A stretch of DNA of 64,000 bases, taken from positions 253,260-317,259 of the IMG/VR virus record IMGVR_UViG_3300032242_003291; one strand, written 5' to 3'. Positions 1 to 64,000 of the stretch are shown piece after piece (the stretch's first letter is position 1; every line of letters begins with the position of its first letter). The notes under the pieces were generated by a model. That model did not search any database. It was not told where the DNA came from and saw nothing but the letters and a program-made list of their open reading frames with translations. Both the position numbers and the translations under genes were made by a program.

Positions 1-483
1 TCAGAACAAGGTCATCCTGATTATGTCGAAGTTAACATGGAAAATGTTAAAAGAATAGTTGACGACAAAGAATCTATGATTGAACTTTTAGATAACCAAC
101 TACACGATTTGAAAAGTGAGTTGTATTCAATCCATAGTAGTGCATATAACGACGCATATGAATCAGAGATTTGGGACGAGATATTTGATGAATTAAAAAT
201 TTATATAATAGGTTCAGGTGAATGGATAACCAAATCACACCCTTATAAAAAAAATACAGAAATTCAATATTTTAAGGTACCTTTGGTAGACTTTGAATCA
301 AATATAAACGATTACTTAATTAATAATAAAGGTTACGGTCAATCGGGGACGTTGGAGTATCACGGTAGTTACATCGATATCATGGCTGAAGATAGAGATT
401 GTTTAAGTATAAGAGTACCTGATTATCCTGATTCAAGGAAAGTTGATAAAAATATTAATTTATACTTCAAAGATTATATTTAA
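1..483 (+). CDS. hypothetical protein, probably 5'-truncated by the window
   Basis: Frame is open from base 1 (SEQGHPDYVEVN precedes the ATG at 37); its stop overlaps the next ATG (TAATG). Confidence 0.7.
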   Translation, partial: SEQGHPDYVEVNMENVKRIVDDKESMIELLDNQLHDLKSELYSIHSSAYNDAYESEIWDEIFDELKIYIIGSGEWITKSHPYKKNTEIQYFKVPLVDFESNINDYLINNKGYGQSGTLEYHGSYIDIMAEDRDCLSIRVPDYPDSRKVDKNINLYFKDYI

Positions 484-1271
484 TGAAAATTGAACAAATG
501 ATACATAAAGTTTTAGAGGAACAAAGAGGTTTTACCCCACACAAAAATCCTCCTAAGAACATCAAGAATATTCTATCTCAGATTGAATTGTTTGAAATGT
601 ATCCAAAGATTTTTGCCCTTGTGATTAAAGATGATAAGTTAAGAGCCAGAGTATTCATGCGTTACCAAGAGTTCTACGAATCGGACTCTGATTCATTCAG
701 AGGTAAAGGATTCAAATGGTATGACTACGTTAAATTCTATAAAGAAAAGACAAAGAAAGATTACTTCTCATATCACGAAGATTGGGCAGGATATAATATT
801 CCATGTACTTCTATTGAGTCATGTATGGCTGTTATCCCCGACCTTAACTTCTATGATTTAATAATGTTCAGTGTTGTTGATACAATCAGAGAACAAGTTG
901 GTAGTGAAAACTTTTATTTAATTGGTATTGACCAATCAACAGGAGAAGACCCATCACTTATATTCCATGAGGTTGCTCACGGATTATGGTTTTCATCCGC
1001 AGTATACAAAGCAAAACAATCTAAGAACATAGAAAGATTAAAACCTTTTGTTAGAGATGCAGTTGCGAAAAAGATTACTGGTATGGGTTATGGTGAAAAC
1101 GTTGTGGATGATGAGATTCAAGCATATTTATCTACAGGTATTGGTGATAACATGACAAGAATAAAAGATATCAAACAAGCCCAAATTCCATTCAAAGAAA
1201 CATTTGATTCTTATGCTGGTAAAATAAAACCAAAAAAGATTCAAATTGATTGGAGTACTGACTTAGACTAA
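483..1271 (+). CDS. HEXXH (zincin-like) putative metallopeptidase
   Basis: HEVAH followed by a downstream DEIQAY Glu; N-terminal MKIEQMIHKVLEEQ tag. Confidence 0.6.
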   Translation: MKIEQMIHKVLEEQRGFTPHKNPPKNIKNILSQIELFEMYPKIFALVIKDDKLRARVFMRYQEFYESDSDSFRGKGFKWYDYVKFYKEKTKKDYFSYHEDWAGYNIPCTSIESCMAVIPDLNFYDLIMFSVVDTIREQVGSENFYLIGIDQSTGEDPSLIFHEVAHGLWFSSAVYKAKQSKNIERLKPFVRDAVAKKITGMGYGENVVDDEIQAYLSTGIGDNMTRIKDIKQAQIPFKETFDSYAGKIKPKKIQIDWSTDLD

Positions 1272-2125
1272 TGATTAAATTTATTAACATATTAGAAAAC
1301 GTTATATCAGAACAAAAGAAATATCAATTTCATCCTGAAGTACTTCAGAAGTTAAAAGATATTACAAATAGACTTTGGAATGATAGAAAAAAGAAATACA
1401 AAGGGAGAACATTAGTCGACTCTTTAATATTTCACGTTGCTGATGGTACTGAAGGTTTAGTTAAGTTTTATGTAAATCCTGATTTACCATACATTGGTTT
1501 CATGGATACTGAACCAAAAAAATCTACAAATCCTAAAGATATATACATTGATGTTAATCCTAAAAACTACGAAAGTAAAAAGAATTTATATCTCACACTA
1601 TATCATGAAATGATTCATGCGTCAGACCCTAATTTGTCAACCAAGATGACTAAAAAATACATGTCAACTTATGATGAGAATAGTGATGAAAAGTATTGGG
1701 GTCATCCAATTGAATTCTTTGCAATAACTAACGAATTTTTGGAAGGCTTGATAAATGAATTCCAACTAAGAGTGTTCAGATTAAGAAATGTTGAAAATAA
1801 AAAAGCACTAATCAAATCATTTAATAACATATTAAATTATTTTTCAAAAGGTGAAAAGTTATCAAGATTATCTTTGAATATTTTGGACAGAATAAATGAT
1901 ACTGGTGTAGTTGAAGATAAATTCAAAAGAGTTTTTTCAGATATTTCAGTTGAAAGTCCAATTTCTTCTGAATTAGTTAAGTCTGAAGATGAAGAACCAT
2001 ATTATTTAACATATATTAATTTAATCAAAAAATACAATCCGAAAATTTGGACAAGGTTTTTAACGATGTTATATAAAGCAAAGGAAGATGTTGAAGATGT
2101 GATAAATAAAAAGGGACTTAAATAA
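1271..2125 (+). CDS. HEXXH (zincin-like) putative metallopeptidase
   Basis: LYHEMIH followed by [10 protein letters not shown]; N-terminal [15 protein letters not shown] tag. Confidence 0.6.
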
Positions 2126-2134
2126 GTCCCTTTT
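2109..2134. terminator. bidirectional intrinsic terminator overlapping two convergent stop codons
   Basis: AAAAGGGACTT-AAAT-AAGTCCCTTTT perfect inverted repeat. Confidence 0.8.
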
Positions 2135-3941
2135 CTTTTGCTATTAATTCCAATTTGTCTAATTTGTTTTGACTAACTTCAAGAATAACCGATTGTTCTT
2201 TTATTGCTTCAATACATAATGCAACAATATCTTGATATTTAACTCTTAAAATTTCAGGTTCTTCACCCATTACTACTTCGGGTAATGCGATTTTAAGCTC
2301 TTGAGCGATAAACCCTATGTCTCTTCTTTCATTATTTCCACCTGCTCCGTTTTTCCAAAAGAAACTAACCCCTCTAATTTTTTTAATTGTATTAATTGAA
2401 TCTTTTATTATTTGGATATCTTTCTTAAACCTTTGGTCTGATGGACCTGGAGGACCCGTTGGTCCTGTTGGTCCTGGCGCTCCTGTATCACCTGGTGCGC
2501 CTCCAGGTCCTGTCGGTCCTGTAGGTCCTTGAGGACCTTGTGGACCTGTATATCCTGTTGGTCCTCTACCTCCTTGTGGACCTGTTGGTCCTTGTGGTCC
2601 TGTTGGTCCTGTTGGACCTGGTGCACCACCACCACCTTGGCTTCCTTGAGCTCCTGTAGCACCTCCACCTCCTTGAGCACCCTGAGCACCTCCAGGTCCT
2701 GTTGGTCCTGTTGCACCTTGTGGTCCTCTTGGTCCCTGTGGCCCCGTTGCCCCTTGGGCTCCTTGACCTCCTGTTCCTCCTTGGGCTCCCTGAGCTCCTT
2801 GAGCTCCACCAGCTCCTTGAGCTCCCTGAGCTCCTACGGGTGATGGTCCTGGTATTCCTGTTGCACCTTGAGCACCTTGAGCTCCTGTAGCACCTCCACC
2901 TCCTTGTGCACCTTGTGCACCTTGGCTTCCTCCAGGACCTTGTGCACCTTGGTTTCCTCCAGGACCTTGAGCTCCTTGCGCACCTTGTCCTCCTGTAGCA
3001 CCTTGGGCTCCTGTTGAACCTCCGCCTCCTTGTGCACCTTGCGCACCCTGTCCTCCTGTTGCTCCTTGAGCCCCTTGTGGTCCTTGGACTAAAATTCCTG
3101 TTGGTCCTTGAGCACCTGTAGCACCTTGTGGACCTGTAGCTCCTTGAGCACCTGTGATTCCCTGAGCTCCTTGAAACCCTTGTGCTCCTTGACCTCCTTG
3201 AGCACCTACTGAACCTAAACTTCCTTGAGCACCTTGTCCTCCTGTAGTTCCTTGAGCACCTTGTGGTCCAGCATTTCCTTGAGCACCTTGAAATCCTTGG
3301 GCTCCGATTGCACCTTGTGAACCTGTTGCTCCCTGTCCTCCCTGAGCCCCTTGGGCACCTTGTCCTCCTGTTGAACCCGCACCCCCCTGTGCACCTTGTC
3401 CTCCTTGAGCACCTTGAGCTCCTTGTCCTCCTGTCGGTCCTTGAGCACCTTGTGCTCCTGAAGCACCTTGAGCACCCTGAGCGCCTTGTCCTCCCTGAGC
3501 ACCCTGAGCGCCCGTTGCTCCTCCTCCTCCTTGAGCACCCTGAGCACCTTGTCCTCCTTGAGCACCCTGAGTTGTACTGTTAGCTCCTTGTGCTCCCGCA
3601 GTTCCTTGGGCTCCTTGCGCACCTTGGATTCCCTGAGCTCCTTGAGCTCCTTGAGCACCTTGAGCCCCTGTTGGTCCTGATGGTCCTGCTGGTTGAGCAC
3701 TTCCTTTCCAACCTGTACTATCTATTAAAGTTCCAAATGAATTAATTAAAGATGTACCTAATCTTAAGTCAGCATTCGAAACTGCTATTGTTGGTTGAGT
3801 CGAATTAAATGCTATATAGGTTGTTGCACCTCTTTTGAATTTAATTGAACCAGATTCAATGACCATTGTTGTTACTGTACTCGCAGTATCACTAAAATCA
3901 ATTTTGCCCGACCCTGGGGTTATAATTATATCTTCAGCCAC
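2118..3941 (-). CDS. collagen-like fibre with C-terminal intramolecular chaperone (peptidase S74)
   Basis: About 415 aa of Gly-X-Y (GAQ/GPT/GAT), then SDQRFKKDI...GFIAQE...Y and a terminal coiled coil. Confidence 0.9.
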
Positions 3942-5820
3942 CTATTAACTCTTTTAGTTTGTTTATTCTTTGATAGATAGAATCAATTATTTTTTGTTGT
4001 TCTTGTATTGAACCAATACCCAAACTAACCATCGCACCATATTCTACGGATTTGTATCCGTCTTCATCAGTAAATACTAATTCGGGAACTATATTTTCAA
4101 CTTGTTGAGCAATAACACCAATAGCATTACCTTGAAAGGCTTCAGGTACTTCAATATTTTTGTCATTTATAATTTTCGGATGATTATAATCCCAAACGAA
4201 ACTAACTCCTTCTATTTGTTTTGTTTTGCCGTAAACATCAGACAAAGGTTTAATATTATCTTTTAATCTTCTATCTGATGGAGGGCCTTGTGGTCCTTGA
4301 GGTCCTGTTGGTCCTTGAGCACCTTGGGCACCTTGTCCTCCCATACCACCCTGTGGTCCTGTAGGTCCTACGTTTCCTTGAGGTCCTGTGTATCCGTATG
4401 GTCCTTGTGGTCCTGTGGCACCTTGTGGTCCTGTGGCACCTTGAGGTCCTGTTGGTCCTCCAACACCTTGAGCACCTGTTGCTCCTCCACCACCCTGAGA
4501 ACCTTGCGCACCTGTTGCTCCTCCACCACCTGTCGCTCCTTGAGCTCCTTGGAATCCTTGAGCACCTCCTGGTCCTCCTGGCCCTTGAGCACCTTGTGGA
4601 CCACCTGGTCCTGTGGCACCCGTCGCACCTGCAGTTCCACTTGCTGCCCCTTGAGCTCCTTGAGCTCCTTGACCTCCAGTTCCACCTTGAGGTCCCGTAG
4701 GTCCTTGAGCACCTGTTGCTCCTCCTCCACCTGCGGTTCCTTGAGCTCCTTGAGCTCCAGTTGTGGCACTTGCAGCACCTTGAGCACCTGTTGGTCCCTG
4801 AGAACCTTGAGCACCTTGAGCACCTGTTGTTCCACCCTGAGCACCTTGAGCACCAGTACCTCCTTGAGCGCCTTGGGCACCTTGAGCACCTGTTGTTCCA
4901 CCTTGTGCTCCTTGAGCTCCTGTGGCACCTTGAGGACCTAATCCTCCTTGAGCCCCTGTGGCACCTTGAGCACCTGTTGAACCTTGAGCACCTTGAGCAC
5001 CTGTTGAACCTTGAGCACCTTGTACACCACCTTGAGCTCCTTGAGCTCCTTGAGCACCTTGTGGACCTTGTGGGCCTTGAGCACCTTGAGTAAGTCCTTG
5101 AGCTCCTTGAGCACCTGTAGCTCCTTGAAAACCCTGAGCTCCTTGAGCTCCTGTTACCACACTTGCACTTCCTTGAGCTCCTTGGGCTCCTGTATTCCCT
5201 GTGGCTCCCTGAGCTCCAGTTGTCACACCTTGAGCCCCTTGTGCTCCCTGAGCTCCCGTATTTCCTGTAGCTCCTTGAGCCCCTGTATTAGCACCTTGTG
5301 CACCTTGAGCACCTGTTGAGCCTTGAGCCCCTGTATTACCTTGAGCCCCTGTGTTGGCACCTTGTGCACCTTGGGCACCTGTCGAACCTTGAGCACCTGT
5401 TGCCCCTTGAGCACCTGTCGCCCCTTGAGCACCTGTTGTACCTATAGTACCTTGAGCCCCTGCTGAACCTTGAGCCCCTGTAGGACCTGTGTTACCTGGA
5501 GCTCCTGTTGCTCCTTGAGCACCTTGACCACCTTGTGCACCTGCGGAGCCTTGAGCACCTGCTATACCTGATGTGGGTCCAACCCAAACTCCTGTATTAT
5601 CAATCATCTTAAGACCACCAACATATAAATTACCTGTTACTGAAGTTCCACTTGAAACCATAGTATCTGTAATTGTTGATGAACTTGTGTTAGTTGAAGA
5701 TGAAAAAACAATTTGACCATTTTGTACATCTATTGCCATCAAATTTGTTCCGTCATTAAACAACGCGTAAGGGTCAGTAATAGTTCCTTTACCTTGTGGA
5801 TATATAATTACATTAGCCAT
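3934..5820 (-). CDS. collagen-like fibre with C-terminal intramolecular chaperone (peptidase S74)
   Basis: About 425 aa of Gly-X-Y, then SDRRLKDNI...GVIAQQVE...VEY. Confidence 0.9.
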
Positions 5821-8800
5821 TAATTCAATTTATTTTCTAAGTCTTTTAATTGTTCTTCGATGTCTTCAATAAATACTTGTTGTTCTTTTATACCTTCAAC
5901 TAAAACCGCATTTAATTTAGCATACTCAACTTTATAATATCCATCTTCCGTAGTTTGTATTACTTCAGGGTAATATTCTCTAACGTTTTGTGCAATTAAT
6001 CCAATTGAGTGTAATCTATCTTGTTTTTGATAATAAACGTATTGACTTGGATTTAATTTTTCGTTCCAATCAAATTCAACAACATCAAACTTCAATATAG
6101 ATTTCAATGTATCAGGAATTGTTTCAATTCCTTGTTTTAATCTTCTATCTGAACAAAATCCCTGTGCAGACCAATAACTTCGATTATCTAAGTAACCGTA
6201 AACACCACAGATTTTAACGTAATTATTTTCAATTCCTGTACCCGAGTTATTAAATGTTTGACATGCATAGTACGTAGGATATAAAAGTCCATATCCTCTT
6301 GATGAAATATTACATGCATAGTCATTTCCAAAAACTAAACCACCATTACCATAATAACAAGCATAGCTTATAGAAGGTCCCCATTCGATACTAAGACTAT
6401 AACAAGTTTGATATGCTGATGGACCTGTCGGACCTGCTGGACCTGATGGGCCTTGAGCTCCTTGCGCTCCTTGATAACCAGTAGGTCCTGTATATCCGTA
6501 TGGTCCTGGAGGGCCGTAGGGTCCTGTTGGTCCTTGTGGCCCTGTTGGTCCTGTTGGTCCTGTACCACCTTGAGGTCCTTGTGGTCCAGTACCTCCCTGT
6601 GCCCCTGTTGCACCTCCACCACCTTGTGACCCTTGTGCACCTGTCGCACCTTGTGGGCCTGTTGGACCTGTCGGTCCCGTGGCTCCTTGTGCTCCTGTGG
6701 CACCACCTCCTCCTGTGCTACCTTGAGCTCCTTGAGCTCCTGTTGGACCTCCTGGACCTGTTGGACCTGTGGGTCCACGAGAACCTTGACCTCCTGGTGC
6801 TCCTGTTGAACCTTGTGGTCCCGCCGCGCCTCCACCTCCTTGAGCTCCTTGAGCTCCTTGTCCTCCTTGTGCTCCTGTATTACCTGTGGCTCCTTGTGGA
6901 CCTCTTGTTCCTGTAGCACCTGGTGAACCTTGAGCTCCTGTGGCACCTCCCGCTCCTTGTGGACCAACATTACCCGTATTTCCTTGTGCACCTTGGTTCC
7001 CTGTACCACCCGTAGCACCTGTTGGACCTCTAAAACCTACAGCTCCTTGTGCCCCTGTTGGTCCTACTGGACCTTGAGCACCTTGTGGTCCTGTGGCTCC
7101 TTGTGCCCCTGTATTACCTTGAGCCCCTTGTGGACCTTGAGCACCTTGTGGGCCTGAAGCTCCTTGTGCACCTGTAGGTCCTTGTGCCCCTGTACTACCT
7201 TGAGCCCCTTGTGGTCCTACAAAACCTGTATTACCTTGTGCACCTATATTACCTTGAGCTCCTTGTCCACCTGTTGGTCCACGTGAACCTTGTGCTCCTT
7301 GTCCTCCTTGAGCTCCTGTATCCCCTCCCGTTCCTGTTGGACCTACAGCACCTGTGGCACCTCCCAAACCTTGTGAACCATTTGCTCCCGTCGCACCTTG
7401 TGGTCCTGGTGCACCTGTTTTTTTTATGATTAAGTTGTAGTTATTACCAATAGTTAGAGAACCAACAAAAGAATCATTAGTAAGTATAGCATAAAATGTA
7501 CCAAAATCAGTTACACTTGTAATTAAAGTATTTATCCAACCATTAGTACCATCAGTATATGTAAGTGAATCACCAACATAAGGTAAAGCTAATGTATTTC
7601 CATTAAAATCAGTTTTGTTTACATTTGCTCTTTTTGCTAATGATTTATATAATTGTCCTGCGTCATTCGAAAAAGCATATTGATACGGGTTTGTATTACC
7701 TGCATAACCTTGAGCCCCTTGACCTCCTTGCGACCCTGTATTACCTGTGCTACCTTGGGAGCCTGTTGCACCTTGAGCACCTGTATTACCTTGAGCACCT
7801 GTATTACCTTGAGCCCCTTGTCCTCCTTGTGCTCCTGTTGTACCAACAGCTCCTTGAGCTCCTGTTGTACCTTGTGTACCTTGCGGTCCTTTATATCCAA
7901 CACATTTACCTACACAACTTGTATATGCATATCCTGTTGGACAAGTGTATCCTGATGAAATATATATTCCATTTACGTTTTGAACAACTTCTGCACTTGT
8001 TTTACCACTTGATGATGAAATAATATTCAATTGGGAAACACTTGTAGCTGCCGTTAATTGGGCTAATGTATTATCATAAACTTCATATCCAAAACCTTGG
8101 ATTGAACCTTCGTTCAGTCCATAAAGTTCTAAAGTATGATTTCCCCCAGACAAAGTAATTGGATAGACGTTCCAATATTTGAATGTATTAGGACTTCCTG
8201 AAGTTGAAGGGGTATATGTATTTACAACATCTGTTGAATCTAATCTAAGTCTGTATTCGTTGTCCGCACCAACACCAATATAGTAGGTTTTACCAGCAGT
8301 TATTCCTGACAAACATGTAGAATAACCATACCAATAATAATCTTGTACTGTTGAACCTGATTTACCAGACCTATTTAATGGTCCGTCAAGTCCACTTGGT
8401 TGAGTTCTTCTCCAAACACCAGCATTTAATGACGTTGCTTGAACAGTACCAGAACCATCAGTGGCATATCCTGAAGCGAAAAATCTTGTTCCAAAATCAC
8501 TATATTCAATAGCGGCCGTATTTGTTAATGAAACCGTAAAGGCTGGTGGTGTTGGGTCTATAATGTTACCTGTGTATCCTTGTGCACCTGCAGCACCTTG
8601 TGCACCTGAAATATTTGTGGTTGGTCCAACCCAACTTGATGTTGCGTTTATGACTTGAGTTCCGTTAACTCCAAAGTAACCTGTGACATTTAATGAACTA
8701 CCAATTGATATAATTGCGTTACTTGGCTGAATTGATAATACACTACTTTGTGTGGTCGAACTAAATTGTACTGTCGCACCTGATAAAACTTGTAAAGTAA

Positions 8801-8891
8801 GAGTTCCTGTATTAGTAAAATTGATGTAAGGTATACGTGTTGCCAACCTTGATACCGCATTACTCGGATAGATTATTATATTTTTAGCCAT
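5820..8891 (-). CDS. collagen-like fibre with inserted globular (PA14-like) domain, Cys/Tyr-rich tip and S74 chaperone
   Basis: Three Gly-X-Y segments, two globular inserts, then SDRRLKQGI...GLIAQNV. Confidence 0.85.
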
Positions 8892-8911
8892 GAACTAGTT
8901 TTCTATTATCC

Positions 8912-8919
8912 TATAAATA
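8912..8919 (-). promoter_or_regulatory. TATTTATA motif, putative late promoter for the fibre operon
   Basis: Lies 20 nt upstream of the ATG at 8891; the same 8-mer precedes several structural genes. Confidence 0.5.
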
Positions 8920-9008
8920 CAACGAAATTTATTATTAGTGGAATATTTCATTCCTTTTTATTTTTAATTTTACTATAATTTAGCCTACAATAAACACATA
9001 TTAATATT

Positions 9009-9746
9009 ATGACAATAAAGAAACCTTGTAGTAGAATTTTTTTAGTGAACTTATTTGCAGACTTTATATTATCAAAAATCCCTATTACTGAAAACTCAAT
9101 TATAAATGTAGTAGACTGCAAAAACTTTTTTGTTGTGAAAGGAAAAACTTCATCAAAAGATTTATTAAATTTATCTGAAATTATCACAGAATTTTCGAGT
9201 AAGTTTTCAAATTATATTATAGAAAATAAAATTACACATACAATTGATTTAATCGAATACGACCAAGAATTAAATCCATACAAAAATTCAACTTTTACAT
9301 ATTACAATAGTGACAATTGTTCTTACCATTACGAACAAATCAGTGCGTACAAACAAAAAGAATCATCATATGAGTATATTCATTTTCTAAATGAAATTAA
9401 TGATGAGGAATTTATTACACAATCAGAATTCCCACATGGGTACTCATTGGGACAAGGGAGATTATTATATTACTATGGTAAACATATAATGTATAATATT
9501 CCTTCAAATTATCCCGTTACTTATTTAACTTTCAATTTATCAACTGAAAAGAATGAGGATGGTGAACAATTATTTTCTATCGATAAAAATGAGGAATTAA
9601 CTTCTGCAGTATTAGATGTTTTTGATTTTGATATGAGTTGGTTAGAAACAGAAATGAAAAAAGTGGATTGGTCTGTTGAACTTACCAACCCACTTCAGGA
9701 TTATGATTTCTTAAAAAGAATTATTGACGGATTTATTATTATATAA
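9009..9746 (+). CDS. degenerate S-adenosylmethionine synthetase-like protein (catalytic motifs lost)
   Basis: NLFADFILSKI...FFVVKGKTSS..LNLSEII resembles the MetK N-domain; HGYSLGQGRLLYYYGKHIMYNI and LTSAVLDVFDF resemble the MetK C-domain. Confidence 0.55.
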   Translation: MTIKKPCSRIFLVNLFADFILSKIPITENSIINVVDCKNFFVVKGKTSSKDLLNLSEIITEFSSKFSNYIIENKITHTIDLIEYDQELNPYKNSTFTYYNSDNCSYHYEQISAYKQKESSYEYIHFLNEINDEEFITQSEFPHGYSLGQGRLLYYYGKHIMYNIPSNYPVTYLTFNLSTEKNEDGEQLFSIDKNEELTSAVLDVFDFDMSWLETEMKKVDWSVELTNPLQDYDFLKRIIDGFIII

Positions 9747-10038
9747 TTCCAACCTTTTTTCTATGATTATTAATGATATCAACAGCTTCGGTTAATTCCA
9801 TATAATCTCTATCAGGAGCATACAAGAATGATTCATAGGTTTCACCCTCACCTTCAATCACTAATAAAGCAGGTATCATATCATTTTCAGTTATTTTAGA
9901 ATACGTATCATATTCTTTTTCATGTTCGTGAATATCTCTATCAAAAAACTCAATTCCTTCTTTAACTAGCATTTCTTTGAATTGGTCACAAAAAGGACAC
10001 CCTTTCATAGTATAGACAATAACGTTTAAGTCTTTCAT
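9739..10038 (-). CDS. glutaredoxin-like protein
   Basis: VYTMKGCPFC and a cis-Pro loop (MIPAL). Confidence 0.85.
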   Translation of the reverse strand: MKDLNVIVYTMKGCPFCDQFKEMLVKEGIEFFDRDIHEHEKEYDTYSKITENDMIPALLVIEGEGETYESFLYAPDRDYMELTEAVDIINNHRKKVGII

Positions 10039-10039
10039 A

Positions 10040-10363
10040 TTAATCTAATAAGTTTAGCACTTCTCCTGGAGTCATCACACCTGGTCTTGAAAAAACCTCT
10101 TTACCCTCTTTGAAGATTTTTATAGTTGGTACACTTCTAATACCTAATTCATTGACAACGAATTCTTTATCAGTATCGATATCGTATTTGTAGATATTGT
10201 ATTTTGGAGCACTTGTTGATTCTTTAATTAAAGTTTCATTAACCTTTGATAGGTTGTTTAACATTATTTTACAAGGTCCGCACCATGTCGCAAATAAATC
10301 TAATACAAAATCTTCCCCATTTTGCATTTTTTCTTTAAGTTGGTCTGTTGTTAGTTGTTGCAT
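10040..10363 (-). CDS. trxA: thioredoxin
   Basis: FATWCGPCK and GIRSVPT. Confidence 0.9.
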   Translation of the reverse strand: MQQLTTDQLKEKMQNGEDFVLDLFATWCGPCKIMLNNLSKVNETLIKESTSAPKYNIYKYDIDTDKEFVVNELGIRSVPTIKIFKEGKEVFSRPGVMTPGEVLNLLD

Positions 10364-10688
10364 TTTTATATTGTTTTAATAATTGTGATAAGAACATGTA
10401 CAATTCTGTGTACTGTTTTACGTTATAATAAATAGTTAAATTTGAAATTATGTCTGAATGTGGAACTACTCTGAATTTAACGAATAAATAAAAGTTTTGT
10501 TGGCTTTCAAAAATTACTTCTTCAAATTTTATAATACCACTTTCATTCATTGATGACTTTTCATAAACTCTCGTTAACTTTTTTTCGTTTAGATATTTCA
10601 AAAAATCCCCTTTTAATTCAGGTGCAACCATTACCGAGAAGATTCCTTCATTTGATTCTATGTTTTTTATATATTCTGGTTTATCCAT
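10335..10688 (-). CDS. hypothetical protein
   Basis: 117-aa ORF coupled to both neighbours. Confidence 0.7.
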   Translation of the reverse strand: MDKPEYIKNIESNEGIFSVMVAPELKGDFLKYLNEKKLTRVYEKSSMNESGIIKFEEVIFESQQNFYLFVKFRVVPHSDIISNLTIYYNVKQYTELYMFLSQLLKQYKNATTNNRPT

Positions 10689-12322
10689 TATAAAAAAATA
10701 TTATTGAAAAATAATGATTGATTACTATCAATAGTTTTATGTGTCCATCTAAGATTTCCTTGTTCATCCCAATATGAATCCGACTTAAGGGTCGTACCAT
10801 TATTACACTCTTTGGTTAACTTTACAGTATCAAATCTTTTGTCTCTTACACAAGATAATACTTGTTGGTCTAATTTCAATAGAACCGAAGTCCACACATC
10901 ATCTAATTTTTGATTAAACTTACCTAAACTTTGAACTCTATTAGCACTTACCAATGCTCCACTCATGTTCATCCTGTATTCAATAGTTGCCCTTTCATCA
11001 CCTTTTTGTACAGAGATAATCAAAGAACCAGGTTTACCAATATAACCTTTAACACAATTAGATTGGAAATTACTCTCATCATTATAGTTTTTACTACTAT
11101 CTAACAATGTTGGGTGGTAGACTTCGAATATTGGTTTAGAAATTTTTTCATACATATATTCGGGATAGTGTCTACTATAAGTTCCCATCTTATAATGTTG
11201 TAATTTGTCACTCCAATCCAAATGTTCTTTTCTAAAATCTTCTTTACTCTCAACTGATTGCCACCTCAAATCACGTTCACCAAACATTTTCAATTCTGTA
11301 TACATTCTGATATGGTCATGAAATGTATATGAATCTAAATTTTGATGAATGAAAACTTGTTTGAAAAGAATATATACTCTCCTCAATTCTTCTTTTGAAA
11401 TGAGTTCAGAAAACAATCGAGGGTAATTAATTGAACCTAAAAGTGAGTTAGGTGAGTTTAATATATCTACAATAATATTTTCTTCGTCTTGGTTTAACCA
11501 ATCATCTCCAAAAAGTTTTCTCGCCGCTTGATATAATTCAATATTTAATTTATCACATGTATGTAATGCATGTTTAACTTTTTTTCCTGATAACTGATGT
11601 TTAATCATAATGGCATCAACTAATTTGTTACCATTCTTTTTCAGGATTTTTTTAATCTCAGGACCTACTAATTGACTCGGAAATATTTTGAAATTATTTG
11701 GGTACTTGTAATTTCTCTTATCAAGATAAAATCTGAATAGTCTATCCCCAAAATTTAGTGTTTCGAAATTTTGTCTTTGGTCTATTTGAAACATAAATTC
11801 AGAAAACGCAATTGATACTTCATCATAAGAATTTTCAGTAAATCTTGTAAGAATGTTTTTAATTTTAGACTTGAGTGATTCAATAGGTTCTAAATAAAAA
11901 GCATTTCTCTTAACCGCCTTTACACATTTTTTCTTCCTTTGATATCCACGGATATGACCGCTATACACATCACCAGTTTTAGTATTAACTGAAATATAAT
12001 CTACATTCTTTTCAACTTTGAACCATAGCTTACCTTCCCCTCTATGCCTAAATCCTGTAAATAATTTAATTACAACCTTGTCTTCATTTTTTTCGACAAC
12101 AATCATCACGTATTCTTTTGAAATGGAACACAATGGATTGAATAGATTTTCAGTATAACACTCTTCGCCCTCAACATTACCATTATTTATAAACAACGGA
12201 TGTTTTTCTGTCACATAAAAAATATTGTCATCATTATTTAATGGAAATATTTTTGTTTGGTCTTTATACTTGACTGTATTGTATCTCTCAAAATTTTTCT
12301 TGTAGATTTCCTCTTTCATCAC
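10688..12322 (-). CDS. PcfJ-like domain protein
   Basis: C-terminal ESNFQSNCVKGY...ERATIEY...VQSLGKFN matches the PcfJ pattern. Confidence 0.7.
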   Translation of the reverse strand: MMKEEIYKKNFERYNTVKYKDQTKIFPLNNDDNIFYVTEKHPLFINNGNVEGEECYTENLFNPLCSISKEYVMIVVEKNEDKVVIKLFTGFRHRGEGKLWFKVEKNVDYISVNTKTGDVYSGHIRGYQRKKKCVKAVKRNAFYLEPIESLKSKIKNILTRFTENSYDEVSIAFSEFMFQIDQRQNFETLNFGDRLFRFYLDKRNYKYPNNFKIFPSQLVGPEIKKILKKNGNKLVDAIMIKHQLSGKKVKHALHTCDKLNIELYQAARKLFGDDWLNQDEENIIVDILNSPNSLLGSINYPRLFSELISKEELRRVYILFKQVFIHQNLDSYTFHDHIRMYTELKMFGERDLRWQSVESKEDFRKEHLDWSDKLQHYKMGTYSRHYPEYMYEKISKPIFEVYHPTLLDSSKNYNDESNFQSNCVKGYIGKPGSLIISVQKGDERATIEYRMNMSGALVSANRVQSLGKFNQKLDDVWTSVLLKLDQQVLSCVRDKRFDTVKLTKECNNGTTLKSDSYWDEQGNLRWTHKTIDSNQSLFFNNIFL

Positions 12323-12324
12323 TG

Positions 12325-12355
12325 CAAATATAAGAAAATAAAAAAGGAGAACAAA
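12325..12355 (-). promoter_or_regulatory. Bacteroidota sigmaA-type promoter
   Basis: TTTG-N19-TATATTTG immediately upstream of the start codon. Confidence 0.75.
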
Positions 12356-12365
12356 CGTTCTCCTT
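12338..12365 (-). terminator. intrinsic terminator
   Basis: AAGGAGAAC-AAAC-GTTCTCCTT with a minus-strand U-tract, just after the stop at 12369. Confidence 0.7.
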
Positions 12366-12368
12366 ATA

Positions 12369-12650
12369 TTAATTTAGACAAATTAGTCCGTATTTTGTTG
12401 TTATGAATATGTCTTTGATTTTCTTATCCAAGACAGGGTCTTTACCATTAATCTTAACACAAATCTCCATTAATTGAGTTTGAGTTAAACTAGCTTCTTC
12501 TCCTTTATCAAAGTTTTTTGAAGCTTGTTCACGAATTTTGACATAAAATTCTTCTTCTTTATCTTTAGGTACCAAATTTAATAAATCATTTGGGTTCTCC
12601 CTGAAGAATTTTAAGATGTTATTCATGTATATGTCAACATCAACACTCAT
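12369..12650 (-). CDS. hypothetical protein
   Basis: 93-aa ORF in the operon. Confidence 0.75.
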   Translation of the reverse strand: MSVDVDIYMNNILKFFRENPNDLLNLVPKDKEEEFYVKIREQASKNFDKGEEASLTQTQLMEICVKINGKDPVLDKKIKDIFITTKYGLICLN

Positions 12651-12667
12651 AGATTAAATTTTTGAGA

Positions 12668-13981
12668 TTACTCTTGAAGGTCCCACATTCCTCCACCCAT
12701 ATCAGTACCTTTTGCTTTGATTGATTCAGGAACATTAACATTATTACTTCCTTTTAAGTTTAAGAAGTATAAGTTTGGAATGTCCGCAATACATTCAGGA
12801 ATTGATTTCAACTTAGGGTTATTAATTAACGCTAAGAATCTTAACTTAGGTAATGAACAAATTGCATCTGGTACACTTTCAATACAGTTATCCAAAAGAA
12901 TCATATGTAAGTTTTTGAATCTTCCGATTTCCTGTGGAATATTAATAGTGATATCACTCTTGTTATCTCTATTTTGAATTTGGAATTCTTGTAGAGTATC
13001 AGGTAAATTACCAATCAAATCATCTAAACCATAAAGAGCAATGAATTTACCAATTGCACCATGACTGAAACTATCAATTATTAATTTTTCACCACCAACC
13101 GTAAGTCCTTTCGCAAATTCAGGTTTGAATAACTCTTTCAACTCTTTCATTGGACCATTTAAGTATTGAACCAAATCAATCTGATGGTCATGAATATCCA
13201 TGAATTGATTGGATGGGAAATGGAATTGATATCTTTCTTTTGGTAAACCTGATGGGTGAACGTTTGTATCAGTTGGTTTGTAAACCACATATAATGGACC
13301 ATCCTTAATATATCTATCGAACCAATTCAAACCAGGTCCTGAAGTACACCATCTTGTTTCTTGTTGATTACCACCGTAAAAACATGCAGCTTCTTTTCCT
13401 AACGCACCTTTATCTTTGATTTCAACAACTCTCCACTCATCACCATCATATAAAAGTTTTGAGCCAGGATGAACTGTTGCCGTTTTTCTTTCAGTTTTAG
13501 TTGTTGTTGCAAGAGTCAAATCAAAATCTTTAACCGCATCAAATAACTGACGAGGAGTTAATTTGTTAATATCTTTTTCACCTTTAATCTTATTCTTGAA
13601 TCTATCGAATTTTGTAAGGTCCTCAGTTACTTTATATAAATCCTCCATAAAAAGGTCCTTAACTTGCTTAACCTCTTTCTCATATCCATTATCACCAGGT
13701 TGTCTTTCTGTTGTTGGAGTTAAGTAATTTTTAATTAACCATTGAACATACTTACCCACCTTGATTTTCTCAAGTTCTTTTGGGTCTTTACTATCAGGGT
13801 CAACGTTGTTCATTCTTGACGTTGGGTCAGCCTGAACTAATGCCATGAACTCTTGTTTAGTCAGTTTTGGTTTAGTTTTATTCCCTTTTTTATCCTCACT
13901 AGGTTTTGTTAGTGCGTTGTATAAAACCTCAAACCTTGACTGTTCTGATATTATTGATTTAAGTATTGACGTAAATTTCAT
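12668..13981 (-). CDS. YG..TxWCT-domain protein with C-terminal leucine-rich repeats
   Basis: FYGGNQQETRWCTS; LRRs IPQEIGRFKNLHMILLDN, VPDAICSLPKLRFLALINN, IPECIADIPNLYFLNLKGS. Confidence 0.75.
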   Translation of the reverse strand: MKFTSILKSIISEQSRFEVLYNALTKPSEDKKGNKTKPKLTKQEFMALVQADPTSRMNNVDPDSKDPKELEKIKVGKYVQWLIKNYLTPTTERQPGDNGYEKEVKQVKDLFMEDLYKVTEDLTKFDRFKNKIKGEKDINKLTPRQLFDAVKDFDLTLATTTKTERKTATVHPGSKLLYDGDEWRVVEIKDKGALGKEAACFYGGNQQETRWCTSGPGLNWFDRYIKDGPLYVVYKPTDTNVHPSGLPKERYQFHFPSNQFMDIHDHQIDLVQYLNGPMKELKELFKPEFAKGLTVGGEKLIIDSFSHGAIGKFIALYGLDDLIGNLPDTLQEFQIQNRDNKSDITINIPQEIGRFKNLHMILLDNCIESVPDAICSLPKLRFLALINNPKLKSIPECIADIPNLYFLNLKGSNNVNVPESIKAKGTDMGGGMWDLQE

Positions 13982-13996
13982 CTAAAAAGATTTAAT

Positions 13997-14004
13997 TATA
14001 AATA
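13997..14004 (-). promoter_or_regulatory. TATTTATA motif, putative late promoter
   Basis: 15 nt upstream of the ATG at 13981. Confidence 0.45.
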
Positions 14005-14024
14005 TATTGTGAGAGCAAAAATAA

Positions 14025-14864
14025 CTAATAATTCAATATCAACAGCTCTTCACCCATATTTTGTTTGGTATTTTTTTTCGCAGAAGCTGCTTTAGCAAAT
14101 TCTTTACGTTCCCAACGGTATAAATCTTCAGGAAACCAATCATGTAATAGCGGAAAATCGTAATATGATAGACTGAATTTACCTTGAATACCTTGAAGGG
14201 TATTTGCAAGTCTTTCGTGGTCTTGTCGGTCAAAATCATGATTAGAATAGTAATTCTCTGTTTTCCAATATGGTGGGTCTAAGTAGATGTATGTTGATTT
14301 TGAATCATATTTGTTTATTACATCCCCAAAATCCATATTCTCAACATCTGTAATCTTCAAAAAATGGTCAATCCAGTTAGGTTTACTTAACTTATCCCTG
14401 AAAGAAAGGTATTTGGACCTATATTTCCCCTTCAAATCTATAAATGAAGATGTCTCAGGCTTACTACCTGAAAACACCTGTGTGAGGACATAAGCGTACT
14501 TAGCAGCCACTTCATAATCAGGATAATTGATTGTAAATCCAGAGCTGAATAATTCTTGTTGGAATGTATTAAATCTTTCTTTGTGTTCGGGCGGAGTAAC
14601 ATCAACTCCGATTTGTTGTACGGATATTGAATCTAACGCTCTTTGCAGTTCAGATGGATTCTGAACACACTTAAATAGATTATAATTTAATGGGTTAAAG
14701 TCATTATAAACAACTTTCTTAAGATTTGGGTACTGACTCAAATTCATATTAAAGAAACACCAAAACATCCCTCCGAATGTTTCAACATATGTTTCCATGT
14801 CCTGTGGGTAATATGGAACTATCCATTTACCAATTTTTGATTTTCCACCGATATAACTTAGCAT
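14025..14864 (-). CDS. Dam-family (D12 class) N6-adenine DNA methyltransferase
   Basis: YIGGKS, YVETFGG, VVYND and YLDPPY motifs. Confidence 0.9.
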   Translation of the reverse strand: MLSYIGGKSKIGKWIVPYYPQDMETYVETFGGMFWCFFNMNLSQYPNLKKVVYNDFNPLNYNLFKCVQNPSELQRALDSISVQQIGVDVTPPEHKERFNTFQQELFSSGFTINYPDYEVAAKYAYVLTQVFSGSKPETSSFIDLKGKYRSKYLSFRDKLSKPNWIDHFLKITDVENMDFGDVINKYDSKSTYIYLDPPYWKTENYYSNHDFDRQDHERLANTLQGIQGKFSLSYYDFPLLHDWFPEDLYRWERKEFAKAASAKKNTKQNMGEELLILNY

Positions 14865-14935
14865 ACTTCAATAATAAAACAAAATGTTGAAAAAGCAAAT
14901 TTATTGTCGTATTATTTATAAATAAATCAATTACT

Positions 14936-15085
14936 ATGTCAGAAGAAAAAGAATGTAAAAAGTGTAAACAAAAAAATACGTCACCTAAACAACTATTGAT
15001 GGCAATTGGAGGTTTTTATTTATTGTTTTCATCAATCTATGGAACCATCCAAATCGTTCACAACATCATCAACTTATTTAGATAG
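14936..15085 (+). CDS. small CxxC membrane protein (not in the ORF track)
   Basis: MSEEKECKKCKQKNTSPKQLLMAIGGFYLLFSSIYGTIQIVHNIINLFR*, 49 aa; fills the gap and is preceded by TATTTATA at 14913-14920. Confidence 0.6.
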   Translation: MSEEKECKKCKQKNTSPKQLLMAIGGFYLLFSSIYGTIQIVHNIINLFR

Positions 15086-15995
15086 GTCTTTCAAACCTTA
15101 CATTAAGTTTTACATACATATCCCCACCATCAAAACCTTTTCCTCTTAGTCTTAGAGGTCTACCTGTGTCAAATATTTTTGGTGCGTCCATGTTCAGGTC
15201 ACCATCTGGATGTGGAATTAAAAATTTATCTTTTTGTATTTCTTCTAAGTTCAATGTTAGTTTATAGATTAAATCGTTATTCATTTTTTCAAACCCATCT
15301 TTTTCTATAAGTTCAATCTGAACAACTAAGTCTCCATAGTCCCCATTCCTATAATCTCCAAGATTCTGTAATTTCAAGAACTGACCACTATCAACTCCAA
15401 CAGGAATATTGATTCTGACTTCATTTGAATTTGGTTTACTTCCTCTACCATCACAATAATAACATTTGTGTATCAAAGTATAACCTCTACCACCGCAAGT
15501 CTGACAAGAAGTTCTTATCTGTTGAACCATAAATCCAGTACCAAAGGTTTTAACTTGAGCTCCGCTACCACCACAAGTTGAACACAATTGCTGGTCACCA
15601 CCTGACCCATTACATATATTACAATTAATATCCCTTACATAATATAAAGTTTTTTCAACACCTTTATAAGATTCTATTGGTGTTATCTGAAGTTTAATTA
15701 TTTTATCTGGTGCGGATTTTCTATGTCTTGGTTGTGCATGTGCCTGTTGGTGCATAGCATTGAATATGTCTTGGAATGGTGTTCCTGCATATGGATTGCT
15801 TTTGGATTGATTATATTGAGCTTTCTTGGTCTTATCACTTAATATATCATAAGCTTCTGCAATCTCCTTAAATTTTTCAGCGCCTTCAGGATTAACATCG
15901 GGATGATATTTCTTAGATAGGTTCCTATAACTTTTTTTTATGTCGTCATCGGACGCATTCTCTTCAACTTCTAAAATTTTGTAGTAATCTTTCAT
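15078..15995 (-). CDS. dnaJ: DnaJ chaperone (class A)
   Basis: MKDYYKIL J-domain with HPD, four CxxCxGxG repeats and a C-terminal domain; the ATG at 15995 is the likely start. Confidence 0.95.
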   Translation of the reverse strand: MKDYYKILEVEENASDDDIKKSYRNLSKKYHPDVNPEGAEKFKEIAEAYDILSDKTKKAQYNQSKSNPYAGTPFQDIFNAMHQQAHAQPRHRKSAPDKIIKLQITPIESYKGVEKTLYYVRDINCNICNGSGGDQQLCSTCGGSGAQVKTFGTGFMVQQIRTSCQTCGGRGYTLIHKCYYCDGRGSKPNSNEVRINIPVGVDSGQFLKLQNLGDYRNGDYGDLVVQIELIEKDGFEKMNNDLIYKLTLNLEEIQKDKFLIPHPDGDLNMDAPKIFDTGRPLRLRGKGFDGGDMYVKLNVRFERPI

Positions 15996-15997
15996 AT

Positions 15998-16636
15998 ATG
16001 GCAAACTACTTAGTAGTCTTATTCAAGGATAAAAAGAGAAAAAGAATAATAAAGAAGTTCATCACACATAAAAAGGCAAAACTTTTTTATGACGGGTTGA
16101 TAAAAAATTCTAATGAGGTAATCTTCAATACCGAAGTTGAAAATGGCAAGCCGTGCAAATATGAACTTGGTATCGTTGAAATGAGTTCAAAACAACTTAT
16201 CCCTGTTTATATGACAGACGAGTTTGGTCGTTCTATTAAAGTAAAGTTGGAAGAAGATGGTATGACTTTATTCCAAATTGCACCTTACAAAAAAGAAGAA
16301 ACAATCTACGACGTTGAAAAGAAAAAGAAAATAACCATCCAACAATTTATTTCAAAATATCTAAAAGGGACGGGTATGAAAATGGTGTCATCATTGAATA
16401 ATAAAATCATTGTACAAGAAGACGAGAAGGTATCGTTGTTCACAACAAAATCTGAATCTGAATCTCAACGATTTATTGATTGTATATCAAATTATTTCTT
16501 TAAAACCAAAAGAGGTGATTGTTTGTTTGTAAAAGATAACTCTATACCGCAAAAAAAATACCTTTATGAATTGTTAGAATCAAAAGGTATTTCTAAAAAA
16601 ATATTATATCGAAAATTTACATCTCTTCCTCAGTAG
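15998..16636 (+). CDS. hypothetical basic protein
   Basis: 212-aa ORF with typical codon usage, divergent from dnaJ. Confidence 0.75.
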   Translation: MANYLVVLFKDKKRKRIIKKFITHKKAKLFYDGLIKNSNEVIFNTEVENGKPCKYELGIVEMSSKQLIPVYMTDEFGRSIKVKLEEDGMTLFQIAPYKKEETIYDVEKKKKITIQQFISKYLKGTGMKMVSSLNNKIIVQEDEKVSLFTTKSESESQRFIDCISNYFFKTKRGDCLFVKDNSIPQKKYLYELLESKGISKKILYRKFTSLPQ

Positions 16637-16868
16637 ATTTTTTCTTTTTCTCAATTAAAACAAAATGAAACTCAGTTCCTGATATGTCAATTGAAAATTG
16701 CTTGTGGTCTCTATCAATTTCTCTAAAATGATTAATAACACTAGTGTATTCTCCTTTAGGTAATTCAAAAAGTATAGTCGCTTTACCTGAAAAAATTGTT
16801 TGTACAGATTCTGCAATAAGGGCAAGTTTTTCTAACTCCCCAATATCAGTATTTTTATCTTTTTCCAT
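16617..16868 (-). CDS. hypothetical protein
   Basis: 83-aa ORF. Confidence 0.65.
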   Translation of the reverse strand: MEKDKNTDIGELEKLALIAESVQTIFSGKATILFELPKGEYTSVINHFREIDRDHKQFSIDISGTEFHFVLIEKKKKSTEEEM

Positions 16869-17026
16869 AGACTTAGTTTTTTTGGTTTTGGAAACATTTG
16901 TTCCTTATTCAACTTCTTTACCTGTTGGGCGAGTTTGTCTCTTTGTTGCTGTAACTCTCTTTGGTCTTTCCTCTTCTCGCTCTCCAACCATTTCAAAAGT
17001 TTCTCGTTCTGACTCGTCTGGCTCAT
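16832..17026 (-). CDS. small coiled-coil protein overlapping both neighbours
   Basis: 64 aa, charged helix plus amphipathic C-terminus LSLWKKIKILILGS. Confidence 0.5.
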   Translation of the reverse strand: MSQTSQNEKLLKWLESEKRKDQRELQQQRDKLAQQVKKLNKEQMFPKPKKLSLWKKIKILILGS

Positions 17027-17417
17027 GTATATCTAAATTTGTATCTTCTTCAGTTTCAAAATCAAAATATAAGTTCTGAAGTTTATCTAAATCAGTCTTT
17101 TCAAATGTTTGTTTTAATTGTTCAACTGTTTGTTTGAAAAGTTTCTCTTTTATCTCTTTTTCTTTATTTAATTTAATCAATTTCGCAATTGTGTATAAAG
17201 TTGCGTCAATTTTCTCGTCTGAAATTTCTGTTACAAAAGATATACCTTTTGTTTCGGTATTTTCAGTTTCAAATCCTACAACTTGATTTTCATCTATTAA
17301 ACTTTTTGGCATTGACCATTTGGTTGGAAATTCCATGTCAAAACTTAAATAGTTCTTAAGCTTTCTTATTGAACGAATGTATTCAATAAATGGTGATAAT
17401 TGTGTATAAAAACTCAT
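16905..17417 (-). CDS. hypothetical protein
   Basis: 170-aa ORF with an ATGA overlap to the upstream gene. Confidence 0.75.
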   Translation of the reverse strand: MSFYTQLSPFIEYIRSIRKLKNYLSFDMEFPTKWSMPKSLIDENQVVGFETENTETKGISFVTEISDEKIDATLYTIAKLIKLNKEKEIKEKLFKQTVEQLKQTFEKTDLDKLQNLYFDFETEEDTNLDIHEPDESERETFEMVGEREEERPKRVTATKRQTRPTGKEVE

Positions 17418-17626
17418 TTTGAAATTAAGTATGTGATTATGTAACTTATTGATAATGCTAGGAAAGTGAGTTCCCTGTTACTATAAAATAACGGTTTAGG
17501 GTCTTTTTGTAACAGGGCACCTACAAACTTTGTGACATTTTTCAACGACACTAATATTGTGAATACAAATATAAAAAGGTATATAGTATCAATATTATGC
17601 ATTATCTTGTGTCTTGTTGTGTTCAA
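17414..17626 (-). CDS. small two-TM membrane protein
   Basis: Two hydrophobic stretches; the real start is probably MHNID. Confidence 0.65.
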   Translation of the reverse strand: MNTTRHKIMHNIDTIYLFIFVFTILVSLKNVTKFVGALLQKDPKPLFYSNRELTFLALSISYIITYLISK

Positions 17627-17777
17627 GGACTTCTCCTCTTAATTGTTGAAGAAGTGCTTTTAACTCTTGAGCAGTTTTTCTAGCTCTTGTACCAGCACTC
17701 TTGTTACCTTTGAAGAACTTCGTAGTATCAACAGAAAGTACCTCCGTCAATTCTTTAATTTTTTCTAATGTTTCCAT
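17595..17777 (-). CDS. histone H1-like Hc1-family protein
   Basis: KGNKSAGTRARKTAQELK matches the GNKAAGTRARK signature. Confidence 0.85.
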   Translation of the reverse strand: METLEKIKELTEVLSVDTTKFFKGNKSAGTRARKTAQELKALLQQLRGEVLEHNKTQDNA

Positions 17778-17860
17778 TTTAAGAATATTAAGTTTTGTTT
17801 ATTGTAATATCAAAAATATTAACTTTTTTTACCCTGGTGTAAATAGAAATGAGGTTTTTT

Positions 17861-18328
17861 TTATTCTATATTTTTTTCTAACAATTTATAAAGTTCAGTA
17901 AGAACATCTAAATCTGATTTGGTAAAAGGCTTATCAACATCAAAAACGTCGGACAAAAAGTTAGGAATTGCTTCTCTGATATTTTTTTCTGTTGGATTAT
18001 AAAAAGTATCTAAGTAAAAATCTTTAAAGTAATCTTTATGTGTCCCTTCCAACTTAATTTCGATATTTTCTTTTTTGAAGGACTCTACGGTTTTTTTCCA
18101 ACACCATTCAAAATGAGATTCTTTCTCATCTTCAGACATTGTTATTTTAGTTTCAGTATTGTCATCACCCATGTACGTGTCGGAAACCGTTTGATTAAGT
18201 GATTTGAATACGTCACCGTATAGCTCAATCTTCTCATAATTCATGTTATGAATATTGAACCAAATTACAATATCTTCTTGTGGTACTGGCTTGGACATCC
18301 AATTAAAAAAATTCTCCATAGAGTTCAT
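17861..18328 (-). CDS. hypothetical protein
   Basis: 155-aa ORF. Confidence 0.75.
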   Translation of the reverse strand: MNSMENFFNWMSKPVPQEDIVIWFNIHNMNYEKIELYGDVFKSLNQTVSDTYMGDDNTETKITMSEDEKESHFEWCWKKTVESFKKENIEIKLEGTHKDYFKDFYLDTFYNPTEKNIREAIPNFLSDVFDVDKPFTKSDLDVLTELYKLLEKNIE

Positions 18329-18367
18329 CTATGGAGAATATAAGTTATTGATTCTAAATGTGAATTT

Positions 18368-20053
18368 TTATTGAGTTTTTCTACTATAAGATATTAAATT
18401 TTTCATCTTATTCATTTCTTCATTAACAATATTTTGTTTTTTTTCATCTTTAGACTCAGACAATTTATTAAGAACTTTAGTCCCTTTACTTGATTTCAAA
18501 TTTGCTGTTGCTTTGTCATCACCTGCATTATCAACTGGTGTTGGGTATCTCTGATAAGACGCTGACTTTTGTTCTTTTCCAAATTCATTGTTTTTGTAGT
18601 TCTTCATAAATCTTTCTCCAACTTTACTTGGAACTACATTTCCTAAAGCATTTCCTTCTTCATCCATCTCTGCGTTTCCCGTAGTTCTATGACCTTTCAA
18701 ATACTTTTCGATATTCTTATCGTTAGGTTTGATTTCATCATAAACAATGTTTGTTTGACCAGGATATGAAAAGTATTCAATATATTCTTCAACTGCATCT
18801 GAAGGCATATATTTTTTTACCTTGGGATTTTTCTCTAAATTGTAATTACTTTCAGGAAAATTATCGGGACTTTCACTATATTCACCTTTACTACCAGCTT
18901 TAACGTAATCTTTCATTTTTTTAACAACTTCTTTAGCATAGTCGTCGTTTTCTTTTTTAGATGCGTCTTGAGCCTTAACAGTTTTTTTCAAACCTTCAGG
19001 TGATTTTTTTGCTATGTTATCTTTCTCAGCCTTATCTTTAACTTTTTGTTCAACAACTAATTTTTCAATTAAGTCAATTAATTCGTTTTCAGTTAATTTA
19101 AGACTATTAGTATTTTCTTTAATTCCTTTAAGTGTTAAAGCAAGATTAACTTGTTTTAATAATTTAGCGTCAGCTGCAGATAACTTTTTATCACCTTCAC
19201 CTTTCTTCATCAATTCTTTTTTCAAAGATTTTAATTTAGCTTGTGGGATTTTGTCTCCTTCAGCAACACCTAATTTCTTGTGTAGCGCTCCTTTTTTCAT
19301 TCCTGTTTTTTGAATCCACTTTTCTTTACCTTCTTTAACAGGATATTTGTGACCATCAACTTCAAAACTATCTTCATGATTTTTTTTAGCATTAGCTAAA
19401 GCACCTGAGAAAGCATTACCTTCTTCAGTTTCTGCCTCGTCCATATCTCTTGCAGTTCTAACTCTAAATGGTTTACCTCCAAACTTATCTTTATATCTAT
19501 TAAAAAACTTATCTCCGTGTTCTTTATCAAACCAAATTTGATTACTTCCATGTTTGTCCATCAATGATGGAAAATCATGAAATTCTTCTTCATCATAATC
19601 TTCCAAATCATCTGCATTTGCAGGTCTATCATGTTCGTCGAACCAACCATGTTCGTCATCAAATGAACCCATCATTTTTGGTTTCTTCAATCCTTTTCCA
19701 ACATAAGTTGGTTCATTTTGAGATAATTCTTCTGCTTCGTCTTCAGCATCCTCATCTCCATCATAATCACCTGGTGTTGATGATTCTTCTCCGTCTTTAT
19801 CAAAATAGAACCATTCGTCCATTTCTTCACTTTCTTTCGTTTCTTTCTTTTTACTTCTAAGTTTTTTGAAATCAGCAGCATCAAGTTCACCTTTCGGCTC
19901 TGCAACATCTAATTTCTTTTGGTTACCTTTAAGAGACTCTTTAGTCTCAACTTCAGTCCAATCTTCAGTTAGTTGTTTTACTTTACTCTCGATTTCCTCA
20001 TTCAAAATTTTGGAAACCAATTTATCAATATTTGTGTTAGTTTTATTCATCAC
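18368..20053 (-). CDS. probable internal head/scaffold-like protein
   Basis: Highly charged, mosaic modules separated by (I/L/V)xE motifs; TATTTATA at 20065-20072 upstream. Confidence 0.55.
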   Translation of the reverse strand: MMNKTNTNIDKLVSKILNEEIESKVKQLTEDWTEVETKESLKGNQKKLDVAEPKGELDAADFKKLRSKKKETKESEEMDEWFYFDKDGEESSTPGDYDGDEDAEDEAEELSQNEPTYVGKGLKKPKMMGSFDDEHGWFDEHDRPANADDLEDYDEEEFHDFPSLMDKHGSNQIWFDKEHGDKFFNRYKDKFGGKPFRVRTARDMDEAETEEGNAFSGALANAKKNHEDSFEVDGHKYPVKEGKEKWIQKTGMKKGALHKKLGVAEGDKIPQAKLKSLKKELMKKGEGDKKLSAADAKLLKQVNLALTLKGIKENTNSLKLTENELIDLIEKLVVEQKVKDKAEKDNIAKKSPEGLKKTVKAQDASKKENDDYAKEVVKKMKDYVKAGSKGEYSESPDNFPESNYNLEKNPKVKKYMPSDAVEEYIEYFSYPGQTNIVYDEIKPNDKNIEKYLKGHRTTGNAEMDEEGNALGNVVPSKVGERFMKNYKNNEFGKEQKSASYQRYPTPVDNAGDDKATANLKSSKGTKVLNKLSESKDEKKQNIVNEEMNKMKNLISYSRKTQ

Positions 20054-20075
20054 GTGATTTTTTATATAAATATCT

Positions 20076-21005
20076 TTATTTAGTTCTTTTGTTTAATTTT
20101 TCATATTCGTATTCCAAAATTGTTGTAATCACATTCTCACTTAGATTCAATTGTTTTGCAACGTTTTTGATTGCTTCTTTAACTGATTCGTTTTTTGATA
20201 TGTTGAGTGCATTTATGTCACCTTGATTACAGTAAGGAAATTTGGTACACTTCTTTTTTACAGATACAAATTTTCCGCCAGGTACTTGTGTCTTTCTACT
20301 TGGTCCCCAATCTTTTTTCTTTGTAGATTTAGCCCACATAGCAGGACTTGAGTATCCACCAACTGAACCTGAGCCTGTAGCTTCTGTAGCTTCAACTTTT
20401 TCAGTCTCTTCTTTAAGTTTTTTAACATTCATTTTTGGTTTTGTTAAACCATCAATATGTATTTCTTGAGCACCATGGTCATTTTTATATCCAGCTTTGA
20501 TACCACCGTCTTTTTTAGATAAGTAATCAATTTTGATATTTTCTTTTGTATCTAACGTTTTAGCTTCATCTCCCACTCTAAATGACTCTCCATCATTATT
20601 AGTTGCTTTTTTAACTTTAGGAGATTCTTTGAATGGTTTTCTTCCTTCTTTAAGTTTGTTTGCTGGGTATGATTCCGCTCTACTTTTTTCCCAAAATTCA
20701 TTATCTCCATCTCCACCAAAAACAGGTGCTGAGAATGCCCCAGCCGAACCTGACCCTGTAGCTTCTTTAGTTTCAGATTTACTTTTCTTTTTCTTTCCCT
20801 GACAATGAGCTCTCTGACTGAACCCTTTTGGATGTGAACAATCTATAGACCTTTTATATTTTTCAGTCCATTTTTCAGTAACATCTTCTTCTTTCATACC
20901 TTGTTTAGCATTCATCATATCTAACATAGTATCACCATTGAGTGTTACTTGTGAGAAAGCCTTATCTAATCCTTTCTTAAACATTTCTCCTGATGTGTTG
21001 TCCAT
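20076..21005 (-). CDS. probable internal head protein
   Basis: Modules EKWTEKYKRSIDC...FSQRAHC and two EATGSGS(A/V)G repeats. Confidence 0.55.
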   Translation of the reverse strand: MDNTSGEMFKKGLDKAFSQVTLNGDTMLDMMNAKQGMKEEDVTEKWTEKYKRSIDCSHPKGFSQRAHCQGKKKKSKSETKEATGSGSAGAFSAPVFGGDGDNEFWEKSRAESYPANKLKEGRKPFKESPKVKKATNNDGESFRVGDEAKTLDTKENIKIDYLSKKDGGIKAGYKNDHGAQEIHIDGLTKPKMNVKKLKEETEKVEATEATGSGSVGGYSSPAMWAKSTKKKDWGPSRKTQVPGGKFVSVKKKCTKFPYCNQGDINALNISKNESVKEAIKNVAKQLNLSENVITTILEYEYEKLNKRTK

Positions 21006-21007
21006 TA

Positions 21008-21253
21008 TTAAGCGTTTTTAAGTCTTGGTTCCCAATAGCTTCTATTCATCCACATAAATTGATAGAACTCACGGAACATTCTTAGTGTGATATCTTTAAC
21101 GTCACCTTCGAGTTTTCCTTTTTTGATTTCCTTCTTCAATTTGTCAATGAACTTATCTTCGTATTGTCTTAGCGTACTTGCTTCCATAAAGCTTTTTATT
21201 TCTTTACGAATCAATACTTCGATTTCATTCTTTTCTGCGCTTGAAAGTGCCAT
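21008..21253 (-). CDS. hypothetical protein
   Basis: 81-aa ORF, translationally coupled. Confidence 0.7.
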   Translation of the reverse strand: MALSSAEKNEIEVLIRKEIKSFMEASTLRQYEDKFIDKLKKEIKKGKLEGDVKDITLRMFREFYQFMWMNRSYWEPRLKNA

Positions 21254-21663
21254 TATTTAGTAATTAAGAAAAAGGTTAATACTGCAACCATACCAGTACC
21301 TAAAATTGATTTGAATTTACTTTTTACTTTTTCTTTCTTGAGGTCCCACTCTAATCTTTTTGAATAATTTTCCATTAAATCATACTTTTGATTTTGAGCA
21401 TCAATTATTTTAACGTAGTTAGCTTCTTTGACTTGCATAGTATTAATAACACTATCTTTTAAGTTAACTTTAGTTTCAAGACCTGAGATATGTTGATTAG
21501 CTAAAGTTAATTCAGCTTTTGCAGAATCTCCTGACAATAAGTCTTTAGCGATTAATTTGAATACACTAATAGGTAAACACTTAGTTTTAATAGTGGTATC
21601 TTGCTGAGAAAAAGCTGTCAAGCTGAGGCTCAGTATAGTTACCAGCGCGATTAATTTCTTCAT
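21253..21663 (-). CDS. exported coiled-coil protein with C-terminal TM (spanin-like)
   Basis: Signal peptide ...LTAFS|QQ, coiled coil and hydrophobic C-terminus; overlaps the upstream gene. Confidence 0.55.
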   Translation of the reverse strand: MKKLIALVTILSLSLTAFSQQDTTIKTKCLPISVFKLIAKDLLSGDSAKAELTLANQHISGLETKVNLKDSVINTMQVKEANYVKIIDAQNQKYDLMENYSKRLEWDLKKEKVKSKFKSILGTGMVAVLTFFLITK

Positions 21664-21952
21664 GGTAGATTTCTTTTACGATTGTTTTTTGTCCCTTGAT
21701 GTTATTGATATCATTATCAACCGCATCAATTTTTTTATTGTAACCTTCTATGTTACTATCCAACTTTTGTTGGTCTTTGTAAATGTCTTTAATTACTTGA
21801 TTCAATGAATCAATTTTAGCCTTTTCATCTGCAGGCATTCCTACTTTTGGTGTAAGTACAAAAACAACCCAATACAATAGGAATAATCCTACTAATACTT
21901 TAGCAATTGTTTTGTAATTACCTTTCAAAAAATTTAAAATTAACTGTACCAT
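21587..21952 (-). CDS. i-spanin-like membrane-anchored coiled-coil protein
   Basis: N-terminal TM followed by a periplasmic-type coiled coil; near the endolysin. Confidence 0.55.
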   Translation of the reverse strand: MVQLILNFLKGNYKTIAKVLVGLFLLYWVVFVLTPKVGMPADEKAKIDSLNQVIKDIYKDQQKLDSNIEGYNKKIDAVDNDINNIKGQKTIVKEIYHEEINRAGNYTEPQLDSFFSARYHY

Positions 21953-22521
21953 TATTGTGGTGATTCTTTTGTTTTCTTTCTACTTGCAAGAACTTTACCC
22001 CATTTGGATTTGAACTTTTGGTAGAACTGTTGTAGTTTATTCATCGTGTTCATAAAGTCTTGGTCAACTTTAAGCATTTGACCATTAATATATACTCCAC
22101 TATTTTCACCAATTGTGAAAATAAAATCGATGTCTTCATCAATTAGTTTACCAGACCATTCAACATTATTAGGATAAACATTCAATGTTTCAAAGTCTGA
22201 TAAATCAGAAACTTCATTAACAAACTCATCCATAGTCTCTTGGAATGCAACTTTCTCATCTGTAGTAATATCTAAATCACTTCTACTTTTACCGTGAAGT
22301 GCTAATATACCACCTGAAATTCTGTACTTTTGAACCTTGTCTGATGGAGATGGTGTTTCATCATCTTCAATATCATCTTCGGCTGTTTCATAATCATTAT
22401 CTTGGTCAATCTTATCTTCTACATCTTGACCAACATTAATTTGTTCTTGTTCAAACAAGAATCTTGATTTCTTAAGGAGAGATTTAATCTCATCGTATCT
22501 TTCGTTATGCGTATTGCTCAT
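21952..22521 (-). CDS. hypothetical protein
   Basis: Likely start MSNTHNERY at 22521; N-terminal IKSLLKKSRFLFEQ. Confidence 0.7.
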   Translation of the reverse strand: MSNTHNERYDEIKSLLKKSRFLFEQEQINVGQDVEDKIDQDNDYETAEDDIEDDETPSPSDKVQKYRISGGILALHGKSRSDLDITTDEKVAFQETMDEFVNEVSDLSDFETLNVYPNNVEWSGKLIDEDIDFIFTIGENSGVYINGQMLKVDQDFMNTMNKLQQFYQKFKSKWGKVLASRKKTKESPQ

Positions 22522-23110
22522 TTTCAATGTATTTTGTAAAAGATGCAAAGTCAAAAGATGGATTTAGGTCTGTGTATTTTGAATCCAAATTACTTTTTGA
22601 GAATATACCTTCAAAGTTTTGAATTCCTTCTACTTTTGTATTATGACCAATACATCTTTTTTCTATATGAAGTGATTCAGTTAATTGTGAACATAGACCA
22701 GCTGCCGCTTGTAATTGGCTTGTGGTATAAGGTTCCCAAAAAAAGAAGTCTCTCCATTTTTTTTCGTACACCTGTTGATTATAAATACTCCCTTTCCAAT
22801 TAATGTAATCATTGCTCAATGGTTTCTTTTCTAACCAACCTAAATTCTCCAAACAAATTATGATGGAGCTCTTATTTAATGTTTCTTCTGTTAGGAAATT
22901 GGCGAATGTATCATCAGGTAATAATTGTAATATCTTACCTTCCTTGGTTATAACATAATGAGGTATCTTGTCATACTTACCGTAGTATCTAAATTTAAGG
23001 GAGGTTAAGTATTCCTCAACCTCCCTTGATGTATGACATAAGACAATCTTAGTCTTCTTTTTATGTTTCCCTATAAACTTGAAATTTCCGTATTTTTCAA
23101 TGTTAAGCAT
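22505..23110 (-). CDS. N-acetylmuramoyl-L-alanine amidase (Amidase_2 family), putative endolysin
   Basis: IVLCHTS, PHYVITKEGKILQL, NKSSIIICLEN, YTTSQL, IGHN, DLNPSF. Confidence 0.8.
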   Translation of the reverse strand: MLNIEKYGNFKFIGKHKKKTKIVLCHTSREVEEYLTSLKFRYYGKYDKIPHYVITKEGKILQLLPDDTFANFLTEETLNKSSIIICLENLGWLEKKPLSNDYINWKGSIYNQQVYEKKWRDFFFWEPYTTSQLQAAAGLCSQLTESLHIEKRCIGHNTKVEGIQNFEGIFSKSNLDSKYTDLNPSFDFASFTKYIENEQYA

Positions 23111-23807
23111 CTCTTCTTAAATAACTTAATACTTTTTTAATAGGACCAGGTTTTTCTTCCTCTATGGGTTCTTCAACAACTGATTCTTCAACAATTGGTT
23201 CAGGTATTGTTTCTTCAACTAATACTCCAAACTTGTCTTCGTTTATTTTACTTAACACAACTTCAAGTTTTTCCAAATCTTCTTTTGTTGCAGTCAATTT
23301 TGGTTCTTCAATTTCAGGTAATGGTTCTGTTGGTACCTTCTTTTTCTCCTCTTCTTCAAACTTAACTAACATGTGTAAAAACGAAAGAGAAATAATTGGT
23401 AACATTCCTCCTGCAAAGAATGCCAAAAATCTTTTATGTCCTACCAAATCTCCATTCTCAATCCCTAAGTATTGAACTAAAGGACTAACTAAGTCAACCC
23501 AGTCTTTGAATGATTGACTTGCAATGTCGATGAATTGATAAGCAAAAAAGACGTTACCGATAAATTGAATAAGGGTAACGATTGCAAATGGGAAATATAC
23601 TTTTCTTCCCATTCTAGCAGCAATTGCTGCCAAGGTTGATAATGCCGCAATCTCAACAGCAACAGATAGATAGATGGACCAACTTGTTGGGTTGGAGATA
23701 CCATACCATTTCGTTACGTGGGAGATTGATACAAGAGCAACCAATAAGATTGGAATAAGGAAAGCAATGTAAATTACTTTCTTCAGATTCTTTTCAATCC
23801 AATTCAT
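23103..23807 (-). CDS. multi-TM membrane protein with acidic Pro-rich tail (holin candidate)
   Basis: About four hydrophobic helices; directly upstream of the amidase. Confidence 0.55.
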   Translation of the reverse strand: MNWIEKNLKKVIYIAFLIPILLVALVSISHVTKWYGISNPTSWSIYLSVAVEIAALSTLAAIAARMGRKVYFPFAIVTLIQFIGNVFFAYQFIDIASQSFKDWVDLVSPLVQYLGIENGDLVGHKRFLAFFAGGMLPIISLSFLHMLVKFEEEEKKKVPTEPLPEIEEPKLTATKEDLEKLEVVLSKINEDKFGVLVEETIPEPIVEESVVEEPIEEEKPGPIKKVLSYLRRDA

Positions 23808-24088
23808 TATTTGTTATTTAATTTTTTTATCTCTTCTTCAATTTCAGACTGTCTTCTCACATCAAGAAGTTTTCTGTCAGTTGCTTGAATCATTCTTTTT
23901 TCTGCTTCAAGACCTGAAATTTTAAGTTCTTTGTTTAACTCACCTTTAGTATAAGTTGAGTCTTTGATAGCTTGAATCTCATTTTTGATTTTAGCTAAAT
24001 CTCTTCCGTCTCCACAGCTTTTGAATAATCCAAGTAATGCGATTACCAAGACAATCGTTGTGAAGTTGTTTTGAATAAATTTTTTCAT
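23807..24088 (-). CDS. putative lipoprotein with coiled coil
   Basis: MKK plus hydrophobic core ending LFKSC. Confidence 0.5.
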   Translation of the reverse strand: MKKFIQNNFTTIVLVIALLGLFKSCGDGRDLAKIKNEIQAIKDSTYTKGELNKELKISGLEAEKRMIQATDRKLLDVRRQSEIEEEIKKLNNK

Positions 24089-24119
24089 AGTTTTTTTATT
24101 TAATACCTTTTAGAAATAT

Positions 24120-24148
24120 AAAAGGTGTACTTAATAAATACACCTTTT
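24120..24148. terminator. intrinsic terminator after the sigma gene
   Basis: AAAAGGTGTA-N9-TACACCTTTT. Confidence 0.7.
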
Positions 24149-24156
24149 TAATCATT

Positions 24157-24954
24157 TTACATATAATCAAACAAGGAACCCGTCTCATTTCTTAATTTTC
24201 TAAGTGCTTTTTCTTTGATTTGACGGACCCTTTCCTTTGTTAAGTCAAAGTCACTACCAATATCTTCTAAGGTTCTTGTGGACCCTGAAAGACCAAAATA
24301 GTCCTCAATAATAATCTTCTCTCTCTCATCCAATACATCCAACATGGATAATAACTTTTCTTTCAAAGTTTGTTCCGTAGATAGACCAGCATCAGGAGCA
24401 TCTGAGTTTGGGTTATTAATAACGTCAATTAAGGTATCTCCTTCCTCATTCAAAGGACTTTCCAAATTAACTATCTTTGGTAAACTAGTGAATTTATCTG
24501 GTAAATTGTCTCCAGTGATTTCTTGTTCTTTTTTTGCCTTATGCAATTCTTGAACCACATTCACTGGTAGACGAATGGTTCTTGCGTTCTCATTAAGAGA
24601 TTGAAGGATGGATTGTCGAACCCACCAAACCGCATAAGATATGAATCTTAATTTTTTTGTCCAATCGAAGTTTTCGATTGCTTTCAATAATCCGTAGTTA
24701 CCTTCAGCAATCAAGTCAGGTAAATCTAACCCTTGGTTTTGATATTGCTTACTTACGGTAATAACGAATCTGAGGTTACCCTCCACCAATTCTTTTTGGA
24801 TTTCTTGTTTCTCTTGTAATGTTATATTACCTGACATCATCTTCTGAGCCAGTTCTCTTTCCCTTTCAGGAGTCATTACTTTAATCTTTCTAATGTCTTT
24901 AAGGTAGGAATTAATTTCCTCTTGATTGATAGGTATTACTGCTTTTTCTTTCAT
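24157..24954 (-). CDS. RNA polymerase sigma70 factor, Bacteroidota RpoD-like
   Basis: NLRFVITVSKQYQNQGL, FISYAVWWVRQSILQ, TLEDIG..FDLTKERVRQIKEKALRKLR; no region 1.1. Confidence 0.95.
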   Translation of the reverse strand: MKEKAVIPINQEEINSYLKDIRKIKVMTPERERELAQKMMSGNITLQEKQEIQKELVEGNLRFVITVSKQYQNQGLDLPDLIAEGNYGLLKAIENFDWTKKLRFISYAVWWVRQSILQSLNENARTIRLPVNVVQELHKAKKEQEITGDNLPDKFTSLPKIVNLESPLNEEGDTLIDVINNPNSDAPDAGLSTEQTLKEKLLSMLDVLDEREKIIIEDYFGLSGSTRTLEDIGSDFDLTKERVRQIKEKALRKLRNETGSLFDYM

Positions 24955-24957
24955 TAT

Positions 24958-25479
24958 TTATTTTTTACTATAACCGTCTAAAATGTCTTGTTCAAAGGGT
25001 GATAGTGATGGGTAACCTTTAGATAATATTTTATCAAGGATTTGGTCTAAGGTAGGTCTTCTAAGATACTGTTCTCGTTCTCCCAAAAGTAATGCCACAA
25101 AATCGTCTTCTTCCTCTTCATCCATATATAAGTCAGGATTGTTTTTCACCTGTCTCATATCTATATTAATACTTACATCGTCACTTACATTTTCTAAATC
25201 AAATAAGTGAGTTTTTATATCTTCAGGTACTGAAACTGACACATTGTCAGTAATCTCTGTCAAAATGAACGTTTCGGTAATTCCGAACAGTACGGTTTGA
25301 ATATAAACAAATACCTCTTCTTTATCGACCTCAGTCTCAAAATGGAACAATAAAATTCCTTTACTATGTTGAAACTTAAGGTGTTGTGAATCCACAATTG
25401 GTGTAATTGCCATCGCAATCTCAGTACACTCATCCTCCGACTTAAAGTCGCCAATAATCGTTAGCAAATATCTATCCAT
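24958..25479 (-). CDS. hypothetical protein with C-terminal DUF6576-like helix pair
   Basis: LDQILDKILSKGYPSLSPFEQDIL; likely ATG at 25479, with TATCTTTG at 25498-25505. Confidence 0.65.
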   Translation of the reverse strand: MDRYLLTIIGDFKSEDECTEIAMAITPIVDSQHLKFQHSKGILLFHFETEVDKEEVFVYIQTVLFGITETFILTEITDNVSVSVPEDIKTHLFDLENVSDDVSINIDMRQVKNNPDLYMDEEEEDDFVALLLGEREQYLRRPTLDQILDKILSKGYPSLSPFEQDILDGYSKK

Positions 25480-25549
25480 AATTTTTTGTAATTTAGTCAA
25501 AGATATGGGTTTAGTTTGAAAATCAGTATTTATACTGAATATTTTTGAA

Positions 25550-25577
25550 AAAAAACCTTAACAACGTAAGGTTTTTT
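25550..25577. terminator. bidirectional terminator after the R-M gene
   Basis: AAAAAACCTTA-ACAACG-TAAGGTTTTTT. Confidence 0.7.
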
Positions 25578-25583
25578 ATTATT

Positions 25584-27929
25584 TTAAAGTGAATCTAAAA
25601 ATTGTAAATTATGCGAATATGAACAACTTTTGATATATCTTGACATAAATTCTGTATTCAAATTACCATTTGAATCAATTGGTAGTTTTAATTTTAATTC
25701 AGCTAATCTAGTTTTACTTGCCCCTCTTCCATAATTAAATCTATAATTTTCTCTATTAATAAGTGTAACAATAAATAAAAGAATATATTGATTGTTTTCA
25801 AATTTTGGTTTCAATTTTTCAACGTGGTCACTAGCGGCAAAATTTAAATGTTGGTAATTACAAAATCCCAAAACAGAACTTTCAACAGTAATTACTTGTC
25901 CACTTTCTGTTTGGATGTCAGTGAATCTTTCAACACCATTATTTGTTGCTTGTGTTGTAACATAGGGATATTCACCGCCATCAGCAAACTTAATAATATC
26001 AGGTGGCGTTGTTTTCGTTCCAGTTATTTCAAAGATTTCAGGTAAATAAAAAGTTTTCCATTCAACTTGAGATAATTCAATTTGTTCCTCTTCTTGAGAT
26101 TTCATATAAACTTCCTCAACAAGTCTATTTGAAAATAAAAATGTTGAATATCTATGTAACTCATCGACAAATGAATTTTTATTTAGAGTTGAATAGTCTG
26201 TTTCCAAATAATTTTCTGCGGACCATTCAGATAAGGGTGTTATTGTTTTACAAACGGAAAACCCTGGTTCGTCTTGTCTGTTAATATAATCATTAACCCA
26301 TTTTTGTTTTATTTTAGTCCACTTACTATGAAAATCTACTCTACCTGAAGTTTTTCTCTTTACAAATCCATCGTCTTTATAATACCCAAAATAAACTTTT
26401 TTATCAAAATTGTGTGGTTTATGTGCTGTGAATATCATAATACAAGAAACTACACCGACGTTTGAATTATGAAATAGTTCATTGGGCATAGATAATACTG
26501 CCTCGAGTGTATGATTTTGTAGAATTTTGTCTTTTACTGCCATAACTTTCTTGCTCACAGTCACCGCTGAGGACATCGGTAAAATCGCTATACAAGTACC
26601 GTTCACTTCCAAACAATCAAGATTTGTATATACAAATTCTAATTCTTCAGTGTCATTTTTTTTATCACCTTTATACGGTGGATTTAAAAATCCGACTGTT
26701 GGTTTTTTTTCTTTGATTGTAATAATATTTTTTTCATCAAAACAACTTCCGCTTAATAAATTTTTTGTTTTCATATTATGTATCAAAAAATTTGAAATTA
26801 ATAAAGAATATATGTGAGACGAATATTCGACTCCTATTAAATTATTTTCTTTAATTTTTGAAATTAAAGATTCATCTCCTTTAGCATCTTCAATCATATA
26901 CTTCATTGCAGAGATTAGAAATCCTCCTGTACCTGTGCAATTATCCAAAACGACACTATTTTTATTAACTTGAGCTAATTCTGAAAAAAATTCAGTAATG
27001 TGAGGTGGCGTCAACACAATACCTAATCCTTTGTCTGAGTTAGAATATGATAAAAAAATGTTATATATCTCACCTAAAACGTCTCTAAATTTGTATGTGT
27101 CAATAAAATTTTTGATATTTAATTCAACATCAATTATTATATCTCTCAAAACATTTGGATTTGTAGTAAGTGCTGTATCAGTTTTAATAAAATCAAAATG
27201 GGTTTTCATTATTTCTAATTGGCGTTTACTCAAATCAACTTCTTTATCTAAGTATGAGTAAAAAGAAGTTATTAAATACTCCGCAAGTTGTGTAGGGTCA
27301 ATAAGATTTCTATATGAATTTTGAAAATTTATATTTTCTAAAGCAACTAAAATAGCACTTAGGAGTAAACTACGATAATTTTCAGCTATTTTCGCACTAT
27401 GAAGTTTTGTGTTTAAATTTTGAGCAAAAGTTCTCAATTTTTCATAATCTTGTAATATTACTTTTTCATTTTTAGTGTAAAAATTGGAGTATGATTCAAT
27501 ATCCAAAAGTTTATTACCTAAAACATTTTCTATTTTATATGAATTACGCTCCTGAAAAAAGTGACTTACTTTATAGTTTGAAGGGGAATTTCCACTTATC
27601 GCAATAGATAAAACATCATAATGTTTTGATAAAAAATTGGAGTAGTGTTTAACACCGTCTACAGCATATTTGACTTCATCAACATTACCATTGTTTTCAT
27701 GTAAGGAAATCTCACCCTTACATTCAGTAATAATCACTAAATCAGGGTGATTAAAAATTTGTATTATATGCTCAGGATATCCCGCACCTCCTTTCTTTGA
27801 TTTAGACGCACCTTTTAATGCATTTTTGATTTTATTGTTATCAGATTGATGGGTTTCTATTTTTCCGATACCTTCTAATTGAGATTTGAAATGGTCTCTT
27901 GTAAATTCTTGAATAATTGTTTCGTTCAT
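25584..27929 (-). CDS. single-chain type IIG/IIB (BcgI-like) restriction-modification enzyme with fused specificity domain
   Basis: N-terminal GYPE...IITECK nuclease, VLDNCTGTGGFL and NPPY MTase motifs, C-terminal HsdS-like TRD (WKTFYLPEIF...YPYVTTQATNNGV). Confidence 0.85.
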   Translation of the reverse strand: MNETIIQEFTRDHFKSQLEGIGKIETHQSDNNKIKNALKGASKSKKGGAGYPEHIIQIFNHPDLVIITECKGEISLHENNGNVDEVKYAVDGVKHYSNFLSKHYDVLSIAISGNSPSNYKVSHFFQERNSYKIENVLGNKLLDIESYSNFYTKNEKVILQDYEKLRTFAQNLNTKLHSAKIAENYRSLLLSAILVALENINFQNSYRNLIDPTQLAEYLITSFYSYLDKEVDLSKRQLEIMKTHFDFIKTDTALTTNPNVLRDIIIDVELNIKNFIDTYKFRDVLGEIYNIFLSYSNSDKGLGIVLTPPHITEFFSELAQVNKNSVVLDNCTGTGGFLISAMKYMIEDAKGDESLISKIKENNLIGVEYSSHIYSLLISNFLIHNMKTKNLLSGSCFDEKNIITIKEKKPTVGFLNPPYKGDKKNDTEELEFVYTNLDCLEVNGTCIAILPMSSAVTVSKKVMAVKDKILQNHTLEAVLSMPNELFHNSNVGVVSCIMIFTAHKPHNFDKKVYFGYYKDDGFVKRKTSGRVDFHSKWTKIKQKWVNDYINRQDEPGFSVCKTITPLSEWSAENYLETDYSTLNKNSFVDELHRYSTFLFSNRLVEEVYMKSQEEEQIELSQVEWKTFYLPEIFEITGTKTTPPDIIKFADGGEYPYVTTQATNNGVERFTDIQTESGQVITVESSVLGFCNYQHLNFAASDHVEKLKPKFENNQYILLFIVTLINRENYRFNYGRGASKTRLAELKLKLPIDSNGNLNTEFMSRYIKSCSYSHNLQFLDSL

Positions 27930-28033
27930 AATGTTTTTTTATAAATATAATAATATTGTACAAAAGTTCAAATACTAAATATGGAAATATTGTACGATAA
28001 TTTTTTAACTGAAGACATGTTGATAAATCTTTT

Positions 28034-28507
28034 TTACAAATATACTCTATTTTTTATACCCGAATATTGTTCGTACCACTTATTTTCTTTATCCATCCAA
28101 ACATATGGATTGGTAGGGTCTACTTGCCATCTGTACTTTGAATAAAACTCAAAGTCTTTCTTCAATAAATTGGACTTATGTGAATCGTGAAACTTTTGAT
28201 TACCCCACCACTCAGGATAAGTTACCGATTCATCAATCACTTCCTTATTCATGGTATTTTTGAATCCACGTTTAACCCACTCGTCAATACTTACATTCAA
28301 GTACATCTTAAGTAATGGTACGTATTGTCTCCACATAACAGAACACGGATGGTTTAACCAACCCTTGTAAGGAGTTCCATCTAACTTTGGTCTACCTGTT
28401 ATAGCATTGATGATTTGGAATGTTTCAACTCTCTGTTTTCCCAAACGTTTATCATCAAGTACTCTCAGTGATTCTGTAATGTCTGAATAGGGTAAGAATG
28501 TTTGCAT
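28034..28507 (-). CDS. pyrimidine dimer DNA glycosylase / endonuclease V family protein
   Basis: MQTFLPY...LDDKRLGKQRVE, HPCSVMW, SHKSNLLKKD. Confidence 0.85.
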   Translation of the reverse strand: MQTFLPYSDITESLRVLDDKRLGKQRVETFQIINAITGRPKLDGTPYKGWLNHPCSVMWRQYVPLLKMYLNVSIDEWVKRGFKNTMNKEVIDESVTYPEWWGNQKFHDSHKSNLLKKDFEFYSKYRWQVDPTNPYVWMDKENKWYEQYSGIKNRVYL

Positions 28508-28511
28508 GGTG

Positions 28512-28542
28512 CAAATATATGATGTTTAATTTAAATGGCAAA
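28512..28542 (-). promoter_or_regulatory. Bacteroidota sigmaA-type promoter
   Basis: TTTG-N19-TATATTTG, 4 nt from the ATG. Confidence 0.75.
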
Positions 28543-28544
28543 AT

Positions 28545-28569
28545 AAAACCCCACTTCATGGGTGGGGTT
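28545..28569 (-). terminator. intrinsic terminator after the sbcC-like gene
   Basis: AACCCCAC-N7-GTGGGGTT with a minus-strand U-tract. Confidence 0.7.
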
Positions 28570-28575
28570 AATTAA

Positions 28576-30954
28576 TTATTGTGAAACTTTACTTACGTTA
28601 TCTGTCTTAGTAATATGAACTACGTTATCCGCCCAATTGGATATAAGTGGGTTATGACTGATTACAAATATCTTTTCAAAGTAATCCTTCAACTTCATAA
28701 AGAAGTCCCCAACCATCTCTAAATTATCATTAGATACCTTACCCCACGTCTCATCGTAGACAGATATGTTTGGTTTTGGAAGTGAACATACCTTAGCGAG
28801 TACCGCTCTGATAGCCAAGGCTCCCACCGTCTTCTCATATCCTGAACCTGCGGTCATAGGTTTTTCAATACCTGTTCCGTTGTCAATCATGATGAAGTCA
28901 ACCTCATTCTTATCGTTAATACGAATCTCCAAGTTGAAGAAACAAGAGTCCTGAAGTAATCTCTGAAGTTCAGAGTTAATCAATGGCATCATTGTCTTCA
29001 TAATGATTTTAGATATTCCGTTCTTACCGAAGACATCAACGTAGATTTTATAAATCTTCTCACGTTCAAACTCTTCAGCAATCTTAAGGATGATATCGTT
29101 ATTCTTTTCAATACGACCTTCAAGGTTTTTGATTTGAGTTGCATTACTTGCTTGAATTCTTTCATACCCTCTCTTCTCACCAATCAATTCGTCAATACGA
29201 AGACCAGCTTTAACCAACTGAGCATCCACCTCGTTGTTCTTCTTAATCTTATCTTGAACCTCTTGATATCTCTTAAGTTTATCTTTGGCTTGTTCCAACT
29301 TAAGGTCATTGGATTCCAAAGATATCTCGTACTTCTCCTTGATAAGTTTGTTTCTCTCATACTCATCGAAGTCCTTCTTAAGTTGAGTGAATGATTGTTC
29401 TTTCTTTTCAAGTTTGGATTGTTCCTTTTCAAGGTCCTTAACTTTTTTCTCCCAATCTTTCAACTCATCAATCTTTTTCATTGTAAGTGCCGCCTCCATC
29501 AATTTGATTCCGCAGTGCTCACACTGAATACCATCACCATACTTCTTGATAAGTTCTTTGATGTCATCAACTTGTTTCTGTGCAAGGATTAACTCACCAG
29601 AAACTCTTTTGATTTCACCCTTAACCTCATCATGTTGGTCCTCGTGATAATATTCCTTTGGCTCAACAATCTTAACCTCTTTAATTTGACCTTTAATCTT
29701 CTCACTACCTTCTTCATAACCTGTGATGTCTGATTGAAGTTTGATTGGGTTAAGAACAATTAACTCTTGGTCCAAGTCGGTATGCTTTGAGTTTAATAAC
29801 CCATCCTTGTACTCCTGACCCTTCTGAAGTCTTTTGTTAACATCCTCAATCTTTGTTTCAGATGAATCAATCTCGTCCTGAAGTCTTTCAATCTCTTCCT
29901 TGTTGTTCACATTGTCTTGTTTCAATGACTCTGTGTTGTATATGTTGGACATCATACCCTTTGAGAACTCAGCAAAGATTTCTTTGCCAGTCTCTTCCTT
30001 CTTCTTCAAGAACTCAAGACCCAAGAATCTACTTAACACCTGACCACGAGCTGTTGGTTTTGCCTCCAACAGGTCCTCAAGGTTTGATGCTGTCGTCACA
30101 ATCGTCATTAGGAAGTCATCCATGTCCCCAATTGATGTCTTGATGAAGTTCTCAGTCTCACGTCTTTGCTCCCCTGTAAAGTTCTGTAATTGACCGTCAG
30201 CTAACTTCTTAAAGAAGTCCAAGTCAGTCTTAACATTCCATTCACCAGCTTTGGATTTCTTTCTCTCAATTTTACGAGCAATGATATACTCCTCACCATC
30301 AATGATGATATCACCTTTAACCGATACCACATTCTTATCTGTGAATCTGTTAAAAATTTCTTCAGCTTTCTGTGTCTTTGTTGTCGTGTTAAAGAACAAG
30401 AATAATAACAAGTCCACAGTTAATACCGTCTTACCTCCAAAGTTTGGTGGGTCTGACTCAACTACAGTGATACCATTACACTTGTCAAAATCAATCACTT
30501 GGTCCTCACCATAAGATAAGAAGTTACTGAACTCAATCTTCTTGATGTACCATCTTTTGAATGGTGTCACCTCAACCTCGTTCTCCATCATTCTGTTCTC
30601 AACCGCAAGGTCAATGTTCATTACTTGGTCGTAATACTGGTCTTGTTGTTTAGACTCAAGAAGTGATTTGATAAGTTCCTTCTGATAATTCTTATCCATG
30701 ATGTTAACCGCAACATCAATCGTCTGTTGTGTATCATCAACGGTCTTTGCCTTAGTAATAACATTAATGTTGTTAGACACATACTTCTTCATGAAGTACT
30801 GTTTAACAGACTTGATTCTCTCTTGTGTAAAGTTCTCAGGAGTGTCCTCCCAAATTACTTGGATATAAGGATTCTCCAACGTAGTTATGTCTAACTTTGT
30901 TGCCATATTGGTGTAATTAAATTCTGGTATCGGATTGAATAAATCCCATTTCAT
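28576..30954 (-). CDS. SbcC/Rad50/gp46-like recombination ATPase with N-terminal extension
   Basis: IEFSNFLSYG, NFGGKT Walker A, coiled coil with CEHC hook, SGYEK, VYDE, VISHN. Confidence 0.9.
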   Translation of the reverse strand: MKWDLFNPIPEFNYTNMATKLDITTLENPYIQVIWEDTPENFTQERIKSVKQYFMKKYVSNNINVITKAKTVDDTQQTIDVAVNIMDKNYQKELIKSLLESKQQDQYYDQVMNIDLAVENRMMENEVEVTPFKRWYIKKIEFSNFLSYGEDQVIDFDKCNGITVVESDPPNFGGKTVLTVDLLLFLFFNTTTKTQKAEEIFNRFTDKNVVSVKGDIIIDGEEYIIARKIERKKSKAGEWNVKTDLDFFKKLADGQLQNFTGEQRRETENFIKTSIGDMDDFLMTIVTTASNLEDLLEAKPTARGQVLSRFLGLEFLKKKEETGKEIFAEFSKGMMSNIYNTESLKQDNVNNKEEIERLQDEIDSSETKIEDVNKRLQKGQEYKDGLLNSKHTDLDQELIVLNPIKLQSDITGYEEGSEKIKGQIKEVKIVEPKEYYHEDQHDEVKGEIKRVSGELILAQKQVDDIKELIKKYGDGIQCEHCGIKLMEAALTMKKIDELKDWEKKVKDLEKEQSKLEKKEQSFTQLKKDFDEYERNKLIKEKYEISLESNDLKLEQAKDKLKRYQEVQDKIKKNNEVDAQLVKAGLRIDELIGEKRGYERIQASNATQIKNLEGRIEKNNDIILKIAEEFEREKIYKIYVDVFGKNGISKIIMKTMMPLINSELQRLLQDSCFFNLEIRINDKNEVDFIMIDNGTGIEKPMTAGSGYEKTVGALAIRAVLAKVCSLPKPNISVYDETWGKVSNDNLEMVGDFFMKLKDYFEKIFVISHNPLISNWADNVVHITKTDNVSKVSQ

Positions 30955-31142
30955 TATTGTCCTGTAGTAATTGTAGCTCCTGACTCAGCTTCATACTTCT
31001 TTTTTAATTCTTCGATTTGCGTTCTCATTGATTCATTCATCAACTTTTGCATGGCATTTTGTTGTGCCTTGATATGTTGATTTCTTGCTTCAATTTTTTT
31101 TCTGTGTTCTTTTGCTCCACCTCTAACTTTAGCCTTTGCCAT
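30954..31142 (-). CDS. small basic protein
   Basis: 62-aa coupled ORF. Confidence 0.65.
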   Translation of the reverse strand: MAKAKVRGGAKEHRKKIEARNQHIKAQQNAMQKLMNESMRTQIEELKKKYEAESGATITTGQ

Positions 31143-31147
31143 TGATA

Positions 31148-31504
31148 TTAATTTTGATTTTGTTGTGGTCTGTTTTGTTCAAACCATTCGATTATTGAGT
31201 TTATTGCCCAAACTGAGCCAGATGCCAACATTCCATCGAAAAACCACGATACGAATGGTGTAACATTTAATAATTCGTGTACAGGTGAATAAATTGAAAT
31301 GGATAAAAACCATCCACAATGAAACCCAAAACACATCATACATTTAATCATGTTGGATATAAAAATCCAGAACCCATTAAATGGTGTAAATTCATTGTCT
31401 GCCCATCGATTGATTGCGTTTCTTGGTCCATTAAAAATACTACCGTAAACTACAATATTACTTAACCCATAAGCAATAATCATCCATAATACTAATTGTG
31501 TCAT
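31148..31504 (-). CDS. DUF1360-like membrane protein
   Basis: TM segments with CMMCFGFHCG. Confidence 0.55.
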   Translation of the reverse strand: MTQLVLWMIIAYGLSNIVVYGSIFNGPRNAINRWADNEFTPFNGFWIFISNMIKCMMCFGFHCGWFLSISIYSPVHELLNVTPFVSWFFDGMLASGSVWAINSIIEWFEQNRPQQNQN

Positions 31505-31515
31505 ATATTTTATTT

Positions 31516-32235
31516 TTATTTATAAAGTGTGTCGTTTAAGTTTGACCCTCTTAAAAAAGCCGCTTTTTTATCTTGTTGAAACTTTTGAATCTCTTCAATT
31601 GTTTTTTCATATTCTTTAAGTTGTCTATCTTTTTCAATATTGTCCTGTTTCAATTTTTGAACCGTATTTTGAAGAGCTTCAAGTTTGGGTTTCCAATTCC
31701 CATCAGACTCCTTTTCTATAATTATCTCCTTAACCACTTCAACAGGAACCTCAACTATCTTCTCAACTTCCTTGATAACTTCAACTATCTTTTCAATAAT
31801 AACCTCTCTGATTTCAGGTTCAGGTTTGTCGTAAATATTGTCATTATTTGAGACAAAAACTTCCTTAATCACCTCTTTAATAACCTCTCTATCAACGTAT
31901 TCTATAACTTTTATTTCAGTGGGAGGGCTCGGGATTTCCTTAATGACCTCAATAATTCTGTCAACAGGAACCTCCACTCTTTTTTCAACTTCCACATACT
32001 CAATCTTCACAACCTCTTTCTCTTTCACCACAGGGACTTCAACATACTTGATAACCTCTTTGATTACCTCTTTTTCCTTTGTCTCAACCCCCGCATTTAA
32101 AAGACCATACCTTTCAATATTGAATCCAGTTGTAAAGGAGTCCTTGACAACTGAACTAATTAGCAAATCATTAAGGTTACAATAGGACAAAAGGTCTTTA
32201 TGTTCACTACTTGAAAGTTTTAATTTAATCTCCAT
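31516..32235 (-). CDS. protein with E/K/V/I/P (alveolin/articulin-like) repeats and a coiled coil
   Basis: EVIKEVIKYVEVPVVKEKEVVKIEYVEVEKRVEVPV, EKIVEVPVEVVKE. Confidence 0.7.
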   Translation of the reverse strand: MEIKLKLSSSEHKDLLSYCNLNDLLISSVVKDSFTTGFNIERYGLLNAGVETKEKEVIKEVIKYVEVPVVKEKEVVKIEYVEVEKRVEVPVDRIIEVIKEIPSPPTEIKVIEYVDREVIKEVIKEVFVSNNDNIYDKPEPEIREVIIEKIVEVIKEVEKIVEVPVEVVKEIIIEKESDGNWKPKLEALQNTVQKLKQDNIEKDRQLKEYEKTIEEIQKFQQDKKAAFLRGSNLNDTLYK

Positions 32236-32854
32236 TAATTATTTTGTCTCGTTTTCTTATATTATCTAAAGCCCATAGTGGTTGTAAATTAGTATAATGA
32301 CACAACCTTTTCAATTCTTCATCATTTTTTGCCGATGATATTGGTATAATGTGGTCAATATGCCAACCAAATAATCCGTGATTTTCCCAAGTCATCCCCA
32401 TCCAAAATTGTTTTTCAAGATATTCTTTTAATTGTAATGGAGAACATCCAATTAAATCAAAAGTTTTTTCCTTTTTTGACCTAAGAATTTTATTAATTTT
32501 AGACCTATACAACATTTTCAATTTTAATATAGGTTCATTTTTTTTCCTTTCAGACATTCTTTCATTTATAATATCTCTTTTATTTTTTACATAACTTTTC
32601 TTATATTCTTTAACTTTGTCTTGATTATTTTCACCCCATAATTTAACTCGTTCTATCACATGACCCTTATTATGTTCGTAATAAATTTTTGATTTTTCTG
32701 AAATTTTACTTTTGTTTTTTAGGTAATATTCCAATTTATATTCTTTATTACAAACTTTACATATTGGTTGTAATCCGTCATTTCTATTTTTATCTTTATT
32801 AAAGTCACAAATATTTTTAGATAATTGGCATTTAAGACAAGTTTTTGTTTCCAT
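32225..32854 (-). CDS. HNH endonuclease with N-terminal Cys4 finger
   Basis: CLKC...CKVC; WHIDHIIP...HYTNLQPLWALDN. Confidence 0.85.
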   Translation of the reverse strand: METKTCLKCQLSKNICDFNKDKNRNDGLQPICKVCNKEYKLEYYLKNKSKISEKSKIYYEHNKGHVIERVKLWGENNQDKVKEYKKSYVKNKRDIINERMSERKKNEPILKLKMLYRSKINKILRSKKEKTFDLIGCSPLQLKEYLEKQFWMGMTWENHGLFGWHIDHIIPISSAKNDEELKRLCHYTNLQPLWALDNIRKRDKIINGD

Positions 32855-32996
32855 TGTTCTTATAGTTTTTAAGTAACTGATTTACTAATGAAGATAAATT
32901 AATATGAATACTTCTATAATACGCCAATAATTCTGGGTCTAACGCAACCGATACTTTAGTTTTTTTCTCTTCTAATGTTTTTAATTTTCTCCCCAT
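32832..32996 (-). CDS. ribbon-helix-helix DNA-binding protein (not in the ORF track)
   Basis: MGRKLKTLEEKKTKVSVALDPELLAYYRSIHINLSSLVNQLLKNYKNNGNKNLS*, 54 aa; overlaps the HNH start. Confidence 0.7.
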   Translation of the reverse strand: MGRKLKTLEEKKTKVSVALDPELLAYYRSIHINLSSLVNQLLKNYKNNGNKNLS

Positions 32997-33003
32997 ATTA
33001 ATA

Positions 33004-33042
33004 AATATTCACAAATATAATAAAAGTGTGAATATTAACAAT
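33004..33042 (-). promoter_or_regulatory. promoter with overlapping inverted-repeat operator
   Basis: TATATTTG at 33012-33019 is straddled by AATATTCACA-N13-TGTGAATATT. Confidence 0.6.
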
Positions 33043-33047
33043 TTTTT

Positions 33048-33827
33048 TTAAAAATTAATTAACTTCTCAGTCCCTTCACTTAACGCATCAAACGAATTAA
33101 TGTAAAAAGAAAGGAAAGGTTTAGGATTAGGTAAATCCACAAAAGAATATTCGTCTTTTTCAATTTCATATACACCATACCCATGTTTTCTAACTGTTTC
33201 CCCAAAATTTTGTTGGATGGTCGAACCGACCATGTACGCCTTCTTTCCACCAGGGATATCAAAAATTTGTCGTTTATGGATATCACCACAAAGAACCAAA
33301 TCACACCCTTTGAATTTACTTACATCAAATCCATCTTCAAACTTATAACCTATGTCCGTATATAAACCTTGAACTGGTCCGTGAAATAATCCAATATTCT
33401 TATTCTTTGATTTTTGTATGTCTGGTGGAATATTATGTTCCATTAATGAAAATACACACCAATTAACATTATCGTCCTCATATACCCCTCTATTCTTTAA
33501 ATAAACAATATTCTCACTATTCAAAGAATTAATAACTGGTGTCAACGCATCTAATCTTTGTAAATTGGATTCAATCATATCATGATTTCCGATTATCACT
33601 ATTGTTTTAGCAATTTTAGAACATTCTAAAAATACCCAAGCAACAAACTCCACCAATTCAGGTGTCATTTGGTTTTTGGAATGAACTAAGTCTCCTGTGA
33701 ATACTATTCTATCAGGTTGTAATGTCTTCCATTCCTTCAATGCAGATTCAAGGATTCCACGATATAAATCGTGGTCCTTGAATAATCTGATATGTAAATC
33801 TGAAAAGTGTACTAATCTTTTAATCAT
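33048..33827 (-). CDS. SbcD/Mre11/gp47-like metallophosphoesterase nuclease
   Basis: SDLH, GDLVH, GNHD, FHG and GDIH motifs. Confidence 0.9.
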   Translation of the reverse strand: MIKRLVHFSDLHIRLFKDHDLYRGILESALKEWKTLQPDRIVFTGDLVHSKNQMTPELVEFVAWVFLECSKIAKTIVIIGNHDMIESNLQRLDALTPVINSLNSENIVYLKNRGVYEDDNVNWCVFSLMEHNIPPDIQKSKNKNIGLFHGPVQGLYTDIGYKFEDGFDVSKFKGCDLVLCGDIHKRQIFDIPGGKKAYMVGSTIQQNFGETVRKHGYGVYEIEKDEYSFVDLPNPKPFLSFYINSFDALSEGTEKLINF

Positions 33828-33969
33828 TGTCTGTCATTAATGAGAATCCAAGTATCATAAAAATTGAACCTACAGCCCAATTTTCAAACACTATGAATTG
33901 TGAAATACCTGTACCGATAAGGATATAAGGTCCGAACTTTCTCCAAAGTTTTGTAAATTTATTCTTCAC
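33820..33969 (-). CDS. small two-TM protein (not in the ORF track)
   Basis: GTG start; MKNKFTKLWRKFGPYILIGTGISQFIVFENWAVGSIFMILGFSLMTDND*, overlapping both neighbours. Confidence 0.55.
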   Translation of the reverse strand: MKNKFTKLWRKFGPYILIGTGISQFIVFENWAVGSIFMILGFSLMTDND

Positions 33970-34195
33970 TGATTATTGGGTTTTGTTGTTCTTCAAATGG
34001 ATTTTGTCCTTTATTTATGTGTCCACATTCGTCACACTTATAAATTGGAAATGGTACTGTTGTATCTTCAGGAGCTCCTTGTAATCTTGAAACAAATTTC
34101 AAGTAAATTACCTCTCTGAAGTATACCGAATCACACTTATCGCATTTAACTGTGGGAGAATCCCTTAAATTAACCCTCCGTCCTAAATCTTGCAT
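33959..34195 (-). CDS. zinc-ribbon protein
   Basis: CDKC...CDECGH. Confidence 0.75.
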   Translation of the reverse strand: MQDLGRRVNLRDSPTVKCDKCDSVYFREVIYLKFVSRLQGAPEDTTVPFPIYKCDECGHINKGQNPFEEQQNPIISEE

Positions 34196-35057
34196 ATTCT
34201 TCGTTTTTTAATGTTTTATGTAGGTTGTTTATTGTTTCCTGTAAATTAGAAATATAAGTAAGATTTCTGGTTTGTTCAAGTATTTGAATGTGTTCTGATA
34301 ATGTTTTGAAATCTAAAGAACCTAATGTTGTTGTAAATTTATCTATGAAATCTTTTGATTTTCTTGTTTTTTTCATGTGAACGAAATAAGCCCTAAAATA
34401 CCAAAAAATTGTTTGGAGTTCATTTTCAGTCCACCCATTATTCAAAAGAGCGGTATCTGCAACATCTGAATCATTAGCATTATAAACTAAAACTTCACCT
34501 GAGAACGCACTAAAATTATACTCAAGATACAATGCGAATTTATTATAGTTTGTTTGTCTTTTACCTGTCTTATCAATAATATAACCAAGTAATCCGTTTC
34601 TAACGTATCGTTGAAAGGTGCTTGTATCATTTCTACTAGCCGTACACCATTTGGTGCCTGCACCGTATTTTAATGAACCTCTATGAGTTAAAGGTGATAA
34701 TAACAAATAATCATCAGTCTCATGTAAAACTATAACATGTTCGTCTCGGATAAAAGTTTTTTCATCTTTGATTTCTTCTGCCCGAAGTATAGTTTTTCTT
34801 AACAGACTAAGACTGGTATAATCCTTGGCGTAAATGTCTTTGTTATCTATGTAAGGTAACAACTCATCGAACTTGTTCACTAAATCTATAAGACCATCAG
34901 TTGTCGATGGACAATCGTTATAACCTCTATTTGACCAACTTTTTAATAAGTAATCTAAATATTTTTTTGTTGGTGTCTTATCTGCATCGACAAGTTTATT
35001 AAATGTTCTTGCTATGACTCCCTCATATTTGAGTTTTAATTCATCAACTTTTGACAT
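34170..35057 (-). CDS. YG..TxWCT-domain protein, paralog of 12668-13981
   Basis: ADKTPTKKYLDYLL, KYGAGTKWCTAS. Confidence 0.7.
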   Translation of the reverse strand: MSKVDELKLKYEGVIARTFNKLVDADKTPTKKYLDYLLKSWSNRGYNDCPSTTDGLIDLVNKFDELLPYIDNKDIYAKDYTSLSLLRKTILRAEEIKDEKTFIRDEHVIVLHETDDYLLLSPLTHRGSLKYGAGTKWCTASRNDTSTFQRYVRNGLLGYIIDKTGKRQTNYNKFALYLEYNFSAFSGEVLVYNANDSDVADTALLNNGWTENELQTIFWYFRAYFVHMKKTRKSKDFIDKFTTTLGSLDFKTLSEHIQILEQTRNLTYISNLQETINNLHKTLKNEEYARFRTEG

Positions 35058-35078
35058 ATATTAATTTTTTACGAAAGA

Positions 35079-35110
35079 CAAAGGTAAGTGAAAACTATTA
35101 CTTAACCAAA
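35079..35110 (-). promoter_or_regulatory. Bacteroidota sigmaA-type promoter
   Basis: TTTG-N20-TACCTTTG. Confidence 0.7.
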
Positions 35111-35955
35111 TATTTTTTGATGTCCATATCTAAAACAGTCTTGATGATGTCTTGAGGGACTCTATATTCATCAAAGAACGTATCCTCTTTCAAATGTGAG
35201 ATGATACAACCATAAAGTTTGATGTTCTCATATTTTGTACCCTGTAACATCTTAATCAACAACTTACCATATAAAGGTAATTGAAGATAGTAGTGACCTA
35301 ACGCATTGTCAGGATATTGTTCGAATGGGTCTTTTAATCTTTTGGTATAACTGTTCTCTTGGAAATTCTTTGGTTTATTAGTCTTCCAATCTGTAATCAA
35401 AAGACCGAATTCATCACCAGTCTTGTTCAATGTCAACCATACTTTATCGGGTTGTCCTGTATATCCCAAATCAGGGTCACCTAATACCATCTCCGTATCA
35501 AGTAATTCCACCTTTCTATTTTCCATTAACTCAAGGTATCGTTTACCCGCAAAAATCATATTATCACTCTTCATTAACTGAGTAAGGTCACAATCAAATA
35601 TTGGTTGCCTTACTTCTTTGTATCCACCATATTTTTCTATAAGAGTCTTCTCCAACATAAAGTGAACTCTACTTCCTAAATTAGTTGAGTAGTCACCAGC
35701 AGCTGCCCACTCCTCAATTAATTGTTGTTGTTTTTGTGGGTCCCCACCAGCTTTGTTATACGCCGCTTCTTCAGTTGGAAATTCAGTGTAGAATTTTTTT
35801 AATACTTTTGATACTGAAGGATAATCTCTACGACCATTCATAGTGTAGATGTGTTTATCTTCTTCGAATGTTAATCCAAGTGACTCTTGTCTTACTTTGA
35901 TTAAATCTCTAATCTCTTTGGCTATGTTACTTAAATTCATAATAGTATTCTTCAA
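35098..35955 (-). CDS. PD-(D/E)xK exonuclease (Cas4/RecB-like)
   Basis: GSRVH, GQPDKV, ITDWKT, YLQLPLY. Confidence 0.85.
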   Translation of the reverse strand: MKNTIMNLSNIAKEIRDLIKVRQESLGLTFEEDKHIYTMNGRRDYPSVSKVLKKFYTEFPTEEAAYNKAGGDPQKQQQLIEEWAAAGDYSTNLGSRVHFMLEKTLIEKYGGYKEVRQPIFDCDLTQLMKSDNMIFAGKRYLELMENRKVELLDTEMVLGDPDLGYTGQPDKVWLTLNKTGDEFGLLITDWKTNKPKNFQENSYTKRLKDPFEQYPDNALGHYYLQLPLYGKLLIKMLQGTKYENIKLYGCIISHLKEDTFFDEYRVPQDIIKTVLDMDIKKYLVK

Positions 35956-36841
35956 TTTGTCCCCTTAAATCACAAATGTCTTTGTCTAAAGGTAGTTTAA
36001 CAATTTTTATTTTATTATATAATTTTCCACCATTCAACTCGTTATAAACTTTCACACCATCTGTCCAAGCATCTCCATCGGTACAAATGATGATGTTTCC
36101 CTCAGCTCTTTCGTATAATGTTTGGAAAAGAAGTTTACTCATTTTCTTACCTAACATCACAATTGAATTCTCAATGAAGAATCCGTCAAACGCACCTTCC
36201 ACCAAATATACATCTTTTGTCCAATCTATCAGTCCCTCGTTGAATATTATCTCATCTTTTGGTACCGCAGGATTCTTATATTTCATCTTCCTTGGTGTCC
36301 AAGCTCTTGCAACATAATAGTTCAATACCCCATCCTTGTCGAACGAAGGTACGATAATTCTGAATGCAAAATCACCTTTTACAGTATAACCTATCTTATA
36401 TTTTTCAATCATTTCGTCATTTATACCCCTTGATTGCAAATACTTGTAAGCTTCTATATGTGGAATGAACCTTGGATTGGAGTCTTTGAAGGTCGTGTAA
36501 CCCTCAGGAAGTCTTAATTTTGGTCGTTTCTTTTCTTCCTGCTTGAGTTCTTCAGGTTTAATTAAGTTGTAGAGTTTCTTTTGGGCTTTGGTTGCATAAC
36601 CATCGAATAACTTACCCAACGGACCGTGAGTTCCGTGTGTCTCACCACAAGCCCAACATTTGTATACGTGTCTTGAATAGTTGATTTCAAGGTTTCCCTT
36701 ACCATCACCTTGGTCTAACCCTTTCTCTTCAGCACAAACAGGACAGTCGAAAGATATCTGACCCTTCGACTCATAGTGTTGTTTTGGTGTACCTAATACA
36801 TCAGTTAACAACTCAACCAATACTTCAACTTCATCTGACAT
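35927..36841 (-). CDS. DnaG-type DNA primase
   Basis: CPVC...CWAC zinc finger; TOPRIM VEGAFD, TDGDA, KD; TATATTTG at 36846-36853. Confidence 0.9.
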   Translation of the reverse strand: MSDEVEVLVELLTDVLGTPKQHYESKGQISFDCPVCAEEKGLDQGDGKGNLEINYSRHVYKCWACGETHGTHGPLGKLFDGYATKAQKKLYNLIKPEELKQEEKKRPKLRLPEGYTTFKDSNPRFIPHIEAYKYLQSRGINDEMIEKYKIGYTVKGDFAFRIIVPSFDKDGVLNYYVARAWTPRKMKYKNPAVPKDEIIFNEGLIDWTKDVYLVEGAFDGFFIENSIVMLGKKMSKLLFQTLYERAEGNIIICTDGDAWTDGVKVYNELNGGKLYNKIKIVKLPLDKDICDLRGQIEEYYYEFK

Positions 36842-36858
36842 ATTACAAATATAGTAAA

Positions 36859-37020
36859 TTATTTGTCAATATCATCAGGATGGATTCCTATAACGTGTGC
36901 TCTCCACCATTTTTTTACTGGATGTGATTCTTCTAAGTTTTTTTCAATTACTATTGCCACGATAATGAACGTTACTACCGATAATAGACAAAGTAAGTAC
37001 AAGTAAGCTAATGCTATCAT
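36859..37020 (-). CDS. small single-TM protein
   Basis: Likely start MIALAY at 37020; hydrophobic helix. Confidence 0.55.
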   Translation of the reverse strand: MIALAYLYLLCLLSVVTFIIVAIVIEKNLEESHPVKKWWRAHVIGIHPDDIDK

Positions 37021-37021
37021 A

Positions 37022-37381
37022 TTATTCCCATTTAATTTTTCCAATATTGTAATAATCACCAATTTCAACACCAAAATATTTCATCCTTGTTTTAACATCA
37101 AATAAAGATGATTTTCTCAAAAATCTATTAAGTTTAATTTTTGAAATATTATGAGTTTTTAATATTGTATTGGTATGCCAAGCTCTTTTCTCACGACCCA
37201 TCCTAACAAAGATGTTTCCTTCGAAAACAACATCAACTTCTTCGGAGAAACTATATTTTCTGTAATTTTTAATCTTGACGATACCTTCTACATGCTCAGT
37301 ACAGATAGGTATTTCACCCCACTTTTTAAGTGACTTCTTAATCGCCTTAGTCTCATCATTTTGAATTATGTATCTCGCCAT
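37022..37381 (-). CDS. hypothetical basic protein
   Basis: Likely start MARYII at 37381, given the promoter position. Confidence 0.7.
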   Translation of the reverse strand: MARYIIQNDETKAIKKSLKKWGEIPICTEHVEGIVKIKNYRKYSFSEEVDVVFEGNIFVRMGREKRAWHTNTILKTHNISKIKLNRFLRKSSLFDVKTRMKYFGVEIGDYYNIGKIKWE

Positions 37382-37387
37382 AGATGA

Positions 37388-37419
37388 CAAAGATACGGAG
37401 AATAAATTAAACTACCAAA
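37388..37419 (-). promoter_or_regulatory. Bacteroidota sigmaA-type promoter
   Basis: TTTG-N20-TATCTTTG. Confidence 0.7.
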
Positions 37420-38014
37420 TTTCTTGCATCTTCATATAACCCAAAGCCGCACAATATGCGTCGGTTTGGTCATAATTTTCCTTTTTAAGGGTATTGTTTT
37501 TGGTATATTGCCAAGTGATTTGAGGTTCACGTTTAGCAACCAACTCCCATATTATAACTTTTTTATCTATGTCTTTAGGGAACCCTCCAAATAAAACATG
37601 CTTACCTTTGTCGTTCTGTTGAACTAAATGTGGAAAGGCGAATTTTCTTGAGTTGTAAGTAGATACAAATTCAGGCACCACACCTAAAACATCGTAGACT
37701 TCTTTACAAACTAATGTATTGAATCTCATTAATGTCCCTACAGTGTAAACGTTGTTTGAGTTAAGTAATGGTTCTTCGATAACCACACTTGTAATTCCCA
37801 TGTTGACGTAGTCTTCTAATTTTTTTCTAAAAATACCACTCTTAAGGATTAATTCCTCAATCTTGTTTTCAACTTTAGGTTTAGGGATTGGAGATATGTG
37901 AGTTAACTCTAATAAGTTTTTACTTTCAATATCAAATAATGCCCACCCAATTGTTTTTGTGGATACATCTAAGCCTAATACTTTTGGAGAATCTTTACCT
38001 ATTGTTTTTGCCAT
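37412..38014 (-). CDS. RuvC-like Holliday junction resolvase
   Basis: VLGLDVS, VVIEE and DQTDA catalytic carboxylates. Confidence 0.8.
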   Translation of the reverse strand: MAKTIGKDSPKVLGLDVSTKTIGWALFDIESKNLLELTHISPIPKPKVENKIEELILKSGIFRKKLEDYVNMGITSVVIEEPLLNSNNVYTVGTLMRFNTLVCKEVYDVLGVVPEFVSTYNSRKFAFPHLVQQNDKGKHVLFGGFPKDIDKKVIIWELVAKREPQITWQYTKNNTLKKENYDQTDAYCAALGYMKMQEIW

Positions 38015-38016
38015 GA

Positions 38017-40215
38017 TTAAAAATCTAATTTAACTACATATTGCTGAATACCTTGTCTCAATTCAGGAGATTGTAGTTTAGATATAACCATAAGGTCTTT
38101 ATTACTATTGTAAAGACCAATTTCAGTAACATAGGATGTTGTACCAGAAACCCAAGTTGGATTTGACGTATTGGTAAATTGATTTCTACCAAGATTAATT
38201 AGGTATTTCATCTCGTATATCGTTGCAGATATGTCAGTAGTTAGATTACCATAGAAATAATACTCATCACCAAAATTCAATGTGTCTGGTTGACCATTCA
38301 TTGGTATGTCGATGTAGTTATTCAATTGGTAAATTGTTGCTCCTGTTGCAGGATAATAGTCATCTTGATTGATTTGGAATGTAACACCTGTTAACGAATC
38401 TGTTGTAATAAATCCATTGTTCAAAGTCATTGCTGATGTAACATCAATCTCTCTCCATGCAGTTGCGGATGGTCTTGTATCACCTGTAACAAGTTGACAT
38501 AATAACTTCATCGAAGTTGCTGTGAATCCTGTCATACCTGATTGTGATAAGAACGGGAACTCAGCTCCGAATCTAACCGCCACGTTTTCAGTGTTTGCAG
38601 TTACGGAGTCAGCGGCTTTAATAACAGAATAGTAATTACAATGTAAAGATGATGTTGCACCTGACACAGTATCAAATCTATAAGTAACCCATAATCTTTG
38701 AGCTGGATTTGTCATTATACCTTCTTGTGTTGAACCATTTGGATAACAGATATTTGGTGTTATCAACGAAAGTTTTGGTGCTGGTAGAGTCCAGTTTCTG
38801 TTTGATTTGTTAGATAATGCGGCAATTACTTCTTCATCATCAATAACCACAATCTCTTGGTCTGGAAATACTTTTCCAATTCTATTTAAGTTGGCATTAC
38901 TATCAGGATTCAAATCCCATAGATGATAATATCTAATACCAGGGTCATTCATATCCAAATTCTTTGTTGATTTAATGTAATAAGGTATACATAAATCATA
39001 ACCTGGAGGGTCTATCCAAAATGTCTCACCTATAGTAGAACCTGTTGATTTGTGCCACATCAATGTAGGTATGTTAAGTTTGAAGTGTCTTGCCAAACCT
39101 ATATTATCATTTGGATTTTGTGGGTCAAATGGAACAGTTGAGAACTTCTCACCATATACGTTATCAATGTTTTGATTTGTATAGTGAATGATTGCAATCG
39201 CCTTTTGATTCTTTGGTGTAACTATAATTTTTTCATCGAAGGAGTTATAGTAAAATACCTTACTCGTATCTGTTTGACCACTCGGCTCTTGATATCCGAG
39301 ATATTCTTTAGTTCCAATATAAGTTACTGAATTATACATGTCATACCCTTGATAATAACTTGTGAATACGCCTGCAGGATTTTCAGACCAAGGAATATTC
39401 ATATTCCATATTGGTGTATCCAAACGTTGTGCAACATTACAAGGAGATTCAAAGTTCAGTACATCATTAGACCAATAAGGTGCTGGTGTATTAAAATCAT
39501 ATAATTGAGTCATGCCAGATGGGTAAATGTACGCTCTTGCATAATAGGTACCTGTATTAAGTAATGGGTATGATGGAACTGCTCTATCCAATGTAAGTGT
39601 GAAAGTTGTACCAGTTACTCCTGTTGTTGGAGTCATTGACTGAATCTTATATGTTAAAATTTGATTAGTGCCAAAAGTACCACATCCACCATTACCATCA
39701 AGAACTAATGTAACAAAATCATTAACTTGCGGAGTTCCTGTACAAGTTGGTGAACAAACTGAATAATCATATTCAACTGTAATTGATGTTTGACCTGTCA
39801 ATGTTGACATATCAACCCAATAGTTTGAAGTGATTGTGTAGGCTGAAGATGTTTGTATTTGAGTATTACCTGTTGTAAAAAATCCTTTTGGTCCCGCAGA
39901 ATTATATACCTCCTGAACAATACTATCCATATAAGGAATACCATATGTGTTACCCGCGCCACCTTGAACGTAATATGGATATTTTACGTTTTGTTTGTTT
40001 GATTCAGGAGAACCAGTATCATTTTGAGCATTGAATGCAGGCATCAAAATATTATTATTAACTTGATTATAATTGGTTACAGCTGAATAATTAACTTCAC
40101 TATCACCTATTTGGAAATAAGCAATATTAAAATTACCTTGGGAGATATATCTTCTTCCAACATCTGTAACTCTTGTGTTAATTAATCCTGAGGTATTTTT
40201 TAGAATATATGACAT
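38017..40215 (-). CDS. baseplate/tail structural protein
   Basis: N-terminal TDVGRRYIS...FQIGDSE and C-terminal YVTEIGLYN...ISKL typical of baseplate/fibre-attachment proteins; TATTTATA at 40220-40227. Confidence 0.7.
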   Translation of the reverse strand: MSYILKNTSGLINTRVTDVGRRYISQGNFNIAYFQIGDSEVNYSAVTNYNQVNNNILMPAFNAQNDTGSPESNKQNVKYPYYVQGGAGNTYGIPYMDSIVQEVYNSAGPKGFFTTGNTQIQTSSAYTITSNYWVDMSTLTGQTSITVEYDYSVCSPTCTGTPQVNDFVTLVLDGNGGCGTFGTNQILTYKIQSMTPTTGVTGTTFTLTLDRAVPSYPLLNTGTYYARAYIYPSGMTQLYDFNTPAPYWSNDVLNFESPCNVAQRLDTPIWNMNIPWSENPAGVFTSYYQGYDMYNSVTYIGTKEYLGYQEPSGQTDTSKVFYYNSFDEKIIVTPKNQKAIAIIHYTNQNIDNVYGEKFSTVPFDPQNPNDNIGLARHFKLNIPTLMWHKSTGSTIGETFWIDPPGYDLCIPYYIKSTKNLDMNDPGIRYYHLWDLNPDSNANLNRIGKVFPDQEIVVIDDEEVIAALSNKSNRNWTLPAPKLSLITPNICYPNGSTQEGIMTNPAQRLWVTYRFDTVSGATSSLHCNYYSVIKAADSVTANTENVAVRFGAEFPFLSQSGMTGFTATSMKLLCQLVTGDTRPSATAWREIDVTSAMTLNNGFITTDSLTGVTFQINQDDYYPATGATIYQLNNYIDIPMNGQPDTLNFGDEYYFYGNLTTDISATIYEMKYLINLGRNQFTNTSNPTWVSGTTSYVTEIGLYNSNKDLMVISKLQSPELRQGIQQYVVKLDF

Positions 40216-40249
40216 CTTATATAAATATTTTTGTTTTTACTTTATGGTA

Positions 40250-43204
40250 TTACATACAACACTCCAAACTATTTGTTACTGTTGAACCTCCATTTAAGAC
40301 AATAGCATTATTGTTATAATGTCCATATAAAGTTGGAGTACCATACACGTTATTGTTACAAATTGCATGATAATAGTTGTCAGCTTGAGTATAATATATG
40401 TCTACAGGGACTTTACTAATACAATCATAGTATCTTAACCAAACTGTATTATTCCAATTAGGAGTTGAGTTACCATAAGAAGCATCAAAATCCGAGGTGG
40501 TTAAAACAAGATTATAATACGTACAATCACATGACGATACAGGGTCAGCATTTTTCTGATATGATGTCGTAACATCAATTGTATCTACAGTATCTCCTGC
40601 AACTGATGTACAACAAATACATCCATTTATTATAGGATTAGTTATATGTCCACTAATTTTTCCTTCCAAAACAGTAACACAACTATTTGTACTTATTTGT
40701 CCGTCAGTTATTACTAAATCTGATGTGCTTGTTACTAATATAGTAGAGGTACTTGATAAAGTAATATTATATGATTGGGTGTCCGTTATTGTTGTTTGAG
40801 ACTCAGGACTACAATTTGGTCTCGTTGTTGTATTGGTAGTTGTTTTTGGATTTAATGCAACAAGATTATTACCGTCTTGTGATACCACAATTCCATTTGA
40901 TATTGTACCAGTACCTGGTCCGTTCACAATTTTGAATGAAGAGAAGTCCAAGGTAGCTTGTATTGTTACTCCCGTTGGTATTGCTGGTGTTGAAATTATA
41001 TTATATCTACTTACTCCCGAATTTTTATTCGATGAAGGATTTGTTTGTGAATCGACTAATTTAAATGATAATTGATATGTTGTTGGTGCTTGATTAAATC
41101 CAATTGTAATAACATTTGATAAAGTTGTCCCTGAAGAATCTTTAACCAATGTAGTATATGTGTTCGGACATAAATTGAAGAAGAAGTTACTTGTTTGCCA
41201 AGTCAATCCATTATTGATTGAATATACATATGGTGATGTACCATAAGATGCAGCAATCGTAATTGAACCATCACAGTTTTGTGTTCCATTACAAGTACTA
41301 TTTTGATAAGTAACTTGAGCTTGTAAAGGTACTTTGGTAGGACAATCACCTTCAGTCATTGTGACTGTATAAGTTATACTTCCTCCAGCCACTTGCCATA
41401 AAGCCGTTGGAATATTAGATGTTGTTGTACTTACGAATATTCCACCTCCATCGGAAATAAATGGTGTCTTCATATCTTGTTCAACAATTTCCCAAACAAG
41501 ATTATTCCAAATAATATTATAAGTCCCGTTTGTCCAAGTAGTTTTTCCATTAAACATACCATTACATGTAAATTGTAATGGACCATAGGAAGTTGTACTA
41601 CTAATTGCAACAAAACATAATTTAGGACATGTACCTGAAGGAGTAACAGTTGGAGTTGCAGTCACTGTTGGTGTTGGAGTTGATGTAGGTGCAAAAATAC
41701 TACAAATTGTTGTTGCTGTATAATCACGATAATAATCAATAACCGTGCATTGATAAGTTCCTCCTGAAATTCCTGATAATGTTTGATTTCTTTGTCCATT
41801 ATCCCAATAAAACGAATAAGGGCTTGTTCCACCAGTTACATTCAAAGATAAAATTCCATCATTTGAGTTTGCAGAAGATGGATACTTAATAACATTACAA
41901 GTTGCACCCATGTCAAACAATGTGAACACCTGACAATCGTTTTGAGGTTTATATACTGGTAAATTACTTGAGGTTGGAGTAATTGATGGAGTTAATGTAG
42001 GAGTTGGTGAAGATGTGATTGAAGGTGTGGGTGTAACTGCTGGTGTCGATGTTGTTGTTGGCGTAGGTGTTGGTGTTGGTGTTACACAATTTGCGGCATA
42101 ACTGACGTATAACTTAGTCACACCATTTGTTGCTTTTGAATAATCTAATGTGATAGGTAAACCGACTTGTGTTCCTTGAACAAAATTTCCACAGCAATCG
42201 GTATAATAATAATTTCCTGTTGTAATACCTTGACCACAATTAAGTTGTGTAGTTGTAGGTGTTGGGTTGGGCGTTCTTGTCATTGTAGGTGTATTAGTAG
42301 GTGTAGAAGTGTTTGTTGGTGTTGGCGTGGGTGTATTTGAAGGTGCTGGTGTACTGGTTGATGTTGGTGTTGGCGTCGGTGTATTACTAGATGTTGGTGT
42401 CGGTGTTGGTGCAACGCAGTATTGATAACTAACACAATTTCCACTACATGTTGAATAAACGTATCCTGATGGACAAGTATATCCTGAAGATGTGTAGTTT
42501 CCATTTATGTCTTGAGCAAGAGTAAATTGTGTAACATTACCTGTTGTAAAGATAATATTCAAATCATTCATTGTAGTTGCTCCTGTTAATTGAGCCAATG
42601 TGTTGTCGTAAATTTCACATCCGAAACCAGCAGGATTTGTACTTCCACCTGGGTCGTTCAATCCGTATAATTCCAACGTATGATTTCCAGCCCCAATTTC
42701 AACAGGGTATACATGCCAGTAGGTAAATGCACTATATTGACCTGAATAAGGTGCTGGTGAAGCCTTTGTGTTCAAGATTTGAACTCCGTCTAATACAAGT
42801 CTAAATTCATTATCCGCAGCAATACCAACATAATAGGTTTTTGTTGCAATAAATCCTGTTAAACATTTTGAAAATCCTAACCAAGTGTTAATCGGAGTCG
42901 CATTTAATGCAGTTGTATCCCAAATTGCGGTTCTATTCAAAGGTCCTTGACTTGAAGATAAACCTGGGTTAGCCCAAATATTGTTTGTTGTAACTATACC
43001 ATAAGTTGTACCTGTACCACAAACTGAAAATCCTGGTTCATAAAATACAGTACCGTATCTTGAATATAAATTGTATGACGTTCTTACAACAGGTAAGATT
43101 GTTGTAGGAGGCGTAGCCCCAACCACAACCTCTCTAAAACAAGAGTTGTCGTCATATGGGTACCAAGTATACGCTGGATTACAATCTGAACAGTTATATG
43201 CCAT
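40250..43204 (-). CDS. Cys-rich, Pro/Thr-linker surface protein with PA14-like domain and SprB repeats
   Basis: PTPT linkers; two SprB-like repeats; N-terminal domain shared with the fibre at 5820-8891. Confidence 0.75.
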   Translation of the reverse strand: MAYNCSDCNPAYTWYPYDDNSCFREVVVGATPPTTILPVVRTSYNLYSRYGTVFYEPGFSVCGTGTTYGIVTTNNIWANPGLSSSQGPLNRTAIWDTTALNATPINTWLGFSKCLTGFIATKTYYVGIAADNEFRLVLDGVQILNTKASPAPYSGQYSAFTYWHVYPVEIGAGNHTLELYGLNDPGGSTNPAGFGCEIYDNTLAQLTGATTMNDLNIIFTTGNVTQFTLAQDINGNYTSSGYTCPSGYVYSTCSGNCVSYQYCVAPTPTPTSSNTPTPTPTSTSTPAPSNTPTPTPTNTSTPTNTPTMTRTPNPTPTTTQLNCGQGITTGNYYYTDCCGNFVQGTQVGLPITLDYSKATNGVTKLYVSYAANCVTPTPTPTPTTTSTPAVTPTPSITSSPTPTLTPSITPTSSNLPVYKPQNDCQVFTLFDMGATCNVIKYPSSANSNDGILSLNVTGGTSPYSFYWDNGQRNQTLSGISGGTYQCTVIDYYRDYTATTICSIFAPTSTPTPTVTATPTVTPSGTCPKLCFVAISSTTSYGPLQFTCNGMFNGKTTWTNGTYNIIWNNLVWEIVEQDMKTPFISDGGGIFVSTTTSNIPTALWQVAGGSITYTVTMTEGDCPTKVPLQAQVTYQNSTCNGTQNCDGSITIAASYGTSPYVYSINNGLTWQTSNFFFNLCPNTYTTLVKDSSGTTLSNVITIGFNQAPTTYQLSFKLVDSQTNPSSNKNSGVSRYNIISTPAIPTGVTIQATLDFSSFKIVNGPGTGTISNGIVVSQDGNNLVALNPKTTTNTTTRPNCSPESQTTITDTQSYNITLSSTSTILVTSTSDLVITDGQISTNSCVTVLEGKISGHITNPIINGCICCTSVAGDTVDTIDVTTSYQKNADPVSSCDCTYYNLVLTTSDFDASYGNSTPNWNNTVWLRYYDCISKVPVDIYYTQADNYYHAICNNNVYGTPTLYGHYNNNAIVLNGGSTVTNSLECCM

Positions 43205-43271
43205 TTATGATGTTATTATATCCTATAAGTATAGGTTTTAATGATATTTTGTATAGGTTTATCATATCTAA

Positions 43272-43916
43272 CTAACACTGTACAAAGTTTACTATCTCAC
43301 CAACAACGTTAATCTGCACCGCATAATAATTACTTCCCCACCCCATTTTAATCCATCTATTTTGACCATTAAATGGATTATATAAAGTAATACCAACTTT
43401 AGTTTGATAAACCACAGCACCATTAACAGGGACTGAATTTGCTTGACTAATGTAAGTGTAATAGTTATTAACCGTAATGGTTTCATTACAAGTATTTGCT
43501 GAGGTCACGGAAGTTGTTTGACCGATAGCGTGTGTTGCGATTGCTGGCGTTAAGGATGGTGTTGGTGTAAAAGTTGGTGTAACTGTAGGTGTTGCAGATT
43601 GTGTTGGAGTTATTGTTGGTGTTACTGATTCAGTTGGTGTTTGTGTTATAGTTTGACTTGGAGTTATTGTTGGTGTTGGTGTATGACTGGCTGTGGGTGT
43701 AGGTGTGATTAATACAACATTACCGTCAATACATCCTTGTGTATCAACAATCTTTACAACAAAATCTACTGTATCATAAGGGTCTGGTACATCAAATACA
43801 AATGGAAATGTTGATACAGTTGCAACATAAACACAACTTGCACTATATGAATCACAATAGTATATGTTTACTGGTGTGTTAGCCGTTACTGATGTTATGG
43901 TTACTTGTTGACTCAT
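43272..43916 (-). CDS. Pro/Thr-linker surface protein
   Basis: Likely start MSQQ at 43916 (ATGA overlap); small beta domain, PT linker, C-terminal domain. Confidence 0.75.
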   Translation of the reverse strand: MSQQVTITSVTANTPVNIYYCDSYSASCVYVATVSTFPFVFDVPDPYDTVDFVVKIVDTQGCIDGNVVLITPTPTASHTPTPTITPSQTITQTPTESVTPTITPTQSATPTVTPTFTPTPSLTPAIATHAIGQTTSVTSANTCNETITVNNYYTYISQANSVPVNGAVVYQTKVGITLYNPFNGQNRWIKMGWGSNYYAVQINVVGEIVNFVQC

Positions 43917-44131
43917 TGAACTACTGTTACTCCTGAAATTATACAATTATTATTATCAATCACTTTCAACATATAAGATGGTGAAGTGTTGTATGGCGAT
44001 GGTATGTCAAATATGTATGGAGTTGAACTTATTGTTGTAATATAAAAACAAGCCGAGCCATTGGGTTGACAAACAAACACATCGTATGGTGATTGTCCTG
44101 TTATACTATCTATTGTTACTTGAATTGCCAT
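43913..44131 (-). CDS. small beta-rich protein, paralog of the N-domain of the downstream gene
   Basis: QVTIDSITGQSPYDVFVC...KVIDNNNCI versus QVTITSVTANTPVNIYYC...KIVDTQGCI. Confidence 0.75.
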   Translation of the reverse strand: MAIQVTIDSITGQSPYDVFVCQPNGSACFYITTISSTPYIFDIPSPYNTSPSYMLKVIDNNNCIISGVTVVQ

Positions 44132-44144
44132 TATCTTAAATATT

Positions 44145-47100
44145 TTAACAAGCTACCGAACTATATGTTACGTTAGGATTATCGGTACCTGAAACACAAC
44201 TTCCACAAATACTTGCACCCTGAGGGAAGTATTGTCCTTGTCCGTTACATACATCAGTTTGTCCACTATTTGTTCCCGCCTGAACAAGGACAAAGAATGA
44301 TGCCGTACTATTCAAATAAATAGGGTTAAGACATTGTGTACCACTATTACCATTTTGATAATAAACAGTAACATTCACTAGTGTATCCACACTAACATTA
44401 TTATCCAAATAAACTGATGCACCCATAAAGTCATCAATAGTTCCTCCAACGCAAGGTTGCATAAACCCACCTGCTTGAGTTACTTTTGATGGTGGTTTTG
44501 TTTGACAAGTATTACAATCATCATAGGTTATTGTAGGTGCGGAAGAGAAATAATCTCCTGTAAACGTAATTGGCGTTGTATTTTGCGGTGCAATATAGTT
44601 AGAATCATATCTACCTAAATAAATCCAACAATTACCACTACCATCTTTGAATGTTTGATTTGCCGATATTGTGAATGATAATGGTAATGTTTGTATTACT
44701 GTTATTATGTTTCCTGATATTGTTGAACAACTTTGGGCAACATAGACATATACTGGCGATGGAGTCATAGTCGGAGTTTCAGTTGGCGTTGGTGTGTTGG
44801 TCGCGGTTTCTGTAGGTGTTTGTGTCATAGTTGGAGTCGGTGTAGGTGTATCACTACCTGTTGGAGTTGGAGAACTACCAATAGTTGGAGTAGTCGATGG
44901 TGTTGCTGTTTGGCTTGCAGTTTGAGTTGGTGTTACAGGAGATGTTGTAACAGGTGTACTTGTTTGAGTTGGTGTAGGTGTAGGGGTGTTTGTTGCTGTA
45001 GTTGTAACTGATGGGGTAGGAGTTGGATAGATTGAACAATAAGCACAAGAACCATATATTTGATATATGAAGTTAACAGTAGAATTAGATGAAATATTAC
45101 TGTCGTCTCTTGTATACGTAACACACATATTTTCATTGTTGATGTTTGCAAAGAATGTTGTTCCTGTAATAATACTTACCCCACTAAACACTAATGAATC
45201 TGAAGTATATAATTCTTTACCTGTATCACAATTTGTTAAAACTTTTGCAGATACACAACTAAATCTCTCATCTAACATAACAAATGTTGCCTTACCTTGA
45301 ACATCAACAGTTCTTGTTAACGTCACAGATGGTGTATTTGTTATTGTTGGAGTAATTGCTGGTGTGTAACCACTCATAGTGAATGAAATTGCTTTGTTAT
45401 CACAAATCATTCCTGTTGGTGAAGGTGTTGGTGTTAAACCAAATGAGTTTATATCAAAATTAACATCAGCACAAGCAACACTCGGTGTTGGTGTTGGCAA
45501 TGGTTCCCAATCACAATCAAAATATGCATTGAAATCAAAAGTATTACAATTGATTGGCGTTGGTGTTGGTGTAGGACAAACTCCTCCTGTGAATTCATTT
45601 GCAGAAATATCAGGACATTGAGAATAACATGGTGTTGCTCCTTGTAATATACAAGAACCACCAAGACTATTACTTAAACACCATGCACTTCCGTTATAAT
45701 AAATGTATGCTGTTGTAACACCATCCCCAACATAATACTGTCTTGTATTATATGTTCCCGCATCCGTGTAATTTCCATTGTAATTCAATAGACTTGATAA
45801 AGATGACCTTAAACAAAATGTACTATAAGAACATGGTGCTGCGGTTGATGAAACCGTTGGTGTCATTGTTGGTGTTGTATATGGTGTTGGTGTTGGACTT
45901 GGATTTAATAAACACGATTTACAATCAGAATAACTTGGTGCACCTAAATCGGGACCACCAGGACCTGAGAATTCAATCCAAGAATAACATTCTCCACTAT
46001 AAATGTAAGTCGCACCAACAAATGCAGTGTCTTCTTCAACGTTTGCATAAAATACCGTTTGGTCTGTACACTTACTAAGTAAAGAGGCTTTATTAGCTGA
46101 CCTTGGACAAATATTATCACCACATCCTCCATCAGTCATCAAGAAAGAAACCCCATATCCATTATATTGTGGACCTGTACCATCATTTATCACACTCGTT
46201 GCACAACCTGTAAATTGAGTGCTACCTGTAATATAATATGTGACACCAATTGTGGATGGAATTGCTGGGTCATTAAATCTAAAAATGTTAGTTGCGTTAG
46301 AACAATCTACAAATTGAACAGTATAACCTAATGTAGGTGAAGGTGTTGGAGTCTGTGTTGGCGTCTGTGTTGGCGTTTCAGTATTAGTTGGAGTTGGTGT
46401 TGGAGTATCACTACCTGTCGGTGTTGGCGTTTCAGTATTAGTTGGAGTTGGTGTTGGAGTATCACTACCTGTTGGTGTTGGCGTTTCAGTATTAGTTTGA
46501 GTTGGAGTCTGAGTTGGCGTTTCAGTATTAGTTGGAGTTGGTGTTGGAGTATCACTACCTGTAGGAGTTTGAGTTGGAGTTATTGTTGGGTCAGGTGTTG
46601 AAGTTGGTGTCGGGTCTGGTGGAGGTGCAATACATGCCAAATCAAAACAATCCGCAGGTGCTGGAAATAATAAAGTATCTAAATCAAAATCAAATGGCTG
46701 TGGTGTTTGACTTGGAGCAACGTCAGGTAACAAATAACAAGTGTATATAGAAGTTTGAACCCAACTACCTTGTAAACCACCATTTGTACTTCTTCCTATT
46801 TTTGTACCTACACCAGTACAAGGTGACATACTATAATAGTAGTAGGACACGGAAGGTGTAGATGCTGGTGTTGAATCAGGTGTAGATGCTGGTGTTGAAT
46901 CAGGTGTAGATGCTGGTGTTGAATCAGGTGTTGGTGTTGGTGTAGTAATATCACCTGGACAATATTGACCACAAGAACCCAAGTCGGTTAAAAATCCAAC
47001 ATATGGGCCAGTTATACTAATTGCACATACACTATCACCATAATTTATATCTACGTTACTGTAACTTACATTATTACAATCTGTATAATAAAACCCACCG

Positions 47101-47465
47101 TAATTACCAGAATTATTATAATATGTGGTACATTGAATACATGGGATTGTAGGTGTAACAGTTGGAGTTGGGTCTGGTGTTGGTGGTGGTCCACAAAGGA
47201 TTCCAGTGTTAATGAATGAACTATTTAATGCATCAATTTGTGCATCATTCTGATAATAGAAAGCAGTTGTAGTTCCAAATTCATCAAAACAGGTTGAAGC
47301 ACTATAAGTTCCTGAAGAAGTGTAACTTTCAGTTATTGTGTTACCTAAACAGTCTTGATACATCATATAAACTGTTCCGTCAACATATGGATAACTTCCG
47401 CTGTTGCCGAATGAGTTTGCAATGTCAACACCATCAATATAAAGCTCTAAATATTTACACGCCAT
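44145..47465 (-). CDS. large Cys-rich, mucin-like Pro/Thr surface protein
   Basis: Many small Cys domains separated by TPTPT linkers; TATTTATA at 47481-47488. Confidence 0.8.
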   Translation of the reverse strand: MACKYLELYIDGVDIANSFGNSGSYPYVDGTVYMMYQDCLGNTITESYTSSGTYSASTCFDEFGTTTAFYYQNDAQIDALNSSFINTGILCGPPPTPDPTPTVTPTIPCIQCTTYYNNSGNYGGFYYTDCNNVSYSNVDINYGDSVCAISITGPYVGFLTDLGSCGQYCPGDITTPTPTPDSTPASTPDSTPASTPDSTPASTPSVSYYYYSMSPCTGVGTKIGRSTNGGLQGSWVQTSIYTCYLLPDVAPSQTPQPFDFDLDTLLFPAPADCFDLACIAPPPDPTPTSTPDPTITPTQTPTGSDTPTPTPTNTETPTQTPTQTNTETPTPTGSDTPTPTPTNTETPTPTGSDTPTPTPTNTETPTQTPTQTPTPSPTLGYTVQFVDCSNATNIFRFNDPAIPSTIGVTYYITGSTQFTGCATSVINDGTGPQYNGYGVSFLMTDGGCGDNICPRSANKASLLSKCTDQTVFYANVEEDTAFVGATYIYSGECYSWIEFSGPGGPDLGAPSYSDCKSCLLNPSPTPTPYTTPTMTPTVSSTAAPCSYSTFCLRSSLSSLLNYNGNYTDAGTYNTRQYYVGDGVTTAYIYYNGSAWCLSNSLGGSCILQGATPCYSQCPDISANEFTGGVCPTPTPTPINCNTFDFNAYFDCDWEPLPTPTPSVACADVNFDINSFGLTPTPSPTGMICDNKAISFTMSGYTPAITPTITNTPSVTLTRTVDVQGKATFVMLDERFSCVSAKVLTNCDTGKELYTSDSLVFSGVSIITGTTFFANINNENMCVTYTRDDSNISSNSTVNFIYQIYGSCAYCSIYPTPTPSVTTTATNTPTPTPTQTSTPVTTSPVTPTQTASQTATPSTTPTIGSSPTPTGSDTPTPTPTMTQTPTETATNTPTPTETPTMTPSPVYVYVAQSCSTISGNIITVIQTLPLSFTISANQTFKDGSGNCWIYLGRYDSNYIAPQNTTPITFTGDYFSSAPTITYDDCNTCQTKPPSKVTQAGGFMQPCVGGTIDDFMGASVYLDNNVSVDTLVNVTVYYQNGNSGTQCLNPIYLNSTASFFVLVQAGTNSGQTDVCNGQGQYFPQGASICGSCVSGTDNPNVTYSSVAC
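46372..46562. repeat. intragenic repeat encoding GSDTPTPTPTNTETP
   Basis: GGCGTTTCAGTATTAGTTGGAGTTGGTGTTGGAGTATCACTACCTGT occurs three times. Confidence 0.85.
46855..46926. repeat. perfect 24-bp tandem repeat x3 (DSTPASTP)
   Basis: GGTGTAGATGCTGGTGTTGAATCA x3. Confidence 0.9.
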
Positions 47466-47569
47466 ATCATTATCTTACACTATAAATAACCAGTTATTTG
47501 TTTTTATACAAGAAAATATAGTTTTATCTAAAACTAAATAAAGGGCGGTCAGGACTATATTTATGATAT

Positions 47570-47746
47570 ATGAAACTTCTAAAGACAATAAAAAAAATTA
47601 TACAAGAGGCTGAGGAGCAATACAACGCTGCGTCCGAAACAAATTTACCATTAGAAGAAATCGACAGATTAGAGAAACATTATAAAGATTCTCTCAGATT
47701 ACTTAGATTGTATAATTCGAAACAAGAAAAAAAAGAAAAAAAATAA
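47570..47746 (+). CDS. small helical protein (not in the ORF track)
   Basis: MKLLKTIKKIIQEAEEQY...KEKK*, 58 aa; preceded by TATTTATG; carries the N-terminal tag. Confidence 0.65.
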   Translation: MKLLKTIKKIIQEAEEQYNAASETNLPLEEIDRLEKHYKDSLRLLRLYNSKQEKKEKK

Positions 47747-48595
47747 TTATTTTATAGCCATACCAATTCCACCTTTGGAATATATTTTATATCCATTATT
47801 CTCAAGATAAGAAACTAAAGTATTTTTTTCATCATTTTCCAAATTAAAATCTTCGTAGATAATGAAATTAGGTAATTCATCAATTTTAATCGACAATAGT
47901 AATTTAGCATCAAGTCCTTCAACGTCTAAATGTATCCAATCCAATTTTTTATTATACGCTGAAAAATGATTAAATATTAAGTCATTTATTGATATTGAAC
48001 TTCTTTTTGTAGAGTGTATTTCTTCTTTCTCCCAAAAATCAATAACCCTTTTTATCACGCTATTTGTATACCCTTTTCCTCCTTCGTAAAACTCGACATC
48101 AGAACCATCGGTTGTAATTAAATTATTTACAAGAGTTACCCCTTGTTTTCCTTCGTAGTTTTTTTTCAACTCAATGAATTGTTTTTCACTTCCTTCTACA
48201 AGAACCATATCTGACATAAAATTTCTAACTAGTGGTACCCATTCACCAAATTCACCGTCATGAGTTCCAATAACAAGACCTTTAGGTTTAATTCCTTTAT
48301 TAATTAGTGATTTACAATAAAGCCATAACGATTTGTAAAATATTGACCCGTGTTGAATTACATCCCACCTGTATTGATAAATAAAATTGCCTTGGGCATC
48401 TCTAACTACAACATCATTCATTTCAGTATTTGGAAATTTAGCCCACATTTCATTAGTTAAATTTGTTTCCCAAACAATTTTTTTTGATAAGGCATTTTTA
48501 ATTTGAAAATTAATCGGCAATTGTTCGGGTGTAAAAATACCCGTAAGGTTACCAGTTTCTATTTTAATATCATCGGAATAGATTATGTTAATCAT
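47747..48595 (-). CDS. FkbM-like methyltransferase
   Basis: VIGTHDG, LVEG and IHLDVEGLD. Confidence 0.75.
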   Translation of the reverse strand: MINIIYSDDIKIETGNLTGIFTPEQLPINFQIKNALSKKIVWETNLTNEMWAKFPNTEMNDVVVRDAQGNFIYQYRWDVIQHGSIFYKSLWLYCKSLINKGIKPKGLVIGTHDGEFGEWVPLVRNFMSDMVLVEGSEKQFIELKKNYEGKQGVTLVNNLITTDGSDVEFYEGGKGYTNSVIKRVIDFWEKEEIHSTKRSSISINDLIFNHFSAYNKKLDWIHLDVEGLDAKLLLSIKIDELPNFIIYEDFNLENDEKNTLVSYLENNGYKIYSKGGIGMAIK

Positions 48596-49137
48596 AAATG
48601 TTTGTCTATAAAGTTATCTATATTATCTGACCATAAGTCCATGGCCTCTGTTTTTATTCTATCTTCAGTCCAATCCCACCAAGAAATTTTTAATAAAGAT
48701 TCTATTTGTTTTTCACTGAATCGGTATTTTACTACTTTACTAGGATTTCCAACCACTATCGCATACGGTGGTACATCTTTAGCAATAGTCGCTGTTGAGC
48801 CAATTATTGCTCCGTGACCAATCTTAACTCCTGACATAATTGTAGACTTAGCGCCAATCCATACGTCGTTTCCAATTACAATATCCCCCTTACACGCAGG
48901 ATGACCCATACTCATATGCATGTCTGCAATCTCAGGTGTGACTGGTCCCCACAATTGTGAACTTGTTGTCACCCAATCAGGTCTATGATTTGCATGTAAA
49001 AAGAAATTGCAATCTCTTCCTATTGAAGTGTATTTTCCAACGTGGATATGGTATTGGTCACTCCAAGAAATTATGTTAACATTTCGGTCAAAATACGTTC
49101 CTCTATCCGCGTGCCAAAGATGAAGATTTTCTATCAT
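48592..49137 (-). CDS. CatB/Vat-like hexapeptide O-acetyltransferase
   Basis: IGNDVWIG, GVKIGHGAIIG, DVPPYAIVVGNP, WWDW. Confidence 0.9.
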   Translation of the reverse strand: MIENLHLWHADRGTYFDRNVNIISWSDQYHIHVGKYTSIGRDCNFFLHANHRPDWVTTSSQLWGPVTPEIADMHMSMGHPACKGDIVIGNDVWIGAKSTIMSGVKIGHGAIIGSTATIAKDVPPYAIVVGNPSKVVKYRFSEKQIESLLKISWWDWTEDRIKTEAMDLWSDNIDNFIDKHL

Positions 49138-52046
49138 TTTATTTGTAGTACGTTATTATAAAGTTTAGTTTTACTGTTTGTTCCAACTATTTCAATAATA
49201 TATGTCTTATCTGTTAAATGAATATTTGAAATGTAAAATAAAAAATATTGAAATAAATTTTGATTAGATAATGATTCGACAATTTCTCCATTAATTTGTT
49301 TTATTACAAAATCAACATTTTCGTTAATGCGTTTTGAGCCTAAAAAAGAATTTTTTTCAAAGAAAATTGTATCATTTTGATAATAAACCAAGACCTCTTC
49401 AGAATCTAAAACTGTGTTACCATAGTCTTTTTGTATACCTATAAATCTTTCTTTTGTTTTTAGTCCGTGAAATACTGCAATATCATTTTGATGGTTTGGT
49501 AATTTAACATAATTAGAAATTCCTGTCATATGGAACGGATGATTTACATCTGTAAACTTATCCATTTCAATATTATTTGTTTCTTCGATATCACATAAAT
49601 GTAAAGCTTTTTGAAGATTATGTTTTGATAAAACCACATTAGCAGAATCTTCGTCATGTAATGTAAAAATTCCAACTTCAGTTCCTTTATATTCTTGATA
49701 CATTTGAATTTGTTCTTCAAAAAACCATTTGGAGTTTGCATCAAACAACATTACATTAGTTTTTCTCCTTGGATATACACAAACATTAACTCCTGCTTTG
49801 TCTGCCAAAATACCAACAGTATCTGTCCATTTTTCGCCTTCCCTAATTCCACTTAGGTATAGTCTATCATGGATATGGGAATTAATCAACGGATAATTTT
49901 CTAATTGGTTGAAATAAGTTGATATGTCGTCAGCCGATACCGTTAGATAAATGTCACTATCAATAAAAATAAATTTTTTATCAGGATATTGATTGATAAC
50001 ATCAATCATTAATTTTGGTTTACTGCTGATTATATTTTCATCTCTACCCTTATCGTCTTTGTTACCTTTTTCAATATCAATTCTTCTTAAAATAAATTGC
50101 TCACTTGTTAAAAATTTAGATGGTATTTGATAATCAAAATTAATTGTATAAATGACACACTTTCTATTGGAATAATTATGTATTGATTCCATTAGATATT
50201 TTACTGTGGATGAATAATTTTCTGTAAATCCAAAAACCCAATAAAAATCATCTATGAATTTTTTATCATATTTGGCATAAATTTGATTTCCAACTTTATC
50301 AAATTTTGTATGTTCTTTTTTATAAAAATGATACAAAAATATTTCATCTTCGTTAATGAAGTTTTTACCTCCTCTCCAAACACAATCATATAAGTTTTTT
50401 CCAAATGAATTTGTGTTCATAGAATAAATCAACTTAACATCAAATTTATTCTTAGCCAATCTATCCATAACATCTTCTTCATAACATTTGACATCAGGAC
50501 TTTGAAAACATTCAATAAATTCATTTGTTTTATAAAATGTTCTTAACTCCTCAGTATTTTTTATTATTAAAAAAGGGCCCGATAACCTATCATGATATGT
50601 TTTTTCAGCGACAGAAATTATATCATGTTTTCCGAGTAAAGGGTAAACGTATTTAACAACATCACCAAATAAAGTATCAATATCATAACATCCAAAATAC
50701 TCATAATCCATTATATACTCCGAGAATATATCACCAAGAGATGCTTTCAAGTCACAAGTTTTCTTGTTATTTTTCAATTCAATTTTTGAACCAACTAAGT
50801 TTGATATTTTATCAACAATATTATTAAGGTCTGTTTTGATAACTCTATAATTTGGAGAATCTAGACTTATATCTTGGTCGGTTACAAATAAAAAATCAAC
50901 ATTTTTTAAATTTTTTGTTGTTTCATAATGAAACCAAAAATAATCGGGTATTTTACCAAGCCATAATTGTATCAAAACAATTTTTTTTCTGTAATCTTTT
51001 TGTAATATGATTTCTTTTGTTTCCCTATCACGAAAAACTATTTTTTTATCATCAAACCCTTTTTCGACAAATATCCAATAATTTAATTGAGGTTGTAAAT
51101 CAAGACTAAAAAAATCAATTAAATTATTTTCAAACCCTTCATATACTGAAATTTCAACTCTTTGCTCACTATATTTTTTATTTAAAAAATGAATCTTTTT
51201 TTTGTCGTCAGAAAAATAGGTTATTTCAATTTTTTTAGGATTATTTTTCATGTACCTATTTTTTATTTTATTTTCGATTGCTATCTTATATTCGTCAGCA
51301 TACTTATATTTTATTTTATCATTACTTTGAACTGAATTAACAGGTTTTTGCCATCTAGTTTTATCTGAATCTATTGATACCGCAAACTGTACTCTTTCAC
51401 ACTCTTCTATTAAATGATTGATACCATTGTGTTGGTAACATAATAAAAGAGCTCTCTCAATATTTAATGAATCTTGTTTTTCAAGAAATTTAAAATTATT
51501 TTCATCACATATATAATTACCTCCTCCTAATACTTTGTCTGAAAATTTACTGTCAAAAATATGATGTCTATCAGTGACACCGAAATATGATTCCGCTTCA
51601 GGAACGTATAACTTTCCCAAAGGTAATATAGGATGGTCTTTTACATAATAATAATCTGAACGAGATAATATTATCCTATCATATTCCAACAAGACATCTT
51701 TTTTATTTTTGAGGATATAATCTCTAAAAGCCAAAATTATAGCACCAGAACCGATGGCATTATCTATTCCACCCATAAAACCACTATGTTTATTAAGTTT
51801 GAAAATATAATCCCAGTTTCCTTCAAATGAATTTGAATAATAATCTCTCCAATTATCATATTCGGGCAACTCCCAAATATATTTTGCTCTTTTGTATAAT
51901 GAAGGAGTTTTATCATTTGTTTCTCCAAAACATAATGCTAAATCTGCATTATAAGGAGATAGAAGATGTTTATAAATTGTCTCCCAAGTTTCTTCACCAC
52001 CACGAGGATTACCCATTAATATGACTAAAGTTTTTTCCATTAACAA
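49134..52046 (-). CDS. multidomain glycosyltransferase-like protein (includes DUF6625-like and GT-A DxD domains)
   Basis: LSRSD..TDRH; WLGKIPDYF...KTCDLK...YDIDTLFG; SKP...FIDSD...DED. Confidence 0.7.
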   Translation of the reverse strand: MLMEKTLVILMGNPRGGEETWETIYKHLLSPYNADLALCFGETNDKTPSLYKRAKYIWELPEYDNWRDYYSNSFEGNWDYIFKLNKHSGFMGGIDNAIGSGAIILAFRDYILKNKKDVLLEYDRIILSRSDYYYVKDHPILPLGKLYVPEAESYFGVTDRHHIFDSKFSDKVLGGGNYICDENNFKFLEKQDSLNIERALLLCYQHNGINHLIEECERVQFAVSIDSDKTRWQKPVNSVQSNDKIKYKYADEYKIAIENKIKNRYMKNNPKKIEITYFSDDKKKIHFLNKKYSEQRVEISVYEGFENNLIDFFSLDLQPQLNYWIFVEKGFDDKKIVFRDRETKEIILQKDYRKKIVLIQLWLGKIPDYFWFHYETTKNLKNVDFLFVTDQDISLDSPNYRVIKTDLNNIVDKISNLVGSKIELKNNKKTCDLKASLGDIFSEYIMDYEYFGCYDIDTLFGDVVKYVYPLLGKHDIISVAEKTYHDRLSGPFLIIKNTEELRTFYKTNEFIECFQSPDVKCYEEDVMDRLAKNKFDVKLIYSMNTNSFGKNLYDCVWRGGKNFINEDEIFLYHFYKKEHTKFDKVGNQIYAKYDKKFIDDFYWVFGFTENYSSTVKYLMESIHNYSNRKCVIYTINFDYQIPSKFLTSEQFILRRIDIEKGNKDDKGRDENIISSKPKLMIDVINQYPDKKFIFIDSDIYLTVSADDISTYFNQLENYPLINSHIHDRLYLSGIREGEKWTDTVGILADKAGVNVCVYPRRKTNVMLFDANSKWFFEEQIQMYQEYKGTEVGIFTLHDEDSANVVLSKHNLQKALHLCDIEETNNIEMDKFTDVNHPFHMTGISNYVKLPNHQNDIAVFHGLKTKERFIGIQKDYGNTVLDSEEVLVYYQNDTIFFEKNSFLGSKRINENVDFVIKQINGEIVESLSNQNLFQYFLFYISNIHLTDKTYIIEIVGTNSKTKLYNNVLQIK

Positions 52047-52086
52047 ATTACCAATTGATTATTTAATTTAGTTTTTAAAACCACAC

Positions 52087-52665
52087 TTATTTTTTTTTGA
52101 ATTTTGCAGGGACTCCAACGTAAACCCCACTTGTTACTATGTTTTTAACCACAGTCGCATTAGCACCTATTATTACATTTGAACTAACGTGTATTTTTTC
52201 TTTAATTGATGAGTTATTACCCATATAAACATTTGAACTAATATTAACGTTTCCAGATACAATAGAACCTGGCATCGCACTAAAATAATCTCCAATCTTT
52301 GAATCATGACCTATTTGAACTCCTCTATTTAGTATTGCATGTGAACCTATTTTTATATTTGTTGTCAGTATTGAATAGGCCCCAATAAAACTACCTTCTC
52401 CTACTTCAATATAATCCAAAATTAATGCAGTTGGATGAACAAATGTAAAAAATTGGAGCCCTTTAGGTAATCGTTGAACCATTTCATACCTATCCTTGGA
52501 GTTTCCAATTGCAATCATTGCAACATGTTCGTTTGGGTCTAACATAGATAATGGTGATGTTTCGCTGTCAACATATTTGTCGTCAACAAATCGTTCTAAT
52601 TTAACCCCCATTTGTGCCATTACTTCTCTTGCATGACCACCATTTCCAATTAATACTTTTTTCAT
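52087..52665 (-). CDS. NeuD/PglD-like sugar N/O-acetyltransferase
   Basis: IGNGGHAREV, AIGNSKDR, VHPTA, GHDS, hexapeptide repeats, GVPAK. Confidence 0.9.
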   Translation of the reverse strand: MKKVLIGNGGHAREVMAQMGVKLERFVDDKYVDSETSPLSMLDPNEHVAMIAIGNSKDRYEMVQRLPKGLQFFTFVHPTALILDYIEVGEGSFIGAYSILTTNIKIGSHAILNRGVQIGHDSKIGDYFSAMPGSIVSGNVNISSNVYMGNNSSIKEKIHVSSNVIIGANATVVKNIVTSGVYVGVPAKFKKK

Positions 52666-53306
52666 TGTTTGTAAATTTCGTATTTTGATAAATCTGGATA
52701 TGGTAATTCCAAATCTAAATTATCTTTTTTACTTCCATCCAGATTATAAAATTGAGTCATCATCAACAATCCTCTTGCTGCAAGTTCAGGCATCATATAA
52801 AAATTCCAACCTAACATATCAAAATTATCGTCATGGTAAGAACATTCTCTTCTACCACTAAATCTGGCTCTCTTAAACCATAACATCGCCTGATAGTCAT
52901 CAGTAATTATTGCGCCTCCTTTACTCAATTTTAATGTCTTATAAGGTCCTGTAAATGATAGACACATATGTGTCCCTGAGACGTACATATCCGCAGTAAA
53001 CCTCAATGCTGAGTCAACAACATTACTTGGAAATAATCTGTAAGCCCCTTTAATTGTTTTTCCTTCAACAGGTGTGAAATTAACCTTCAATCCTGCATGA
53101 ATTATCTCACAAGGAACCGAAGGATATGTCTTCGAAGGACAGTCTACAGTGTCTCCTGTAAATGACTTCTTAACATGTTTTTCATAATATAACGCTAAGA
53201 ATAATGCGTTACTCATATTATCTAATGCAATAGCATGAGGAGCACCTGTGTAATCACACAATGTTTTCTCAAAATCTTCAGTAATTTTATGTACACCTTG
53301 TGCCAT
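52662..53306 (-). CDS. shortened DegT/DnrJ/EryC1-family sugar aminotransferase
   Basis: FEKTLCDYTGAPHAIAL, VDSA, SFTGPYKTL..KGGAIITDD, GWNFYM. Confidence 0.8.
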   Translation of the reverse strand: MAQGVHKITEDFEKTLCDYTGAPHAIALDNMSNALFLALYYEKHVKKSFTGDTVDCPSKTYPSVPCEIIHAGLKVNFTPVEGKTIKGAYRLFPSNVVDSALRFTADMYVSGTHMCLSFTGPYKTLKLSKGGAIITDDYQAMLWFKRARFSGRRECSYHDDNFDMLGWNFYMMPELAARGLLMMTQFYNLDGSKKDNLDLELPYPDLSKYEIYKQ

Positions 53307-53387
53307 TTAATTTAAGTTTTAGATTAAAAATATAATTGACATGTTTTATATTTTCAACTTTATATTTTGTGAAACAAATCACCTTTT

Positions 53388-54353
53388 TTATGACCGATAC
53401 ATAATCTCGACGTCATTTATCAAAGTTAAATTTTCCTCAATAGTGAAATCAATGTTAAAATATTTTATATCATTAATGAATGCCTTTGCGTTTTTTATAT
53501 CTGTAATTTCAACTTTTTTTGTATTCCAAGTTTTTGGTTGAATTTTTAAATTTGTAAAAAAATTGTCATTGATTATTAAATCAAGAGAAACTTCAATACT
53601 TGTTCCGTTATGAATAAAATAATTTAAATCATCACCACTTCTAAAAAAAGTAAAAGCAATTTTACTTAAAATATTTTCTGACATAATTTCACATTTTCCA
53701 AAATCTAAGAATTTCTCTAACTCTTGGTGATTCAATTTTAATACTTTTTGATTTTCAAATAACAACTCATAAACAGTTCTTTCACTTGAAAATAAATCAC
53801 TATCTAAATGAACTTTTTTATACAAGTCAAAGATTTTTTTATAGTTGTATTCAAATGTTTCAAAGTGAAATTTTTCCAAATTTATTGAAATTAAATTTCC
53901 AATAATATTACCTCTGTCGCTCTCATAGATAACAACATCGTTGTTTTCAAGTTTACTTTTGTTTATTTCAAGAATACTCAAATCTTTGATTAGTGCGTCA
54001 TATTCAAGAACATGAACTATTTTATATTCGGCATTTTTTAAAAAGGACAAAGGAAGTTGCCACAATCTAAGTATCGCAGGTACATGACTTGAAGGAAAGA
54101 AATAAGATTTATGCATAATATAAAAATCATCGTTGGCAAAGAATCTTTTTCCTTTCAATGAGTTGTCAGTAATAAATGGATTATTTTTATCATAAAAATA
54201 AAAATCAACATCTTCTACAATATCAAAAGGTAACACACAATGACTGGCAATACAAATTTTATACTTTGAATTAATTTGACGAATTAATTTTTTTAAAATA
54301 AGTTTTTTTTCGCTTGTGTTTGAAAAATCCGTTATAAGTACTATCTCACTCAT
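53388..54353 (-). CDS. glycosyltransferase-like hypothetical protein
   Basis: IASH, YDKNN, LEYDAL (DxD-like); lies in the glyco-locus. Confidence 0.55.
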   Translation of the reverse strand: MSEIVLITDFSNTSEKKLILKKLIRQINSKYKICIASHCVLPFDIVEDVDFYFYDKNNPFITDNSLKGKRFFANDDFYIMHKSYFFPSSHVPAILRLWQLPLSFLKNAEYKIVHVLEYDALIKDLSILEINKSKLENNDVVIYESDRGNIIGNLISINLEKFHFETFEYNYKKIFDLYKKVHLDSDLFSSERTVYELLFENQKVLKLNHQELEKFLDFGKCEIMSENILSKIAFTFFRSGDDLNYFIHNGTSIEVSLDLIINDNFFTNLKIQPKTWNTKKVEITDIKNAKAFINDIKYFNIDFTIEENLTLINDVEIMYRS

Positions 54354-54404
54354 TATTCAATAATTTATTTCCATTTGTAATTTTATTTCAAAAAATAAAA
54401 CCTT

Positions 54405-55169
54405 TTAAACCCAAAAATCGATATTTAGCCATTCGTCATTTACTGTATGACAATTTATTGATGGTTGTACTGTCCCTATTTTACAACTCTCACTATTAAT
54501 TAAATTAATTAAATCTTCGTCATTTTTATAGTTTAAAATACACGGATATTTATAAAAATTTTCATTTAGTATTGTTTTTCTACCCATTAATGCCATTTCT
54601 ATTGCTGTTGCCATTCCATTACCGTCAGACAAATTTAAGTTAAGAAAAGATTTATCGTAATAATTATTTTTCAAATAATTTATATCATAGTAATCATTAA
54701 TATTAAAATGATTCGTAGTTATTATTTCATAATTAATTTGTTTTTGTATTTGTTTTAATTTTTCAACGTTAAATTGATTACTCCATCCATTTTTAAAACC
54801 AGTATATGCATATATTTTATCCCCCAAAACATTAGGTTCAAACAATGAGTAATCTTTAACTTCTATCGTTACGTTTCTACAATTAACATTATCAGGTATT
54901 TTTGAAATTAATCTAACTTCTTCTAATATATTAATAATGAACAAATCATCTGTATTTGTGACTATATCAAAATTTGGTAGGTCATATGGGTTTGTAAGAA
55001 ATATAAATTTGTATGATTTATGATTTTGTATTTGATGAGATAATTCGTTTCCGCCAAAAAATATACATGGTTTGTTCACATCATAATATTCATCAAAATT
55101 ATATCTTTCAATAAAACCTTTTTTAAAAAAATTAACAGAAGGGGCAACAAGTGTTTGAGATATTCTCAT
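54405..55169 (-). CDS. glycosyltransferase-like hypothetical protein
   Basis: DGNGMATAIEMALMGRK resembles the GT-B E-x7-E region. Confidence 0.5.
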   Translation of the reverse strand: MRISQTLVAPSVNFFKKGFIERYNFDEYYDVNKPCIFFGGNELSHQIQNHKSYKFIFLTNPYDLPNFDIVTNTDDLFIINILEEVRLISKIPDNVNCRNVTIEVKDYSLFEPNVLGDKIYAYTGFKNGWSNQFNVEKLKQIQKQINYEIITTNHFNINDYYDINYLKNNYYDKSFLNLNLSDGNGMATAIEMALMGRKTILNENFYKYPCILNYKNDEDLINLINSESCKIGTVQPSINCHTVNDEWLNIDFWV

Positions 55170-55243
55170 TATATTATTATTTTTTTTATTTTTTATTTAT
55201 TTTTGAATTTGACAGCAACACCCACATTCAAATAACGCTAATT

Positions 55244-55870
55244 TCATTTTTTCTTATAATAAGAATATTCACCAAAATCGCCAACCAACTCACAATGTGG
55301 TGTTAAAAATTTATTAATAGAATTACGAACACTATCCCAACTGGAATCGTCCATAATAATATATCCTCCCTTCTTAACTAAAGGTAAATAAAGTAAAATG
55401 TCTCTTGATACATTCATCTCATTGTGATTTCCGTCAATATGTAATACATCTATCGATTCTTTTTCAAAATGAATGAATGAGTCCTCTGATGGTTCTCTAA
55501 TTATTGTAATTGTTTTCGATAAATCATTATTTTCAATAATTTCACAAACATTTTTGTAAATTGAATCAAAGGTTTCTTGTCCTTTTAATAATTCGTTATA
55601 AAAAAATTCTTCTTGATTTTTATCCCAAAAAGGGATTTCATTTTTTGACATTTCAAAAGACCATGGGTCAATACCAATAATTTTTCCTTCAATTTTTTCT
55701 AAAACCTCTGCAAAAGAAAATAAAGAACTACCTTTATACACTCCAATTTCAACACAAACTTTACTGTGAGTTGTTTTAATTAAATTATGTATAAGATTTC
55801 TTTTCTCATCAATACACCAACCTCCTTGGTCATAAACATCATTTTTAATTAATCCTCTTAAATTTCTCAT
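55244..55870 (-). CDS. class I SAM-dependent methyltransferase
   Basis: VEIGVYKGSS, GIDPW, LHIDGNH, GGYIIMDD. Confidence 0.9.
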   Translation of the reverse strand: MRNLRGLIKNDVYDQGGWCIDEKRNLIHNLIKTTHSKVCVEIGVYKGSSLFSFAEVLEKIEGKIIGIDPWSFEMSKNEIPFWDKNQEEFFYNELLKGQETFDSIYKNVCEIIENNDLSKTITIIREPSEDSFIHFEKESIDVLHIDGNHNEMNVSRDILLYLPLVKKGGYIIMDDSSWDSVRNSINKFLTPHCELVGDFGEYSYYKKK

Positions 55871-55871
55871 G

Positions 55872-56576
55872 TTATTTTTTTTGTATTATAATTTTTATAT
55901 TATCGTAACTATCGTAGTGTGTCCCAATTAGTTTCCAATCGGTGTTACCTTTCAAAACGTGTTGGTAAATATGAACCCCTTTACCGACCATTGGATAAGG
56001 AATAACCATATTATCTTCTTGACCATTAGCATGAAACCACTGAACATATGTACCTTGTTTATAATTGTCATCGATTACAATAATACTACCTTTTAACATT
56101 TTTGATTCGATTGCTTTAAACTCTTCCCAACCATGTAATGCACTTGGAAATGCATCAAATAAATTAAAATCCCAACTGTCTAAATGGACAAAATTAGGTA
56201 TTTCTTCAATATTTTTTAAAAACGAAACAGAATCACTTACGTGTATTGAATAATCCAAATTAGGAATAGCATCTTCAAATATTTTTACACTTTTTTCAAC
56301 AATGTTAGATGAGATGTCAACTGACGTCATTTTACCATTTGTGTTTTTTGCAACATACCCTAAAAAAAGACCAAATAACCCATCGTTATAGTTTGATGAT
56401 GCTCCAGTTTCTAAAACAATCAATTTATCAAAATTGAATTCATCATTAATTGAGTCAATAACTGTTTCACATTGTTGTCTCCTAATTCTGTGTGCATTTG
56501 AATTTTCATAATCAAAAATGACTGTCTTCATATGACTTAAGTATTCCTCATATCCCTCTAAAAAATTTTGTTTCAT
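55872..56576 (-). CDS. class I SAM-dependent methyltransferase
   Basis: VLETG, SVDIS, DSVSFL, HLDSWD, IVIDDN. Confidence 0.8.
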   Translation of the reverse strand: MKQNFLEGYEEYLSHMKTVIFDYENSNAHRIRRQQCETVIDSINDEFNFDKLIVLETGASSNYNDGLFGLFLGYVAKNTNGKMTSVDISSNIVEKSVKIFEDAIPNLDYSIHVSDSVSFLKNIEEIPNFVHLDSWDFNLFDAFPSALHGWEEFKAIESKMLKGSIIVIDDNYKQGTYVQWFHANGQEDNMVIPYPMVGKGVHIYQHVLKGNTDWKLIGTHYDSYDNIKIIIQKK

Positions 56577-56693
56577 TATTTATATATTTTGTATTTTGAT
56601 AAATCAGGATATGGTAATTCCAAATCTACATTATGTTTTTTACTTCCATTTAAATTATAAAATAAAGTCATCATAAGTAATCCCTTGTACCAT
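56576..56693 (-). pseudogene. internally deleted remnant of the DegT-like gene
   Basis: MVQG joined out of frame to GLLMMTLFYNLNGSKKHNVDLELPYPDLSKYKIYK*, matching both ends of 52662-53306. Confidence 0.85.
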
Positions 56694-56710
56694 TTAATTT
56701 AAGTTTTGGA

Positions 56711-56744
56711 TTGAAAATATAATTGATATGCATTATATTTTCAA
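56711..56744. promoter_or_regulatory. symmetric divergent promoter/operator
   Basis: TTGAAAATATAAT-N8-ATTATATTTTCAA perfect 13-bp inverted repeat between divergent genes. Confidence 0.6.
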
Positions 56745-56765
56745 CATTAAAAAGACATAATTGAA

Positions 56766-59054
56766 ATGAGTAAATCAAAAATTTTTGCACATGGTTCCTA
56801 TGTTGGTAACACAGGATATAATCAACACACAAGAGATTTTTTCAGACATCTTAGTAAACACGCAGATATAAAAGTTAGAAACTTTACGATAGGTAATTCT
56901 TGGAAGGGTTATTCCGAAAGACCACATGATAACGAAACTTACTTTAATGCAACCGATGAAAAACTATTATATCAACAAGTTCTTTGGAATGGTGACAACA
57001 CAAGAAGTAATTTTCCAATTTATTCAGATAAATCAAAAAATTTCACACCTGATGTTAACATTATATTATGTGAAACAAATCACCACCTTTTTTATGACCA
57101 ATACAATGGTCCGAAAATTGCATATAACGTATGGGAGTCTACATTGCAACCTAAAGAATACTTCAACAAATTAAAAGAATTTGATGAAATGTGGGTACCA
57201 TCAAAATGGCAAAGAGACTGTACCATAGCTCAAGGTTATGACCCAAACAAAATTAAAGTCGTTCCTGAAGGTGTTGATGTTAATACATTTTACCCCGATA
57301 ACTCAGTAAATCATCCATTAACAAAAGACAAGTTTACATTCTTTTTAGCGGGAAGATGGGATTATAGAAAATCTATCAAGGAAATTATTGAAACATTTAT
57401 AAAGACTTTTAATAACAACGAACCTGTTGAGTTAATTGTTTCTGTTGATAATCCATTTTCGAATGATGGATTAAACTCAACTGAAGAAAGATTGAAACAT
57501 TATGGGTTAGAAGATGATAGAATTAAAATTCTCCATTTCCCACCAAGAGAGGAATACATTAGATTGTTAAAATCTTGTAATGTATTTGTATCATGCGCAA
57601 GAGCAGAAGGTTGGAACTTACCACTTATTGAGGCTATGGCTTGTGGTACTCCGTCAATTTATTCAGATTGTTCAGGTCAGTTGGAATTTGCAGAGGGTAG
57701 AGGTATACCTGTTAAAATATCGCATGAATTACCTGTAAGTGCTAGTACATATAATCACTTCAACGATAATGTTGGAAACTATTATGAACCTGATTTTTAT
57801 GATTTGGGTATCAAAATAAAAAATGTGTTTGAGGATTATAAAAAGTATAAAATTTTTGCATTAGTAGAATCAGAACAAATTAGAGAAGAGTTTAGTTGGG
57901 AAAATGTTGCTAAAATAGGTATTGATACTATTAATGATTTTTTAGACAGAAAACCTTGGTTAAATAAACCAATCAAAACTAATGAAATTAAAATTAGTTA
58001 TTTAGATGGTCCAAGAGTTGAAGTATCAGGTGACGAAAAGAAAGATTATTTTGTTGAATTTATTGATAGTACCGATGGAAAGGTAATACATTCTCAAACT
58101 ATTAGTAATAACATGTGGGTTTCTTGTAGTAAAAAATACTATATTCCTTGGATAATTAAAATTAATGGTGAAGTTTACGATGAACTGAATTTAGAAGGAA
58201 AAACGGTAATGATTTCACTTGAATCAAAAGCTTTAGGTGATACTATATCTTGGGCACCATATGCTGTTGAATTTCAAAAGAAACATAATTGTAAGGTGTT
58301 ATTGTCCACTTTCAAAAATAACTTCTTTGAAGGTTTAGAATCATATAAAAATATAACCTTTATCAAACCAGGTGAATCTCATGGTTGTGATGTAATATAC
58401 AGAATCGGTTGGTTTAAAAAAGATAAGAAATGGGAAGATAGAGACAAAAATCCAAATCAACCAAACTTGATTCCACTTCAACAAGCAGCAACCGACATTT
58501 TAGGTTTAGAATATAAAGAACTTAACTTTGGTTTAAATTTTGAAAAAAAGGAAAAACCTATGGAAAAAGATTATGTAGTGTTCGCACCAAATGCAACTTC
58601 AGGTTGTAAAGAGTGGGATTATAATCATTGGGTGACATTATCTAAACTCATTAAAGAATTAGGATATGATGTTTTAACATTAACACAAAAACCATTTCAC
58701 ATAGATGGTGTATTAAATATTTGGGATGAACCTTTGGACGTTGTTGCAAACTACCTTTATCATGCCAAGGCTTACGTAGGGTTGGGTTCGGGATTATCTT
58801 GGTTTAATTGGGCTTTAGGGAATTATTCATTTATGGTTAATGGTTTTGCAAGACCTGACCACGAATTTACAACAAACATTACAAAAATTTATAACGAAAA
58901 TACTTGTATATTCTGTTGGAATGATGAAGTTTTTGTTTTTGACCCTGGTAATTGGAATTGGTGTCCAGTATATGAAGGGACAAAAAAACAACACGTTTGT
59001 CAAAGGTCTATTACACCATTACAAGTATTTCAACAACTAACAACTAAAATATAA
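56766..59054 (+). CDS. GT4 glycosyltransferase fused to a TibC/AAH-like protein O-heptosyltransferase
   Basis: EGWNLPLIEAMACG (GT4); SKKYY, SKALGDTISW, VGLGSGLSW, CIFCWN...WCP...C..SITP. Confidence 0.85.
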   Translation: MSKSKIFAHGSYVGNTGYNQHTRDFFRHLSKHADIKVRNFTIGNSWKGYSERPHDNETYFNATDEKLLYQQVLWNGDNTRSNFPIYSDKSKNFTPDVNIILCETNHHLFYDQYNGPKIAYNVWESTLQPKEYFNKLKEFDEMWVPSKWQRDCTIAQGYDPNKIKVVPEGVDVNTFYPDNSVNHPLTKDKFTFFLAGRWDYRKSIKEIIETFIKTFNNNEPVELIVSVDNPFSNDGLNSTEERLKHYGLEDDRIKILHFPPREEYIRLLKSCNVFVSCARAEGWNLPLIEAMACGTPSIYSDCSGQLEFAEGRGIPVKISHELPVSASTYNHFNDNVGNYYEPDFYDLGIKIKNVFEDYKKYKIFALVESEQIREEFSWENVAKIGIDTINDFLDRKPWLNKPIKTNEIKISYLDGPRVEVSGDEKKDYFVEFIDSTDGKVIHSQTISNNMWVSCSKKYYIPWIIKINGEVYDELNLEGKTVMISLESKALGDTISWAPYAVEFQKKHNCKVLLSTFKNNFFEGLESYKNITFIKPGESHGCDVIYRIGWFKKDKKWEDRDKNPNQPNLIPLQQAATDILGLEYKELNFGLNFEKKEKPMEKDYVVFAPNATSGCKEWDYNHWVTLSKLIKELGYDVLTLTQKPFHIDGVLNIWDEPLDVVANYLYHAKAYVGLGSGLSWFNWALGNYSFMVNGFARPDHEFTTNITKIYNENTCIFCWNDEVFVFDPGNWNWCPVYEGTKKQHVCQRSITPLQVFQQLTTKI

Positions 59055-59935
59055 TGAAGACAATATTAATTGAACTTATGTCAGGTTCTCTTGGTGACAC
59101 CATAGCAATTATGCCATGTGTAGAATATTTTATATCAAAAAATGATGATGATGTTCTTTTGAAGATAAATCCAAGATATCATTTTTTATTCACTAACTCA
59201 TACCCAACAATTAAATTCTACCAAGGCAACGAACATTTTGATAAAAAAATTCAACTACATTATAATTTTAATTTACCCCTACAAACAGGATTTGCACAAC
59301 AACTTGGATATGTTAATTGGACCTATATCAGACCAAAAGTCGATGTTAATGTAAAAGAAAGACCTATAAAATCCAAGTATGTTTCAATTAGCATACATTC
59401 AACATCTCAACTCAAATATTGGAATCATCCAATTGGAAAAAAATCACAACCATTATCTCCTTATTGGACCGAATTAAACGGATTATTGAGAAAGTCAGGT
59501 TATACTCCTGTTGTTGTAGAAAAAGATGAAATGTTTGGAATACCCCCACTCAGAAATGGTATGCCATCAAAATCAAATAATAAAATTGGTCTTAGTTTAG
59601 AAGACACAATAAATTATATATATCACTCAGATTTTTTCATAGGACTATCTTCAGGACTATCTTGGCTTGCACATGCAATGGGAAAAAAAGTTGTAATGAT
59701 ATCAAACTTCTCGGATGAAACTCATGAATTTGATTTATCCTGTGAAGATTATATAAGAATAACTAATAAATCAGTTTGTCATGGTTGTTGGAATAAAATT
59801 AATCAAGATTATAATTTTGATTCATCTGATTGGTATTGGTGTCCCAAACATAAAGATACTCCAAGAGAGTTTGAATGTCATACTTCAATAACACCTGATT
59901 ATGTTATTGAACAAATTAAACAATGGATAAATTAA
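59054..59935 (+). CDS. TibC/AAH-like protein O-heptosyltransferase
   Basis: SLGDTIA, KYWNHP, FIGLSSGLSWLAHAMGKKVVMISNFS, CHGCWN...WCPKH...FECHTSITP. Confidence 0.88.
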   Translation: MKTILIELMSGSLGDTIAIMPCVEYFISKNDDDVLLKINPRYHFLFTNSYPTIKFYQGNEHFDKKIQLHYNFNLPLQTGFAQQLGYVNWTYIRPKVDVNVKERPIKSKYVSISIHSTSQLKYWNHPIGKKSQPLSPYWTELNGLLRKSGYTPVVVEKDEMFGIPPLRNGMPSKSNNKIGLSLEDTINYIYHSDFFIGLSSGLSWLAHAMGKKVVMISNFSDETHEFDLSCEDYIRITNKSVCHGCWNKINQDYNFDSSDWYWCPKHKDTPREFECHTSITPDYVIEQIKQWIN

Positions 59936-59939
59936 AATT

Positions 59940-60938
59940 ATGTTTGAATTATTAAGTTACGATATACAAAAAGATGAAAAAAAAATTGTAATACAAATTT
60001 TCTTTCGTAACAACTCGGACAACTCCTATGATGTTAATACATTATTTGAGGATTCAATCTTCAATCAATGTCAGAAATTTAGAACTATGACAGTAAACCC
60101 AAATTCAACTCATTGGGTTTCTTGGGATTTATCTCAGGATTTGGATACCGCATCAGATGAGATAAATGGATTACAGTTGAGGGCATTATGGGGTGCCAAT
60201 TTCAAAATATTAATTGATGACAAAGTTGTTGCAGAATTTCCATTAAAATATACTTTTACCAATTTAAATCTAAGAAAAGGATTGAAAAATTTTTCACCAT
60301 TCAATAAGAAAAAGTTTTGGATTCTTGGCGATTCTCATTCAGGATTTTACACAAACACGTCCCCTGATTATTTAAAAACATCAAAATACGACATAATACC
60401 GTCAGGTTTATTGGGGCTATCGTTAAATAACTTTTTAAATGAAGAATTTGATAGATGGTTTGACTCTTTACCAATTTGGGATAATGATATTGTTGCAATT
60501 GATGTTGGTGAACTCGATATAAGATGTGGTCTTTTTCACTTTGCAAGTAAAAATGACTTAAATGTATATTCCATTACTGATGATTTATTAAAAAGATACT
60601 TTGATTTTCTATTAAGATTTAAACAAAAGTACAAAAATGAGTTGGTTATATTGACACCTAACAGACCAATAAAAGATGGGTGCCTCGATGGAAACGCAGA
60701 ATATTTCAAATTAACCATATCTAATACAAGTGAAAGACTTGAACTATGGAATTATTTCAATATTAAATTAAAATTATTCTGTGAAGAAAACTCAATAAAA
60801 TACTGGGATATCAAACACATGTATACAGATAAAGATGGAACATTGTTCAATGACATACTTTATTACAACGATATACACATAAAAGTCAAAGAACCAATGT
60901 TGTTTGACTTAAGACATAAAATAGAAAATAATTTTTAA
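59940..60938 (+). CDS. SGNH/GDSL-like esterase or acyltransferase
   Basis: ILGDSH, GELDIR, DIH. Confidence 0.65.
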   Translation: MFELLSYDIQKDEKKIVIQIFFRNNSDNSYDVNTLFEDSIFNQCQKFRTMTVNPNSTHWVSWDLSQDLDTASDEINGLQLRALWGANFKILIDDKVVAEFPLKYTFTNLNLRKGLKNFSPFNKKKFWILGDSHSGFYTNTSPDYLKTSKYDIIPSGLLGLSLNNFLNEEFDRWFDSLPIWDNDIVAIDVGELDIRCGLFHFASKNDLNVYSITDDLLKRYFDFLLRFKQKYKNELVILTPNRPIKDGCLDGNAEYFKLTISNTSERLELWNYFNIKLKLFCEENSIKYWDIKHMYTDKDGTLFNDILYYNDIHIKVKEPMLFDLRHKIENNF

Positions 60939-60939
60939 C

Positions 60940-61659
60940 ATGGATTTATCTAAATTTGATTGGGGTTGGATGGACAAACCAACAACTAGAACACTATCAA
61001 GTAAAGGGATTACAAAGTCATATGGACAATGGCATAAAGACATCATTACAGATGAAATATTCGAACAAAAATTATATGAACAATTTTTTCCTGTTGAAGA
61101 AGGAGATATTGTTATGGACTTCGGTGCAAGTGTAGGTCCATTTACATATTCCATCTTAGATAAGAAACCAAAACATGTTTATTGTTTTGAGCCGAGTCCA
61201 CAAGAAATTAGTACATTAATTAAAAACACTCAAGACGGACCTGTTACAGTAATAAATAAGGGTATTTCTGACGTTGAGGGTGAGTTTGAATTTAATTTGT
61301 TTGGTGTTGAAGATGGAACAAGAATCGCTAAATCAACTACGTTTGATTCCATTAAAAAAGAGTTTAATATTACTAAAATTGATTTTATCAAAACAGATTG
61401 TGAAGGTGGTGAATACTCTATTTTTAACAATAAAAATATTTTTTGGATTAAAGAAAATGTTAGAAAGGTAGTCGGTGAGTGGCATTTAGATAGTCCTCAA
61501 AGAAAGGAGCAATTCAGAGTTTTCAGAGATACTTATTTACGTTTGTTTCCAAATATTGAAGTTTTTGCTATTGATGGTGTCAATATTAAATGGGAATTAT
61601 GGAAAGACCATTTTATTGATTATTATCGTCAAATTATAGTTTATATCGATAATAGATAA
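60940..61659 (+). CDS. FkbM-family methyltransferase
   Basis: VMDFGASVG, FEP, IKTDCEGGE, GEWH. Confidence 0.9.
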   Translation: MDLSKFDWGWMDKPTTRTLSSKGITKSYGQWHKDIITDEIFEQKLYEQFFPVEEGDIVMDFGASVGPFTYSILDKKPKHVYCFEPSPQEISTLIKNTQDGPVTVINKGISDVEGEFEFNLFGVEDGTRIAKSTTFDSIKKEFNITKIDFIKTDCEGGEYSIFNNKNIFWIKENVRKVVGEWHLDSPQRKEQFRVFRDTYLRLFPNIEVFAIDGVNIKWELWKDHFIDYYRQIIVYIDNR

Positions 61660-61660
61660 A

Positions 61661-61689
61661 AAAAAAGGGGAGTTTAGCTCCCCTTTTTT
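61661..61689. terminator. bidirectional terminator
   Basis: AAAAAAGGGGAG-TTTAG-CTCCCCTTTTTT between convergent genes. Confidence 0.85.
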
Positions 61690-61695
61690 ATTTTA

Positions 61696-64000
61696 TTACT
61701 TTATTGGTTTGTATTCTAAAAGAACCTTTTCAATATCTTTACGTTCAGCTTGAATGAAGAAACTTGTATTTATTTTTTCTGTCTCAGAATCTATATACAC
61801 TTTATTATCTTCGACTTTAACAACGTAGTGAATTGTTGCTGTCCCAATTGGTGTAAGTTGAACTGTGATAGTATCTTCGTGTACTAAATTTACCCAATAT
61901 TCAGGTAATTCAATTACATTTGAAGTTACTATACCTCTTACGTAAACTCCATGTTCTGGTCCTTCTAACACACCGTATCTTAATCTGAATCCTTCTTTTG
62001 TTGGGTGAGTGATATCAAATGATTTAGATGCCGCTGTTAAATTACCTGTCATCGTAGTATCTCCTGTCACATTCAAGGTTGCTCCATCATATCTTAGACC
62101 TGCATTACCTTGAACCGTGCCAGCTGTTCCCGTTGCAGTTACAATCCAAGTATTTGTATTGTTATTGATAACTGCTGAGTTTCCTGACGTACCAGAACTT
62201 CCTGAGCTACCACTCGAACCAGATGTTCCAGAACTTCCTGACGTGCCGCTAGCACCTGAAACACCACTTGTTCCTGAAGAACCAGATGAACCTGAGCTAC
62301 CACTTGTTCCTGAGCTTCCTGAAGAACCAGATGTTCCTGAGCTTCCTGAAGAACCAGATGTTCCTGAGCTACCACTTGAACCAGATGTTCCTGAGCTACC
62401 ACTTGAACCAGATGTTCCTGAAGAACCAGATGAACCTGAGCTACCACTTGTTCCCGAAGAACCGCTCGAACCAGAAGTTCCTGAGCTACCACTTGAGCCA
62501 CTTGTTCCTGATGAACCAGAGCTACCACTTGTTCCTGATGAACCTGATGAACCTGAGCTACCACTTGTTCCTGAGCTACCGCTTGAACCAGACGTCCCTG
62601 ATGAACCAGACGTTCCAGAGCTTCCTGAAGTACCACTTGAGCCACTTGTTCCTGATGAGCCAGAGCTACCACTTGTTCCTGATGAGCCAGAGCTACCACT
62701 TGAACCAGACGTTCCTGAAGAACCTGAACTACCACTTGTTCCTGAAGAACCACTTGAGCCAGATGTTCCTGAACTACCAGATACACCTCTTAAACCTGCA
62801 ATAGATATTGTCCATGAAGACGCTAAAGTAGTTCCAGAGTTATAATCAGCAGCAATCGCGAAAGTTGTTCCTGTTATACTTACTGTACCTTCAAAGAAAT
62901 TAGAAGTAGTATTTATCGCTCTTACTCTGTCACCTGTAACGAATGCACCTTGTTGATTCACAGTTAAAGTTATTGTACCAGTAGATGCTGGAGTTGCGGA
63001 TGTAGTTGAAGTTACATTATTATAACCAAGTCCTGAAGTTCCTGATGTTCCTGATGAGCCAGAGCTACCACTTGTTCCTGATGAGCCTGAACTACCACTT
63101 GTTCCAGAAGAACCTGATGAACCTGAGCTACCAGATGTTCCTGATGAACCTGATGAACCTGAAGTTCCTGAGCTACCACTTGAGCCACTTGTTCCTGATG
63201 AACCTGATGAACCTGAGCTACCACTTGTTCCAGAAGAACCTGAGCTACCACTTGTTCCTGATGAACCAGATGTTCCAGAGCTTCCTGAAGTACCACTTGA
63301 GCCACTTGTTCCTGAAGAACCTGAGCTACCACTTGTTCCAGAAGAACCAGATGAGCCAGAGCTACCACTTGTTCCCGAAGAACCTGAGCTACCACTTGTT
63401 CCTGATGAACCAGATGTTCCAGAGCTTCCTGAAGTACCACTTGAGCCACTTGTTCCTGATGAGCCAGAGCTACCACTTGTTCCTGAAGAACCCGAGCTAC
63501 CCGATGTTCCTGATGAACCAGATGTTCCAGAGCTTCCTGAAGTACCACTTGAGCCACTTGTTCCTGAAGAACCTGAAACGCCTCTCACACCTGCGATAGA
63601 TATTGTCCATGAAGACGCTAAAGTCGTTCCCGAGTTATAATCAGCTGCAATTGCGAAAGTTGTTCCAGTTATACTCACAGTACCTTCAAAGAAGTTAGAT
63701 GTAGTGTTCACTGCTCTTACTCTATCACCTGTTATAAACGCTCCTTGTTGATTTACGGTTAATGTTATAGTTCCTGTTGATGCTGGTGTTACCGATGTAG
63801 TTGAAGTTACATTACTATAACCAAGTCCTGATGTTCCTGATGTTCCTGAAGAACCTGAGCTACCACTTGTTCCTGAGCTACCACTTGAGCCAGATGTTCC
63901 TGATGAACCTGAGCTACCACTTGTACCTGAGCTACCGCTTGAACCACTTGTTCCAGAAGAACCAGATGAGCCAGAGCTACCACTTGTTCCTGAGCTACCG
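61696..64000 (-). CDS. Gly-Ser/Thr repeat fibre protein, 5'-truncated by the window
   Basis: Frame is open to the window edge; (GSS/GTS)n blocks, duplicated ~85-aa domain, C-terminal KSFDITHP...LEGPEHGVYVRG...AERKD fibre domain. Confidence 0.9.
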   Translation of the reverse strand, partial: GSSGTSGSSGSSGSSGTSGSSGSSGTSGSSGSSGTSGSSGSSGTSGSSGSSGTSGTSGLGYSNVTSTTSVTPASTGTITLTVNQQGAFITGDRVRAVNTTSNFFEGTVSITGTTFAIAADYNSGTTLASSWTISIAGVRGVSGSSGTSGSSGTSGSSGTSGSSGTSGSSGSSGTSGSSGSSGTSGSSGTSGSSGTSGSSGTSGSSGSSGTSGSSGSSGSSGTSGSSGSSGTSGSSGTSGSSGTSGSSGTSGSSGSSGTSGSSGSSGSSGTSGSSGSSGTSGSSGSSGTSGSSGSSGSSGTSGSSGSSGTSGSSGSSGTSGTSGLGYNNVTSTTSATPASTGTITLTVNQQGAFVTGDRVRAINTTSNFFEGTVSITGTTFAIAADYNSGTTLASSWTISIAGLRGVSGSSGTSGSSGSSGTSGSSGSSGTSGSSGSSGSSGTSGSSGSSGTSGSSGTSGSSGTSGSSGTSGSSGSSGTSGSSGSSGSSGTSGSSGSSGTSGSSGSSGTSGSSGSSGTSGSSGSSGSSGTSGSSGSSGTSGSSGSSGTSGSSGSSGTSGSSGSSGTSGSSGSSGSSGTSGVSGASGTSGSSGTSGSSGSSGSSGTSGNSAVINNNTNTWIVTATGTAGTVQGNAGLRYDGATLNVTGDTTMTGNLTAASKSFDITHPTKEGFRLRYGVLEGPEHGVYVRGIVTSNVIELPEYWVNLVHEDTITVQLTPIGTATIHYVVKVEDNKVYIDSETEKINTSFFIQAERKDIEKVLLEYKPIK

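What the first reader, a model, noticed from the sequence alone, without database searches (positions are those of the whole stretch)
61696..64000. Proline-free collagen-like fibre in which nearly every X and Y is Ser or Thr
Seen: strict Gly periodicity of three (GSS/GTS) over three blocks, interrupted by near-identical ~85-aa domains (about 62780-63035 and 63570-63830) with many synonymous differences. Known: Ser-rich triplets have low triple-helix propensity, while glycosylated Thr stabilises vent-worm collagen and BclA is glycosylated on its collagen region. Inference: a fibre whose folding depends on dense O-glycosylation by the adjacent enzymes, or a polyglycine-II bundle.
Basis: partly seen in the sequence, partly recalled or inferred. 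Interest (0 to 1): 0.72.

Follow-up and report, generated by a model that had tools for sequence, protein, structure and literature searches.

The report
Serine-threonine collagen-like giant phage fibre
This is the tail end of a very long, probably three-stranded collagen-like fibre gene of a freshwater jumbo phage, built only from Gly-Ser-Ser and Gly-Thr-Ser triplets and sitting next to two phage enzymes related to a bacterial protein-serine sugar transferase, which suggests (but does not show) a sugar-coated viral collagen.

Summary
Window 61696-63999 (- strand) is a 5'-open ORF of 767 codons. It has 152 uninterrupted Gly-X-Y triplets (91 GSS, 52 GTS, no Pro), two 82-aa domains (dN/dS 0.047) and a C-terminal beta-sandwich tip.

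The window is the end of a 317-kb T4-like jumbo phage contig from lake metagenomes. The missing 5' half lies at the contig start (C1:3-4073, N-domain plus 329 more triplets). Synteny with a relative that carries one 3744-aa gene shows the assembly broke inside a single gene of at least 2124 aa.

The 82-aa domain occurs widely between canonical collagen repeats. In another relative the Ser/Thr triplets run into Pro-containing triplets and a trimerising S74 chaperone domain. A trimer model puts both GXY flanks in full inter-chain contact (0.74 against 0.00 for controls). A collagen-type trimer is therefore well supported, and a polyglycine-II bundle is not.

Both convergent neighbours are TibC/BAHT homologues with the catalytic Asp and the iron-finger cysteines intact, but they lack the adenine-binding Arg. 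The cassette recurs beside such fibres, including in a cultured Microcystis phage. However, only 1 of 7 independently found Ser/Thr fibres has it nearby. Glycosylation is plausible but unproven, and dependence of folding on it is untested.

The parts
61696..63999 (-). 3' part (767 codons plus stop) of the giant Ser/Thr collagen-like fibre gene. It is cut by the contig end. The 5' part lies outside the window at G000:C1:3-4073 (-).
63820..63999 (-). GXY block 1: 20 triplets (GSS 12, GTS 7), truncated by the contig end.
63580..63825 (-). Copy 1 of the 82-aa beta-barrel 'node' domain.
   Evidence: A single 309-nt unitig at depth about 92 covers it in the source run.
63025..63591 (-). GXY block 2: 63 triplets (GSS 37, GTS 23).
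62785..63030 (-). Copy 2 of the 82-aa node domain (5 aa and 34 nt differences from copy 1, dN/dS 0.047).
62176..62796 (-). GXY block 3: 69 triplets (GSS 42, GTS 22).
61699..62175 (-). Neck (AVINNNTNTWIVTATGTAGT...) plus the C-terminal beta-sandwich tip domain (aa 609-767). The domain falls in phrog_17490 and has no Pfam family.
56766..59054 (+). 762-aa fusion protein. The N-terminal half is a GT4 glycosyltransferase. The C-terminal half (aa 412-754) is a TibC/BAHT-like protein O-glycosyltransferase that includes the beta-barrel region.
59054..59935 (+). 293-aa TibC/BAHT-like glycosyltransferase. It has the catalytic domain and the iron finger but no N-terminal beta-barrel.
59940..60938 (+). 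332-aa protein with no family match. It lies inside the cassette, between the second TibC-like gene and the FkbM gene.
   Evidence: no hits
60940..61659 (+). FkbM-family methyltransferase. It travels with the GT cassette in related loci.
47747..56576 (-). Tentatively associated sugar-tailoring genes: a DegT-like fragment, two PglD-like hexapeptide acyltransferases, an FkbM methyltransferase, a CmcI-like O-methyltransferase and a DUF6625 protein.
   Evidence: Association with the fibre is inferred from proximity only.

Best explanation
The finding is the C-terminal third or less of one very large virion fibre gene of an uncultured freshwater T4-like jumbo phage.

Architecture of the protein, N to C:
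- An N-terminal attachment domain of about 370 aa, encoded at the other end of the contig.
- At least 481 Gly-X-Y triplets, in which X is Ser or Thr and Y is almost always Ser (with some Asp or Asn in the N-terminal half).
- Small 82-aa beta-barrel node domains set in a fixed register between the triplet runs.
- A short neck.
- A C-terminal beta-sandwich tip of a type shared with many aquatic phage fibre proteins.

Three chains most likely form a parallel collagen-type triple helix at least about 0.4 micrometre long. The tip and node domains would hold the chains in register. The result would be a thin, flexible, highly hydrophilic filament that carries an adhesion or receptor-binding tip.

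The convergent neighbouring cassette has a GT4-TibC fusion, a second TibC-like enzyme, an unknown protein and an FkbM methyltransferase. It most likely primes Ser hydroxyls of this fibre with a sugar, extends that sugar and methylates it. That would make a mucin-like coat which adds hydration and stiffness and may shield the fibre.

Shown here: the sequence anatomy, purifying selection, homologies, synteny and the one-gene topology. Modelled: trimer contacts along the GXY flanks. Inferred: the triple helix in vivo, glycosylation of this protein, the sugar's identity, and where the fibre sits on the virion.
For: Anatomy and selection.

Phage identity: the window is the last 64 kb of a 317,259-bp virus contig. 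It has a Gp23 capsid gene. Its nearest capsid and fibre-tip relatives are in Flavobacterium phage immuto. The source is lake or freshwater runs.

One gene across the contig break:
- The contig start carries a same-strand ORF with an N-domain plus 329 triplets that runs off the end.
- Relative G001 has one contiguous 3744-aa gene with that N-domain, four node domains and about 1007 triplets, abutting the same GT cassette.
- The four genes upstream of our contig-start ORF are collinear with those upstream of the G001 gene.
- G007 (294,914 bp, 98% complete) is broken in the same way.
- 11 of 14 contigs carrying the N-domain end inside the repeat.

Collagen-type trimer:
- Pfam Collagen scores 208.7 bits.
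- The node domain has 270 copies in 150 proteins, 133 of them flanked on both sides by GXY of canonical composition, with invariant Gly columns in both flanks.
- In G007 the GSS/GTS triplets are followed in the same frame by 143 GAQ/GPQ/GPT triplets and an S74 chaperone domain.
- The G003 and G005 fibres end in S74-like domains.
- The homotrimer model scores 0.74 against a best control of 0.00. In the tool's calibration that mark was reached by 20 of 30 solved homo-oligomers and 1 of 23 monomers. Residues 1-27 and 100-130, which are the GXY flanks, are all in contact.

Glycosylation:
- TibC homology, E 1.8e-34 and 6.8e-32.
- Asp110, Thr226, Lys230, Trp305 and the four iron-finger Cys are invariant in 24 phage sequences. 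Residue roles come from PMC4358343.
- TibC modifies Ser and not Thr, and here Y is Ser in 148 of 152 triplets.
- The ORF1-ORF2 pair lies in tandem at 54% identity or more in 10 related loci, 6 of which also carry an FkbM homologue at 50% or more.
- Ser/Thr GXY ORFs lie within 10 kb in 7 of 32 loci found through the enzyme.
- The pairing also occurs in Microcystis phage Mel-JY01, in huge phage LR756501, and in one locus found from the fibre side (L071).
- Further sugar-tailoring genes lie in the window.
Against: - No experimental data exist for any member of this group.
- Ser and Thr are poor triple-helix formers in host-guest peptides. The Bucl8 paper quotes a Tm of 33.0 C for GAS against 47.3 C for POG.
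- The trimer model used my own alignment and three copies, which lies outside the tool's calibration. It may also reflect memory of collagen structures.
- The enzyme-fibre link is only partial. 25 of 32 enzyme loci have no Ser/Thr GXY ORF within 10 kb. Only 1 of 7 independently found Ser/Thr GXY fibres has a TibC-like gene in the flanks retrieved, and that includes a T4-like locus with full 10-kb flanks and none.
- Glycosyltransferases and fibre genes share hypervariable regions in aquatic myophages and have been read as host LPS modifiers (PMC7029224).
- Arg286, the adenine contact in TibC, is never Arg in the phage clade. The genome also has no GmhA-like gene. The donor is therefore unknown.
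- The junction itself was not bridged by reads, so the true repeat number is unknown.
Confidence: 0.6

Rival explanations
1. The fibre is an unmodified, proline-free collagen triple helix. Its stability would come from great length, trimeric node and tip domains, a hydration network of Ser/Thr hydroxyls, and cold lake water. The neighbouring TibC-like enzymes would act on something else, such as another virion protein or a host surface protein, and sit nearby only because fibre genes and glycosyltransferases share a hypervariable region.
For: - Bucl8 (Gly-Ala-Ser)n gives a triple-helix CD signal without modification.
- Only 1 of 7 independently found Ser/Thr GXY fibres has a TibC-like gene nearby.
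- 25 of 32 enzyme loci lack such a fibre within 10 kb.
- Glycosyltransferases co-locate with fibre genes in pelagimyophages.
- The habitat is freshwater or lake.
Against: - The cassette abuts the fibre's 3' end within a few bases in G001.
- It recurs next to such fibres in distant phages, with 34-35% enzyme identity in Mel-JY01 and LR756501.
- BAHT enzymes are protein-Ser transferases. This fibre, with Ser at Y in 97% of triplets, is the obvious Ser-rich protein in the locus.
Confidence: 0.28
2. The Ser/Thr/Gly region is not a triple helix. It would be an extended, intrinsically disordered, mucin-like spacer, glycosylated or not, that tethers beta-barrel beads and a tip domain. The Gly period would be a legacy of a collagen ancestor or of repeat amplification.
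For: - Ser and Thr have low triple-helix propensity.
- The monomer AF2 model gives the flanks pLDDT 47-75.
- Some 108-144-nt units are 93-95% identical, showing recent duplication.
Against: - No Gly is lost in 152 triplets here or 329 at the contig start, despite dS of about 0.66 between domain copies and 19 different codings of GSS.
- Gly columns are invariant on both sides of the node domain across 62 sequences.
- The triplets run in frame into canonical triplets and an S74 trimerisation domain in G007.
- The trimer model places all flank residues in contact.
Confidence: 0.08
3. The region forms a polyglycine-II bundle, that is antiparallel PPII helices packed within one chain, as in snow-flea antifreeze protein or the glycine-rich domain of T4-type gp38 adhesins.
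Against: - There is one Gly per triplet rather than two.
- No turn or loop motifs break runs of 63, 69 and 329 triplets, so the chain cannot fold back on itself.
- The architectural slot is occupied by canonical collagen repeats in relatives.
- The features of PGII bundles are from my own knowledge and were not tested with a tool.
Confidence: 0.02
4. The repeat array is partly an assembly artefact. Repeats may be collapsed or chimeric at a contig end, so block lengths and the second domain copy are unreliable.
For: - The contig ends inside the repeat.
- Unitigs in the repeat are 40-300 nt long, with summed word depth of 3000-11000 against about 92 for the unique domain. Many alternative joints are seen.
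Against: - The two domain copies differ at 34 positions, almost all synonymous.
- The reading frame is intact for 2304 nt.
- Independent contigs from other samples show the same architecture, some as complete genes.
Confidence: 0.1

Closest known systems
Phage and prophage collagen-like tail fibre proteins, such as the E. coli O157 prophage collagen-like proteins (PMC3368898) and the three canonical collagen-like fibre genes in this window at 2118-8891
   Same: Long Gly-X-Y stalk in a phage fibre protein, non-collagen domains at both ends and between blocks, modular swapping of C-terminal domains. Relatives of this gene carry the same S74 intramolecular chaperone end.
   Different: The triplets here are only GSS and GTS, with no Pro, Gln, Ala or charged residues. 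The known ones, and the window's own three, use GAQ, GPT, GPQ and GAT. This gene's C-terminus is not an S74 domain. Its length is extreme: at least 481 triplets here, about 1007 in G001, and an open frame of 4508 aa in G005.
Bucl8 of Burkholderia pseudomallei and B. mallei, (Gly-Ala-Ser)n collagen-like region (PMC7682875)
   Same: Proline-free, compositionally extreme GXY repeat with Ser at Y, attached to a trimeric domain. CD evidence of a marginally stable triple helix.
   Different: Bucl8 has 6-38 triplets with Ala at X. It is part of an outer-membrane efflux protein, not a virion fibre, and no dedicated glycosyltransferase is linked to it.
BclA exosporium protein of Bacillus anthracis and B. 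cereus, and Riftia cuticle collagen (glycosylated collagens)
   Same: A hydroxy amino acid at the Y position of a collagen-like repeat as the proposed site of O-glycosylation, with sugars thought to add hydration and stability (for BclA; Riftia from my own knowledge).
   Different: Those have Pro at X and Thr at Y. Here X is Ser or Thr and Y is Ser. The candidate enzymes here are BAHT-type, not those of BclA. Glycosylation here is inferred, not shown.
TibC/AAH bacterial autotransporter heptosyltransferases (BAHT family; PDB 4RAP, 4RB4; PMC4358343)
   Same: The two neighbouring proteins align over the whole catalytic domain. They keep the catalytic Asp, the beta-phosphate Thr/Lys, Trp305 and the four iron-finger cysteines.
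   Different: They are phage-encoded, and there is no autotransporter substrate in the locus. One copy is fused to a GT4 domain and the other lacks the N-terminal beta-barrel. The adenine-contact Arg286 is replaced in all 24 phage sequences. No ADP-heptose pathway gene was found in the phage.
Mycobacteriophage virion glycosylation (Freeman et al. 2023, as cited in PMC12619734)
   Same: A precedent that phage-encoded glycosyltransferases decorate virion structural proteins.
   Different: There the glycans sit on C-terminal tails of capsid and tail-tube subunits. Those enzymes are not BAHT-like, as far as I know.

Membership tests
Collagen-like (triple-helix repeat) proteins, Pfam PF01391 | Uninterrupted Gly at every third residue over many triplets | tested here: met
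   152 of 152 triplets in the window part and 329 of 329 in the contig-start part.
Collagen-like (triple-helix repeat) proteins, Pfam PF01391 | Match to the family profile above its curated cut-off | tested here: met
   208.7 bits against a cut-off of 27.2, in 7 stretches.
Collagen-like (triple-helix repeat) proteins, Pfam PF01391 | Imino acids (Pro/Hyp) or charged/Gln/Thr-rich X and Y positions that stabilise the helix | tested here: not met
   No Pro in 304 X/Y positions. 96% are Ser or Thr, and no charged residues occur apart from 2 Arg.
Collagen-like (triple-helix repeat) proteins, Pfam PF01391 | Adjacent non-collagen domain that trimerises and sets the register | tested here: inconclusive
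   The homotrimer model of GXY-node-GXY scores 0.74 against 0.00 for controls. Relatives end in S74 chaperone domains. There is no experimental oligomer state.
Collagen-like (triple-helix repeat) proteins, Pfam PF01391 | Physical triple helix (CD maximum near 220-225 nm, cooperative melt, protease resistance) | not testable with these tools
   Needs recombinant protein.
BAHT family (TibC/AAH) - applies to the two neighbouring genes | GT-B catalytic domain homologous to TibC, with catalytic base Asp110 | tested here: met
   E 1.8e-34 and 6.8e-32 to 4RAP. Asp is aligned in both and invariant in 24 phage sequences.
BAHT family (TibC/AAH) - applies to the two neighbouring genes | Iron-finger motif: four Cys (339, 342, 358, 370 in TibC) | tested here: met
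   All four align and are invariant in 24 sequences. The role is taken from PMC4358343.
BAHT family (TibC/AAH) - applies to the two neighbouring genes | N-terminal beta-barrel domain (TibC residues 1-97) | tested here: inconclusive
   ORF 56766-59054 aligns from TibC residue 28 and hits Pfam TibC_1st at 24.3 bits, below the cut-off of 27. ORF 59054-59935 starts at TibC residue 98 and lacks it.
BAHT family (TibC/AAH) - applies to the two neighbouring genes | ADP-heptose donor: sugar and nucleotide contacts Thr226, Lys230, Trp305, Arg286 | tested here: inconclusive
   Thr, Lys and Trp are invariant. The Arg286 position is T/V/S/L/A/I and never Arg. No GmhA-like SIS gene is present in the phage genome.
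BAHT family (TibC/AAH) - applies to the two neighbouring genes | Autotransporter beta-helix passenger as acceptor; dodecameric ring | not tested
   No autotransporter is seen in the locus. The oligomer state was not modelled.
Phage fibres and spikes with a C-terminal S74 intramolecular chaperone | Peptidase_S74 domain at the C-terminus | tested here: not met
   Only the Collagen family hits P0001. Its C-terminus belongs to phrog_17490, of unknown function. Relatives G003, G005 and G007 and the window's three canonical collagen-like genes do have the S74 domain.
Polyglycine-II bundle proteins (snow-flea antifreeze, gp38-type glycine-rich domains) | Short PPII segments joined by turns and packed antiparallel within one chain; Gly at two of three positions | tested here: not met
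   One Gly per triplet. Runs of 63, 69 and 329 triplets have no breaks. The feature list is from my own knowledge.

The most novel reading that the evidence does not exclude
Freshwater jumbo phages may carry a previously undescribed appendage: a sub-micrometre to micrometre-long, proline-free Ser/Thr collagen. Its Y-position serines would be hyper-glycosylated by a phage-specific branch of the BAHT protein-serine glycosyltransferases, using a donor other than ADP-heptose. The sugar coat would be needed for the triple helix to fold or persist. In effect this would be a viral 'mucin-collagen' bottlebrush that extends the phage's capture radius.
Probability: 0.22. Interest if true: 0.85.

Novelty: new variant of a known kind. 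Interest (0 to 1): 0.68.

Why it matters
- It would extend the sequence rules for collagen. A triple helix with neither imino acids nor charged residues, hundreds to thousands of residues long, would be the most extreme natural test of what holds a collagen helix together.
- It would move the BAHT enzymes, so far known only from autotransporter virulence factors, into phages and onto a new kind of substrate. Phage virion glycosylation has very few documented cases.
- These genes break metagenome assemblies. Both ends of two near-complete jumbo phage contigs, and 11 of 14 related contigs, end in them.
- They are annotated on the wrong strand in at least one GenBank phage record, so the family is systematically hidden.
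- A cultured host-phage pair (Microcystis phage Mel-JY01) carries both the fibre type and the enzyme, which makes the hypothesis directly testable.

Tried and rejected
- Megablast of 20 kb of the window against GenBank phages found no match.
- The window has no tRNA genes.
- PHROGs and Pfam gave nothing for the fibre's N-domain, the node domain, ORF 59940-60938 or several neighbours.
- Fold searches of the tip domain gave only a marginal match: best Z 8.4 to the C-terminal beta-sandwich of the cyanophage Pam1 tailspike, with no Foldseek hit at E <= 0.001. Fold searches of the node domain gave Z of 6.6 or less, a generic small beta-barrel. They support 'fibre-tip-like' and 'small beta-barrel' and nothing more specific.
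I rebuilt the alignment without that row.
- Laying the source run's contigs on the contig end did not bridge the junction. Unitigs in the repeat are too short and too many.
- A search for an ADP-heptose pathway (SIS_2) and for a sugar nucleotidyltransferase in the phage genome found none.
- The reverse association test, from Ser/Thr GXY fibres to TibC-like neighbours, gave only 1 of 7.
- No alternative genetic code was needed. The frame is open under table 11.
- The polyglycine-II and disordered-linker readings were considered and ranked low. The reasons are given under rival explanations.
Full report
**What is there**

Window 61696-63999 on the minus strand is an open frame of 767 codons that runs off the window end. 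It has three Gly-X-Y blocks of 20 (truncated), 63 and 69 triplets, and not one triplet is out of register.
- Triplet types: 91 GSS, 52 GTS and 9 others.
- X is Ser or Thr in 143 of 152 triplets and Y is Ser in 148 of 152. No Pro occurs in any triplet.
- Pfam's Collagen model scores 208.7 bits against a cut-off of 27.2.
- Two 82-aa domains separate the blocks, at window 63580-63825 and 62785-63030. They differ at 5 residues and 34 nucleotides, with dS 0.66, dN 0.031 and dN/dS 0.047.
- The repeat DNA is degenerate. Register-shifted copies are 60-75% identical, and GSS is spelled by 19 different 9-mers using both TCN and AGY serine codons. GC3 is 15%, like the AT-rich genome.

The periodicity is therefore maintained by selection on the protein.

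**Where it comes from**

The window is the last 64 kb of a 317,259-bp virus contig, with an estimated completeness of 100% and no terminal repeat.
- The genome encodes a T4-type Gp23 capsid protein.
- Both the capsid gene and the fibre's C-terminal domain are closest to Flavobacterium phage vB_FspM_immuto among GenBank phages.
- The sequence is held completely by one metagenome run and partly by many lake and freshwater runs.

It is an uncultured freshwater T4-like jumbo phage, possibly of Bacteroidota. The host is a weak inference.

**The missing 5' end**

The contig start carries, on the same strand, an ORF (C1:3-4073) with a start codon. It encodes a 370-aa non-collagen N-domain that includes one node-like domain, followed by 329 uninterrupted triplets (GTS, GSS, GTD, GSN) that run off the contig start. 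Four lines of evidence say the two fragments are one gene split by the assembly of a circularly permuted genome.
1. Relative G001 has a single contiguous 3744-aa gene. Its N-domain is homologous to ours (36% identity, E 8e-71). It has four node domains, about 1007 triplets and a C-terminal domain, and its 3' end lies within a few bases of the same glycosyltransferase cassette.
2. The four genes upstream of our contig-start ORF are collinear, at up to 79% identity, with those directly upstream of the G001 gene.
3. G007, a 294,914-bp contig estimated 98% complete, is broken the same way. An N-domain ORF with 154 GSS/GTS triplets runs off its start, and an ORF at its end opens with GSS/GTS triplets.
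4. All 14 viral contigs carrying the N-domain have Pro-free Ser/Thr(Asp/Asn) triplets after it, and 11 of them end inside the repeat. Complete genes of 1530 and 1543 aa show the same N-domain, triplets, node and neck order.

The gene is thus at least 2124 aa long with at least 481 triplets. At about 0.29 nm per residue (value quoted in PMC8968730) that is at least 0.4 micrometre of helix. Reads could not bridge the junction.

**Is it a collagen-type trimer?**

- The 82-aa domain is a family of its own, with 161 cluster representatives at E <= 1e-3.
- In 150 of them I found 270 copies. 189 are followed by at least four GXY triplets, 178 are preceded by them, and 133 are flanked on both sides.
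- Those relatives use ordinary phage-collagen triplets (GAT, GPQ, GAQ), and none is Ser/Thr-only.
- In a 62-sequence alignment the Gly columns on both sides of the domain are invariant. The helix register is therefore fixed relative to the domain.
- In G007 the GSS/GTS triplets continue in the same chain into 143 GAQ/GPQ/GPT triplets and an S74 intramolecular chaperone domain, which is a trimerisation device of phage fibres. The G003 and G005 Ser/Thr fibres also end in S74-like domains.
- A three-copy model of P0001:300-429 scored 0.74 against 0.00 for the best control. In the tool's calibration this mark was reached by 20 of 30 solved homo-oligomers and 1 of 23 monomers, and my own alignment and three copies lie outside that calibration. 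Every residue of both GXY flanks is in inter-chain contact.
- The monomer model shows the domain as a confident small beta-barrel, pLDDT 95-98, with no significant PDB match.

Together these make a collagen-type parallel trimer by far the best reading. A polyglycine-II bundle is unlikely, because it needs fold-back turns that are absent from runs of 63 to 329 triplets. A merely disordered linker is also unlikely, because it would not conserve Gly so strictly.

**The tip**

Residues 609-767 are a neck plus a C-terminal domain.
- The domain has at least 900 metagenomic relatives at E <= 1e-5. Almost all are aquatic and lack a Pfam family, and it falls in phrog_17490.
- It ends a 'tail fiber-like protein' of Flavobacterium phage immuto and hypothetical proteins of many cyanomyoviruses.
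- Only 2 of 120 relatives have any GXY and none is Ser/Thr-only, so the tip is a shuffled module.
- The model is a beta-sandwich with pLDDT 88-96 over its core. The best match is Z 8.4 to the C-terminal domain of the cyanophage Pam1 tailspike, followed by other fibre tips. These matches are marginal but thematically consistent.

Ser/Thr stalks in relatives carry at least five different C-terminal modules, as expected of host-range determinants.

**The neighbours**

Four genes on the plus strand converge on the fibre gene.
- ORF 56766-59054 is a GT4 glycosyltransferase fused to a TibC-like domain (E 1.8e-34 to PDB 4RAP).
- ORF 59054-59935 is a second TibC-like protein (E 6.8e-32).
- An unknown 332-aa protein and an FkbM methyltransferase complete the set.

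TibC is the autotransporter heptosyltransferase that O-glycosylates serine, not threonine. Its defining features are catalytic Asp110, sugar and phosphate contacts Thr226, Lys230, Trp305 and Arg286, and a four-cysteine iron finger (PMC4358343).

In 24 phage sequences Asp, Thr, Lys, Trp and all four Cys are invariant, but the Arg286 position is never Arg. The phage has no GmhA-like gene and no sugar nucleotidyltransferase. It does have four SDR epimerase/dehydratase genes elsewhere, and DegT-, PglD- and methyltransferase-type genes in the window. These are therefore active-looking BAHT-family enzymes whose donor is probably not ADP-heptose.

**How strong is the enzyme-fibre link?**

From the enzyme side:
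- The ORF1-ORF2 pair lies in tandem at 54% identity or more in 10 related loci, and 6 of those also carry an FkbM homologue at 50% or more.
- 7 of 32 viral loci found with ORF2 have a Ser/Thr-only GXY ORF within 10 kb. Several others break at a contig end just beyond the cassette.
- In GenBank only 4 of 50,697 phage records hold a TibC-like gene.
- One of them is the cultured Microcystis phage Mel-JY01. It has an ORF of at least 1016 aa, unannotated and called on the wrong strand, with about 200 GTS/GSS-rich triplets, 1.7 kb from its FkbM-TibC fusion protein.
- Another is a 735-kb huge phage with a 35-triplet G-[TS]-S ORF 5 kb away.

From the fibre side:
- Ser/Thr-only GXY proteins turn out to be common in metagenomes, making up 33 of the 120 best hits to the repeat. 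Many are complete, with diverse ends.
- Of seven I looked up, only one (L071) has a GT4-TibC-like gene nearby. One T4-like locus with full 10-kb flanks has none.

I conclude that glycosylation of this fibre by the cassette is the most likely function of the cassette here, at roughly even odds. It is not a general requirement of Ser/Thr collagen-like stalks.

Dependence of folding on glycosylation remains untested. It is made less necessary by Bucl8's unmodified (Gly-Ala-Ser)n triple-helix signal (PMC7682875) and by the cold habitat.

**Comparison and novelty**

It works like a phage collagen-like fibre, and by the profile and Gly-period tests it is one. It fails the usual compositional feature of stabilising imino, charged or Gln residues. 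The same genome has three conventional collagen-like fibre genes (GAQ/GPT/GPQ with S74 ends) at window 2118-8891.

I found no paper describing Ser/Thr-only collagen-like phage fibres or phage BAHT-like enzymes. In aquatic myophages, glycosyltransferases near fibre genes have been read as host LPS modifiers. The documented case of phage virion glycosylation is in mycobacteriophages.

I rate it a new variant of a known kind. It is of good interest because the family is widespread, hidden by assembly and annotation problems, and testable in a cultured phage.

Noticed in passing
window 2118-8891 (- strand): Three further collagen-like fibre genes of 607, 628 and 1023 aa. They have conventional phage triplets ([12 protein letters not shown]), frequent one- or two-residue register breaks, and Peptidase_S74-type intramolecular chaperone C-termini. 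They account for the GC rise to 46-48% at 2-8 kb.
   Followed up: partly
window 62117-62845 (+), 62268-62804 (+), 63006-63599 (+); L067 (Microcystis phage Mel-JY01, PP395634.1) nt 1-2298: The antisense strand of GSS/GTS-coding DNA is also open and reads as (E/D)-x-P repeats. In GenBank record PP395634.1 two 'hypothetical proteins' (WWT39286.1, WWT39287.1) are called on that wrong strand, over an ORF of at least 1016 aa with Ser/Thr GXY that starts at the record's first bases.
   Followed up: partly
window 47747-56576 (- strand): A run of sugar-tailoring genes: a DegT-like ORF of only 214 aa that matches profile positions 26-98 of 360 (possibly a fragment), two PglD-like hexapeptide acyltransferases, an FkbM methyltransferase, a CmcI/TylF-like O-methyltransferase and a 970-aa DUF6625 protein.
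   Followed up: partly
G000:C1:83714-88143 (outside the window): Four adjacent SDR epimerase/dehydratase genes (Pfam Epimerase, E down to 2.4e-63). The phage remodels nucleotide sugars, yet it has no nucleotidyltransferase and no GmhA-like gene.
   Followed up: no
window 38017-47465 (- strand): Three large ORFs (732, 984 and 1106 aa) with no PHROG or Pfam match at all.
   Followed up: no
window 63400-64000, source run X1: Summed unitig word depth over the GXY-coding stretches is 3000-11000, against about 92 over the unique node domain. GSS/GTS-coding words are very abundant in these lake metagenomes, from long arrays, many related phages, or both.
   Followed up: no
L075 (ENA ERZ1764455 contig) and L076 (ENA ERZ1283883 contig): Ser/Thr-rich GXY proteins also occur in a T4-like phage about 3.2 kb downstream of a gp13 neck-protein gene, with four unnamed genes between, and in a crAss-like phage (Crass_capsid, P22_portal). 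Neither has a TibC-like gene within the flanks retrieved.
   Followed up: partly
L012 810-3491 and L032 2-3487: In two related phages, short GSS/GTS stalks (35 and 28+75 triplets) are fused to a long Gly/Cys-rich repeat domain (IVGG..N-type units). The L012 protein also has an N-terminus (MPNWKKVVLSGSNA...) like that of the Flavobacterium phage immuto tail-fibre-like protein; the L032 ORF is cut at its 5' end by the locus boundary.
   Followed up: no
window 25584-30954 (- strand): A 781-aa DNA methyltransferase-like protein (phrog_13671) and a 792-aa SbcC-like nuclease subunit (phrog_77). These are ordinary replication and recombination genes of a large myovirus.
   Followed up: no
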